64,000 nucleotides of DNA. Origin: Monocercomonoides exilis PA203 (Eukaryota; Protista; Preaxostyla). Location of the stretch: NCBI GenBank assembly GCA_001643675.2, contig LSRY02000015.1, positions 1,054,001-1,118,000 on the forward strand. The letters are read 5' to 3'. Below are positions 1 to 64,000 of the stretch, piece after piece. The position numbers and the translations under genes were made by a program. The notes below the pieces were generated by a model, which was given only the letters and a program-made list of their open reading frames with translations, did no database searches and had not been told where the DNA came from. How positions within the stretch are numbered: position 1 is the stretch's first letter; each line of letters starts with the position of its first letter.

Positions 1-312
1 ATAAGAGGAAAACGAAGAAGCAACAATATTTTCAATTTTTGATTTCATTGATAACCTTAATAGCGTTGCATAAATACCACTTATCATCAATATCAAAATT
101 GTTTTTCTTTTCAATTTAAATGACTTTTTTTACAAGTCATGGAAACATTCCTCCTCTCCCTCCCCTCCCAGAAAATATTCAATTTAGAAATAAAATCAAT
201 ATTTGAACCATTTTTGGATAATTGGTGGTGCTCTTAATTCATTTTTGATGAATTCTTTATGTTTCAACAATAATGAAATTTTTCACAAATATCTTTTCAA
301 TATTTTTTTATA

Positions 313-581
313 TAGGGCAACATATTTGTCTTCAGGCATTTTCATTGAAAAATCATTCACTTTTCATTGACTTTTTTGAATCAAAAAACACAAAAAATAT
401 AATTCCTATTTTTGACATTCGAAAAATACTGGAAAACTTTATGTATTGATTTCAACGATGCCTGTTTGCGGATGTTATAATCCAATTCGTTTTCATATTA
501 GGAAAAATTTAGGAAAGTTTTAAATGATGCTATTTTTCTTGCTTTGCGCAGAAGCAGCTTGAAAGTCCGAATTTTCCCCCA
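313..581. mobile_element. MITE family A copy (269 bp, TA-flanked)
   Basis: TA|TAGGGCAACATAT...ATTTTCCCCCA|TA; collinear diverged copy at 19081-19349 (shared anchors caggcattttcattg and ttttcccccatat at a constant offset of 18768). Confidence 0.7.
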
Positions 582-1010
582 TATGTTATTTGCTGACAAT
601 CATTCGTTGTTAAAAAACATTTCAATAATTATATTTGCAAAAAATAATATTTTTTTATTTACGATTGTCACAAAAATAATTAAAATGATAATTTTATCAA
701 AATTTGTTGGTTTCCGTTCTGAAAATTATTCACTTGATATTTGAAAAAAAAAGTTGTGATTAATAAACAGTAATTTTTGATTACCACAATTTTCATAAGA
801 AAAATGATCTTCCCACAATTTTCATAAAACTTGACATTTGTTGATGAAACTTAAAATAACTGCCTTATTTTCAATTTTTTAGAAAAATTTTTAAATTTCT
901 TTATAATTTCAAAATAACATATTCAAATTTCAAAATTTTTCAAAAATTTCACAATTACACAAAAAATGCACAATTCATCTATTATTTTCAATAACAGAAA
1001 TTATCAGCTA

Positions 1011-3049
1011 GGGTGGTTATTTTATCCGGACATTTTTTTTATCCGGACAAAAATTTTAATTATGAATTATTTCTTCCCACTTTTTGGATATTTTATAATA
1101 TTTTTGATATATAAGGAAAAGTCAACAGTTTGAATTTCAGATCAAATTACTATACCTAATCTCTGATAGGGGGGGAGATGGGGGGGGGGGGGGTTAGCTC
1201 CTCCATCTCTGATTTGTGCCTCCCCTGAGGAGATTAGGTAATAGCAAGGGGTATTACTAAGTTAGAATTTAATCGAAAAAAATTTTTTGATTTTATTTCA
1301 TTTCAAAAAAAATTTTTTTATAAAAATAAATAAAGATCATAACCATAACTTTATTTGTATGAGCGCAGTGAAACAAAGAAAAGAAATTGGACTAACGAAG
1401 TTAAGAGATTTGATGATATCTTTCCAGTATCGTCAAATCAAAAATCGATTAGTACATATTGCCACAATAAATGCTGATGGAAAATGCCGTGTTACCAACG
1501 CTGCTAATCTGAATGAATTCTCTCGTTCATCGATAAACCGAGCTGTAACTGCCGTTGAAAAGGGAAGAACCGTGGGAAAAGTTGGCCGGCCAGAGCTGTT
1601 CACAAAAGATGACAAAGAAGTGATAACAGGAGTCATCAGAATCGAAAGTGTGACAGGAGTGAGTTATTCTGTAACTCAAACAAAACTATTGGTGTGCATT
1701 ATTATTTCTTTCTAATAAATATTTATGATTGATTATTATTAAAGATGGAATCAGTGCTAACCGATAGAAAAATTCGAAGTGGAGAAGAAGAAGATCAAGA
1801 AGTTAAAATTTCAAAATCAACTCCGTATTCGTTTGTCAAACGAAATCCAGATTTGAAAACGTCCATTCCTCAAAACGTTGATATTCAACGTTTATCTGTA
1901 TCCAATAAGCAGTCTCTTCAACCTTTCTTCTCTCTTCTGAAATCACTTCATGACACTCACAAATACTCCACTTCACTCATCTTCAACACCGACGAATCCT
2001 CTTTGAGTCTCTCCGACTCCACAAAACAACTTGCTGTTCATCCTTCAGATGTTCCAGTCGGGTTTTCCAAGACACCAATCTTCGAGCCAAACTCCACCCT
2101 TGTGGTTGCAGTTGCAGCAGATGGTTATTCTTCACCAAGCCTTGTTCTTTGGCCATCCAAAAGACTTCCAAAAGAAATGAAGGTCTTGCTCAGCCCGCAG
2201 ATTCACGCCTGGGCAGACAATGATGGATGGATGACAGATGCATTGTTTGCGCGATATGCTGAAGAGATACTACTGTCTGGAATAGTTGAAAGAAGAAAAT
2301 TGTTAGACATGAATGAAGATAGATGCTTGCTTCTCTTGGATTCTCATCCTTCAAGAGCACAGCCAGATCTTTGGTAAAAAAAAAAATGCATCAATTGGTG
2401 TCGTTACGTTTATCCAACGCAACACTCATCTTTCACAGCCACTTGACCGTGGAGTTTTTGATGTGTTTAAAAGATGTTTCAATTCAAAAAATGTTGTTCC
2501 ATCTTCTTCGATCGAACTCAGACGAAAAGCAGTTGCAAATGCCTTGCCACAAGCTTTGCAAACTGCATTGCTACCTTCAACAATTCACTCTGCATTTGAA
2601 AAGAGCGGCGTGTTGTCTGGGCAGTCCAATTCTGTATTGATGAAGTTACCTGACACTCCTTCTGTTCAGCTGAAAAAAAAATCCCATCGTTTCAATTTCC
2701 ATGGAAAAAATATTACCGACCAAGCATTTTTAGATGAATGGAAAGCATACAAAAAGATGAAAGAGGAAAAGAATATTGATGATTCTGCAGAAGAAATAAT
2801 TGAAAAAGATTTGTTTTCTGAAGAGAAGCCGAAAAAAAGAAAAATATTCAAATCCCAAATTTTAAAAGATGATGATTTAGAAGATGATAATGAACGAAGA
2901 AATACCAGAAAAATTATTAAAAGAGAATTGATGGATTATATTTACTATTGATTGTTGCATTTTTTTTAAAATTTCAACATGCGATTTATAAAAAAATATT
3001 TATTTTTTTATCAAAAAATAAAAATTATGTCCGGATAAAAAAATCACCC
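1011..3049 (+). mobile_element. pogo/Tc1-mariner superfamily DNA transposon
   Basis: 22-bp TIRs GGGTGGTTATTTTATCCGGACA (1011-1032) and TGTCCGGATAAAAAAATCACCC (3028-3049), 2 mismatches; TA at 1009-1010 and 3050-3051; internal DDE_1 transposase. Confidence 0.92.
1359..2951 (+). pseudogene. DDE_1 (pogo-like) transposase with one intron and a stop/frameshift
   Basis: Exon 1359-1691 (111 codons, HTH-like with GRP motif), GT-AG intron 1692-1744, then exon from 1745 with FNTDES, GWMT and LLLLDSH. TAA plus A-run at 2375-2386; the THLSQPLDRGVF motif continues in another frame to 2951. Confidence 0.85.
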
Positions 3050-3325
3050 TATTGCATTTAAAAACTTTCTTTAAAAAGTTAATTTTCTTTGATTTTGAAA
3101 TAACGAAATAGATTCATTTTTTAAAATTGTCTATATCTCTAAACATCACATTGTATTGATAAGCTATATTCATTAAATATGAAATATAAGTCATCGAAGT
3201 GAGGGGAAATATTGAAAATATATATATATCATCAAAAACATAATTTTATCACATATTCAAATTTGTTCATATGAAAATACATAAATAAAACAAACAAAAT
3301 GTGAAATACATAAAAAGTCTGAAGA

Positions 3326-6300
3326 TCACATTGATCCAATCATTGACTGCCTCCGTAGAATTGAATTTGGTCTGTTTGGTCTTAGTAGCAAAGCAAGCGC
3401 TTGGTCGTCACGAGTAAAATGGTTTTGCAGAAGCATAGTTATCTGCTTCTTCCCAATAATTGTCGTCTCACGCTTTTTCGCCTTGATGATATCGCCCAGC
3501 ACTGTCAGCCTCTGCCTGATGATCAGATGCTGCCGAGTGTGATAGTTTCTCACAGCCAACAGAATTGAGACAGGAACATTCGCAGACTCGAATGCATTAG
3601 GTGTAGGCGTCATGACTGATGGCGACACAACACTGTTGACATCTTCAAAGGGGGATTTGCACGCGTCTTCGGAGAATGCGTCACCTGTCAGCACAGACGG
3701 AGTGATGGGCGAATAATGCGGCTGAGAGGCACGTCTGATTGCAGAATTCATAGCGCGCTCTTCGCGCTGGAACGCTTCCAGAATCTTCGCCATCAGCGCT
3801 TCGTACAACGACACAATCGTGGCTGTCGACGATCTCCAGTTCAGAGACTCAAACAGGTTCTGAACAATCTCCATCACTTCCCGCCTCCGCTCGTCCAACG
3901 CAGGGAAATCAGTCGTCATTGCCTTTGTGAATGAAGTCTCGACTTTTTCTTCGTCTTCTTCTGGAAGCATCAGCATCAGACTGTTGGTGATCTTCGTCTT
4001 GTTCCGAAACGAACGATACAGAAATGTGAGCAAACAAGAATCAAGAATGATGATGCACAGCACAATCCCAACAGAAACCAGTATGACAACGTTCTGTGCA
4101 GATTTTATCTGTTCAGCAGCTGCAGCCACAAGATAATTGCTGATATTGTCCATCCCTTCCAGCAGGTCATAGCGTACAGCAGACACAACAAACGGGTAGA
4201 TCGGGTTCTGTGCTGTGATGGTTGACAGCTCGCAGTGCGAAAGAGTCTGGATTTGTGTGCAGAGGCGAGTGTATATCATCATCAGAGAAGGCGGCGCAAG
4301 CTCGCTGTATCTGTACAATCGCGTGGTGAGATCCAGACTTGAGCATGTTTCCTTGTTCTGCACAAAGCACTCCTTGTTGTGCAGCAGCGCCTCGCCATTC
4401 ACTGCTGTCGGTGCCCTCGTGTTTGGCAGGTTGTCGATGATAAAGTCAGACGTCTTTGCTGCATCGTGATTTCCAAAGTGGATCTGCCTGTGCATCCGGT
4501 TCAGATACGAGTTCAGCTTAAACATGATCGTGGCCAGCACTTTTCTGTCGGTGCACATGTGGTCAGTGCTGTTCCATGCGGGGTTTGTGGAGTATGCATA
4601 CTCCATCCGGTTTGGAATATCAATGGAAGCATCATTTGTCACAATGCGCATCATAATCACCTGGATCATCACCAGAACAGAAGGGCGGAGTCCAGAAACA
4701 ATCAGCATTGCGATGTAGTCCTTGAAGGCGATGGTCAGCTGAGCAACGACTTCTATTGCAGCCACTGTACAAAGATAGTTGAACACGAAGATGCTCAGCA
4801 TCATGATGATGTCGACGACTGAGAAGTCTGCTGGAAAGTGTTTGAAGCCATCCTCCATCTTGTCCAGATCGGTGAACAGCTGCTGCTCCCACTCGTCGTC
4901 TGCAACGGTGCGTCTCAGAAACCCACGTGGCTGTTCATGTTCTTCATCGTTTTCATTCAAATCTCTCAAAAGCGGTGGTAACTTTTTGTTGAGCGCTGAA
5001 AGCGCAGAAAGATCAGGGAATTTTGAGCCACTGGAGAAAGATGCATTTGACATCAAAGGAAAAACTGGAGGAAAAGAAGCAGTGGATGATGAATTGGATG
5101 AAGAAGATGATGATGAAGAGAAAGAGGAAGAAGTTGCTTGGAAGCAATCTGCATTTGCTCCTGTGTTTGTGTTTGATTGAGGTGAATATGGTGTGGAGAA
5201 GGAAGAAGAGCGGCACTGCAGCACCATCGCCTGCGAGCTGCGCATAGGTGAAATGGAAGAAGAAGGGATTTGCTGCGCTGAAAGCGGCTGCTGCGGATTC
5301 TCAGCAGAAACATTGTTTTTCAGCGGCGAAGGCATCCTCACGCGCGGCGACTGTGCCTGAAACTGCAGCATGGAAAGAGAAGTGGACGGCGGCAGAAGCG
5401 GCTGAGATGCCTGCGACTGCAGCTGAGGCCGTGGGGAAGGAAACTGCGCAGAGGAGCCGAAAAGAGAGGGCTCTCTTTGGATCAGCAGCGGATTCATCGA
5501 GTCAGACGGGTTGAGCGACGCTGCATCGTCGAGTCTCGTGTCAGCATATTCGTATTCTTTGCCGCGAGGCTCAAAGCAATCAGCGTCTTCTTCATCAAAC
5601 TGGCCTTCGATTCCTTCGCTCTTCTTGTGGTTCATTCCAGTGATGACGAGGCGCAGCTGTTCTTGCACCTGCTGCTTTGTCATTGAGTACAGTTTTGCAT
5701 AAGTCGACTTCCGCTGCGAGATAATGTCGTACATAATCACAATAGAGAAAATTAGGTAGATGATGCTCAGGAGATTCACCACGTTGGACAGAACCACCGA
5801 ATATGAGGTGATAATCCTATCGTTTGCATCAGAGGTGGACTGATACATCGCAAACAGGATTTTCTTCCCCCCTTCCACAGCTGACTGGAATGTGTTGCAC
5901 ATCAAAAACATAATGTTCGTGTGGAAGTCCGGGTTCGTTTCAGGCGAGTCCGAAGAGCCAATCAACCTCGCTTTCTGCACAAGAATAGCCAGAAGATCCA
6001 TCATCGACGTGGGCTTGTGCACTTGTGTGACTGTTGATGCGCGTAATGTGTGTGAATTTGAAGTGGAGTATGAAGTGGATGAGTTGTTTTCAGAAAAATC
6101 AGATGCTGATGAATTCGTTGGAGGAAAAGAAGATAATGATGAAGATGAAGACGAAAATGAAGATAAATTATCAGAAGATGTTGAAGGACATAAACTTGTA
6201 TTACTTACAGTCAAATCCTCATCCGATTTCACAGCATCGTCTGAGCCAATCATATTCCCACCGCCATACTCATTTATTGTGCTTGTAACTGTCGAAAAGT

Positions 6301-9082
6301 ACTCCATCTCAATCGACACAGTCTCCCACGGCGCAACATTCTCTGAGTCTTCATACAGCCTCAGCGTGACTGACTCAATGATATTCGCCAGTTCAATCAG
6401 CCTGCGCGAACAAAACGAAACCCGCGGACGAACAGTGATTTCGACATCTTTGTTGACAAAGTTCTCAACTTCGTGCAAGTGGAGGAACATTCCAAAGGCA
6501 GACAGTTTTGAAGCAGACGTGACTGCGCTACAGATCTGCTGAAGAGACTCAAACTCTGTTATGTGATTTGACGCAAACGAAGAAAAAATCATTGAAGTTC
6601 CGATGAATGCGATACATATCAGCAGCGCAATCAAAGCAGACGCCAGCACAAACCGCGCAGCCACATTCTTCGAAGAGCGGTTGCCATTCAGCTCCATCAG
6701 AATCGATGCCTTCATACTCGACAAGGAATCCTTGTTCTTCCGGCTTCTTCGCCTGCGCCGGTTACCGGTATAGTTCATATTCGGCGGCAGCTCTGCATGC
6801 GATCCCGAACGAAACTGTGTCCTTGAGCCAGCAAACTGCGACCCTCTTCTTTTTGTGTCCCGCTCGAAATCTGGGTCAAACTCTTCGAACTCCTCCTCTG
6901 CCTGAATCGCCCGCGCAAAGAACACCTCAGCCATCGTATCGTCGTGGAACACCTCCAAAAGCAGCTGGCCGTAGTTGTTCAGCAGCTTCACATTCATCGG
7001 GTCTGCATCGAGCGCTTCCTCATACCCCTTCTTCGCAGCAGAAGAGGCCTTGGTGATGTTGTTGATGAGCTTCGGTATGATTTTGAGTGTGTCTACAGAC
7101 TGACTCAGCATTATCCTCCAAAACATCTGCAGCTCATTCCTCACATTCTCGTGCTCTTCTTCAGCGGCTGTAATCTTCGCCTGCAGCGCCATTGTCGACA
7201 AATGCATATCATCTTCATCCTCAAAATCGTCCTCTTCCTCGTCTTCGTACTGGCCATATCCGAATGTGCTTTCACTGCTGGACAATCCACCTTTTCGTCC
7301 AACCGCCGCACCTCCACTTCCTCCTGCTCCTCCTCTCCTGTTGGTATCTTCTCCGTTCTGTTCATCTCCGTTGGCAGGTTTGTCCCCTCCCTCCCCTTTT
7401 GATTCGTCCTCATTGCCCTTCGCTACCATCAGGCTGCTGTTGCTGCTGCTCGGCGAGATGTACGACTGTTGGTTGTATCCATTGCGGTTTCTGTGGATGC
7501 GCCTGTTTTTGCGCACTCCGCTCAATTTCTCTCGCTGTTCTCGTTTGTCTTTGTCGATCTGCTTTCGCAGTGTCTTCGAGTTGATGGTGAAAGCCACTCG
7601 CATCGGTAGGTTCATCATTCGGCACTCCGTCAGCAGCTGCGACGCCTTCCGCATGTTCTTCGCAAAGAATTCCTGGAAGAGAGTGTAATCCAGCACCAAA
7701 TCAGGTGCCAGCGAGAACTTCTGGAATGCTATCAAATAACCGCTGTTTGCCAGCTCAATCAGCTCGTCTGTGCGGTACTGCTTGTACTGAAGAAAGCGGA
7801 ACCCCTTTTCGACATACGACTCCGAAGACAGCCTCATCACTCGCTTTCGTAGCGTTGTCATCGCTGGTGATTGCTCTTCCTTTTCATCAGGTGGTCCTTG
7901 CAAAGGCTTTCCAACTCTTGAGTTTACTTTTGCTTCGATCTCGACCCCATTGTTGCTGCTGCTGTTTTTCTGCTCCACGCCTTCTTCAAATGAGTTTGTG
8001 CTGTCCTCGTATTGAGTAAAAAATGACTCTGAGTTCAGTTGCTCTTCAGAGAAAAACCACAGCTTCTTCATCTTTTTCTTAAGAAATATGCAGTACACAA
8101 TCCCAAGAATAACAGAAAAAACACCTCCAAGAACCATCATCAAATATTGTCCATTGAAATGCAAACGATCCTTATTTGCACCCATTCCAATTTCACTACA
8201 TAAGCGAAGCGTTCCAAAGGCAACAAACATTAGTCCATGAATGCAATTTCCTGCATATGTATAAAATGGTTGCTTCAGAAGAATAACAGTGGCCATTGCT
8301 GCTGACGTTCCGATAGTTACTAGCCCTCTCCAAAATGGCCAATCAACCAACATTCTCATTGCAAACACACACCCAAAAATCATTACATAAAAAACAGAAG
8401 TCCACATTCCATTAGATATTGAAGTAATACCACCGTGTTTTGGATTTTGTTGTGTGATCAGAATGTTAATCAAGAAAAACATAATTAAAAGCAGAGGAAG
8501 GCATTCGTACGAAAGAATGCGCGCAATTAATGGTAAAGGCGTTCTTTCAAAACATAATCGATGAGTTGATCTCAAAACATTTTCAGAGACTTCACTATCA
8601 TTGAAGCAATCAATAACATCAATTAGTATGTGCAACGATGGGATGAATAAGATTGTTTGTATCAAATCATGAAATAGCAATTCGCATTCAATAATCAAAG
8701 GCCATCGATTATATGCTTTCTGGAAAAAAACGGCAACCAATGCTGCAAAAATAAAGAAGAAATTATAAAAAATTCCAATTGCTATTGTTAGAATTGGTGC
8801 ATTATTTCCAAGTGGAGCATGAAATGAAGAGCCATCAAGATATCCAAAGATTCGAGAAACATTTGTCTGTTGATGTGTAAATGGATCAACTTCATAAAAT
8901 GCAAGAGCACAAAAGGAAATCATCATCACTATAAAAAGAAAAAATTCTAAAAATCTTATATCTCTCTTTGGCTGTTTTGAAAAAGAACAATAATTGCAAA
9001 AGTTTAAAATATAGTCAAGCCTGCCGATATAGCGGATGGAAAAGCAATAGCAAAATTTTCGTAAATATTCCCACTCCATCAA
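3326..9082 (-). CDS. TmcB/TmcC-like multipass membrane protein with TPR-like segment and C-terminal degenerate hemerythrin-like domain (true start uncertain)
   Basis: 1918-aa ORF; ~8 N-terminal TM segments; FWRIML...YEEALDADPMNVKLLNNYGQLLLEVFHD motif typical of TmcB/C; four further TM segments; C-terminus FPALDERR, AFQREERAM, HTRQH, NHFTRDD. Confidence 0.8.
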   Translation of the reverse strand: MMEWEYLRKFCYCFSIRYIGRLDYILNFCNYCSFSKQPKRDIRFLEFFLFIVMMISFCALAFYEVDPFTHQQTNVSRIFGYLDGSSFHAPLGNNAPILTIAIGIFYNFFFIFAALVAVFFQKAYNRWPLIIECELLFHDLIQTILFIPSLHILIDVIDCFNDSEVSENVLRSTHRLCFERTPLPLIARILSYECLPLLLIMFFLINILITQQNPKHGGITSISNGMWTSVFYVMIFGCVFAMRMLVDWPFWRGLVTIGTSAAMATVILLKQPFYTYAGNCIHGLMFVAFGTLRLCSEIGMGANKDRLHFNGQYLMMVLGGVFSVILGIVYCIFLKKKMKKLWFFSEEQLNSESFFTQYEDSTNSFEEGVEQKNSSSNNGVEIEAKVNSRVGKPLQGPPDEKEEQSPAMTTLRKRVMRLSSESYVEKGFRFLQYKQYRTDELIELANSGYLIAFQKFSLAPDLVLDYTLFQEFFAKNMRKASQLLTECRMMNLPMRVAFTINSKTLRKQIDKDKREQREKLSGVRKNRRIHRNRNGYNQQSYISPSSSNSSLMVAKGNEDESKGEGGDKPANGDEQNGEDTNRRGGAGGSGGAAVGRKGGLSSSESTFGYGQYEDEEEDDFEDEDDMHLSTMALQAKITAAEEEHENVRNELQMFWRIMLSQSVDTLKIIPKLINNITKASSAAKKGYEEALDADPMNVKLLNNYGQLLLEVFHDDTMAEVFFARAIQAEEEFEEFDPDFERDTKRRGSQFAGSRTQFRSGSHAELPPNMNYTGNRRRRRSRKNKDSLSSMKASILMELNGNRSSKNVAARFVLASALIALLICIAFIGTSMIFSSFASNHITEFESLQQICSAVTSASKLSAFGMFLHLHEVENFVNKDVEITVRPRVSFCSRRLIELANIIESVTLRLYEDSENVAPWETVSIEMEYFSTVTSTINEYGGGNMIGSDDAVKSDEDLTVSNTSLCPSTSSDNLSSFSSSSSSLSSFPPTNSSASDFSENNSSTSYSTSNSHTLRASTVTQVHKPTSMMDLLAILVQKARLIGSSDSPETNPDFHTNIMFLMCNTFQSAVEGGKKILFAMYQSTSDANDRIITSYSVVLSNVVNLLSIIYLIFSIVIMYDIISQRKSTYAKLYSMTKQQVQEQLRLVITGMNHKKSEGIEGQFDEEDADCFEPRGKEYEYADTRLDDAASLNPSDSMNPLLIQREPSLFGSSAQFPSPRPQLQSQASQPLLPPSTSLSMLQFQAQSPRVRMPSPLKNNVSAENPQQPLSAQQIPSSSISPMRSSQAMVLQCRSSSFSTPYSPQSNTNTGANADCFQATSSSFSSSSSSSSNSSSTASFPPVFPLMSNASFSSGSKFPDLSALSALNKKLPPLLRDLNENDEEHEQPRGFLRRTVADDEWEQQLFTDLDKMEDGFKHFPADFSVVDIIMMLSIFVFNYLCTVAAIEVVAQLTIAFKDYIAMLIVSGLRPSVLVMIQVIMMRIVTNDASIDIPNRMEYAYSTNPAWNSTDHMCTDRKVLATIMFKLNSYLNRMHRQIHFGNHDAAKTSDFIIDNLPNTRAPTAVNGEALLHNKECFVQNKETCSSLDLTTRLYRYSELAPPSLMMIYTRLCTQIQTLSHCELSTITAQNPIYPFVVSAVRYDLLEGMDNISNYLVAAAAEQIKSAQNVVILVSVGIVLCIIILDSCLLTFLYRSFRNKTKITNSLMLMLPEEDEEKVETSFTKAMTTDFPALDERRREVMEIVQNLFESLNWRSSTATIVSLYEALMAKILEAFQREERAMNSAIRRASQPHYSPITPSVLTGDAFSEDACKSPFEDVNSVVSPSVMTPTPNAFESANVPVSILLAVRNYHTRQHLIIRQRLTVLGDIIKAKKRETTIIGKKQITMLLQNHFTRDDQALALLLRPNRPNSILRRQSMIGSM

Positions 9083-9399
9083 GTGCTAACGACTTGCTTG
9101 CTATCATCTATGAAAGTAATAGGATAAAACGTTGGGACTAATGAATAATAATGTATACTCTGATCTTTTTTGATATTTTTATTCAATATCAAACTCGTTC
9201 AAAATATTTCAAATCTGCATCATTGATTCAATTGAACGAAAATGGATCCTTTGAAGGTTGATCATAATTCGCTCAATTAGAACAAAATATTTTGTTTCCG
9301 ATTTTTGTTCCACGCATTCAAAATGCCTATAACTTATATTTCAAATAAAACTATTACCCTTCACCAAATTTTTATTTCACTTTTTCATTAAATTCTTCA

Positions 9400-12300
9400 T
9401 ATTTATTATTCACAAAAAAAAAATTGCAAGCTTTCCTGGGAAACAAAACCTGGATCCAAGGCCTTCAAGTTTTTTTGCATTTTTCAACAAAAAAACAGGA
9501 CGGGTTTAGTCTTGTCTACGTTCTTAGTAATTAACCAACTCATTGGATAAGCAAAAGCAACAATTTATTTTTTATTCTTTAGAGATATTTTACAATTACA
9601 TAATTCATTTAAAAATCTTCTTCCATTGACATTGAATTCAGCATGCCTTCATTTCCCATTTCCGTTATTTCAACATTGATGCTTTTATTAGTGAAATTGC
9701 TATCAAGCGTCATTGAAAAACTATTTTCCTGATTCACATGACTTTGATAATTATTTGATAAAGAATTTTCACAAAAAGTATTACAAAAATTCGAATTTAA
9801 GAAACACACCTTTGACATTCCTGCGTATCTTTCATATGTATTTATTTGATTCACACAACTATCATTTTCAGTATTATCATTGTCAATACAAGTTTTTTCG
9901 CTGTTAAAAAAAATTCAATATTTTCAACCTATTATCAATTCCTTTTCGAACATTTTTTCCAAATCTTCCTTTTTTTGTGTCTTCTTTTTCTTTCTCTTTA
10001 TTTCTATTATCGTCAAATAATTTTCTTTTTTCATTGTCTTTTCTCATATTTATTTTGTAAGTTATTTCAATCATGCCTGCATTCAAATTGCTGCTTAATG
10101 GTGATCCCATCAATTTTCCATTATTTTTCCTGATAATTAAAAAACTTTTCATGTTTTTAACAACAAGCTCACCCCAGCTAATTTCCGGTAACTCTTGAAG
10201 CCTGATGAATAGTAACATACACAATAAATAAAGAAAGAAATGAAGAAAGAAAGAGAAAGAAAAAGAAAGAGAAATAAATGAAGAGAGAAATAAAAACTGA
10301 GAGAAATAAAAATTGAAATAAATAAAAAGAATAAAATTTTTAGACACACAGTAAAAAATAAAGTTTTGTTTGTGTTTTTTTCGTTTTCAAAAATTCTGTC
10401 GAAGCAGATGACGATGAATTAGAAGATGCAGATGCTAATTCAGATATGATATTATTTGAAATATAAATTGAAGAATTATTATTTACATTAATTAAATATG
10501 AATAACAATTAAAACAGAAAAAATCAATCAAATCAAAAATATTGTTTATTATTTTAATATCCAAATTATTATTAATTAAATTCGTTAAAAAACCAAATTC
10601 ACTGTCGTAGTCGTTTTTGCCATGGTGTTCAGCAAAAAATGAAAGTGAACAATGTTTATTTTTTAAAAGAAAAGAATTATCAGAAAATAATAAATATCAA
10701 ATTCTTGAATTACTAAAATGCGGTCCATTGTCGCAAAAAACGAAAAGAATCAACATTAATAAAAATATCAAATTATAATAATTAATAAATACATTCACAA
10801 ACAAAACGATAATCGTATGATAATATTTCAGAAAAATAATTAGAACAACACTTTTTTTAAATACCAAAATTATCAACATAAAAAACAACAAAACACAAAT
10901 GAGAAATTTGTTTCTTGGAAAAAAAGCTCCTCCCAGTTTCATAATTTGAAATGGACACCCATCAGTTTTCCTTAAAATCCATAAGGATTATTTCTTCGTT
11001 TTTTTTCAATTAATTTTTCATAATATGAAAAAACTCTCTCTGTTAAGTTGCCATTTTCTTGTGTTCTTTAATCAACTGCATTTCTTTATTTTCATTCTCT
11101 CTCAATTTTTTCCCGTTTCTTTTTTATTCTCTCTCTTTATTTTCTAAATATTCTCCTTTCATACACACCTCGCAAAGATCTTTTCTTTTCTTTGCTTTTT
11201 CAATATTTCTCTTTTTCTAACATAATGAAGAATATGATATTTTTTGCTTCAATTTCTTTTTTCATATCATCATAAAGTTGCTTTTTCGTTTTTTCAATTA
11301 TTCTTTTTTTATTTTCTGAAAATTGCTTTTTCTTTTCATATCCTTTCATTTCTTTTTTACAAGTTTTTTCGTTATTTTCAAGACGATTTTATTGATGATG
11401 GCTGATGATTTGATGAATAGAGTCATTATTTTCAATATTATCTTTATTTTTGTCAAATATTTTTTCTTTTATCTTTTTTTTCAACAAATAATTCGTTTCA
11501 ATTATCGAAGAAGAATTTAATTGTTGGTCTGTCTCATGTGATGTGTAAATTTCTTCAATATTTTGATTGATGTGGTTGTGTGTGATGTTTGGCATAAGCG
11601 AAGTTGTCAAGCATGTGAGATCTGCATCAACTGCTCAATCAACACAAGCAGGGCTTTCTGCCAAATGATTAAATGAAGTCTGAGGATCGATGGAAGTTGA
11701 TAGTGCTTTTTCTCTTTTTGCCAAGAATGTTTTTAATAAAAGTGAAAATTTTTTAAACATATGTTAATAAATATTTTATTGAATTATTTCACAATGTTAT
11801 TGACATATATGCATAATGATAAAAAACTGAATGCGTTTATTCCTTCTTCTTCTGTTCTTGCAACTTGATGAACTGTGGCACAACAGCCAGCTTTCAATAC
11901 TTTCATGTTGTTCATCTGCTTTTTGAAGAGAAACATTTTCTTAATCAAACATTTGTTTCAAGTCATCTTTTGGCAAAAAAAAAACTTTGCATGCCTTTTT
12001 TGCTGAAGCTTTCCTTATGGTTTTGTTGGATATCAGGGAAGATTTGTTGTTTGCTTTTCTCGCGAGAGTTTTAATACTCCCCGCGAGTCAGGACGAAGCC
12101 GTGGCTTGTCAGTTCGCCAAAAGAAAAATCCAAAGAAAGTGATCCCAATTAGCTGATTTTCTCTTTGCAATTCCAAGAGTTGTGCCGCACAGCTAACTTT
12201 TTAAGAGTGCTTTGGATTTTCTCTAAATTTAAAATCAATTCATTGGAATATACATAAATATTAATAGAAAAAAATAAAAGAAAGAAATAAAAATTAAAAA

Positions 12301-12600
12301 CAAACAGTGAAAATACTTTGAAAGAAAGCTTCAGCAGCTTCCCGGAATGGTTCACCTTTATTGTGATGCAGCAGGAAGTGCATTAAACACCCTTCCGGGT
12401 TTTCCGGTGATAACGAATTCAAAAATTCAGATTTTTTTGGTTCCATACCGACTCTTTGTCGCACGGGAACTGGAAAAATACCAAAAGTTATCTTCTTTAT
12501 CATTCATTCAACTGATAAAGGGAAAACTGATTAAATGAAAAGTTCTCAAAAACAGAAGTTTGATATGAACTTCTTTAATTAATAAAAAATTTGATGTGAA
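9400..12600 (-). pseudogene. Decayed multi-exon gene remnant, product unidentified
   Basis: Short protein-like ORF pieces (12294-12503, 9904-10200, 9609-9854) separated by intron-like pyrimidine tracts, with stops and frameshifts. Confidence 0.35.
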
Positions 12601-12745
12601 GATTGTTTTTTTTACACTTCATTGAGAATTGAAGGATTTGAAAATGCGTTGTTGGAAAAAAGATGTGATGAAGAAAATGCAAACATTGAAAAACTGAAAG
12701 AATGGATTTGACGAGCAAATGGCATGCATATTTTCAAACAAACCG

Positions 12746-12817
<72 letters not shown>
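12746..12817 (+). repeat. 72-nt poly(A) run
   Basis: Uninterrupted A homopolymer. Confidence 0.95.
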
Positions 12818-12819
<2 letters not shown>

Positions 12820-12899
12820 GAAAATACAACGTATTAACCCATGTATCAAAATGAAATGAAAATTGAAGAGAAGAGGAAAGACATTTTTCTGTGTAAGCG

Positions 12900-15800
12900 T
12901 GGAGAGGAATTCGTTAAAAAAATGAATTTGAATTGAATTTAGGTAAAAAATCAGGAGAATGAAGACGAAGAAACAGAAAGCGACGCTTTGGTGACATCCG
13001 CAAATGAGTGTTGATTCATGTCAATTTTCATCAAAGTCGGAACAGAAAAAGCAGTTTCTTCTTATTCCAATACTGAAGAAGAGAGAAAAGATGGAAAGGC
13101 AGAAATGCATGCCAACAGTATCAGTACCTGCATCGGAGAAGGAAGAATGTATTTGAGAGGCAACTGGATGAAAAGCTAGTGATTAAATAATCGATATCTA
13201 CTGGAACTTCTTTAACTTCTCCATTTGTTGGATCGACTAAAACAGATGTTTGTTATGTTGTTTTTTTGTTGTTCTCTTCGCTTTTGTATTGAACGGGTGA
13301 AGATGAACTGCATATACAAATTCTGCTGGTGGTTTGTCATCTTCGACAGGATCGATGCGTGATGACTTTTCATCACGTAATCCATATTCGGAATAGCTTA
13401 TCTACCTGCAGCAGTCAATACAAAAGCAGGAGACATTGAATGTAATTTCATGTGCAGACCATCCAGTTCACCCTGAACTGTCATCGGTGCATCAAATACC
13501 ATTGCAGAAAGAGAATAACTGTGTTTCAAGGAGAGAGAAATAACTTGTTGATTGAAAGAATTGGAGAGAAATAGGAGATAGATGAAAAAGGTTTCATTTC
13601 CGGGAGCTAGAAATGTTGGGAAAGGGAATCAATGAACATGAGCATTGATTTGAATAACACAAAATATGAAGACGGAGATGTGCACGCGAAAGGAGTGTCC
13701 GAAGAAGATATTTAATGAAAAAAAAAACAGAAAAAGAAAAAGAAAAATAGGAGAAAATGGAGAAAGATGATGAAAAAGATGAGAAATATAGAGAACAATC
13801 GTAGAAAGCAGAAAAAGATGCGGAATACGAAATGTTTTAATAACATTCGTATGAAATACCAAGCTGCCTTAATTCTATATTTTGTTGTCCTGTTTTGTCT
13901 CCTCTCTTCTTTCACTTTCATCTTAGACTTCTTTCAAAAGGCTTATTCTGCAATTTGCTTCAATAGATGCTGCTGAAAAGGAAAATGAGATGATGAATGA
14001 AGCAGGAATATTATCTGAGTTTCCTTATTGCCTTTTCTCTATTTTTCTCTCGGTGGTGTAATAATTATTTTTGGAACTCATATTATGCTTCTCCCTTTTC
14101 GTATTGCTTCCTTCATCACCTCGAAAAATAAGCCAACAGAACATGTGCGAAATGTGAGAGAAACTTCGAAACAGCATCTTTAATGAAGAGGAGAAATTTT
14201 ATTGTGAGTGCAGAAGAGAAGGAAGAGAAGGAGGTGGAGAAGGAGGAGGAGAAGAAGAAGGAAAAGAAGGTGAAGAAGAAGGAGGAGGAGGAGGAAAAGA
14301 AGGAAGAGGAAGAGGAAGATGAATAGGTAAAATGTTAAAATGATGATTGAGGAGAAGGTGAAGAAGCAGAAAAAAGCAAAGAAGAATGAGAAGACGAGGA
14401 AAAATGTTAAAATGATGAAGAATGAGATAAATAATTCGACATTTGTGTTGAAGATGATGAAGGCTGCCTGGGACTTGAAGAAGTTTGCGAATCAAACGAA
14501 CGAGAGGCAGACGAAATAGATTGCATTGATTTGCTTTCTATTTGAGATAGCCCGCTTTTCTTTTCCGTCTCAAACGAAATAGCCGCTTTGCTAATCTCTC
14601 TGGCCACACCCTCCTTCTTCTTCGGGTTGATCATCTTGATTTCCGTACTTCTTCTCCATCTTCATCGGAATGCAGGCAAGACGCGGGTTCTCTTCAATTA
14701 CATTATCTGTGCTTCTTCCGAGAGCTCCTCTGCGCCTTTTCGGCTATCCTGAAGTGAGTCTCGGTGTATTTATCTAGATCAGACGCCTCTCAATCACAGC
14801 AGCACCTCTCCATTCTGCTCCAGCACCTCTTCTTCTTCTTCACATCGCTGCTTGATCTTCTGCCTGCCGAGCAGAAGAAAGCCATCCAATTCGTCCCTCT
14901 GTTCCTCTTCCTCGCGATATCTGCTTTCTGTCTCCTGTTTGCTCTTGGCTGCTACTCCTTGCCAATTACCCTCAGCGCTGCCAGGACTTTCTTTCTCCTT
15001 CTCTGTCAAAGCAGTCGGGAATGTGGACATATGCAGTGAAGTCGCTGTATTCTCTTGCTCCTCTGGATGGTAACAGTGCTTGCCAGGATGAGCTGCCTCC
15101 GGTTCCGCGTGAAGAAGCATTAGCATTGTTGACTTCTCTCATTTCTTGTCTGTATAATTCACCATCTCCGTCTGCGTCCTCTTTTTTCTCCATTCTTATG
15201 ATTTTGAAAGGAACAAAACCGACTCCTCTTTTTGCATCGGATTCATCCTTTTCCACAACTTCGCTTCCATCTATTCCAATTTCACCAGAAGATGCATTAA
15301 ACACGATCATTTCGCAGTCATTTTGTGATGTTCTTCTTTCTTCAACAAAAGCACCCAGCAACTTTGCTTCCCTTTGTTCTCTCGCTTTGTTTTGTTTTTG
15401 TTCCATTCATCCCGATGTTGCTGAGCATAAGTCATATCTTTTGCTTTTGGAGAAGCATTTGACACAGATTTGGGTTGGCTGGCTGCTCCTCAAGTCAGAA
15501 GAGTTGCTGTGCACACAAAATAGAGAGATGAATGAAAAGTGGATGGAGGCGTATTTATCTATTGTGACATGCACAGTTCTACAAGCATCTTCATCATCAT
15601 CACCTTTTCCTTTTTCTCTTCCTTCTCCTCTTTCTCCTCTTTCTTCTTCTTCCGAAAAGATATCTTCCCCACTGCAAACAGCACAAGTCCATTCAACACT
15701 ATGAGACATCCAAGTGAAATTAGCAGCTATATTATTTTGTCGTTTTTCTTATCTGTTAAATGGAGCGAGACATCCTCCACAAACACATCTAATGGTTGCG

Positions 15801-16600
15801 CTGAACTAGTATGTGAAGAACAAGTGCATTCTGCAAAGGCAGATATCTCAGAGAGAGTGAAGACAGGGAGAAATAAGAGAAGAAACAGGGGAGCAGAAGT
15901 GTGCTTGAAGAGAAGAGACATAAGCGAAGTGGCAGATGATGCTGGTGGTTTCAGTGTTGCAGTGGGAGAGGGTGGATAAATGAATTAGGAGATGTGTTGG
16001 CTTTGATGATAAAAATGTTTATGATGATGATGAAAATGAAAATGAATAAAAACATTTTGAGTATTGAATGAAGTTGTGAATCTATTTCTTTTTTCAAAAT
16101 AATTGTTAAAAAAAAACATTAAAAAATAACAGACTTTTTTGTTAAAACCTAAATTTCATAATTTTCACCACCTTGATATCTTTTATTTCATCCTTCAAAA
16201 GCCCTATCTCATTCCATGCATTTGCGCACTTCACCTTTCCCTCAGCCGAAGAGTGCATCAGAAGCACTTTCCATTTTTCTGTCGAGCCAGTCGTTCTTCG
16301 CCTCCACAACAGCACGCAAGCCATGCAAGGAAATACCAATGCCTTCCAACACAATCATCAAAAAGCAGGCATCTTTTGTGCAGAACCGTATGGATAAAGA
16401 AGAGATGCCTGAAATTGAGACAAGGATGAAGAAGACGATGGAAAATACAGACCACTCGATGAAAATAAACAAAAGTGAACAACTAACACGGAAGATAGAA
16501 GAGAGGGATGGATGTGTTTGAAAGGAGTGAAAAGAATAGGAGATAGAGGAAGAGGGAAAAAAAAAAGATAATGATAAAGAAAGAAAGGAAGCTATTTTCA
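12900..16600 (-). pseudogene. Decayed low-complexity membrane-protein gene remnant(s)
   Basis: Coding-like composition with broken ORFs; a TM-like LLISLGCLIVLNGLVLFAVG-KISFRKKKK segment follows an in-frame stop at 15727; Ser/Pro-rich pieces. Confidence 0.4.
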
Positions 16601-17149
16601 AACAGATAGTGATTATTCTTTTTCTTTTAATTATATTTCTTGAAAATTTTGAATATTCAATAAATACTCATATTATCGTGTCTTCATCAAATTTTCAGTT
16701 TGAGAAAGTTATTTTTCAATTTTCAATGTCAGTTATTTGACGAAAATACTAACGATTATGATTAAATCTCTATCTGCAGCATAGACAATTCAGTGAAACG
16801 TCAAGACCTGTTCAAATAATATTAGAATTTAAGCAATATTCAAATCACACCTTTCATGAATATTCTCCTGATATTTCTTTAAAAAACACGTTTGTTTTCA
16901 AAAATGAAAATAAATTATTATTATGGATTTCGAAGTAAATATTTTTTTGCATAATAATGTCATATGCATTGTGATATGTGTGCAGAATAAGTTTGGAACA
17001 AAACATGGTTTTTTTCAAAAATGAAAAAATTTTGCCCCATATGATGTTGTCCATATTTCTTTGCAAAAATTATTCAAATGGGAAATTTTAAATGAATAAT
17101 CAAAAAATTAACGTGAAACTGAATGTTTTTTTATTTAAACGGTTTGAAC

Positions 17150-17380
17150 CATGATCAAATATATGATAAGCTACAATTTGTTGCAATTTGGAACTTCCTG
17201 ATATCCGAACAATTCGTTCCTGGAATTCAAAAATTCTTCTAAGAATATCAACAGATATGATTTTTCAAGTGTTAGTTAGTTGGATAAGGCGATTGCAATT
17301 TATAATGACTCATTATGGTGAGTATTTTTGTGATGAGATTATCCTTTAAAGAGTTATTCATGTTAAAAATTGCGCAGAAA
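17150..17380 (+). pseudogene. Possible P-element/THAP9-type transposase fragment
   Basis: YDKLQ../LELPDIRTIRSW followed 44 residues later by YFCDEII, resembling the LPxxRTLRxW...FDEMxIK pattern; frameshifted and stopped. Confidence 0.35.
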
Positions 17381-17617
17381 TTAATTTGAAGCAATGTGCG
17401 ACCTGATATTGTTTGCTTTTCATCTTGTTTATCAAATAATTTCGTGGGTATTTTCGTTTTTTCGATATTTATCGAATGATGCAGTATGAGACAAATTAAA
17501 GGTGCAAAACCAATAAGAAGTTGATGAATATGAGATTTATACTGAAATGAAGACTGATATTATTGCAAATAATGAAAAAAAGAAAACGGAACTTTTTCGC
17601 AACTCAGAAGAACGATA

Positions 17618-17859
17618 TGGGTAATATTTTTTGAAAAGTCGCAAACGTTTAATTTTCTTATAAATCAAAAATTCCATATTATGCTCAGATTTTTGTTAAC
17701 ATGCAACAAACTTCTCTAATATGGAATCTATTTCTGGATAATGCTATTTCACCCATTTTGAAGAAAATTCGTGAGTGGAAACAGAAATTTGATCGAAATA
17801 AAAAAAAATTGATTTATTCGAAAATAAAACGTTTGCGACTTTTCAAAAAGAATCACCAA
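17618..17859. mobile_element. MITE family B copy (242 bp, TA TSD)
   Basis: TA|TGGGTAATATTTTTTGAAAAGTCGCAAACGTTT...AAACGTTTGCGACTTTTCAAAAAGAATCACCAA|TA; ~40-bp imperfect TIRs; related to 43659-43912. Confidence 0.8.
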
Positions 17860-18572
17860 TATGTGCATTGATTGTAAATTTATTTAAGCTTTCTTCCAAT
17901 ATTTGACAATAAATTTTCTAATTCATCTTTTTTGAAATGAACATCAGTTCGCTATGTTGCGAAAACTTCATTTTTATGAGAACTTTATTTTGCTGAATCA
18001 AAGTGTTTATTGTTTAAAGAAACCTTTGATTTGTTGAAGTTCTTTCTATCAACATTTATTTATGTTAGGTTTTTTTGGATTGTTTCTTCGCTAATAAGTT
18101 TTTTGTTTAATGTGTTTGTTTTCATGCGATTTTCATCTTCAATAAAAAATGCAAATATTTGTATTTAATGTTTTACTTATTAATTGAGATTATTTATGAG
18201 TAACAATGTTAATATAAATACACGATAGTATTTTTATCTTGAATTTATATATCGTTTCGTTTTTCTCAACAAAAGCATTTGATGAAAATTAGAAAAATCA
18301 AATTACAAGAAATCAATTGTGTTAATAAAATCTGATACGAAAAAAATTGATTTATTTGTACAAAAGGATGCCAATACGAATCAAAAAGAATAAAAAAACA
18401 ATATTCACTCAGCACATTTCAATAAACTTTCTTAAATGCAAACAAAAACAAAAACTGCTTCAAAAACAAATTTTTCACTCCAAAAAATTAGAATTCCTCA
18501 AAAGCATTCTTTTAATAAATATCAATCGAGTGAAATTAATAATGCTGAAAATGAAAGTTGAAAAACAATATA

Positions 18573-18830
18573 TGTGTGATTATTTTTGAAAGCATATTTT
18601 TTCTTTCAATATTTTCGGGCAAAAAATTTCTCTTGAACATTAAAAAAAGAATACTGAAAAATAAAAACACAAACAAAGGACATCATCATCTTTGTTTGAG
18701 CAATAACATTTGTTTATTAAACATTTGTGAAAAATTCAGCATTCGAAAACGAAATCTTTTCCCAATGACAAAAAATCCTTCAAAAAATAAACACCACGAA
18801 AAAAGTTATGATTTCTAAAATTATCATCCA
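18573..18830. mobile_element. MITE family C copy (258 bp, TA TSD)
   Basis: TA|TGTGTGATTATTTTTGAAAGCAT...ATGATTTCTAAAATTATCATCCA|TA; homologous to 42946-43204. Confidence 0.7.
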
Positions 18831-19080
18831 TATGAAGCAGAAAAATAGGTGATGCACAAACCATCAGCACTGTTAATTATGCCTGCACCAAAAAAAACAG
18901 CAAAAACTCAACGTTTCAACTAAAAGATGGAAATACAATAACAATTGGGCTCAAAAATGAAAAATATGGAACGAGTAGTTTTTTATTTGCATGGTATGAT
19001 CGACATAAAAAAAGGACAAATCAACATTTTTTGGGACAGACTGAATGAAAAATTTTCGTGTCCCATTATAATTATAAATA

Positions 19081-19349
19081 TGGGACAAAATATTTCACCT
19101 CAGGCATTTTCATTGGAAAATTATGCACTTTTCATCGACTTTTTGAGATAAAAAAATATTATAAAAATGGTTCTATTTTTTGACATTCGTGAAATATCAC
19201 ATAACCTTATATTTTGATTTCTACCATGCATGTTTATGGACATAAAAATCAAATTAATCTTGAAATCTGAGGAAGAAAAAAAATGTGATGAGTGAAGCAA
19301 TTTTTTGTGATTTGTGCAAAAACAGCTTGAAAGTTTATATTTTCCCCCA
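19081..19349. mobile_element. MITE family A copy (269 bp, TA TSD)
   Basis: TA|TGGGACAAAATAT...ATATTTTCCCCCA|TA; homologous to 313-581. Confidence 0.7.
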
Positions 19350-19582
19350 TATTTTAATAAAAAATTTTTATAATTTCAATAAAAAATGATTTCTTCACTC
19401 AAATATTTTGAATAAATTTTCTTATTACAATGATAAATTCAATACACCATTAATTATTCAAAATTGATCAACCAATAATTCGAAATATATAAATTGATTA
19501 TTCTAATTGGTATCCTTTTCATTCAAAATTTATAAAATGGAGTGTTTTTAAAATAAATTTTTTTGTTAAAAATCGGTTATTT

Positions 19583-20116
19583 CCTGAGTATTGGAAAGTG
19601 ATAAAGATATTATTATCTGTCTATATTTGCAGAAAGAATGAGAAATTGAACCTCTAATATTGTTATTTTAGAATAAACATAAAAATTATTGATATTTCAA
19701 AAAAAATATCATCTTCATGGAAATCGGAAAATTTTCGAGTTATTTCACCATTCGAGATTTAATCACACATTATTCAGTTTTAACTTATAATTTGCATCAA
19801 TTTCTCAAACTGAATACAAACATAATTCATAATTGAATAAATCCATGAATGATCTTCCAGTATTCTTCATTTGCTTAAAATTGATCTTCCATAGATATTT
19901 TTATAAAAAAATGAGTTTTAACTGAATAATGTGTGATTAAATCTCGAATGGTGAAATAACTCGAAAATTTTCCGATTTCCATGAAGATGATATTTTTTTT
20001 GAAATATCAATAATTTTTATGTTTATTCTAAAATAACAATATTAGAGGTTCAATTTCTCATTCTTTCTGCAAATATAGACAGATAATAATATCTTTATCA
20101 CTTTCCAATACTCAGG
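19583..20116. repeat. Perfect 197-bp inverted repeat with 140-bp spacer, core of a larger foldback (~19420-21660)
   Basis: 19583-19779 is the reverse complement of 19920-20116; diverged arm homology resumes after the Merlin element (21518-~21660 vs ~19420-19576). Confidence 0.9.
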
Positions 20117-20130
20117 TTAAAACCGTTTTT

Positions 20131-21517
20131 GGTAAATGAAGAAGATAGGGGTACCTCTATTTTTTGTTTGATCCCAGAAAAAATGGAATAAACAACAAAT
20201 ATGAATATTTGTTTTATTCTCATCACTTAAAGTGAAATTTATTTGCACATTTTTGAAAACAAATTATGCTCGTTTTTCAGAAAATATGGGATTGATCAGT
20301 TTTCGTTTTCATTTGATCCTAAGAGAAATGGAAACAAATATATCTATTTCGAGATATTCAAGATTGTTTATGGACCCTGATTGCGCTTGGACATGGAACA
20401 GAGTTCAATGACTTAATTGCTGATCCAAAAAATGAACGAATTGTCAAAAACCAATGAATATATGTCCAAATATGTGGAAGCGTAGCTGGGTTTGTAAAAA
20501 TTGCAAAAGAAAAATAAGTGTTTATAAGGACACTTCGTTTTTTATGTCAAAGATTGGGATATCAAAACTTTTGCAACTTTTGTTTTTATTATAAATGAAA
20601 TATAATTTCAAACAAATCTCGTATTTAGTGGGCATAAGCAGAGATACTGTTTCATATTGGGCAAGTGTTTCTCGAACAGCTGCTGTTTACACTGTTTCTA
20701 AAATGGATTTGACATTGGGAGGATCAGAATGCATCGTTGAAATAGATGAAGCCGTTCTTCGCAAAAGAAAATTCAAAAAAGGAAGGAACAAGCAACAAAT
20801 ATGGATCTTTGGAATGGTAGAAAGTAAAACTGATCGTAACCAAGGAAAATATTTGATAGTTCGTGTCGAAAACAGAAAGAAAGAAACTTTAATACCCATT
20901 ATTGAAAATTTCATAAAAAGGCAGACAACAATTTATTCTGACGATTGGCGGGCGTATTCCTGTTTGAATTCTTTGGGTTTTTAACATTCAACAGTTTGCC
21001 ATAAGTATCGATTCAAAGATAAAACGACATCTGCTTGCCCGAATATTACTGAAGGGCTTTGGAGTCAATTAAGAAGGTTTTTACCACGTTCAAGTACAAG
21101 ATTAAAACTTATAGATACTTATTTGGCAAGTTTAATGATGGAAAGAAACAAACCTTCACATTTTCATGAGTATGTTGAATGATTCATGATTTTGAACATG
21201 CAAAGGAGTTAGAAAAACAAATGGAGCAAACAAGAGATTTTGTCGATGAAAACACAGAGACTGATAGCGATATAACTCTAACAGCTGAAGGATCATCGGA
21301 CGAGGATCTAGGAGCAGGTGATGGCAACAATACTTCTGAATACACTTTAAATTGAGTTTTTTAATATTTTTTCACATTCACAAAATATCTCAAGAATTCA
21401 CTCAATATACTCATTTATTTTTTTTTAAAACAGCATAGAAATTGTTAGTGAAGCTTTTTGAGTACATTCAAAAATTTTCTATAAAAAAAATAGGTGCCCC
21501 TATCTTCTGCTGTTACC
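20131..21517 (+). mobile_element. Merlin (IS1595/ISXO2-like) DNA transposon
   Basis: TIRs GGTAAATGAAGAAGATAGGGGTACCT / AGGTGCCCCTATCTTCTGCTGTTACC; 8-bp TSD CCGTTTTT (20123-20130) / CCGATTTT (21518-21525). Confidence 0.9.
20470..21182 (+). pseudogene. Merlin/IS1595-family transposase pseudogene
   Basis: WVCKNCKRKISVYKDTSFF zinc-ribbon end; VEIDEA, KKGR, WIFGMVE, IYSDDWRAY, HSTVCH, NITEGLWSQLRR; in-frame TAA at 20592 and 20982. Confidence 0.88.
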
Positions 21518-21931
21518 CCGATTTTTCACAAAAATATTTTATTTGTTATTTCCTTTTTTTAAATTTTGGATGAGAAGTTTACCAATTTCGAATAATAAGT
21601 TTTCCAAAATCGAATAATTAATGATGAAATTATAAAAAGATGAAAATTATCATGAATCGGAAAAGTTCCCGTTTTCCAGTCCTCCTTATATCAAAATACC
21701 ATTTATATCTCTTTTTGGAAACAGATTATTCAAAGAATAACAAACACAACACTGACCGGCTGTATTATTTTTTTAATGCATAAAACGATTGATCGATGTG
21801 ATCATTTATATAAACAATTTAATGCGATACATATTTAGTGAAATGAACAAGTTTGAAGGATCTTTGTATTTACCAAGAACAAAAGTGAAAATTGAGGTGC
21901 CTGAGGAGGATTCAGAGCTTGTCGCTCCGAA

Positions 21932-22624
21932 GTGTGCTTGCCTTATTGGAAAACCCGATTCATATTTTTGTTCACTTTTGAAAGGTCTGAAGAAAATGAA
22001 AAAACAGAGGATCAAGACACGGAAGCAAGAAAGGATAGTTTTCGTCAAGTTGTTGGGAATCAATCGAAAATAGCCATCAACGATAAGCTGATGGAAAGAT
22101 TGTCAAAATGCACAATTGCACTTCTGTCAAAGAGCATTCCTGACGTTGCACAAACAGCCGAACGCAAGTCGGGCAGATTGGCCATTCATTTGTCGGACAT
22201 TGGCAAGAGCATGCGGAAAGATATTTATGAATATTATCGTTTCGTGAACGAGGCACACAAGCTGTCAGTGAGCGAAATGGTTGTGTCTTTCATATTTATG
22301 AGAAGGCTGGTGGAGCGAGATTGCGAGAGCAGAAAGGAAACAGCAAAAGGATTTGTTTCATTCGACAGCTACACATCGAACATTTTCAACTCAATTTGCC
22401 TTGCCATCAAGTTTGTTGAGGGATTCAATGGCGGAAGCATGGATCCCCTTTCGAGAGAAAAAGTCGGTCAGCAATTGAGCACAAGCTATTCTTCGGAGAG
22501 TGAGTTTTTACGAGCAATAAATTGTGAATGCTCGGTCAATAAAAAGGAATTTCAGCAAGCTTTTGAAGAATTGGTGAATCCTTTTTACGGAGCGAAGGGG
22601 TTTGCAGAGAAATGGAAGCATTAG
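21932..22624 (+). CDS. Cyclin-box (PHO80/cyclin U-P-like) protein; 5' end uncertain, possible frameshift relative to ATG 21843
   Basis: SEMVVSFIFMRRL...SICLAIKF...SESEFLRAINCECSV matches the helix pattern of the cyclin N-terminal box. Confidence 0.6.
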   Translation: MCLPYWKTRFIFLFTFERSEENEKTEDQDTEARKDSFRQVVGNQSKIAINDKLMERLSKCTIALLSKSIPDVAQTAERKSGRLAIHLSDIGKSMRKDIYEYYRFVNEAHKLSVSEMVVSFIFMRRLVERDCESRKETAKGFVSFDSYTSNIFNSICLAIKFVEGFNGGSMDPLSREKVGQQLSTSYSSESEFLRAINCECSVNKKEFQQAFEELVNPFYGAKGFAEKWKH

Positions 22625-23090
22625 AGCGTTTGTCGATGTGCTCGCAATGCAATTTGCTGAAACCAAAGCATCAGGCCAAATGACACACGATTTGTGATTT
22701 GTGGGTGTCAAAATGTGCAATTGTGTTGATTGGATTTCAAGGAACAAATTTGTTATATTTTGAGTTGTATTTCATGATCTTTTGATGTTTTTTGTTTTTT
22801 CCTGAAATTTACGTTGAAAACGTTAAGTTTATTTGTTGTATTTTAAACAAGTATTTATGTTCTGTTGAGAGTCTATTCGGATGCCAAAATCTGTGCTGAA
22901 AGTTTTATCCTTAAAGATTTTGGAGTTTTTAAAGGATTTGCTTTTTTGAAAGCCAACCTTTTCTCTTTTTTTGTTATTGTTTAATTTTTCGGGTTTTTTA
23001 GAGATTTTTCGAGTGTTTTAGAAAAGAAGTTTGGGTTTGCACATCACACAAATTTTCTTAATTTTTTTACAAAATATATTACGTTTTCTT

Positions 23091-23166
23091 CGTTTTCGTT
23101 CTTTTTCGTTCTGTTTCATTCTTTTTCGTTCTTTTTCGTTCTTTTTCGTTCTTTTTCATTCGTTTT
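23091..23166. repeat. 10-bp minisatellite (CTTTTTCGTT) x ~7
   Basis: Seen directly. Confidence 0.85.
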
Positions 23167-24089
23167 GGATGAATTCTTGATACAGTCTTTATGTCTTCAA
23201 TTTTAATCAATCTCGAGGGAACACGTTGTGCTCTTCTTTTTCTTCAAGAGGTTATCATCGCAATCTTTCTCTTTCTTTTTTTTTTTTTTTTTTTTTGCTT
23301 TAATTAATTTGTTGTTGTTTTTGAGAAATAACAGGTTGATTTGAAGCAAATGTTTTGTCTTTTTTTTTTTTTAAAGAAAACACTTTGACAGTTGCAGTCA
23401 AATTGGACTAATCATTTATAAATTGAAAAAATCAAGTTGAAAAGTTTTAGCAAAGCGAAGAGCAATTGTTCCACAAGTGGGCGAACAAGCTGTCTGATTA
23501 TTCTATGGCTTCAAAGGATTCTTCATTTGTTTCTTTCAGTCCATCTTTGAGGTTGTCTTTCTTGCATTTCTTTGTTCAAGAATAAAACACACTTCATCTC
23601 TGTCTTCAAGTCAGCATGCCAACCGATATCTCAAAGCAGCCATGAAACAAATGCATTTGAAATTCCTTCAAATGCGTTTCTTGTTTTGTTGGCTCAAGCA
23701 ATGTCTCATTGTTTGTGAGTGTTTCATCGAGAATGCTCAGTTTTGCTCATTTGTTCACCCTTCCTTCAATTCGTTCCGCTGTCCATTTGAAAAAATACAA
23801 ATATTCAACGATTCAGCAGTTATGAGATGATGCAATCATGTTGGTGGATCAACAAAATGCGAACAAGAAATGAATGAATGAAGATGGGCAAAACAAGAGA
23901 GAAAAGGATCGCTTTCAGATTAAGAACACATTCAATAAAGAATCCATTCATCGAAAGAAATGAGCAAGGAGAAAGAAGACAAATAAATCGAAAAATGATA
24001 AAAAAAAATCACATAAATGTTGTTTCTTTTCTTTTCTTTCTTTCTTTCTATTTTATTTTTCTTTAAAAAAAATATAAGAAAGAAACAGC

Positions 24090-27000
24090 CTACGCCTGGG
24101 CCATCTGCTCCACCTGTGCAATCACATTCTTCTTTTCTGTCTCAATCACCCCGACCATCTGTGTTCGCGCAGACTCTGTCTCGGCCCTCTTCCACTTCTC
24201 CACCGTCGCTCCGCACACCCTCCCTTTCTTCCCCACCCTCTTCCACGAGTCCTCGATGTAGTTCACCTTCGCATCCAGCCACCCCACCTCGTCTGAGTGC
24301 CGCTGCCCCAGCCCCTGCGCCTGCACCGCCAGATCCTCCCGCTTCCCGCTCATCACTTTCTCCACCTCCCCCATCTGCTCCACCAGCCCTTCCATCGCAT
24401 CGTCCATCTCGTGCTTCCCTTTCTCCTCTGCTGCAACCAGCCCGTCCCGCTGCGTGTTCAGGATGCTGTTCAGCGCTTCCTCCACCTCCGACACGACTGC
24501 CCACACCGAGTCCACCACGTTGTTCATCACCGACTCCGCCACCTCGCACACATGCTTCTCCTTCGTCGCCTGCCACGACGACACAAGCGGCTCAAACGAC
24601 GCCACATAATTCGAGATCTCGTTGCACGACGTGCTGTGCTCCGCAATCTTCTCTGCTCTCTGCGTGCTCGCTGCCTCCGCATTCCCGATCCTCTCAAAGC
24701 ATTCCTCTCTCTTCCCGTCTTCTGCCGTCAGCCGCTCTTCCCTCTCGGCCCTCTCCTCCACAAGCTCTCCCAGAATCGCTGCTGCGTCTGTCGACATCTC
24801 CACCATCGCATCCACACGCAGCCCAGTGTCTGTCCTCCCCTGTGTGCTCAGCTGCGACACTGCCAGCGCCTCTGCCTCTGCTGCCTTTTCTGCCACTTCC
24901 TTCTCTGCCGCATCCAGACGAGCTGTGCCGTTTGCCGCCACTGTCCTTCCTCTCGCTGCTCTCTGCGCCGACGCCCCTTCTCTCTTCTCTGCTCCTTCCT
25001 TCATCACCTGAATAAGCCCCTTCTCCATCTCGCTGAACAGCTCCTCCTCAAACGACACCACACGGTCCTGCACATTCACCACCTCGCTCACCAGCCGCCT
25101 CTCTTCTTCAATCGCCCTCTTCACTGCCTCCGAGCTCGCCCGCACCTCTGACACTGCCGTGCTGTCCTCCTTCTCTGCCTGTCCATCCTCGCTCTCTGCC
25201 TCCCCCACTCTCACCTCCACCTCCTTCACACGCGGCAGGATGTTCTCCATCTTCTCCTCCAGCGCACGCAGCCTCTCGATCGACTCCACCACCCTCGTCT
25301 GGATGCGCTTCACTCCTTCCTCCGACTCCTGCAGCGCCGTGGACGTCGACTCCAGCGTTGTCGTCAGGTGCTCCGCATGCGCCTCGTGCGACTCTTCCAT
25401 CTCCTCAAACCGCGCCACCAGATCGTCTCCAATCATCACATCCCGCACCTCTGTCCCATCGTCTTCGAAGTGCGTTGATGATGACGATGACGATGCAGAA
25501 GCTGAGGAGGATGCTGATGCTGATGAGGCTGATGATGCTTCGTCTGTCACTTTCTCTCTCGCAACAACTGCAAAGTTGTCTTTCAGCGCCTTCATCTCCT
25601 TCTCGTATCCTGCCACCATCTCTTCTGTCGTCTTCAGCCACCCTTCCACTTTCTCTTCCCCAGCCTTCGAGCTTTCCTCTTTCCCTTTCTCAAATTCTCT
25701 CTCTATTTCTGTCCTCTCTCCATTCAGCTGCTCAAGCTGCGCATCCCTCTTCACCTTCTCTCCATTCATCTCTTCTTCTCTTTGCTTCCGCGCTGCCTCC
25801 AGCCACTCTCTCGTCTGCCCAATCAGCTCATCAAACGCCTTTTGCTCTTCTTCCCGCCTCGCTTTGTCTTCTGCTTCCGCATCCGCCGCTGCCTTCATCC
25901 GAGGCTCCATCCACGAGCTCATCTTCTCCAATAGCCCTGCCTCGTTCTTCTTTCTGTGCTCTTCCCCAGACTCTGTCTTCGCAATCAGATCCTTCAGCAG
26001 ATGGATCCTGTTCTCGTCCGTCACCCCTTGCTTCTCCCACAGCCCATTCAGATGCCCGCTCTCTATCGACAGCTTCTCCCGCATCTCCCCCGTGATGTGC
26101 TGCACATCCTTCTCAATCGTCCCGCGGTGCTTCTCATTCGACCCCAGCTGCCGCTCAAACGCATCCTGGTCTTGGTCGCTCCGCGTGCTCGCTCTGTTCA
26201 CCCGATCGCACACAACTGTCAGCTTGTGGATCTCTTGCATCACTTTCCCAATCTCTGTGTCTGCCATAGACCCCGAGTCGTCCTCCATCATCTCCTCTTC
26301 CGAGTCTTCGTCTTCTCTCAGCTCTCCTTTCCCCTTCGCATTCGCATTCGCATTCGCCATCGATGCAGTCGATGCCGATGTCGAAAGCGTCGTCAGCTTG
26401 CTCTTGCGCTTTGTCTGTCTTCGCGACTGCGCCTTCTCAATCTCCCCCAGCTCATACTGCCTCAGCGCATCCTCTTCCTCTTCCCACTCATCCAGCAGCC
26501 GCTTCTGCACCTCATCCTCTTCATCGCCCTTCCCCCTGCGCCTTCTTCTCCTCGCTCCGTTTCCTTCGTCTGCCTTGCCGTATTTGCCCACACGCGCAAT
26601 GTGCGACAGACGCGATGCTCTGGATGGCGATCGGTTCTCCTCCAGCTCATTCATCGCCTGCTGCTCGTCCTCTCCATTGCTCGTCGATCCTTCTTTCTTC
26701 TCTTCTCCTTCTGCTCTCAAGTGCCTCGACTCCATTCTTCGCTCTCTTGCTCGTGCTCGCTCCTTCTCCATTTCTGCCTCCTTCTCCTTCTTCTCCTTCT
26801 CCTCATCTTTTCTCACATCAAACGTCGGCCGAGAAACACCCCCCAGAACCATCGCACCACCCGTGGACAAGATCCACAAATTGTGGAAAATCGACGCATT
26901 CTGCCTGATCGCGGCTGCATATGGATCTTTTCCCTCTTTTCCCTCTTCTCCCTCTTCTCCTTCCATCGACACATACGTCCCATCCAGCCCCTTCCTCTTG

Positions 27001-29908
27001 TCTCTTCTCTGTGTCCCAGCAAGTGATGTCCTTCCGCTCTTCATCGTGCTGCTCATTCCAAACCGGCTTCTTCCACTCACTCCGCTTTCCTCTCTTGCTG
27101 CACTCGTCGGTGTGCGCGGAGCTGCCCCACCGCTCTTCTTCTCAGCCGATGCAACTCCTCTTCTGTTTGATCGCACTGAAGAAGCTGAGGAAGAAGCGTT
27201 TGTTCCAGTTTTGCCTTGATATCCGAATCTGTTTGGTGCTTGGTTGGTTCGGGCTGAAGAAACTGCAGATGAAGGACCATTCGATGGAGAACTCGAAGGA
27301 CGCATCGGTGTTGACAACGATGTCGATGCTGTCTTCAATGCCAGCGGAGGGACTGTTGGTGCAGTCTGCTCTTGTTCTCCTTCTTTTCCTTCTGTTTTCT
27401 CCTCTCCCTCTGAAAGTGCTTCAGGAGATGATTCTGCAGATTCACCTTCTTTCAGTGATTCTGGCAGTGCTTGTGCATTTTCCACTGACTGCTCTGTTGG
27501 TTCAGCTGCTTCTCCATTTCCTGCACACCTTGCACTTTCTACTGTGTCCTGACTCTCTTCCTTCCAGTTCTCACTTTCATTGCCACATTCCTCCTGCATT
27601 GGATGTTGTTGCTGTTCTTGTTCGTTTTGTTCCTCTTCTCCTTTCATCTCTCCTTCTTCATTGGTCATTTGCTCTGCTTCATTTCCCTCGCTAAATCCTC
27701 TTTGTGAGAAATCACTGCTGAGTGCTATCATTCCTTGGCCTGCTCCACCCCACACCAGCATTCTCTGTGCATCTGCAATGAAAATTGCAAAATGGCCAAA
27801 CCGAGGTCGAGGCACAAACACATCCAGCGCTGCTCCTGGAGACGAGGAAGGTGAAGGCGAGGACATTGACGATGTTCCATAGCCACCAGCTCCGCTTCTT
27901 CTCAAAGACATCGTGGTTGCCCCCATCATCGACGATGGTGTTTGTGAAGGTGATCCCATTGTACCTCTTGTTCCTCTGTTCAGACGTGGCTGAGAAGGTG
28001 TTGGCTGCGGTGTGCGCTGCAGCTGAGCTGAACCTGAAACTGAAGAAGAGCCAACAGCGCGGCCTTTCTTCATTGTGGATAAGCCAGTCGCTCCACGTGC
28101 TTGTGAGGAGGATGCAGTTGTAGAAGATAAAGATGTTGTCGTGCGGTTCAAAGATGTGTTGCGACTTCTGGTTGTTCCATTCATTGAAGAAGAAGAAGAA
28201 GAAGTCGATGTTTTCATTCTCTTTGAAGAGTCAGTTGTCACAGCATCGCCCTTAGCAGCGTATGGATCTACTTCTAATAAGACGAAGTTGTCTGTCTCTG
28301 TGTTGTATTCCCACGTGTCGTTGAAGCAGCGTTTTTCGTTCCGCCCGCCAAACACAACGATTGAGCCGTCTAAAAGAGCAGCTGTGTGGAAAGCACGGGG
28401 CGCAGGGAGCTCGTGATGAGGGAAGGAATGGAGAGGGGTTGGGGTGTTTTCTGAAGAAGAAGAAGAGGATGATGATGGTGAAGTGCGGGAAGAAGAAGAT
28501 GATGATGATGATGAAGGTGAAGAAGTACTTTGCTCTCCAAACATTTCCTTTTCTCTTTCAGAGCCCAGCGGAAGCGCCTCGTCCTGCCCCATCAGCCCTG
28601 CATTGAGCTCAGCCTCTTTCCTCCGCTCTTCCTCTTCTTCGATCTCCTCTCTCGTTTTTGTAACCTTTTTTGGCTCAGCTGCCTCTTCTCCAACGAGCAT
28701 CTTCCATTCCATCTCAACCAAGTCAAACATCCACACGTCGTTGAAGAACTTCTGCCCATCAGTTCCTCCAATCAAATACAGCTTGCCTTTCAGATGAGTC
28801 ATGGTGTGCCCGTAACGTGCAGGTGGGACGAGCGCAGAAGAAGAAGAAGAAGAAGAAGAAGCAGAGCGAGAATCTGAAGTGGAGGAAGTGTCATTCGATT
28901 TATCAACTGGCTTCATTTCTTTCCATTCAAATGTGTTCACATCAAATGAATGCAAATCGTTGAAGAGTGTTTTTTGGCTGAAACAAAAAAGGTTGTTTTA
29001 TGGTCATTATAGTATATCAAAGAAAAACGAAAACAATAAAAAAAATCTTCAAAATTCATTTCAAACCCATTTTCATCATTTCCTTCTCCGCCGAAAACAA
29101 TAATTTTTGTACCAACTCTTGTGGCACTGTGAAATGCACGCGGCAAAGGAACATTGTCAAGACCAGTTACAGGAACCCATGATTCTGTTTCCTATTAATA
29201 TCAAAAAAAATATTTGTTATGATTTTTCAATAAATGTTGAAATCATACAATTCCAAATATCCACATAGTATTGGTGTATGTTTGTCCCGTTTTCCCTCTG
29301 AAGTTTTGAATTAGAACAGAATTTATGTGTTTAAAAAAATAAAAGCAAACCCGAATATAATCATGTCACGTTTGAAAGAAACAGCTGTATGGCCAGCACA
29401 AGGTGGTGGAATAGGAGCTTTTGCATTAACTTTATTCCAATTTTTTAGCACTTTTGAATCGAGAAAATTGAATATGAATCAGAAAAAAAAGATCTTAAAA
29501 TTTGCAAACTTAGATTGTAAAACCAAATGTCATTTAGACATTTCTCCCCTGCAACTCCACCAAAAACTATAAAAATAGGACCGCAAGCCACACACGAAAA
29601 GTGAATTCTAAATGGAGGCTTGGGACCGTTGATTAGCTCTTTTGACCATCCTGATTGATCAATCGCTTTAATATCCAAAAATCATTCGACGTTGTCAATT
29701 AAAAATATACATAACAGTATATTTATAAAAATAAAAGAAAGCAAAAAAGAACAAACAAGCATCTTCAATCGGTTCTTCGTCTTCACTAAAATTTATTTTT
29801 TTGGTAATCATAAATTAAAATCAGCAAACAAAAAATAATCAATTCCACTTAGATAAAATAATTTATTAAAAATGACAACTTTTGAAATGCTTGGTTTTCT
29901 GATGCCAT
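24090..29908 (-). CDS. Kelch-repeat protein with Ser-rich linker and long C-terminal coiled coil (Tea1/Kel1-like architecture), multi-exon
   Basis: ATG 29908 (MASENQAFQ), short GT-AG introns, final exon 28977-24090. Kelch units: PPFRIHFS..FGG..NDIW, PPPCAGHTA..IFGG, PRAFHSA..FGG, PARYGHT..IGG..NDVW, PRAFHTA..FGG..NDTW, PRPRFGH..WGG. Confidence 0.88.
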
Positions 29909-30309
29909 GCCTCAAGAAGACGATTGAAAATCGATAAAAATAACCATAAATTATAATTCTTGATCAAAATTATGAAGTGATTATGAATAATAATATCAAA
30001 TTAGTTTTGTTCAAATGATTCGTGATATCATAATTTTTTCATTCAACTAAAAAATAAGAAAAAAATATTTGTGAAATATTTCTTGGAATAAAAATAAATG
30101 ATTCTAATGAAAATTTTTTCTTCTTTTAAACTTAATTTTCACACTTTTTTCTGCATCAATTTCATTTCAATCAATATTCTTATTGTTGTTTTGTTTTCAG
30201 AAATATGAAAGATTTACAATATCATCGATCTCTTTCCTCTAACAAAAAATTTCTATCATTTGCATAAATTTAATTTATTCTTTTTGAAAGAAGGGATTGC
30301 ATTATTCGC
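29909..30309. promoter_or_regulatory. Probable bidirectional promoter (~400 bp)
   Basis: AT-rich interval between divergent ATGs at 29908 (-) and 30310 (+). Confidence 0.45.
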
Positions 30310-33300
30310 ATGGATGTAGCTGAAACGGAGAATCCATTTAAATCTCCTGATTTTATAAAATACTTTTTTTGCTTTGGATTTCCAGGTCGGTAGAATTGTT
30401 TTAATGTTAAAAAATGCATTTAAATATTATATTTTTCAAAGGATTTATTGTATTTGTGTTTTGCATGATAATTTTGTCGATAGGCAATTTTAATTTCTCA
30501 GCAATTTCTCCTTTGTTTGCTGCAACAAGATGTGGTTATTTTTTATGTGTCAGAGGAAAACGAGCAAAATTTTGGGCAGCAATATGGTCAACAATATTTT
30601 TTGTCCTGCTAGGGATTGGTGTTATTCTCATTATTCTTTGGGGCGTCTTTGTGTGCTTGCATCATCCTTTTTTCTTTTTTATATATCTGTTGAAAATTAG
30701 AGCATGATTTTTCTACAGCCAGCAAGAATAGGATTGTCTGTAATTTTAATAGCTTGTGCTGGGTTATGTTTTGTATATGGGATTTGTCGTTGGACTGCAG
30801 TTAACTGGAGTTTTTCATTGACAATTATAATTTCTTTCGCGTTGTGTGTGCTATTTCTCATGGCAACATTCATTGTCGGAGTATTTCTTACAAAGCCATT
30901 CTCTCACGTCGCACTTTCTTGGCTGTTTTTATTGTGGAGTGGGATGGTTTCTTCATTCATTGTGTTTTTCCTGGCGCCTTCTCCTTCAGTTGCACCAAGT
31001 GAATATTTGAATGGTAAAGCACACATCACTCCTGATGAATCATCTCTCAAATTGTTCAAAAACAGATCGCGTGCAAAGAAGTTGTTCATGTCATTCGGTT
31101 TTTACTGCGTGTCATTGATATTTCTATTGCTGTACGGATTTCTTTTCCACTTTCTGAATGAAAAATCGTACGTTGGCATATATCATGTTGTATTTATTTT
31201 TGCAGTTGACTTGTTGTCTGGATGGGTAGCTGCAACATCCAAAATAATCCCTCCGCTCGCATTGTCGCTTATGCTGGTAATCATGCGGATATTGATCACG
31301 ATCTTTGGAGAGAAGTATTGGTTTGCAGGGCATTCCGTTGCATTTCTTGTGTTTGCGTTTCTGTTCTCTTGTCTGTCTGTCCTGACGATGGTGAGACATG
31401 GGAAGGAGAAGCAGAGGAAGATCATCAGGGAAGTGATTGAGATGATCAGAAAGGAGAAAAGCGAAGCTGAAAATGGAATGAAGTTGAACAATAAGAATAC
31501 GAAGAGGGAAGAAAATAATGTTGAAGCAAATGAATCAAATGCCCCTTCTTCTTCTTATTCAAGCAATCCCTCTGAAAGTGCTTCAGAAGCATCAGAAGCA
31601 TCTTCAAAACAGCCAATATCTCTTCCACCACCACCTCCTCCTCCACGTCATCATCATCAACAACCTTCATCATCATCATCATCATCTTCTTCTTCTTCTT
31701 CTTCTTCTTCACCTTCATCATCATCCACTGATAATCTGACAAGCCAGCTGATTGCGATGTTTATGAAGCACAACACAATCACTGTTGTGCTTTTCCTTCT
31801 CTTTCTCGTTGAAACCATCTTGGTTTTCTCTTTCGCTTCTCTTGAGCCAATTCACTATGATTTCTTCACAAAATCCGATTTCACTGAAAATTCTGAAAAA
31901 AATGAAGAAAACAGAGAAAACTTTATTTTGCCGCAGGAAGAGATGGGAATAGCGATGATTTGGATTGGAGTTGTGCTTGTTTTGTTTATCGCGGCTTTTC
32001 GGTTTCTGATGAGAGACGATTGGCACTTTGCGAAAAAGGTATGTTTTTTCGTGCTTTTTTTGGGAGTTGTGAATGGAATGATTGGATTTTTATTTTTCTT
32101 TGCTTGTGAAAAAGAACAAAATTTTTGATATTTTTGATATTTTTTTGAAAAAAAGTTGTTGATTTATGAAAAACAACTTTTCTTTTTTTCTTTCTTTTCT
32201 GTTTTTCTTTTTATTTTCATTAATTTTTCCCTTTGGTTATTTGAACATTTCATTCTCTGCTCTTATTCAATTAGACAACCGTTTTATTCGCTTGTGGCTT
32301 CCTTCTTTTGGAAGGCTTCGGAATTTATGTCATTCTTCGCTGGAAAATTGTTGGATTAGCTCTTCTCTTCTTCTTTATGCCTCTCTCTCTCCTTCTTTTT
32401 GTCTGTCTTCTTGTTTCTTTGCAGAGGAACGGATATGGTTTGTTGCATTGCTCTTTTATTTGAAGTTATTTAATGGTCATCATCATCATCATCATCATGA
32501 TTATTCTTTTTATTCTTAATATTTTTGATATTAATACTTTATGTTTTAACTTAATTTCATTTTTTCTCATTCATCTTTTTTTTTTTAAATCTCTTTCCTT
32601 TCTTTCAGTCTTCGTCTCCTTCCCTCTCTCTCTCCAGCACACCTCCTTTTTCAATCGCTTCCTCTCCTTCTTCCGCCGAAAAGCCACATCTTCCTCGTAT
32701 CTCTCTCTCTTCCTCTCCTTTCTTGTGATTCTCTGCCTTGTCGCATATTCCATTCTCTCCGTCCTCTTCTCCACGCCCATCGTCGGCCTCTCCATCTCCT
32801 TCGTGCTCGTTTTTCTTTTCCTATTCATCCTCTGCGCTTTCATCTACTTCAACACATTCCACTTCCTTTCCACCCCTTCTCTCTTCCTCCTCTTCTTCTG
32901 CATGGTCGTCGAAATCATCGTCTTCCTCGCTTTGCTCATGACAGGCACACTCACCGCGGAGAAACTCAGCGACGCTAATTTCTCCGTCGCCCTCATTCTT
33001 GTTCTCCTTCTTCCTTCTCTTTTGCTCCTCGTTGCCTCTGCCTATGAATACACCACCTCCCACTTCTGCCTCACTGCCTCTTCAATCGGCTTGTTTGTCT
33101 TTGCGATTCTTCTGTTTGTTTTGTTGGGGGCTCTTTTGCTGGTTGGGCTGAGACAGGCTGTGTACGGCACAGCTGTGCTGGCTGCAGCAGTGTTTGTGAT
33201 GCTCGGAACATTTATTGTGCACAGGTGGATTCAGAATAAGTTCAGGGCGAGTAAAGTTTGTGGAGAGTTAATTTTTATCTTTTTTTTTTTATTGTTCTTT

Positions 33301-36300
33301 GTACTTTGTTCTTTGTCTTTGAAAATGGAATTATTGGAGTTTATTTCTAATTTTTATTTTTCTTTCATTTCTCTTATTTTTATTTCTCATTATATTTTTA
33401 TGTTCATTGCATTCAACCCTCTAATCTTTTCCCATTCCTCCCCTCGTCTCTTAAAAAAAATCCTTCCCCCTTCCCCCCTCTCAGCTAATCGCCGTCTTGT
33501 TTGTTCTTGTTGCATTGATTGGAGTGGGTGTAGGTGTTGGCATCAGCTACATCCAGGGCTCCTATTTTATGTGCTTCACTGTCATTTTGGCTGTCATTGG
33601 AGTCTCTTGTGGACTATCTGCACTCTCAAGCATCATCAAATACGCATCGTGTGCTTATGTGTTGTATTGGCTTTGTTTAATTTCCTTTTTTTTCCCTTTC
33701 CTTTCCTTTCTTTCTATTTTAAACTTCTTTCTTTCTTTTGAATTATTCATCCTTTTGTTTTTATTCATTAACTCCTCTATTTTATTAATATTATAATCTT
33801 TCTTTTTTTCTCCTTCTTTCTCTCTAATTAATTTTTCATTTCTTTCTTTCTTTCTTTCTTCCCCCTCCCTCTCTCTTTCTCCGCTCTCCTTCCCCAAACT
33901 CTTCAGCGAAGACTACTCCTTCATCTTCTCTCCAACCATCTTCCCTGTCTTCACCTTCAACCCTTCCCTTTCCTCCCTCATTTCCGTCTCCACCTCTTTC
34001 CTCTTCCTCTTCATCGCTTTTCTCTGCATCACCCTCTGGGGCATCATTGCCTCTCTTTTCTTTTCTCCCAGTTACATTGGCATTGGCGTGGCTTCTATGT
34101 CTCTTTTGTTCATTGTCAATCTGATCTTCACGTTCATTCGATATTCGTTTGTGTCCTTTGCAAACGATGTGAGGGCTGTTGGAGATGAAGATGTTAGTGA
34201 TTTGATTAAAAAAGTATGTGCATTTAAAAGAATTTACGGATTTATTCATTTTCTTCTTCTTCTTCTTCTTCTTTCTTGAACATGTTTTATTTTTATCTTT
34301 TATTCATTTTCTTAAAATGCCACATTTTATTTATTTATTTATTGATAATTATTCGCTTTATTCATCATTATTTTTCTTCTTCTTATTTATCAGGCTGAGC
34401 AATCTGAACTCTGCCGTTTTTTCTCCAAAGACATCACGTTGCCTTCTTTTGTATTAAGCGAAAAAGAAAAGAAAGAAATGAAGAAGTCGATGAAACGAAT
34501 GAAAGAGCAAGTTATGGGAGCATCACCAGAAATAACAACTGAGAGAAAAGAAATTGGAAGTGAAGGGGAAATAAAGAAGAAGGAGAAAGAGAAAGAGAAA
34601 GAAAAGGAGGAAGATAAAGATAAAGAGAAAGAGAAAGAGAAAGAGAATGAAAAAGAAAAAGAAATGTCAAAATCGACAAAAGATACAAAAGAATCCAAAG
34701 AGAATAATGAAAAATATGAAGATAATTCCGCAGTTGACACATTCACCAATTTTGTCACTTTGAAGAGAACACAATTGAGAGATTTTCTTTTAGGTGACTT
34801 TGAAAATGAAGCTAAAAATGAAGGGAAAGCAAAAAATGAATTCAGAAATGAAGCAGAAATAGAAGCCAAGCAAGTTTCAGTGAAAGAAGACAGAAGCGTT
34901 CATTGGGATTCACACAAAGAAGTGAAAGAACAGCTGAATTGGATTAAAAAACAGATGAAGAAGCTGAAATTCTTTCCAAAAGATGAAGAAAGCAAAGAAA
35001 ATGGTAAAAGCGTCGAGAATTCGAAGGATAGCAAAGAAAGTTCTTCATCCGAAACAAGAAATGAAGAGCCTCATTCATCATCATCTTCTTCTTCTTCTTC
35101 AACTTCTTCTTCTTCAACTTCTTCTTCTTCTTCTTCTCCTTCACCATCCTCTTCTTCTTCCTATTATGACAACCCGCTCCACATCTTTCTCCCTCTCTCT
35201 TATCCTTCTCTTTCATACGCCTATCTCAAAATGGACGACGCCTTCAACTCCCACAAAATAGACGAAATTCGCGTTTTATCTCTTTTCCAGTTTTTGTTAA
35301 GGGAAAAAGGTGCTGGAATCCAGCAGCACGACAATCAAGTTCTAATGTTTTTATTTAGGAAGTTTCTCCGAGAGAAAGATCAGCCAGAGAATGACATGAG
35401 TCTTATTAAATTGTGCAGCGAAGAGGAAAGAAAAGAGATTGCATCACATAAAGCAGAATATGAAGAATACGAAAGAAGGCAGTTTGCAGCGAATGAGAAG
35501 GAAAAATTGGAAGAAGAAGAAGCAGAAAGGAAAAGGAAAGAGAATTTGGAGAGGTACAAAGCAGAAGAAGCGAGGCGAAAGAAGGAAAAAATTGAACAGG
35601 AAAGGCTTAAACAAGAAAAGCTTAAACAGGAAGAAGAAAACAAGCGAAAAAAAGATGAACAACCACAAGTGGCACAAAAGGAAAGCATTGCAACACCAGA
35701 AATCAATGAAAACAATGCCAATGAAGAGAAACCTGATCAAACTTCTGATGCTTCTTCAATAGAAAACAACAAACAAACTGAAAAAATCGAAGAAAAAAAG
35801 AAAACTGAAAATATTGATAAATTAATTCCATTTGTGGATGAAGAGTTTCCGGCAGATATGTCGATGGTGTATTATTCGTCAAATGAAGCACAAAATTCGT
35901 TTGGGGTAGAAGGGTTTGTGAGGCTGTCGAAACTTCTGATGGAAATGCCTCTTGTGGAAGACGGGGTGGTTGTGTCAATGCCACAAACAGAGAATTCTGA
36001 GAAGGAGAATGAAAAGAGACAAAACACATTGAATGAAGAGAATAATAACGCAACTTCTGAAGATAATTCCAGTTCATCATCAACAGCATCTTCTTCCCTC
36101 TCTTCTTCCTCTTCCTCTGTCTGTCTCTACCATCACAAGCCCAACCACACCACCGTCAAACAAGGGCGCCTGGGCGATTGCTGGCTCATTTCAGCGTTGG
36201 CTGTCGTGGCGCAAAGAGAAGGAATGATTGAGAAGGTTTTTGAGCCAACATTCACTGAACTTTCTGAAAATGACCGGAAAAGCGGGAAATTCGCCTTGAG

Positions 36301-37843
36301 GCTGTTTTTGGACTCGACGGAGCCAGAAACAGTTATCTTGGACGATTTCGTACCCTTTTCGCACCTGAAGCTGCTGAGAGACGGAGAAACTAACAGCAGC
36401 AGCAGCGGAGGCGAGAGCAGAAATTCCCCTCTTCAGTCTATTTCTCCGTTCCCAACATTTGCGTACTCGAGCAGCCGCGGAGAAATGTGGGTGTCGCTCA
36501 TTGAGAAAGCGTTTGCGAAGACGCTGCTTTGCTACGAGGCGCTTTCAGGTGGCTCGACACACACAGGAATATCAACACTGACAGGAGGGTTTCCTGAGAG
36601 GATATCCCTGATTGAGACGATGGAGTGTGCAGCTGATGAAGGAAAGGGAGAAGGAGAAGCAGATGCGATGAAATATGCTGCTGCTTCTTCTGTTTTTTCT
36701 GCTTCATCATCATCTTCTTCTTATTCTTCAACGTCAATTTCAAAACGAATTGTGAGAAAGAAGCAGAAGATGAATGCAAACAAAGTGTGGAACATGCTTT
36801 CTGACTTCTACGCAAATGGATATCTTCTCAGCTGTGGCTCATCTCGAACCATAACATCATCATCTTCCTCTTCTTCCTCTTCTTCATCTTCTTCCTCTTC
36901 TTCCTCTTCTTCCTCCTCCTCCACATTCATCAGCGGCAGTGAAGCGATCACTGAAGAAGGCATCGTCCAAGGCCATGCGTATGCTCTTCTTCGTGTCCAG
37001 AGCGAGTTTGGGCAGCGTCTGCTTCTCCTTCAGAATCCGTGGGGAACAGCGCTGTGGAAAGGAGACTGGAGTTCTCAATCTCCTCTGTGGGCACCTAAAT
37101 ATCGAAGCAAGTTTGGCGAGGCAGACGAGAAAAAGGGGTTGTTTTTCATGTCTGTGGAGGATTTTGTGGGGAATTTTGATTATCTGTACATTTGCAAGAT
37201 CATTCCGGATAGCTGGAAGAAGAATGTGTTCCAGGGAAGTTGGAGCAATTGCAATACGATTGGCTTTGATGGCATTCATTTGCATCCTTCTTCGCCTCAA
37301 AAAGTGCTTCTGGTTGCGAGAGAGACGAAATGCTGCTTCAGACTCATACAGCACACACCAACCCCTCTTCTTGACTCTATTTCTTCTTCTTCTTCTTCTT
37401 CTTCTTCTTCTTCTTCTTCTTCTTCTTCCTCCTCCTCCTCCTCCTCCTCACATTCAACCTCTCCTCCTCTTGATGAAGAGCTTCACATTGGATTCACTCT
37501 GATGAAGACGAACGGAATTCGTGCCCAAAACGTTATCAGATCGCGTTGTGTTGTTTATCCGTCGACTTTGAAGAAGGACAACACAGTGGAGATTGAAGTG
37601 ACACTTGAAAAGGGGAAATATACGATTGTTCCTATTGTTGCTGAAAGTGTATATGAGAAAAGAATGAAAAGGGGGGCAATAAGTGAAAATTGTGATAAAA
37701 GTAATGGTAATAGGAATAGCAATTGTATTAATAATAATAATAACAGTAGTGGCAATGATACCTCCAATGATATTCATGAAACTCCTTTCACATTTTTGAT
37801 CTATTCAAATCTGACTGTAAAATTGATTGATGTGAAGGAATGA
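30310..37843 (+). CDS. DEK1: DEK1-like multipass transmembrane calpain (TML-CysPc-C2L), ~2111 aa, 8 exons
   Basis: Exons 30310-30385, 30442-30650, 30719-32038, 32275-32437, 32609-33255, 33485-33648, 33907-34213, 34394-37843; all introns GT-AG and phase-compatible (6336 nt). ~23 TM segments; catalytic QGRLGDCW, GHAY, QNPWG; C2L domain (FQGSW...PQ...GKYTIVP). Confidence 0.82.
37381..37450 (+). repeat. (TCT/TCC)n microsatellite encoding poly-Ser in the calpain C2L domain
   Basis: About 23 consecutive Ser codons, in frame. Confidence 0.9.
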
Positions 37844-38239
37844 TTAATATTTTGAGTACAAGTTTTCTTGATTTATTTCTTTCTGTTTGACGAATATTTT
37901 TTAATGTGTGTGTGTTTTTTAAAATATTTGAAGGCTTGTACACGTTTCTGGATATTGTTGCTTGATTCTTTCTTTTTTTTAAAAAAAAATGTAGCACTAT
38001 TTATTGATTTATAAGCTTTGTTTTAAAGAAACAAAGATATTTTGAATAATTTCATTTAATGTTTTCGAACAATTTGGGTTTTCCATATGACTTTCAGATA
38101 TTAATTTCCTTTTGTAAATTTATGAATAGTCTCTTATATTAGAAATTTTTTCATTTTCTTTTTGAAAGTTTTACAAAAAAATTCTATTAAAAAATAATAG
38201 GCTTACGATCAAAGCCTTCTTTTATTTCCTCAATAAAGT

Positions 38240-38617
38240 ATGAGCGGAACGTTAATAGATTTTGATTGGAAGATATCGGTTTGCAATAAATTACGAATAC
38301 GCACATATCTTAACCTTGCATTCTTTTTCACTGTTTTTCACATTTTATTTCTTTTATCATTCATCAAGACAACACTGGCAACAGATTCAATGTCACAGCA
38401 ATACACGCCCACAATGCTTTTGACATTATATTACAATGATGAAGAGATGCATAAACGGGAAGCTTATTTTGAATTTTCACCAAATCAATTACATGAATTT
38501 ATTGAAAAACTTCACACCGTTCAAGATGTATGCTTTCAAATAAAAATTTTCTCTGTAATCTAATCTTTTTATTTTCTGTTTTTTCTTTAGACCGTTAGGA
38601 AAGTTGTTCCGCAATGA
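38240..38617 (+). CDS. COMM-domain protein (COMMD6-like, 74 aa, 3 exons)
   Basis: Exons 38240-38278, 38369-38527, 38591-38617 give MSGTLIDFDWKIS-TTLATDS...PTMLLTL...FEFSPNQLHEFIEKLHTVQD-TVRKVVPQ*; contains the COMM signature LxDFDW..P..FE. Confidence 0.85.
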
Positions 38618-38724
38618 GACTTCATTTCACTGAATCAAATTTTCAGTTTTTTTCTTTTTTTTAACTTCATAACAGAAGAGCGTGTTTAAGATAAATTTTT
38701 TTGTAATAAATATATACCAACTAA

Positions 38725-41520
38725 CTAATTTTCAAAACTTAAAAAATTCACAACAAATAATTCATAAAGAAATTGCCAATCATTGGGGTCTGGCCTTAAT
38801 TCAAGTTTAACAATAGAATGAAGATTGAGAGAGTGTAGAATTTTCGCCAAATGAATCATTGGTAAAATAAGTGTTGATCTGAACACAGGCTCAATAAGAT
38901 GAATGCAGCCTAATTGTTGTTTACTTTGGGAAGATTGTTCTTTCTGTTTCTCTTTTTCTTTCTGTTTGAACTTGTCCATCCTTTCAAGTTCCAGCTTAAA
39001 TGTTTCAATTATTCTCAGAAAGATTTCAGTTGATTTAATGACTCCATTAAGCAATTCGAAAGAATTCGAGCTTTGTGTGTTCAACGCATCGCGAGATATA
39101 TCTTGGAGAGCCTGCTGAGCCAAAGCACCAATTACATAAGACAGAAGATCAGTTACAGGGAAATGAAACATAGAAGATTCTGGATGGTTGAAAAGAGATC
39201 TCATTAGCTCTCCGAAAAAATCAGGCTCTGAGTGAAGTAGATGATATACAACCAAAGGGAAGAGCGTCGGAGGATAAGAAACGGGAGATAAGTGTGTTTG
39301 AGTTGATAAATGTTGAAAAGAGTCCAATTCTGACAGCAAAGTTGGGGCTGCGAAATGGACGACTGAAAATGGAGTGAATGCAGCAAGTCTTATGATGGCT
39401 GAAAAAAGGTTTACGACTATGCAATAATAATAATAATAATAATAAGTTGATTTTTAAAAAAAAATGAAAATGACATAATAAAAAAGAAAAAAAATTGAGA
39501 AGAATCAAAAATGAGTTCACATGAAAAAAAAGATTGGAAGAAAAAAAAAAAAACGCACATTAAAAAAATCAAAAGTGAATGGAAATTATTAAAAGTTAAT
39601 TTTTTTTTCAAAATAAATCAAATTTGTAAGACATTTGCAATACACAATGAATGAACGATTTTTGTAATTTTTATTTTTATTTTATTTTTTATCATTATCG
39701 TTATTTTAATTATTTGCAAACCATTAATTCTCCATGATCCCACTAACTTTTGTTTGAAGATTGTTCGGCTTGTCTGTTTGTTACATGAAAGATCTTTTTT
39801 ATCTTCTACTTCTTTTTCTTCTTTTTCTTCTTTTTCTTCTTTTTCTTCTTTTTCTACTTTGCTCTTGCAAGTTAATTCATTTGATTTATCGATATTGCTT
39901 TTTTGCTTTGATAGTTTATCAATCCAGTCTTCACTCAGTAAGCGCACAAACAATGAAGTGTGGCTAAGCACAACTTCATCAACAAACTTCCACAACTGTC
40001 GAATCGGTGAAGGAAAATGTTTTGTGTTGTTCGCATCTTCGCTATCAGTCGAAGAAGCAAAAGAAGAAGCAGAAGCATTTGGACTGATAGGATTCATCTG
40101 CAACTCATCAGTATCTATAAATATGGTAAAAGCACGATTTTCTTCACCGCGTTCCGTTGCCACTTGTTTTGGGCTGGATGAAAGTGCCAGCAAAGCCTGC
40201 TGTGTTTGCTGTGCTTCTTGTATCCGCTCAATAACTTCGTAAATGAACAGAACGGCGCAATTCATAGGAGGGATTAGGCTGTCAAGTGGAGCACTTTCTT
40301 TTTGATGTGAAAATGGAGCTTGGTGATCTTCGACAATGCTGCCATCCGCTTTGCAATTTTCTGAGGGAAGACATTTGCTCATTTCAGCCTCAACATCAAC
40401 GCAGCACACGCACCTTCGGACCATCTCAACCAAAAGCATCCTCTCATCCCTTGTCATCAATAACTCGACAAATGTATTGCTGTGTGCGGACCCTGTTTTC
40501 TCGACTATATCCCTTAGCATTTGATTGCCACTTGAAATTGTCTGCCAATTTCATAAATTTTGTTGTTAATGATGAGAATCATATTTTTTTTCATATAAAA
40601 AGAAACCGTAGATTCATCAATATAATTAAAGAATAGAATTTTTCAAATAATTAAAACATGCAAAGAACGATATTGCTCGCAAACCATTGAATCGGGAGAA
40701 TCATTTATCTGCTCAAGAATTTGTAAAATTAAACGTTGACGTGCAAGCCACTTGCATTATATTTATAAATTGTCAAACAAATTTGTATGAAAAAGCAAAA
40801 AATCAAACCTCAATTGGATCTTCTCGAATAATGGTTGATTCAAGAACAAGAATTACGTCAAATAAAATTTCGTATGTGGGAAATAAATGAATGTGTTGAA
40901 CAAGAATTTGGATAATGTTTCGTTGCTCGATTTCATTAATAACCTTGATAACATAAGATTTAGCAAACAACAAATAATAAAATTAGAAAGAAAGAAAGAA
41001 AAATTAAAGAGAAATTTGCTTTTGTTTACCTCTTCCGGGTATTTGCAAAGAAGCGAATGAAAAACATCTTGTAAATAATGCATTGAAAGTGATGAAATAT
41101 GATGGTGGCAATTGAAAGACGCAAAAAGATAATCAACAACTTCTGGACTCATGAGCTTTGATTGGATTTGCGGTAAAGAACTTGACAAAATCTTTGAAGC
41201 AATGAATGAATATCGATAAATAATATCATCATCGTTGAAAGGTATTTCACTGGGTGTAAGAAGTGAAATCAGCTCTTTGAATATCTGTGTTGCTGTTAAA
41301 CTAAATTTTCATTGACAAAATTGATAAAAGCGTAATGCTTATTATTTAAAAAAAATGAAAGATGAACATACTAATCAAGTAATTTTTCGTTATTCGACTT
41401 CAAATCTTCCAATATACTGTCGCAATTTAATATTTCAAGTAAGTTTGCCCCTCTAACTATCGCGTTCTCAATTTCAGACTCTTGCTTAGTGTAAAAACGG
41501 AACCAACATTCATCAGACAT
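38725..41520 (-). CDS. SAPS-domain protein (SIT4/PP6 regulatory subunit), multi-exon
   Basis: N-terminus NLLEILNCDSILEDLKSNNEKLLD-xL, YRYSFIASKILSS, later KLVGSWR and LFNHPESSMFH, typical of the SAPS/PPP6R family; intron-like tracts between ORF pieces. Confidence 0.8.
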
Positions 41521-41892
41521 TTGATCTACCCCTTCATAAAAATTTTTCTTCATTGTATTTCGTTTTAAAAAATTGTGAATAAAATCATTAACTTCGTCTA
41601 ACAAATCATTGTTACAATAAAACAAATTGTAAATTTGTATGCTACTCTTTATTGTTTATGTTTATTGTATCGATGATGAGCATTTTTTGTTATTGTTCAG
41701 ATTTTGAAATAAAAATTTGTTTTGCGTCTGTAAAAGGAAATGAAGTGGTTCGTACCATATATTATTCATCTATTTTGTAAGTTGAAATCGCTTTCTTTTT
41801 AATTATTATTTATTTATTTATTTATTTTTTTCCATAGTTGTAATGATTGCGATAAAAGAAACAGAAAGGCAATTGATTCTGAAGGAAGATCG

Positions 41893-42601
41893 ATGAGCGC
41901 TCCACGAAGAATATCGCACATTACAGAAGAAAGGTATTTATCTTTGAGTAATTTTTAGACCAGCTTTTTTATTTCTAGTTTAATTAAAAAAGTCTTCCTT
42001 GTGATCCTGTAAGTCATAGATACTATAAAAGCAAAGATGGCGAATTACTACAGCAATACGATGAAATTAAAGATGTTAGAAAAATATTGTTCTTATTTCA
42101 GAATTTCAGTTTTTTAAACACAATTAACATAAAAATTTGGAAACTGAAAAATCAACATATAAAATTATTCAGTTTCGAAGAGCAATTAGATATCAATCGC
42201 TGTACCATAAGAGACAAAGAAGCGATCTTGATCCGGTTACTGGCTGTCCTTTGACATATTATCCTTCATCTCCCCCACGTCCTCCAAAGACAATCAATAC
42301 TACAGAAATTAATCCTGCATTGTTTATTGCATTGGAAAGAAAGGAAAAAGGCGTATTTGAAAGAGGCAGCTTTAAATGTGCTGGAATTCTTCCTCCTCTG
42401 AAAGATTCGGTTTCTTCATTCTCTGCAATCACAACGCACAACTCATCATCTGTTGGCTCATCTCATCAATCATTAGCATCAGGTTTTCTTCCTCCACTTC
42501 GCGAATCGCTTAACTCTCACAAATTCAAATCTGCAAAAAAGCATTTCTTTTGTCAAAATGACGTTGTTGGAAAATTATTAGTTAATGAAGATGTTAATTG
42601 A
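41893..42601 (+). CDS. Hypothetical protein (intron-containing; last exon within 42137-42601)
   Basis: Protein-like ORF FRRAIRYQSLYHKRQRSDLDPVTGCPL...; upstream exon structure is uncertain. Confidence 0.4.
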
Positions 42602-42945
42602 GTGTGTAAAGAAACTTTTGCATTGATTGTGGAACCCAAAATATACATGTTTTTGTGTATTATTTTTTTTCACATTCGTGAAGCAATGATTGTTTTCGTT
42701 TTGTGGAATAACTTCATTTCTCTCAATTTATTTTTTATTGATAATTGTTGAATTGCTTTTTAGATTTTCATTTTCATAAAAATTGTAACTTGAGTCTAGT
42801 TTTTTGTTAGATCAAACAATATATATGGCTGATCCTTTTTGAAATCATACTTTCGTTCGAGTTTTGATCAGAATTTTTCTTTCAATAGGATTTTGAAAAA
42901 AAATTATAGGGTCATATTTTAATTAGCACCCAGTTTTTTATGAGA

Positions 42946-43204
42946 TGGATGATTATTTTTGAAATCAAATTTTTTTGAACAAAAAATTCGATTTGATAAT
43001 ATCGTTTTGAATATTGATAAATGTACACAGAAAAGTGATAAATCCTATAAAGACCATCTTTGTATTCCATTTTCATCAAATATTGGCTTTTGACACAATT
43101 GAAATGATTTTTTCATTTCAAAGATTAATTGATTTTCTTTGACAATGAATTATCAAAATAATCAGTATCCCGAAAAAAGTTATGATTTCAAAAATAATCA
43201 CCCG
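42946..43204. mobile_element. MITE family C copy within the palindrome arm (mirror copy at 44367-44625)
   Basis: TGGATGATTATTTTTGAAATCA...TGATTTCAAAAATAATCACCCG; internal similarity to 18573-18830. Confidence 0.7.
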
Positions 43205-43658
43205 GAACCTAAATTTTTTTAAGTTTTATTTTTTGATCAATGTTTTGATCGTTTTTCCACGAACTTTTGAAAACAAGCATTTTCCTTGTTAGCGTTGCTT
43301 TTTAACTTTTCTTTTTAACATTTTTGGTTATTATATAACTTAAGAAACTGTTTTTTTTTTTTCCTATAGTTATCACACCTTATTTTTTTTTTTTTTTGAA
43401 AAACGAAAATATCAACAAAAGAAATAATAATTTGCTAAATTGATAATATTTGAATAATATTATATTCAGTGTTATATTAAATGACAAAACCTTCATAAAT
43501 AATTTTTGTGAATGAAAAGGAAAACGTGGAAAACAATATATCTTTTTTTCATTTTTTGACTGAAATACTTTTTGATAATATTTCTCACCACTTTTATAAT
43601 TTGTAATACAAATCTTGCTAATCATTCGCTCATGATTAATTCAAAAAATAACAACATG

Positions 43659-43912
43659 TGGGTCATTCTTTTTGAAATGTCGCAAATGTTTAATTTTTGT
43701 GTTTAATAAAATGTTCACAATTTGTCATTTTTTGTTATTTGTCAATCAGATTTCTCCAGCATGCACTTTTTCTTACATTAAATAGGTTTGTGTATTCAAA
43801 TTCTATGTGTTATTAAGTTTTCAGTATAAAAAGCAAAAACTGGTCAAAAAATGTTCAATTTTTATTAAACCCAAAAATTAAACATTTGCGACATTTCAAA
43901 AAGAATGACCCA
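43659..43912. mobile_element. MITE family B copy at the palindrome centre
   Basis: TIR TGGGTCATTCTTTTTGAAATGTCGCAAATGTTTAATTTT; TIR and interior resemble 17618-17859. Confidence 0.8.
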
Positions 43913-46156
43913 CATGTTGTTATTTTTTGAATTAATCATGAGCGAATGATTAGCAAGATTTGTATTACAAATTATAAAAGTGGTGAGAAATATTATCAAA
44001 AAGTATTTCAGTCAAAAAATGAAAAAAAGATATATTGTTTTCCACGTTTTCCTTTTCATTCACAAAAATTATTTATGAAGGTTTTGTCATTTAATATAAC
44101 ACTGAATATAATATTATTCAAATATTATCAATTTAGCAAATTATTATTTCTTTTGTTGATATTTTCGTTTTTCAAAAAAAAAAAAAAATAAGGTGTGATA
44201 ACTATAGGAAAAAAAAAAAACAGTTTCTTAAGTTATATAATAACCAAAAATGTTAAAAAGAAAAGTTAAAAAGCAACGCTAACAAGGAAAATGCTTGTTT
44301 TCAAAAGTTCGTGGAAAAACGATCAAAACATTGATCAAAAAATAAAACTTAAAAAAATTTAGGTTCCGGGTGATTATTTTTGAAATCATAACTTTTTTCG
44401 GGATACTGATTATTTTGATAATTCATTGTCAAAGAAAATCAATTAATCTTTGAAATGAAAAAATCATTTCAATTGTGTCAAAAGCCAATATTTGATGAAA
44501 ATGGAATACAAAGATGGTCTTTATAGGATTTATCACTTTTCTGTGTACATTTATCAATATTCAAAACGATATTATCAAATCGAATTTTTTGTTCAAAAAA
44601 ATTTGATTTCAAAAATAATCATCCATCTCATAAAAAACTGGGTGCTAATTAAAATATGACCCTATAATTTTTTTTCAAAATCCTATTGAAAGAAAAATTC
44701 TGATCAAAACTCGAACGAAAGTATGATTTCAAAAAGGATCAGCCATATATAATTAACAGCATGAATAGTCTTTCTCACAAAATCAATTTTGAAATGAATG
44801 GCAATAATCTTTCGACTTGAGAATTTGTTTAAAAGAAAAATGTTCATGAAAATATCAAAAATCATAAAATAGTCATTAAGTTTTTTTTTTAATGGTTTTT
44901 TCAAATAAAGAATACAATCAAAACCTGATATAATCACATCGAATATTATCACATTCGTTAATAATTGCATTTTCTATACACCGACATTTTTGGTCTATTT
45001 TTCTTTCATTTTCCATGGAATATAATCACAAGGTCAAATATATTTTTTCGCATTTTATATTATTATGTATGCTTTTTTCTATGAAAAATCGGTTTTTTGA
45101 TAATAATTGTAAATCTTTTATTTTTCAAAATTATGCTTCAATTAGTCCAAATAATGTGCATTTGTGAGTAGAATTATTTTCGCAAGTTAAAAATGTGATT
45201 TAATGAAGATTTTACAAAAATGGAACAAATTGCCAAAAATTGATAAAAAAATCAATCAATTTTCAATTTTTTTCTATGTAAATCTACTAAACTTGTAATC
45301 ACAATCGGATATTGTCACAAGAAGTTGTGCAAAACCGATGTGATTATATCCTGTTTTGATAGAAAATAATAAATAGATAAAAAATATATATATATTTTTT
45401 AATATAAAAAATTAGAAAGGAATCGATGGCTATAATTCAATATCATCGAAAACTGCAGCTTGAAGTGAAATATAACTATTATAAATGAATAAGCAATAAT
45501 TCTTGACAGCATTTGTAACAAAATAATTTTTCAAAATTGTTCTTTTCTTTTGTTTTCGTGTGCCAAACGCTCCTCTCTCCTTTTTTCAAGACTGAATTTT
45601 CATCTCCAATTCTCCTATTCTGTGAATGTACTTTTGTTTTCAATGTCAATTCCAAACAGCTCTGTGCCTTCACACATATCAATAATTAACAGCCAACAAC
45701 AATGCTTCAGAAAACACACTTATAACAAAATGGCTGTTTCAGAAATATTTTTTGGGGGGTATTTTTTTTTTTCAAATAAGAAAACACATGATGGTTCAAA
45801 TTGTTTTTCATTTTCATTCATTCCTTTGCCGTTGTATTTCCAATTCAACAAAAAAGAACAATAACTTAAAATAAAAAACAAAAACAAACACTCGTTTTCG
45901 CTCAAGAAATCAGCCACCTGCTTTTTGCTTGCGATTCGGAAACCGCAACAAAATTTCTTCACTGCGACTGACCAACTTGAGCATTCACAATACCATCACT
46001 TCTGTTTCAGCTTCGTCACCCCAATGCCAACTTTCTTTCCCCTCTCCTCATTCGGTGTTTCAAATCGTTCAAAATGTTCGATCCACTCTCATTCGGTTTG
46101 TTTGTCGTTTCTATCATTCTTCCTTTTCCAGTTTTGTGCTCTTCAACCACAAACAA

Positions 46157-49100
46157 CTACAGAAATGATGTGTCGCTGAAACTGCTGCTCCCAATATCGC
46201 TTCCTCTGCCAACATCGCTCACGTTTTCATCGTCGATTGCATCAGACGCTGTCACAACCACCATCTCTGCAGGAAAGTGCCCGAAGAACTCTCGCTTCAG
46301 CTCCACAAGTGTGGGTCTGCTCTTCGCCTGCAGCATCACACACGCTTTCGTCGTCTCACCAAAACTACTTGTCTCGATCACCCCCATGTTCGGCCTCTCC
46401 CCATTCTTTATCTTCTCTCCAGCAGTCTCAGCCTCATAATCTCCAAATGGGATCTGCAGTGTCAGGCACTCCCACAGCATCATCCCTATCGAAAACACCA
46501 CCGTCTTTTTCGTTGCATGCTTTTTTGTCCCATTCAGCAGCTCTGGTGCCTTCCATCGCAAACACTCCTTTCTGTTGTCTTCATCATCCTCAAAGGCAGA
46601 TGAGGGCAAAGAGTCGCTTTCATCATCACTTGCTGATGTCACAACTGTTGATGAAGAGATGGAGGATGAAGTGTCTGAGTCTGATGAACAATCTGAGTGC
46701 ATGGCAATGCAGATGACCATGTGCTCGGAGAAAAGAACGATATGAGGACTGAGATTATTCAATGATTGAAGAGGGTTTTCCATTTCATCAAAGGAGTGAA
46801 GAGCTCCATTCGCCACCCAGAACAGGATCTGCGCTGCTGTCTGCTCCCGCTCCTTCAGTGTGCCTATCGCCATCTCTTTCTTCTCATTCCTTCCATGAAG
46901 CAGCATGAACAGTGAATCCCTCAGATCCACTATCAATTTCTCATGTGGTGAGGAACAGGCCATTGCATCAACCAGATTCGACATCGATGAAGTGGTTGGG
47001 CAAAGATCCTCTCTCTGAACAAAAGTCGAATCAGAATCGGTCGTTGAAGTGGATGAAATAGATGGCGATGGTGTTCTCTTCCTTATCTCTTCTTCCTCAT
47101 CTTTCTCCAACATCCATTGAGGGATCTTGTCTGAATCCTTTCCCAAGATATATTCAGTTGACCCACTCTCAGAGAGAAGATGCTCTGAAGACTCTGAGTG
47201 TCCCAAGCTTTTCTCATACACTCTCTTCTTCATCCTTTCCTCATTCTTCTTCTCTGCCTCATTCTCTGCTCTCCTCCACTGCTCTTCTGGTGACATTTCC
47301 ATCGTCACCATCTCAAATGCCTTCGGATCCTTTTTAATATTATCATTCACAATCTCTCTCAGATCTTCTGCTTCATTCTTGATCTTCTTCCACCGAACAA
47401 CCAGAACAACAACAATTACAAGCAGAATCACAACAATCACAATGCCAACAATCAACAACCAATACGATTTCCCTTCTTTTCCTCCCTCAACAACCATTTC
47501 GTCTCCATTAACCTTGGGTTCACTTCTGTTCTTTAAAACAACAGATCTTGTGTATGATGGAGCAGTCGCACTGCCAAACTTCACAAAACATGATATCTCT
47601 ATTTCCTCATCTGCTTCTGTCACCTTCACCAGAGGAATCCTTGCATGCGCTTCATTCTCCCACACAAATCCCTCTTCATCAAACTCATATCCCTCAGTCG
47701 CTTCTTCATCGCCTCTCCTGAAAATCACCTTCAGAGACAGATTGCACGGGAGCAGAAGCTCTCCCTTTGTAATGAGATGCATGCTCTCTCCCTCTTCTTT
47801 CATCTCCACCTCCTCCAGCTCTGGGATGAACAGCGGTGATGCTCGCTCAGCTGCAATCCCCAGCAGACTGCACCCTTCTTCCAGAATCCACAGCGAGCTG
47901 TTCTCTTTCGCTCCATCTCCCCCTTTCAAGCTCCTCAAATCCACCTCTCCGCCTCCGCTGCACCGAACATTCCTCCGAACAGACTCATATCCTGCAATAT
48001 GCACTTTGTTCTCCACAAACTCTCCTTTCTCCACTCTCACTTTCCCGCCATCCACCAGCAGCCCTCCAGCTCCGCTCTTTTCCACTCTCGTATCCCTCAT
48101 CACACCAGCACTCCCTTCAAGCTCAACCACTGACCCATTCCATTTGCACACCTCGCTCAATCCAAACAAAACTTTTTCCTCCTCCTCACATCCATTCTCT
48201 TCACTCCCTTTCCCGCCACAGAACAAACATGAAACAATCTTCATGTCAGTGCAATGCCCAAACAGAGCAAGCTCCCCCTGCCTTTTCCCCTTCCACTCGT
48301 TCACAAACGAGCTGTTGAACACCTCCACCAAACACCCTCCAACATCAATCTCTGCAATCCTCCCTTCTTCATCTCCAAACGACACATTTCCCAGCGAGCA
48401 AAGCAACACTTCGCAGCTGCCCGTCTCTCCTTGCCTTCCACCTGCCTGCCAGCTCAGCCCCATTGCACGCCTCCCCACCTTCACCTCTTCCACTTTCAGC
48501 CTCTCAAATACAACATTCCCAGACACCCCAACCCCTTCCACCTCACAGACACACTCCACTTCGAGCTTGGCCACCTTCACATCAGAAATATACACCTCAG
48601 CCCCCGATGCCTCGATCAGCGTCAGATGCACTGCCGAAGCATCTGCTCCTTCCACTGGGCTGAACTCGCATCCTTCCAACGACACACTCCCCTCTGTGCA
48701 TCCAAACAGAACACAATGCCCTCCTTCCATCACTTCTGCAAACCGGAATGCAAGCAGCCTTATCTCCACTGCTCCTCGGCACTCAACCACACTCCTCCTC
48801 TCCCCCTCGATCTGCCCAGCAACCGCCACCTCTGCTGCTGCCCTTCCTCGCGACAGCACACTCACCTCCTCAAACTCCATCTCACGATCCATCACACTCT
48901 TCCCATCCACAATCAGCCTGCTTTCCACCTTGTGCGACACATGCATCAGCCCATACCCAACACTCAAGCACGGCTGCTCCACAACCCCACACTGCCGTTT
49001 GTCCTCCCCGTTCCTCCCTTCTGCAGAACTCACAATAATCGTGTCTGCCTGATACACAAGAATCAGATCCAGCAGATCCATCGGCTCCCTCGACTGCTCG

Positions 49101-52100
49101 CTCCGGTCAATCCCCAAGATCGCATTCTGCCGCACAAACACATCCTCGTCAAAGCTCATCCGGAAGTGCGTCTCGTTGATCTGCCTCCGCAGATTGTCGC
49201 ACTCCACAAACACATCCCGCCCGGCAAACGCTGTGTTCGCCTCAAACTTCTTCGGTGCAATCAGCATCCCCAGCTTCCCTGCCCCGTCTGTCCGCACATA
49301 CATCCCGCCTCCCCGCCCCTTCTCCGTCGAGCACCCGCACTTTTCCACTCGACACTCCCGCAGCTCATACCACCCTTCTGCCCCAACCTCCACAAAGATC
49401 GCTCCTCCTTTCTCATTCCCAGCCCCTTCACACCCCGTGAACACACAATCCACCAGCTCTACCCCCTTCCCCATCCAGTCCAGATAGCTCACCACCCGGC
49501 TTCCATCTCCTGCTCCCTTCACAAACTCAAACTCTGATCTATTCACCACCAGTCCCCGCTCTTCGCTGTTCCTCTCCTTTTGCTGCTTTCTCCCTCCTGC
49601 TTCCACTCCAAGGTCTGCTCTTGATATTGTTGATGCTGATGAAGCAACCACCTCAATCACACTCCCCGAGCTTATGTTGCACGAGCTCACTCTCATCCCT
49701 CTCACCTGCACAGACACTTCGTGGCTCGCAACAATCATGCTCTTTCCTGCTGACACCGAATCTGCTCGGACATCCTCCAGCACCATCTGTCCTCGAACTG
49801 CCTGCACAAACGATACCTCCATTACGCTGTCTCTATCCCCATCCCACGACAGCTTACAGTCCTTCATCATCAGCATCCCACTCCTGCCGGTGATCAGCGC
49901 CCCTTCTTCGTTTACAAACCCAGCCATTGCACTCACTGCAAGATGTGACAGCTCCAGATTCCCATCTCCTTCGAGATGCCCGCACTTCCCTCCTGCTCCC
50001 ATCCCGAACACCATCTCACTTTTCACTCTCTTCTCATCACTTCCCCCAAAAGACACCACTTCAAAGTCTCTCACCTTGTACCCATCCCTGATCTCGCTCT
50101 TTTCCCCAATCACCATCTTCCTCTTTCCCTGTCCCGCCTCCACCTGCCCCATCCCTTTCCAGAACGTGTGGCACGGATCTGCCTCGCTTCCACATCGCTT
50201 CACATCATGCCCGCTCCACGACACATGCACCATCCAGTTTTCATATCCAACCAGGAACCTGAACAAATCTGTGTCCTTGTGGATCCCATCGCTCCCAACA
50301 AACAGGTTGCTGTCTTTCTCCATCTCGCCAAATTCAAACACAAATGTCTCTTCATTCACACTCCCATTCAGATCAGCACACTCCAGATACACATTCTTCC
50401 CCTTCCATGCTTCATTTCCCTCAAACACAACTCCCCGCAGCGTCAGCAGGGATGCACTCCTCGCTTCGCTTCCATTCACATGCACAAACCCTCCTCTTCC
50501 TTCACTCACAGAACATTTGCATCCTCTTGCATTCGTGCTTCTCAACACAGCCTTCTCTTCTCCACTCAGCTCAATCTCCATCACTCCCCCTGCTCTGCTC
50601 CCCTCACTTGCAATACCATCCGCCTCCAAGCTCTCCACAACCACACTCGAATGCACAGCAAACGGCACCTTCTCAAACGACGCTTCCCTGACAGAGCAGT
50701 TCTGCACATTCAGCATCCCCTTCAGCGTGCTCACAATCCTGTATCCAACAACCCCGCTCTCTCTCCACTCAAACCCCACATTCGACACATTCACCACCCC
50801 GCCTTCTGTTCCCAGAACCATGCTTTGCCCACTTCCAAACACCTGCGGAAGACTTATCACAAATATCCTCACACTCAGGCGCTCACAGCTCCACATCACA
50901 GCTTCACATCCATCGCTCTTCAGCTCCCATTCAACACGCATCTTCGCCTGCTTTGCTTCTTCTGCCTCAGGCCCACATATCATTGTTCCTCGCTCAAACA
51001 CAAAGCAGTCACTCACCACACATCTGTCGCTCACCACAACCTTCTGCTCTTCTTGCTCACTCTCTTCCTTCAGATGCCCAATCCCACACCAAAGCGTCTC
51101 GCATGCAATCTCCTCTTTCCCACACCCCAGAACATCCATCCCGCTCCCTTCCGACACATGCACCTCATCTCCGCTGAACTTCACCAGAAACAGAAGCAAA
51201 TCAACACTCTCCCTTGCAAATCTTCCATTATCCCTCCCTCGCAGCTCCACTTTGCTCACCTCATCTTCGCCCACAAGCTCCATCTCAAACCGTTTCGGAA
51301 GGATTGTTGCATTCAAATCCTCACATACCACAAACATATCTGCCCCTTCCACTGCCCTGTTTCTCTCAAACACACACCCCTTCACAGCAAAGCAATCTTC
51401 CCTGCTCTCCCCAACAACACTCATATACATCCCTCCTCCTTTCCCTTCACTCCCCCTTGCCTCGCATCCCTCAAATGTGCTGTTCTCAATAACAACCACT
51501 CCGCCTTCTGCAACCTCACACTTCAATCCTCCTCCATCCCCTTCTTCAGATACACATCCTGTGAACATCGAATTGTTTTCCACTCTGCATCTCTTCCCTA
51601 GCTTCACAACAACCCCGCTCCCCATCCCCATCTCGCATCTTTCCATCGTGATCCCACTCATTTCCATCTCCGATCCATTCTCCCCAACAATCATCCCTTC
51701 TCCATTTGTCTTCACATCCTCCACTGTGACAAACCCCAGCTCCACTCTTCCATCCCCCACTCTCACAATCCCTCCTCCACAAAACTCAATCCCTCTCACT
51801 GTCACACGCTCAATCTGCATCTCTCCGCCTTTCACGCTCCCCACCCACACGCTAGCCACTGAAGATCCACTTCCTTCCTCGCTTTCTTCCCCGTCAAACT
51901 TGCAGTCAACAATCATCACAACCCCAACACTCATCTCCACAAACTCCTCCTTCTCTGACTCTGCTGGCAGCTTCACAACAAGCTTGCTCAACACAAGCGA
52001 TGCTTGCTCCCCTCCTTCCACAACCTCCACATGCCCCATCCTCCCAACATTCATCACCCCCTTCGTGTTGCTCCCCCGGATCGTCAGCGACTTCCCGTGC

Positions 52101-55100
52101 CGATTGATAGAACCATTCAGCGTTGCCTCGCTCTTCACCTGCAGCACAAACTTCGTCTCCCCCATCCGCCCAAACCCTCGCTCCACTGTGTCACACGGTG
52201 TTTCTGAAAACCCACACATATCATCACTCCTTCCTCCTGCTTCCACAAACACCACCTCGTCCAGCGATGGATACAGATACACAAATATCGATTGGCTCAC
52301 ATCCGCTGCTGGCTCTCCATCAACCACCCACAATCTCTTTCGCGCCTCTTCTTCCTCTTCTTCCCTCGTCGTCCCACTCCAATACTGAACATTCAGCACA
52401 ACCCGCGGCTCAGCACACACCACAAACACATCCCGCCCAGCACTTGCCGAATTCTCGCTGAATCCCATATCCTTCATCCCATATTTCATCTCCACACTCC
52501 GAAACCACACATACATCCCTCCTCCAAACCCGCTCTCTGATGGAGCCAGACACCAGCTCACTGTGCTCTCCTGGCACAGCAGAGTCCCTCCCGCAAATAC
52601 CTCCACATAGCACCCTCCCCCTCTGATCCCTCTCCCTGTGCTCCCCTCTGTCAGCGTGCAGTCCTTCATATCCACCACCTTCCCATTCCCCACCTTCCAC
52701 ACCATCATCCCCCCATTTCCCATCTGGCGCTTCATCTGCCTCACACTCACGTTCCTCATCTTCAACGAGCACTTCTCTTCCACCACAACCACACTGCTGT
52801 CTTCCTGCTCTCCACCCACCACACTCGAGTTCCCTATCACCACTTCTTCTGCCTTTCTCCCAACAATAAGCCCAGAGGCACCAACTGTTTTCACCCCTTC
52901 AAGCTCCATCCCCTCAATCACCCCACATGCCCCTTCTCCATCAAACTCCATCATCCCTTTCCCTTCAAACTCAACATTTTCAACACTCAGCTTCTCCACA
53001 TTCACCTTCCCTCCAATCACCACAACAAACGAATACATGCACTTTTCTCCACTCACCCTCATCTTCATCCCGCATTCCCTCAGTGCCAGCTCCTTCTCCT
53101 TGCACACAAACAGACTCTTCCGCTCGCACTCAAATCTCGAAGGCACACAAAACACCACCCGGCTCACCTCAACCCCCATCTTCACCTCAATCAGTTCATC
53201 CCCTGCCTCCCTTCCATCCTTCTCAACAATAATCTCCCTCTTTCCCTCTCCTCCATTAATCTCCATTTCTCCTTCTCCTGCAAGCACCATCCTCTCCAAA
53301 AACACAAACGATTCCTGCAGCACCACATCCGCCTTCCCTTGCACACTTCGCACCTCCCCCGCAAACCCAATTGTGCTGCACGGATACCACTCATACCCGC
53401 AAAGCGGATAGTCAACCCCACTTTCTCCTCCCACATACACTGGTGCCATCCATTCTCCCACAAACACTGCAAGCGGCACTGTCATGCTCCGCTCAACATC
53501 ATACCCTTCAAACTCTCCCAGCCTTCCTTCCTCTCCAGGCATTTCCAGATCCATCTTTTCTCTTCTGACCAGTTTCACCAGATCCCCTCCCATAACATAC
53601 ACATTGTCTCCTCCACTCACCCCATGGTTCTTTTTCTCTCCTTCCTCAAATCTCACCCCAAACACTGAAAACTCACTCCCTCCATTCACACACTCCAAAT
53701 ACATCCCTCCCCCATATCCTCCTTCTCCATCCCCTTTCTCTGCCTCACACATCCCCATCACTGTCTCTGCCTCTGTCTCTGTGCTTCCCACACTCAATGA
53801 TCCGCTCCCACTCACCTCAACCCACATTCCTCCTCCGTTCCCTCTTCTCGTTTTGCTCCCTTCAATCTTCACCTCACTCACCACTGCCACCTCCCCATCC
53901 CCAACAGCCATGCTCACAACTCCTCCATCTCCTCCCTCAATCGCCACTCCACTGAATGAGCTGTTCTTCACCTCCACCAACTTTCCATGGCGATCTCCAA
54001 CCACGCCACACACAGTGCTGCTCCACCCGCTCACACTGCAATTCCTCATCTTCAGCTCTCCCTTCTCCAAACACTCAAACATCTCCTTTGCCCCTTCCCC
54101 TCCAACCATGCTCGCCTTCATCCCCCTCACCTCCGCACATCCTCCACTCCCAACAACAACACCCCCAAACATGGAAAACACAACCGAGCATATCTCCATC
54201 TCAACCACCGTCAACGAACCTTTTTCCACCACAAACAGCCCAAACTGACAATGATCCACATTCTCATCACATACTGCTTTGCACTCCTCAAACAACCCAC
54301 TTGCTGTAATAAACCCAATCAAAAACACTCCCTCCTTCATGCCATTCAGTGTTTCCTCCAGCACAAACTCAAGCTTCCGCATCTCCACCACTCCTAGCAC
54401 CTCAACCATCCCACTCCCTCCGCTCCCATCCCCAACCATCTTCATCCCCACACCTTTCACAGACCCCCTCACAACATATCCATCCACACTGTCCAGCACA
54501 AGATCCTCATCCACACTCACCCCCGACACAACCTCCACCACTTTCTGCTTTCCCACAATCCGCCCCAGTGAATACCCCACTCTCCTGCACATGTAGCTCC
54601 TGAATCCACACGCTGTCGTGTCTGCCCCGCTCTCCGACACATACACAGCCACAGGAGGTGCCAGCAGATAATACCCCAGCGGGATCACAACACTTTGCTC
54701 TTCCTCCTCAACTCCTTCCATCTCATTCTCATCAAACTCCTCTCCAACTGCTTCAAAGAATGGCAGTCGCTCCAAAACAATGCTCTCTCGCAGCGACGGG
54801 GACATCACAAACACATTCCTCCCATGCTCTGCCCTGTTATCCTCAAATACTGGCTGCTTTATCGCAAACTCAGATCCAACACTCTCCAGCACCAGATACA
54901 CTCCGCCTCCCTTCCCTTTCTTTCCCATCGCTGGTGCAGTGCACCCTCCAAATGTACATTGCTCCAAACTCATCTGGCTCGTCTCTCCCACCTCTCCATA
55001 CACCCCTCCTCCTCCTCTCTTTTCCATCTCCGCCCCACAATTCCTCAGTGTGCAGTTGAATATCACCACTTCATTTCTCTTCCCAGCCTGCCTCTCAACA

Positions 55101-58100
55101 TGCACTCCACACCCGTCTCCACTCACCTTCGTCATCCCCGTGATGCTTGTGCTCTCCACCCGAACACTCCCACCCCCTCCACACCACACAGCACTGCTGC
55201 TGCACTCACCAACAGCCTCCACTCTGCTGTTCTGCATCACCAAGCTCCCCATCTCCCTCACTGCAAATATCCCCTCCTGTGTGCTGCTCCTTGTCCCACT
55301 CACCACTGTTCCATCAACGAGACCGCTTGTCCCGCTTCCACGCACACTCAGCAGCCACCCTCCCCCAAACACAACACCACTTGCACTGAACCGCGTCATG
55401 TTCACCTTTCCACCAACCACCACACAGAAGCTGTATCCAACAACCACTCCTGCCCTCTCGCTCACCACTCCGCAGTCATGCAGCACAAGCTCCTTTTCTG
55501 TGCAGCACACAAACGATTGGCTCCCTGAAAGACTCTCGCAAAGGCCGAATGTGATGTTGGTGAATCGCGTCGAGATCCTCGTCTCCACCAGCCCACATTC
55601 CTGTGCTGCTCCACCCCCAGCCACTCTGATCTGCGTTCCCTTGCTCTTCACAGACACCTCATATCCATACCCCTCAAACACCATCCCTCCCTCAAACTCA
55701 TACGGCTGCTCCAGCTGCATCCGCCGCACTGACGATCTGAAATGTGTCGCCTTTGCATACTCCATTGTCGAGCACGGTGCCACTCCAAATCCACACATCA
55801 CATGATCCACCCCTGCCCTGCCGCTCACAACCACAGTCGTCGGAAACGTCCGCCAGAACAGAACAATCGGCACTGCTGCTCCTATCTCCCTCGCCTCAAA
55901 CCCCATCACCTCCTCCAGATTCTCCTCATCCACTGCAAACCCAAACCTCTCCTTTTCACACATTCCCCTGAGTTCTGCTCCCACCACAAACACATTCTTC
56001 CCATGCACCCCTTCATTCTCCCACATCTTCACCATCGCAAACATAAAATCTCTTCCCCCTCCTGCACAGTCGATCATCATCCCTCCCCCAATCCCTCTTT
56101 CTTTTTCCCTCTTCTCTGCTCGGCACTTCCCAAACTCAGTCGTGGTTGTCTTTGCACTCGAGTTCCCAACCATCACACTCCCGCCTGGCTGCAACTTCAC
56201 CATCAATCCCCCTCCATTTCCATCTCTGCACACACACCCAACCAGCTTCCATTCCATCACCTCCAGGCATTCTCCATCCCCAACCCTCACATCCATCACT
56301 GACCCATTCCCTTCATCGCGCACAACCCTGTCAAACTCTGTTCGCACAAACTCCACATTCCCAACAGACCCACACACAACCATCGCAGTGCTCCTCAGCT
56401 CAATGTTCGCAAACAAGCAGTCTGCAAACTTCGCCACCCCATCGCTCACTTCCACAAACCCCACCTGAAACGGGTTTGCCTGTGCTTCTGACTCGCTTTG
56501 AAACACACACTCCTTCGCCTCCACAACTCCCTTCCCAGTCATCTTCACCACACTCGATCCTGCCGATGAGCTCGAGTTGTGAATCACACTGAACTTGCCC
56601 ATCCTCAATTCTCCACTTGTCACTTCAAACAGCCCAGACCCTGCCATCACCCTCTCAGATATCACTTTCGAGTTGTCTCTTCGATCCCCATCAAACACCA
56701 TCGTGCATTCCCCAACATTTACACTCATTTCTCGGTATTCTCCCTCCACCACTGTTATCTTCCGCCTCTCTCTCACACTCAGCGCATGCTTCACTGTTTT
56801 GAACGGTCTTGCGTGATCGCCCCACCCTACTGTGTCTTCTCCTCTTCTCCAGCTCACATACAACTCTGCAAACGAATCACTCGCTGTTGGTGGATTTGGC
56901 AGCCATTCGGTTTTGTTCACTTCCCCATCCGTGGCTCGGAGATTAGTACTTGTCGAATAACAGTATTTAACATCTTCATCTTTGATAATTCCAATCCAAA
57001 TATCATGAGTCGAAATGTCAGCTCCAGCATTTTCCACATTCAACGAATTACCACTGAAAAATAGGAAGGTAATGCATGCACCAATCGGAGTTCCATTATT
57101 CCAACAAAAACTCAAAGCACCATAGTTATTGGCACAGCAATTACCAATAGCACAATCACTTATTGTTGCAGTTCCATAACCCGACCAATAATTGAGCCCT
57201 CCAGCATTGACCGAAGCATTTCCATTCTTTATGATGCAAGACGACACTGTTCCACTTTTATGCTCACAAATACTAAGCAAACTGTAATATTGCGCAGAGC
57301 AATTAATAAAGCAACAACTTTTTATTTGACAATCTGTTAAATTTCTCACCTGAATCCCTCCGCACACGTATGAGCAATTGGAATTTGTTGCATTTATGTC
57401 AAAAATGTAGGCTTTCAACAAGTATCTCAAATGCGCGCATCCTCCTTGACATGTGTCATCTTGATTCTCATTTCCACTAGAGCATTCATTGAACCAGCAT
57501 CGCAATAATTCGCATGTTGTTGACTCACCAAAAATAGCTAAAGCCCCGCCGCTGTCTGTTGGCGATGTGCATTTGAAGAAACAATCAGTAATTTTTATGT
57601 CTCCTTCTGCGAAGACTTTTCTTTCATTGAATGTCTGGTTTTTCTCTTCGACTGCACTGTTGGCACAGCCCACATATGATGTATTTTTGCAGCTGAACGA
57701 AATCTTCGATGGTGCCACCACTGTTCCGTAATATGGCTGGAAGCAGTCCACAAAATAACTGCCTGACACTTCACATGTCTCTGCGAAAAGCTTCAGTTCT
57801 TCCTGTTTTCCATTTTCTGCTCTTCCTCTTGTGATGTTCTTGAAGTTGCATTCCATCACACTGACACGCACAAACGATCCACCACACAAAAGTGAAGACT
57901 CTTTCATTCCAATTATCGCATCAACAAAACCAGATTCTCTCAAAACAAACTCCAAATACTCTTTTCCCTCCATCAGTGGTGCCTTCAGGCAACCAAAATC
58001 TCTTGTTGGTATCATTGAAACATTTTCCATAATTGCCTTCCCGCTTCCAACTCCAAATGGCTTTTTGCTCAGATCCATCCCTCCAATTTCACAACAAAAA

Positions 58101-58453
58101 AGCTCTATCAGCGACCTGCCGTTCACATTCAGAGTATAAGCATTCTTCGAGCATTCAATCTTCATTCCTTCAAAGTGCACACTCGAATTCTTCACCACAA
58201 AAACACCCTTTTCTTCGCTTGGCGAGGCGACTTTCGCAACCTTCAGCATTTCATCCTTCACAATATCTCTCATAAATGTGTTTCTGATTTTTTCATTCGC
58301 AAATGCAGAAGCAAATGCTGAACCGCTCGTATTCGTCTTTCCTTCGTTTTCGTTGAAATAAGTCATTGACCGATTATCAAACCCATCTCTTCCTTTCCCT
58401 TCTGTGTGCGAGACAATTGCAATCACAAAGATGGCAATGCAAAAAACTGTCAT
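46157..58453 (-). CDS. Giant single-pass surface protein: signal peptide, pectin-lyase-like beta-helix modules, TM helix, C-terminal pseudokinase
   Basis: 4112-aa open frame (likely ATG 58453, MTVFCIAIFVIAIVS); 8 modules beginning VxVSxxxGxDxxxCG..PCxT with GGG/FxxN motifs; TM YWLLIVGIVIVVILLVIVVVLVV; RWKAPELL..VFSIGMMLWECLTLQIPF. Confidence 0.9.
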   Translation of the reverse strand: MTVFCIAIFVIAIVSHTEGKGRDGFDNRSMTYFNENEGKTNTSGSAFASAFANEKIRNTFMRDIVKDEMLKVAKVASPSEEKGVFVVKNSSVHFEGMKIECSKNAYTLNVNGRSLIELFCCEIGGMDLSKKPFGVGSGKAIMENVSMIPTRDFGCLKAPLMEGKEYLEFVLRESGFVDAIIGMKESSLLCGGSFVRVSVMECNFKNITRGRAENGKQEELKLFAETCEVSGSYFVDCFQPYYGTVVAPSKISFSCKNTSYVGCANSAVEEKNQTFNERKVFAEGDIKITDCFFKCTSPTDSGGALAIFGESTTCELLRCWFNECSSGNENQDDTCQGGCAHLRYLLKAYIFDINATNSNCSYVCGGIQVRNLTDCQIKSCCFINCSAQYYSLLSICEHKSGTVSSCIIKNGNASVNAGGLNYWSGYGTATISDCAIGNCCANNYGALSFCWNNGTPIGACITFLFFSGNSLNVENAGADISTHDIWIGIIKDEDVKYCYSTSTNLRATDGEVNKTEWLPNPPTASDSFAELYVSWRRGEDTVGWGDHARPFKTVKHALSVRERRKITVVEGEYREMSVNVGECTMVFDGDRRDNSKVISERVMAGSGLFEVTSGELRMGKFSVIHNSSSSAGSSVVKMTGKGVVEAKECVFQSESEAQANPFQVGFVEVSDGVAKFADCLFANIELRSTAMVVCGSVGNVEFVRTEFDRVVRDEGNGSVMDVRVGDGECLEVMEWKLVGCVCRDGNGGGLMVKLQPGGSVMVGNSSAKTTTTEFGKCRAEKREKERGIGGGMMIDCAGGGRDFMFAMVKMWENEGVHGKNVFVVGAELRGMCEKERFGFAVDEENLEEVMGFEAREIGAAVPIVLFWRTFPTTVVVSGRAGVDHVMCGFGVAPCSTMEYAKATHFRSSVRRMQLEQPYEFEGGMVFEGYGYEVSVKSKGTQIRVAGGGAAQECGLVETRISTRFTNITFGLCESLSGSQSFVCCTEKELVLHDCGVVSERAGVVVGYSFCVVVGGKVNMTRFSASGVVFGGGWLLSVRGSGTSGLVDGTVVSGTRSSTQEGIFAVREMGSLVMQNSRVEAVGECSSSAVWCGGGGSVRVESTSITGMTKVSGDGCGVHVERQAGKRNEVVIFNCTLRNCGAEMEKRGGGGVYGEVGETSQMSLEQCTFGGCTAPAMGKKGKGGGVYLVLESVGSEFAIKQPVFEDNRAEHGRNVFVMSPSLRESIVLERLPFFEAVGEEFDENEMEGVEEEEQSVVIPLGYYLLAPPVAVYVSESGADTTACGFRSYMCRRVGYSLGRIVGKQKVVEVVSGVSVDEDLVLDSVDGYVVRGSVKGVGMKMVGDGSGGSGMVEVLGVVEMRKLEFVLEETLNGMKEGVFLIGFITASGLFEECKAVCDENVDHCQFGLFVVEKGSLTVVEMEICSVVFSMFGGVVVGSGGCAEVRGMKASMVGGEGAKEMFECLEKGELKMRNCSVSGWSSTVCGVVGDRHGKLVEVKNSSFSGVAIEGGDGGVVSMAVGDGEVAVVSEVKIEGSKTRRGNGGGMWVEVSGSGSLSVGSTETEAETVMGMCEAEKGDGEGGYGGGMYLECVNGGSEFSVFGVRFEEGEKKNHGVSGGDNVYVMGGDLVKLVRREKMDLEMPGEEGRLGEFEGYDVERSMTVPLAVFVGEWMAPVYVGGESGVDYPLCGYEWYPCSTIGFAGEVRSVQGKADVVLQESFVFLERMVLAGEGEMEINGGEGKREIIVEKDGREAGDELIEVKMGVEVSRVVFCVPSRFECERKSLFVCKEKELALRECGMKMRVSGEKCMYSFVVVIGGKVNVEKLSVENVEFEGKGMMEFDGEGACGVIEGMELEGVKTVGASGLIVGRKAEEVVIGNSSVVGGEQEDSSVVVVEEKCSLKMRNVSVRQMKRQMGNGGMMVWKVGNGKVVDMKDCTLTEGSTGRGIRGGGCYVEVFAGGTLLCQESTVSWCLAPSESGFGGGMYVWFRSVEMKYGMKDMGFSENSASAGRDVFVVCAEPRVVLNVQYWSGTTREEEEEEARKRLWVVDGEPAADVSQSIFVYLYPSLDEVVFVEAGGRSDDMCGFSETPCDTVERGFGRMGETKFVLQVKSEATLNGSINRHGKSLTIRGSNTKGVMNVGRMGHVEVVEGGEQASLVLSKLVVKLPAESEKEEFVEMSVGVVMIVDCKFDGEESEEGSGSSVASVWVGSVKGGEMQIERVTVRGIEFCGGGIVRVGDGRVELGFVTVEDVKTNGEGMIVGENGSEMEMSGITMERCEMGMGSGVVVKLGKRCRVENNSMFTGCVSEEGDGGGLKCEVAEGGVVVIENSTFEGCEARGSEGKGGGMYMSVVGESREDCFAVKGCVFERNRAVEGADMFVVCEDLNATILPKRFEMELVGEDEVSKVELRGRDNGRFARESVDLLLFLVKFSGDEVHVSEGSGMDVLGCGKEEIACETLWCGIGHLKEESEQEEQKVVVSDRCVVSDCFVFERGTMICGPEAEEAKQAKMRVEWELKSDGCEAVMWSCERLSVRIFVISLPQVFGSGQSMVLGTEGGVVNVSNVGFEWRESGVVGYRIVSTLKGMLNVQNCSVREASFEKVPFAVHSSVVVESLEADGIASEGSRAGGVMEIELSGEEKAVLRSTNARGCKCSVSEGRGGFVHVNGSEARSASLLTLRGVVFEGNEAWKGKNVYLECADLNGSVNEETFVFEFGEMEKDSNLFVGSDGIHKDTDLFRFLVGYENWMVHVSWSGHDVKRCGSEADPCHTFWKGMGQVEAGQGKRKMVIGEKSEIRDGYKVRDFEVVSFGGSDEKRVKSEMVFGMGAGGKCGHLEGDGNLELSHLAVSAMAGFVNEEGALITGRSGMLMMKDCKLSWDGDRDSVMEVSFVQAVRGQMVLEDVRADSVSAGKSMIVASHEVSVQVRGMRVSSCNISSGSVIEVVASSASTISRADLGVEAGGRKQQKERNSEERGLVVNRSEFEFVKGAGDGSRVVSYLDWMGKGVELVDCVFTGCEGAGNEKGGAIFVEVGAEGWYELRECRVEKCGCSTEKGRGGGMYVRTDGAGKLGMLIAPKKFEANTAFAGRDVFVECDNLRRQINETHFRMSFDEDVFVRQNAILGIDRSEQSREPMDLLDLILVYQADTIIVSSAEGRNGEDKRQCGVVEQPCLSVGYGLMHVSHKVESRLIVDGKSVMDREMEFEEVSVLSRGRAAAEVAVAGQIEGERRSVVECRGAVEIRLLAFRFAEVMEGGHCVLFGCTEGSVSLEGCEFSPVEGADASAVHLTLIEASGAEVYISDVKVAKLEVECVCEVEGVGVSGNVVFERLKVEEVKVGRRAMGLSWQAGGRQGETGSCEVLLCSLGNVSFGDEEGRIAEIDVGGCLVEVFNSSFVNEWKGKRQGELALFGHCTDMKIVSCLFCGGKGSEENGCEEEEKVLFGLSEVCKWNGSVVELEGSAGVMRDTRVEKSGAGGLLVDGGKVRVEKGEFVENKVHIAGYESVRRNVRCSGGGEVDLRSLKGGDGAKENSSLWILEEGCSLLGIAAERASPLFIPELEEVEMKEEGESMHLITKGELLLPCNLSLKVIFRRGDEEATEGYEFDEEGFVWENEAHARIPLVKVTEADEEIEISCFVKFGSATAPSYTRSVVLKNRSEPKVNGDEMVVEGGKEGKSYWLLIVGIVIVVILLVIVVVLVVRWKKIKNEAEDLREIVNDNIKKDPKAFEMVTMEMSPEEQWRRAENEAEKKNEERMKKRVYEKSLGHSESSEHLLSESGSTEYILGKDSDKIPQWMLEKDEEEEIRKRTPSPSISSTSTTDSDSTFVQREDLCPTTSSMSNLVDAMACSSPHEKLIVDLRDSLFMLLHGRNEKKEMAIGTLKEREQTAAQILFWVANGALHSFDEMENPLQSLNNLSPHIVLFSEHMVICIAMHSDCSSDSDTSSSISSSTVVTSASDDESDSLPSSAFEDDEDNRKECLRWKAPELLNGTKKHATKKTVVFSIGMMLWECLTLQIPFGDYEAETAGEKIKNGERPNMGVIETSSFGETTKACVMLQAKSRPTLVELKREFFGHFPAEMVVVTASDAIDDENVSDVGRGSDIGSSSFSDTSFL

Positions 58454-60623
58454 TCCCCAATCTTTCTTCAAAATGATAAACACAATAAATATCACAAAAA
58501 GAAAGGAAAGATAATTAAATATTCAAATGGGTTTGATCATGCCTTTTTGTGTTTCTCATCGATTTCATTGATTTCTGTCTTTCGTTCCATTCCATTTGCA
58601 TTTTCATATAATCGTTGCTTCATCGTTTTTTTTGAATTTCTTTTAAATTTATGTGATTCGTTCTCTACGAAAAAATCATTCCATTCATCGTTTGGCTTTG
58701 TAATATTCATTTTTATCGAATTCCTTGAACTGGCATCTGAACATCTATCAAAAATAACACAATAAAATTTATTAGTTTTTCTGTAAAAAATGAATTGCTT
58801 CAAAACAGACTTTGGTATCAAAAAAATTCTGGAGATAGCAAGAATACCATGTTAGAATTTTGGAACTTTTTGAGAAACAATCTGTACTTTTTGATTTCAG
58901 TCATTTTTTTCATTTTTGGCGTTGCAATCAGTGCGAAAGGAAAGGGATATCAATTGAACATGTTAATTGGTATTGCTAACTTTCTCTTTTGAGATAGAAC
59001 AAGGATTAGGAAAGTCGCCATATCCCCCCCAAAACAAATCTTCAATTTATTGTTCTGCGCGTTCAAGCGATGATCATGGAAGATTGCTCGAATCTATTTG
59101 AAACTTTTTGCAATTATATCATGTCCTCGTTCTTTGATGCTGACATTCTTTTGCTCTAGTCAAACTCACATGCAATCAATTCGTGAAAAACATTATGAAC
59201 AGATTTTGCTGATATTTTTCAGAAATTCAAATAAATATTCAAGTGTAATTTTCATTATTGCGAAAGTTCATGAAGACATCTCAATATCTTTTTTCATTTC
59301 ATGGATTTATTTTTGATAAAAATCCTTTTGTTCACAATTTGTAGCATCAATAGTTATAGCTGCTGTAAGTGTAGGCGCAACTTTCCTTTTGGGCACCCAT
59401 GCAAATGAAAGGTGTGAGCGTCTGATCTTTCAAAAAGAAGTTCAACTCTCTTGATATTATTGTTTTTTCTAAGTGTTCGCTGAATAAACGATTAAATCAA
59501 TACAACACCTCGATGCACAAAGACACATATCTTTTCTGTGTTGGTTTTTAACATGTTATGTCAATTTGAAATTTGTGGGCAGAATTCAAGGCAAGAATCA
59601 ATATTGTCATTCAATTGTTCCATCAAGCAGTTTTCAAGCAAACCCTTCCGAAAAGTGTTGTAAGAAAATTATGAGTAACACAAAATCTGGCTAACATTGT
59701 TTTTGCGTACTTGCTGCACTTGAAATAAACGATTTTCATTTTGAGCTTTACCCATTGCAAAATTTTTCATCATTGAATAATCAATTTTGGCGAATAGCCA
59801 GTCATCTGTTCTTTCTGAGAAGCGTAGCGTTTGTTACCATTTATTAAGTGTGCATGCATTTCTCATTTCCTGTTGTGTTTTAAATGCTATGTTTCTGCAA
59901 GCTGTTCTATTTGATTAACTTGTAATTTCACATTTCTTTTATAGTTGTGCATTAAAATTGGCTTGAAATGCATCGTACAACTTCACACTCAAAAGTACGT
60001 GACGGTTGTTTTGAAACTAAAAATTCATCGAAAACTACTGAACGGGAAACAATTGTTTGGGTTTTATTTAACAATTTTTCTTTCGATAATCCATTTTTTG
60101 AACTTTTTTCCATGCAAAAATACAATTTTAAATAGTGAGACATATCCCTGGACCTAGAAAATTGCTTGATGGAAATATCTTTACAGCGCATAGAATAATA
60201 CAAAACACATTCATGTTGCATATTCCCTTCTTTTTTTGATTGAAGAATTTCCTTAAAGATACCTTGCATAAAATGTTCAAATAGCACTACATAATCTCTG
60301 TCTTATAGAAATTGTCTGCTTTCTCATCCGGAAGATATTTTTCGTTTCTGCGGAAAATAATCTTTTTTTTATTTACTCATTGGACCGACGGATATTTCTC
60401 CTCAAAGTTTATTTTTCGATCATTGAATCCGCATCAACGAACATAAAAAGATAAAGCGTTGTTTTCTTCCGTCATCCCTTGAAAAAATTTCAACAAAAGA
60501 TGGAACGATTTGAATGCATATATTTCAAAGACAATTTTGAGTGAGAAGAAATAGATGAAAAACTATATCCAAACGTATATGAAATAGATGTGAATGATGA
60601 AAATTGAATAGTTTTCTGAACCA

Positions 60624-61472
60624 ATGATCTTTAGAAAACGCAGGAGACGGACAATACAAAAAAGTTCAATGGTTTGCATTCATTGTTGCATTTATGTTCT
60701 AACAAATATTGATCTTTTCAAATGGAATGAAGAATTATTTTTCGGGCTTGAACATTGCAATGAGGAAGATCAAAGACAGAAAATCCTTGAAATGAATGAA
60801 ATTGTGCACAAAATATATGAAGAAAAATTTGGATACGGTTTCACAGAAGAGCTGTTCAATAAAATGAACAAAATGATAGAAAAAAAGAAAATAACATTGG
60901 AAAATACCATTGTACTATTGAAGCACATATGCTGTGATTGGGAATTAATATGCATTTTATGTTATTCTTTTGAAGGATCTTCATTGAAAGAAAGATTTGA
61001 AAGGATGATAGTTGATGAAAATGAGAAGAAAGATACAAGGAATGAAAACCTGCTGGCTGATCTTTGTGGATGTTATCTGTTTCTTGGCTGTTGGCTCTCG
61101 CGGGAAGTCCTTTTTATTTGCATTCGCTGCCTTGTAAATGCTGCATTGAACAAAGAGGAAAACAATGAAGTTCAAAAAGAGGCGGAAAATGCATTGTTGG
61201 CCTTGAGCTACGCTGGATCTTATGTATGAGCATTTCTGCTTCATTTTTGATGTTATTGAATCGTTTTCTCCTTCTTTTATAAGGATGTTGAAAGAGGACT
61301 TTTCTTGGATGACATAACGGAAACGATGAAATATCATCAGGAGAATCACAATCTGATGCAACATATCTGATAATTAGCTTGGCAGTTTTTGATTTACCGA
61401 CTTTGGAGTGATGAAAGTTTGGAAGAAGAAATTGTGAATGAGCTATGTTTTATGAGAAAAGCAAGAAGAGAA
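60624..61472 (+). pseudogene. Truncated member of an expanded lineage-specific ARM-like helical protein family
   Basis: LEHCNEEDQRQKILEMNE...SSLKERFERMI...LLADLCGCYL...EAENALLALS; intron 61224-61283; in-frame TGA TAA at 61368-61373; truncated at VNELCFMRKARRE. Confidence 0.7.
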
Positions 61473-64000
61473 AGCAAAAGGCAAAGAAGAAAAGCAAGAA
61501 CAGATTGCACCAACAGTCCCTCCGCTGGCATTGAAGACAGCATCGACATCGTTGTCAACACCGATGCGTCCTTCGAGTTCTCCATCGAATGGTCCTTCAT
61601 CTGCAGTTTCTTCAGCCAGAACCAACCAAGCACCAAACAGATTCGGATATCAAGGCAAAACTGGAACAAACGCTTCTTCCTCAGCTTCTTCAGTGCGATC
61701 GAACAGAAGAGGAGTTGCATCGGCTGAGAAGAAGAGCGGTTGGGCAGCTCCGCGCACACCGACGAGTGCAGCAAGAGAGGAAAGCGGAGTGAGTGGAAGA
61801 AGCCGGTTTGGAATGAGCAGCACGATGAAGAGCGGAAGGACATCACTTGCTGGGACACAGAGAAGAGACAAGAGGAAGGGGCTGAATGGGACGTATGTGT
61901 CGATGGAAGGAGAAGAGGGAGGAGAGGGAGGAGAGGGAAAAGATCCATATGCAGCCGCGATCAGGCAGAATGCATCGATTTTCCACAATTTGTGGATCTT
62001 GTCCACGGGTGGCGCGATGGTTCTGGGGGGTGTTTCTCGTCCGACGTTTGATGTGAGAAAAGATGAGGAGAAGGAGAAGAAGGAGAAGGAAGCAGAAATG
62101 GAGAAGGAGCGAGCACGAGCAAGAGAGCGAAGAATGGAGTCGAGGCACTTGAGAGCAGAAGGAGAAGAGAAGAAAGAAGGAACAACGAGCAATGGAGAGG
62201 ACGAACAGCAGGCGATGAATGAGCTGGAGGAGAACCGATCGCCATCCAGAGCATCGCGTCTGTCGCACATTGCGCGTGTGGGCAAATACGGCAAGGCAGA
62301 GGAAGGAAACGGAGCGAGGAGAAGAAGACGCAGGGGGAAGAGCGATGAAGAGGATGAGGTGCAGAAGCGGCTGCTGGATGAGTGGGAAGAGGAAGAGGAT
62401 GCGCTGAGGCAGTATGAGCTGGGGGAGATTGAGAAGGCGCAGTCGCGAAGACAGACAAAGCGCAAGAGCAAGCTGACGACGCTTTCGACATCGGCATCGA
62501 CTGCATCGATGGCGAATGCGAATGCGAAGGGGAAAGGAGAGCTGAGAGAAGACGAAGACTCGGAAGAGGAGATGATGGAGGACGACTCGGGGTCGATGGC
62601 AGACACAGAGATTGGGAAAGTGATGCAAGAGATTCACAAGCTGACTGTTGTGTGCGATCGGGTGAACAGAGCGAGCACGCGGAGCGACCAAGACCAGGAT
62701 GCGTTTGAGCGGCAGCTGGGGTCGAATGAGAAGCATCGCGGGACGATTGAGAAGGATGTGCAGCACATCACCGGGGAGATGCGGGAGAAGCTGTCGATAG
62801 AGAGCGGGCATCTGAATGGGCTGTGGGAGAAGCAAGGGGTGACAGACGAGAACAGGATCCATCTGCTGAAGGATCTGATTGCGAAGACAGAGTCTGGGGA
62901 AGAGCACAGAAAGAAGAACGAGGCAGGGCTATTGGAGAAGATGAGCTCGTGGATGGAGCCTCGGATGAAGGCAGCGGCGGATGCGGGAGCAGAAGACAAA
63001 GCGAGGCGGGAAGAAGAGCAGAAGGCGTTTGATGAGCTGATTGGGCAGACGAGAGAGTGGCTGGAGGCAGCGCGGAAGCAAAGAGAAGAAGAGATGAATG
63101 GAGAGAAGGTGAAGAGGGATGCGCAGCTTGAGCAGCTGAATGGAGAGAGGACAGAAATAGAGAGAGAATTTGAGAAAGGGAAAGAGGAAAGCTCGAAGGC
63201 TGGGGAAGAGAAAGTGGAAGGGTGGCTGAAGACGACAGAAGAGATGGTGGCCGCATACGAGAAGGAGATGAAGGCGCTGAAAGACAACTTTGCAGTTGTT
63301 GCGAGAGAGAAAGTGACAGACGAAGCATCATCAGCCTCATCAGCATCAGCATCATCAGCATCATCAACACACTTCGAAGACGATGGGACAGAAGTGCGGG
63401 ATGTGATGATTGGAGACGATCTGGTGGCGCGGTTTGAGGAGATGGAAGAGTCGCACGAGGCGCATGCGGAGCACCTGACGACAACGCTGGAGTCGACGGC
63501 CACGGCGCTGCAGGAGTCGGAGGAAGGAGTGAAGCGCATCCAGACGAGGGTGGTGGAGTCGATCGAGAGGCTGCGTGCGCTGGAGGAGAAGATGGAGAAC
63601 ATCCTGCCGCGTGTGAAGGAGGTGGAGGTGAGAGTGGGGGAGGCAGAGAGCGAGGATGGGCAGGCAGAGAAGGAGGACAGCACGGCAGTGTCAGAGGTGC
63701 GGGCGAGCTCGGAGGCAGTGAAGAGGGCGATTGAAGAAGAGAGGCGGCTGGTGAGCGAGGTGGTGAATGTGCAGAGCCGTGTGGTGTCGTTTGAGGAGGA
63801 GCTGTTCACGGAGATGGAGAAGGGGCTTATTCAGGTGATGAAGGAAGGAGCAGAGAAGAGAGAAGGGGCGTCGGCGCAGAGAGCAGCGAGAGGAAGGACA
63901 GTGGCGGCAAACGGCACAGCTCGTCTGGATGCGGCAGAGAAGGAAGTGGCAGAAAAGGCAGCAGAGGCAGAGGCGCTGGCAGTGTCGCAGCTGAGCACAC
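61464..64000 (+). repeat. Inverted, slightly diverged duplicate of 24842-~27405 (3' part of the Kelch gene); ORF open from ATG 61564 to the window end
   Basis: Near-identical reverse complement with scattered substitutions and in-frame indels (ANANAK vs ANANANAK; shorter SSAS tract). Confidence 0.95.

What the first reader, a model, noticed from the sequence alone, without database searches (positions are those of the whole stretch)
30310..37843. DEK1-type giant transmembrane calpain hidden across eight exons
Seen: seven phase-compatible GT-AG introns join several hydrophobic ORF fragments and the calpain ORF into one 2111-aa protein. It has ~23 TM segments interrupted by a hydrophilic loop, a charged linker, CysPc with an intact Cys/His/Asn triad, and C2L. 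The exon 33907-34213, mostly absent from the ORF track, encodes FSPTIFPVFTFN...VSTSFLFLF...LWGIIASLFFSPSYIGIGV. This lines up without gaps with the last TM block of plant DEK1 as I recall it (YSPRVLPVYVYD...VSAAFLVLY...GWGVVASL..YPPFAGAAV). Established: TML-CysPc-C2L calpains are best known as land-plant DEK1 (similar size and TM number, tied to mechanosensitive Ca2+ signalling) with few protist examples. Inference: a true DEK1 orthologue in a probable oxymonad supports an ancient membrane-sensor/protease system. The plant laminin-G linker domain seems to be replaced here by a Lys/Glu-rich coiled coil.
Basis: partly seen in the sequence, partly recalled or inferred. Interest (0 to 1): 0.85.

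Follow-up and report, generated by a model that had tools for sequence, protein, structure and literature searches.

The report
Membrane-anchored DEK1-type calpain of an oxymonad
This is a real, spliced and transcribed eight-exon gene of the oxymonad Monocercomonoides exilis. It encodes a roughly 2117-residue calpain protease fused to a 23-helix membrane domain of the same family as plant DEK1, which makes it a sound but unsurprising new member of a family already known from many protists.

Summary
RNA contigs from four runs of one study show six of the seven proposed GT..AG introns. One contig runs from the transmembrane exons across the 34213/34394 junction into the calpain exon. Hydropathy gives 23 peaks, nine before a hydrophilic loop and fourteen after it.

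A plant-only DEK1 membrane profile hits exon 7 at 28.5 bits and exon 3 at 15.7 bits, well above shuffles. hhalign against a streptophyte-only alignment gives 93% and 91% probability at colinear positions, and the exon 7 block aligns over 62 gapless columns. The Cys/His/Asn triad is intact. A fold model matches whole m-calpain across CysPc and C2L.

The genome is M. exilis PA203.

TML calpains have been proposed as ancestral since 2012 and are known in Trichomonas. Blattamonas and Paratrimastix homologues are already named as such. The laminin-G-like domain is streptophyte-specific, so here it is absent, not replaced. A second paralogue lies on contig 15.

Verdict: new member of a known kind.

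The parts
30310..30385 (+). Exon 1: start codon and the first half of TM1 (76 nt, ends in phase 1)
   Evidence: This is the first ATG after an in-frame stop. The donor is cag|GTCGGT. No RNA contig was laid on it. The N-terminus of the paralogue on contig 15 (MD...HFLHFGLAG) resembles it (MD...YFFCFGFPG).
30442..30650 (+). Exon 2: rest of TM1 and TM2, with the conserved WG motif
   Evidence: RNA contigs cover 30440-30650 and join to 30701. Hydropathy gives 2 peaks. It is 40% identical to the paralogue. The exon 2/3 junction reads like the continuous Blattamonas sequence.
30701..32038 (+). Exon 3: TM3-TM9, hydrophilic loop (31397-31756), TM10-TM11
   Evidence: RNA contigs cover it. Scores are 15.7 bits against a plant-only MEM HMM (shuffle maximum 0.0), hhalign probability 90.8, E 1.2e-6 against streptophyte MEM columns 95-331, and BLASTP E 7e-27 to Blattamonas P0001 residues 20-282.
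32275..32437 (+). Exon 4: TM12-TM13, ending in the conserved R-x-N-G-Y motif
   Evidence: Both flanking joints appear in all four RNA runs. By eye, its end ...LQRNGY matches Blattamonas ...LRMNGY and plant ...W(M/I)RNG(Y/H). MAFFT misplaced this short exon, so the match is not machine-scored.
32609..33255 (+). Exon 5: TM14-TM19
   Evidence: RNA contigs cover it. BLASTP gives E 3e-14 to P0001 residues 446-636. phmmer hits plant DEK1 at about 815-975. hhalign is weak but colinear: probability 36, E 3.8e-4, columns 824-979. The plant-only HMM gives 2.9 bits, which is not above shuffles.
33485..33648 (+). Exon 6: TM20-TM21
   Evidence: Both flanking joints appear in the RNA contigs. Hydropathy gives 2 peaks. 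There is a weak colinear match to the paralogue. It has no significant match of its own outside the genome.
33907..34213 (+). Exon 7: conserved SPxxFPV block, the last two TM helices with the WG..AS motif, and the start of the linker
   Evidence: Scores are 28.5 bits against the plant-only MEM HMM (shuffle maximum 5.2) and hhalign probability 93.4, E 2.4e-7 over 62 gapless columns, 1039-1100. It is 36% identical to P0001 residues 696-794. The 34213/34394 joint is seen in 3 of 4 runs.
34394..36142 (+). Exon 8, first part: cytosolic linker rich in Glu, Lys and Ser, without a laminin-G-like domain
   Evidence: The frame is open from the acceptor onwards. Over the first 525 residues the composition is E 17.7%, K 14.7% and S 12.2%, and the plant linker HMM gives no hit. 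A stretch of about 190-215 residues is conserved with the paralogue at 40% identity and weakly with Blattamonas.
36143..37210 (+). Exon 8, CysPc protease core, with Cys 36179-36181, His 36974-36976 and Asn 37034-37036
   Evidence: Pfam Peptidase_C2 scores E 6.2e-52. Cys, His and Asn fall in invariant columns of a 30-sequence alignment, and the codons were checked. PDB calpain cores match at E down to 8e-28.
37214..37843 (+). Exon 8, C2L (calpain-type beta-sandwich) domain and the TGA stop
   Evidence: Pfam Calpain_III is below its threshold (E 0.29). A local C2L HMM, built from an alignment that contains this sequence itself, gives 128.5 bits, so that score is not independent. The AF2 model has confident beta strands here, and Foldseek aligns whole m-calpain over 600-625 columns (3bow_A, E 9e-21). 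It also finds the calpain-7 C2-like domain 2qfe at E 8e-4.

Best explanation
This is an expressed, eight-exon gene of Monocercomonoides exilis for a membrane-anchored calpain of the TML family, with the 'Type 2' layout MEM-Linker-CysPc-C2L that plant DEK1 also has.

Shown here:
- About 23 membrane helices form a MEM domain homologous to that of DEK1, split 9 + 14 by a hydrophilic loop.
- A charged, low-complexity linker of about 580 residues follows.
- The protein ends in a papain-like calpain core with an intact Cys/His/Asn triad and a C2-like beta-sandwich.

Inferred from plant DEK1 and from calpains in general, not tested here:
- The membrane domain anchors the protease at a membrane and probably couples it to a membrane or Ca2+ signal.
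- The linker and protease face the cytosol.
- Activation gives limited proteolysis of cytosolic substrates, possibly after autolytic release of CysPc-C2L.

The gene was inherited vertically within Preaxostyla. It was duplicated in the Monocercomonoides lineage after the split from Blattamonas.
For: Gene structure and transcription: six GT..AG joints are seen in RNA contigs of four runs, and one contig links the TM exons to the calpain exon. All phases fit.

MEM homology:
- phmmer places exons 3, 5 and 7 colinearly on plant DEK1 at about 221-407, 815-975 and 1039-1102.
- The plant-only HMM gives 28.5 and 15.7 bits against shuffle maxima of 5.2 and 0.0.
- hhalign gives 93.4% and 90.8% probability.
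- 21 of the 22 most conserved MEM positions covered by these exons keep the consensus residue.

Protease: Peptidase_C2 scores E 6e-52, the triad is invariant, and the fold matches m-calpain CysPc plus domain III.

Family coupling: 60 of the 71 long proteins found with the MEM profile carry CysPc.

Lineage:
- In the CysPc tree this gene groups with the contig-15 paralogue at 100/97, then with Blattamonas at 99/97, then with Paratrimastix at 90/83. It is split 100/100 from the five other M. exilis calpains placed on the tree, none of which has a MEM domain.
- MEM occurs at only two loci in the genome.

Functional analogy: DEK1 has 23 TM helices plus a loop, and its CysPc-C2L is the effector part. 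A mechanosensitive Ca2+ channel activity depends on DEK1 (PMC5647327, from its title; I did not read the paper).
Against: Nothing here tests function, topology, Ca2+ dependence, localisation or autolysis.
- Intron 1 and the start codon lack RNA support.
- Exons 2, 4 and 6 have no significant match of their own to DEK1.
- Exon 5 is only weakly similar to plant DEK1.
- Pfam Calpain_III is below threshold.
- The AF2 model of the protease part has a mean pLDDT of only 65.8, because of four or five Ser/Asn-rich inserts.
- The RNA evidence is one study of assembled contigs, so it gives neither levels nor transcript ends.
Confidence: 0.9

Rival explanations
1. There are two adjacent genes: a polytopic membrane protein (30310-34213) and a separate soluble calpain (the ORF from about 34439). 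On this view they look joined only because assembled RNA contigs can bridge neighbouring or read-through transcripts.
For: The tool itself warns that a contig across two genes shows no single transcript. The calpain ORF is long and open on its own, and an ORF finder reports it from a TTG at 34439.
Against: The 34213/34394 joint is a canonical GTATGT..CAG intron that keeps the frame. Reading through that intron unspliced meets a stop after 21 codons. Blattamonas, Paratrimastix, plants and 60 of 71 long MEM-bearing proteins carry MEM and CysPc in one chain, in the same order. The paralogue on contig 15 has the same order. No ATG start lies close to the acceptor.
Confidence: 0.03
2. It is a membrane-anchored calpain-like protein whose main role is not proteolysis, for example a scaffold or a channel-associated subunit. 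On this view the MEM domain itself is the functional unit (transport or ion conduction) and the calpain part is regulatory or vestigial.
For: The review reports that some membrane-anchored calpains of types 1, 3 and 4 lack active-site residues, and that permease, mechanosensitive-channel or MFS-like motifs have been predicted in MEM. The MEM model is a large, confident helical bundle (pLDDT 85.3) with invariant buried Asp and Arg residues.
Against: Cys, His and Asn are all intact here, as in all Type 2 members. The CysPc core is the best conserved part of the protein. The MEM model matches no solved transporter or channel (Foldseek best E 0.046, VIA best Z 9.9 at rmsd 15.7). Nothing therefore supports a transport fold.
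Confidence: 0.07

Closest known systems
[quoted passage not shown]
   Same: The domain order and overall size are the same (about 2117 aa against about 2150 aa). Both have about 23 TM helices interrupted by one hydrophilic loop. The MEM domains are homologous and colinear, sharing the motifs WG, R..L..FG..YW..GH, SPxxFPV and WG..AS. Both have an intact triad and a C2L domain.
   Different: There is no laminin-G-like domain in the linker. The loop is about 120 residues against about 284. MEM identity is only about 20-34% in the alignable blocks. The protease and C2L carry Ser/Asn-rich low-complexity inserts. There are two paralogues instead of a single gene. The CysPc tree does not place it specifically with plant DEK1.
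Blattamonas nauphoetae 'Calpain-type cysteine protease' (P0001, 1711 aa) and Paratrimastix pyriformis 'putative Calpain-type cysteine protease ADL1' (P0009, 2123 aa)
   Same: These are the nearest relatives and share the architecture. Exons 3, 5 and 7 and the calpain part match P0001 colinearly. In the CysPc tree they form a Preaxostyla clade with this gene.
   Different: Identity is only 25-36%. The Blattamonas model starts at the equivalent of this gene's TM2. The M. exilis gene was duplicated after the split from Blattamonas.
Trichomonas vaginalis TML calpains (Type 1, MEM-Linker-CysPc)
   Same: They are membrane-anchored calpains with 22-23 TM helices from another metamonad.
   Different: The Trichomonas paralogues all lack C2L, which has been read as a single loss. 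The M. exilis protein keeps C2L. I did not compare the sequences directly.
Classical animal calpains (m-calpain large subunit, PDB 3bow, 1kfu)
   Same: The CysPc and C2L folds and the catalytic triad are shared.
   Different: The animal enzymes have no membrane domain. They carry a penta-EF-hand domain and a small subunit, which are absent here.

Membership tests
Calpain (peptidase family C2, CysPc) | Peptidase_C2 domain above Pfam's gathering score | tested here: met
   PF00648 scores E 6.2e-52, 176.9 bits, against a cut-off of 23.8. PDB calpain cores match at E down to 8e-28.
Calpain (peptidase family C2, CysPc) | Catalytic Cys, His and Asn present | tested here: met
   They fall in invariant columns C67, H332 and N352 of alignment A5. 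The codons are TGC 36179, CAT 36974 and AAT 37034.
TML / membrane-anchored calpain, Type 2 (DEK1 type: MEM-Linker-CysPc-C2L) | Long N-terminal transmembrane domain (more than 15 TM segments) on the same polypeptide as CysPc | tested here: met
   Hydropathy gives 23 peaks in exons 2-7. In-frame spliced joints lead up to the calpain exon.
TML / membrane-anchored calpain, Type 2 (DEK1 type: MEM-Linker-CysPc-C2L) | MEM domain homologous in sequence to DEK1 MEM, not merely hydrophobic | tested here: met
   The plant-only HMM gives exon 7 28.5 bits and exon 3 15.7 bits, against shuffle maxima of 5.2 and 0.0. hhalign gives 93.4% and 90.8% probability. Exon 5 is colinear but weak. 21 of 22 conserved positions are kept.
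TML / membrane-anchored calpain, Type 2 (DEK1 type: MEM-Linker-CysPc-C2L) | C-terminal C2L / CBSW domain after CysPc | tested here: met
   The test is by fold. Foldseek aligns m-calpain over 600-625 columns and finds the calpain-7 C2-like domain at E 8e-4. Pfam Calpain_III alone is below threshold (E 0.29).
TML / membrane-anchored calpain, Type 2 (DEK1 type: MEM-Linker-CysPc-C2L) | CysPc groups with other TML calpains and not with soluble calpains | tested here: inconclusive
   It groups with the Preaxostyla TML calpains (99/97 and 90/83) and is split 100/100 from the five other M. exilis calpains placed on the tree, which lack MEM. The backbone is unresolved, however, and insect and Guillardia calpains fall among the TML rows.
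Streptophyte DEK1 in the strict sense (one-to-one orthologue) | Laminin-G-like (LGL) domain in the linker | tested here: not met
   The plant linker HMM gives no hit, and none of the four other protist linkers scores above its shuffles. [quoted passage not shown]
Streptophyte DEK1 in the strict sense (one-to-one orthologue) | Single-copy gene and specific sister relation to plant DEK1 | tested here: not met
   There are two MEM-calpain loci in the genome. The tree places this gene with Preaxostyla and not with plants.
Streptophyte DEK1 in the strict sense (one-to-one orthologue) | Mechanosensitive Ca2+ signalling, autolytic release, developmental role | not testable with these tools
   These need electrophysiology, biochemistry and genetics.

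The most novel reading that the evidence does not exclude
Preaxostyla keep the full ancestral TML-CysPc-C2L layout, whereas the only metamonad examples in the two calpain papers read here (Trichomonas) have lost C2L. M. exilis carries two diverged copies. The MEM domain, modelled with high confidence from the Blattamonas homologue, is a helical bundle of about 22 helices plus a small beta sheet formed by the conserved SPxxFPV block, and it has no detectable analogue among solved structures. If so, a wall-less, amitochondriate flagellate would offer a plant-independent system for asking what the DEK1 membrane domain senses.
Probability: 0.5. Interest if true: 0.4.

Novelty: new member of a known kind. 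Interest (0 to 1): 0.3.

Why it matters
DEK1 is essential for plant development. Its membrane domain is structurally unsolved and functionally obscure, and the review of these proteins asks for non-plant models.

This gene shows that an oxymonad has the complete DEK1-type layout in two copies, transcribed and spliced. That fits the earlier inference that the C2L-containing form is ancestral and that Trichomonas lost C2L.

It does not change the picture of an ancient origin, which was already drawn from Trichomonas, Thecamonas, ciliates and plants. Relatives in Blattamonas, Paratrimastix, Andalucia and Anaeramoeba are already named as calpains in public records.

Its practical value is a verified gene model for M. 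exilis, plus a confident MEM model for the family.

Tried and rejected
- Word-based protein search with the Blattamonas MEM region found only the query itself. The region is too divergent for shared 5-mers, so this says nothing about absence.
- The first calpain search was swamped by low-complexity words and gave 5 hits among 8000 candidates.
- No search returned an M. exilis protein for this locus. I cannot say whether the published annotation holds a model, because looking one up by exact sequence would need the joined protein, which I did not build.
- MAFFT misplaced the short exons 2, 4 and 6 when I added them as fragments (alignment A3). I left them out of the profile (alignment A4).
- Exons 2, 4 and 6 gave no significant match of their own to Blattamonas or to plants.
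- The plant linker/LGL profile found nothing in this linker, nor in four other protist linkers.
- I searched for a solved analogue of the MEM fold with Foldseek (best E 0.046) and with VIA-align over 48,161 chains (best Z 9.9 at rmsd 15.7, a generic helical match). Neither is meaningful. The model has 800 residues, so a single-domain match could have been missed.
- Two 'joints' at 35000/35630 and 35527/36104 are non-canonical, have sides of 20-22 letters and lie in Lys/Glu and Ser repeats. I read them as repeat artefacts, not introns.
- The earlier notes of this scan near this locus concern unrelated features.
- I considered and rejected the two-gene reading and the pseudogene reading. There are no stops or frameshifts in 6354 nt, and conserved residues are kept.
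Full report
**What is in the sequence**

Between 30310 and 37843 the + strand carries a run of hydrophobic open-frame pieces, followed by one long ORF. Pfam finds a calpain core in that ORF (Peptidase_C2, E 6.2e-52) and a sub-threshold Calpain_III match (E 0.29). It finds nothing significant in the hydrophobic pieces. Coding pieces have 32-50% G+C and the gaps between them 20-30%.

**Is it one spliced gene?**

One study with four RNA runs holds 60-72% of the sampled words of this stretch. Their assembled contigs, laid on 30250-36200, match without a single differing letter. They carry six GT..AG joints, five in all four runs and 34213/34394 in three:
- 30650/30701
- 32036/32273 (cut +2)
- 32436/32608 (cut +1)
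- 33255/33485
- 33648/33907
- 34213/34394

Read against the sequence, the introns are 30651-30700, 32039-32274, 32438-32608, 33256-33484, 33649-33906 and 34214-34393. Their donors are GTGTGC, GTATGT, GTTTGT, GTTTGT, GTGTGC and GTATGT, and all acceptors are AG.

The contig of depth 14.4 in run X1 is 1838 nt long and begins at 31729. Joints of the same depth carry on to 174 letters beyond 34394. The TM exons and the calpain exon therefore sit on one assembled RNA.

All phases fit. Reading through four of these six introns meets a stop (introns 2 and 5 stay open), as does reading through the unconfirmed intron 1.

The first intron (30386-30441) has no RNA support. Contigs stop at its acceptor, and one has 11 unmatched letters beyond it. 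The N-terminus of the paralogue (MD...HFLHFGLAG) resembles exon 1 (MD...YFFCFGFPG).

My model has eight exons and 6354 nt, or 2117 codons.

Every search and count was done exon by exon, and residue totals are arithmetic only.

**Organism**

The window is contig 9 of an assembly of 82,301,135 bases in 101 contigs. These are exactly the figures in Table 1 of the Monocercomonoides exilis PA203 Nanopore assembly paper (PMC8767320).

**Membrane domain**

A Kyte-Doolittle scan gives 23 non-overlapping peaks: 2 in exon 2, 9 in exon 3, 2 in exon 4, 6 in exon 5, 2 in exon 6 and 2 in exon 7. The count is stable for thresholds of 1.4-1.8. Nine peaks precede a loop of about 120 residues rich in Lys, Glu, Ser and Pro (31397-31756), and fourteen follow it. 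DEK1 is described as having 23 spans with a central loop.

Homology, not just hydrophobicity, was tested in four ways:
1. phmmer with single exons against 124 fetched proteins hits plant DEK1 colinearly. Exon 3 falls at about 221-407, exon 5 at about 815-975 and exon 7 at about 1039-1102.
2. An HMM built from 31 plant DEK1 sequences alone scores exon 7 at 28.5 bits and exon 3 at 15.7 bits. The maxima for 200 shuffles of each are 5.2 and 0.0. Exon 5, at 2.9 bits, is not above its shuffles.
3. hhalign against a streptophyte-only alignment gives 93.4% probability (E 2.4e-7) for exon 7 and 90.8% (E 1.2e-6) for exon 3. Exon 5 is weak at 36% (E 3.8e-4) but lies at the expected place.
4. Across 28-29 diverse MEM domains, 27 positions are at least 75% conserved. 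These exons cover 22 of them and keep the consensus residue at 21, including the invariant Asp, Arg and Pro.

**Nearest relatives**

The best hit of the calpain part is the Blattamonas nauphoetae 'Calpain-type cysteine protease' (1711 aa). Exons 3, 5 and 7 match its N-terminal region in order, at E 7e-27, 3e-14 and 2e-14.

The Blattamonas calpain domain in turn finds Paratrimastix 'putative Calpain-type cysteine protease ADL1' and then some hundred plant DEK1/ADL1 proteins.

**Protease part**

Cys, His and Asn fall in invariant columns of a 30-sequence alignment. I checked the codons.

An AF2 model of the last 620 residues has a mean pLDDT of 65.8. The folded blocks reach 80-97, and four or five Ser/Asn-rich inserts fall below 50. 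Foldseek aligns it with whole m-calpain large subunits over 600-625 columns (3bow_A, E 9e-21). It also matches the C2-like domain of calpain-7 (E 8e-4). C2L is therefore present.

**Linker**

The linker is E/K/S-rich. A profile of the plant linker, which includes the laminin-G-like domain, finds nothing in it, nor in the linkers of four other protist TML calpains. The review states that LGL is what sets streptophyte DEK1 apart from other Type 2 calpains. The domain is absent here, not replaced. I did not test for a coiled coil.

**How large is the family?**

A profile of eight MEM domains plus exons 3, 5 and 7 was searched against 1.84 billion representatives. It finds 1156 proteins at E <= 0.001 and 145 at E <= 1e-30. 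Of the 71 listed hits of at least 1300 aa, 60 carry CysPc and 35 carry C2L by local profiles.

Named examples are Thecamonas, Andalucia ('Calpain-type cysteine protease ADL1'), Gefionella, Anaeramoeba and Spirogloea.

The literature already holds the main inference:
- Zhao et al. 2012 proposed TML-CysPc-C2L as one of four ancestral architectures. They found it in Excavata, and all seven Trichomonas paralogues lacked C2L.
- The 2023 review sorts 54 non-plant members into four types.
- No paper in the library pairs Monocercomonoides with calpain in a relevant way.

**Within the genome**

Pfam's calpain model hits eight loci. The MEM profile hits only two: this one and C15:1221561-1225803. The second has the same exon order and is 29-40% identical in most matched blocks.

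In a CysPc tree (IQ-TREE, 78 rows) the two group at 100/97, then with Blattamonas at 99/97, then with Paratrimastix at 90/83. Five of the other six M. exilis calpains were placed on the tree, and they are split off at 100/100. The backbone is unresolved. Insect and Guillardia calpains fall among the TML rows, and this gene is not specifically sister to plants.

This fits vertical descent with a late duplication. It does not fit one-to-one orthology with DEK1.

**Fold of the membrane domain, by proxy**

The exons could not be joined, so I folded Blattamonas residues 1-800 with a 31-row alignment that includes these exons. The model has pLDDT 85.3 and pTM 0.84. It shows about 22 long helices and a small beta sheet at 698-720, which is the SPxxFPV block of exon 7.

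Neither Foldseek (best E 0.046) nor an exhaustive VIA-align run (best Z 9.9 at rmsd 15.7) finds a meaningful solved analogue. This is a property of the family and is transferred to this protein by inference.

**Mechanism**

The following is shown: a membrane domain, a linker and an intact calpain on one transcript. The following is inferred from DEK1 and from calpains generally: the protease faces the cytosol, is activated by a membrane or Ca2+ signal, and carries out limited proteolysis, perhaps after autolytic release.

**Surroundings**

Upstream on the - strand lies a Kelch-repeat gene (24090 to about 29680). Downstream on the + strand lies a COMM-domain ORF (38240-38563).

**Verdict**

This is a new member of a known kind, with interest 0.3.

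Noticed in passing
L002 1-10000 (G000:C15:1221000-1230999), + strand: This is a second TML calpain gene in the same genome, with the same exon order. Its matched blocks are exon 2-like 274-477, exon 3-like 562-2100, exon 4-like 2314-2469, exon 7-like 4538-4834, linker 7307-7951 and CysPc 8338-9984. Most matched blocks are 29-40% identical to the window's gene. Its C2L runs off the fetched stretch.
   Followed up: partly
G000: C6:689787-690731, C11:1609028-1610020, C36:1380385-1381595, C20:504906-505904, C6:1594861-1595976, C24:158792-160246: There are six further calpain loci in the genome. None has a MEM match in the fetched 10-kb stretches, which reach about 6-8 kb upstream of each, or in the whole-genome MEM search. 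The five placed on the CysPc tree (C24 was left out) form two groups far from the TML pair.
   Followed up: partly
window 24090-29680, - strand: A large Kelch-repeat gene lies head to head with the calpain gene. Its main ORF is 1621 aa, with further Kelch-like exon pieces up to about 29680. That leaves about 630 bases of 23-29% G+C between the two starts.
   Followed up: partly
window 38240-38563, + strand: A short ORF with a COMM domain (E 5.9e-8) lies just downstream of the calpain stop. It is probably part of a spliced gene.
   Followed up: no
P0001 residues 698-720, equivalent to window 33920-33990 in exon 7: In the AF2 model of the Blattamonas MEM domain, the most conserved block of the family (SPxxFPV...) forms a three-stranded beta sheet and not a membrane helix.
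   Followed up: no
window 36500-37700 (exon 8): Long Ser runs and an Asn-rich stretch interrupt the CysPc and C2L domains at four or five places (model residues 129-167, 228-253, 292-319, 461-499 and 557-596, all with pLDDT under 50). They are in frame and are not removed in the RNA contigs as far as these were laid.
   Followed up: partly
P0006 (Cuscuta campestris, 2364 aa): A plant record carries three DEK1-type CysPc cores in tandem and hardly any membrane domain. This is probably a mis-modelled or rearranged DEK1 locus.
   Followed up: no
window 30250-36200: No protein search returned a Monocercomonoides protein for this locus, although the genome has a published annotation of 18,152 models.
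   Followed up: partly
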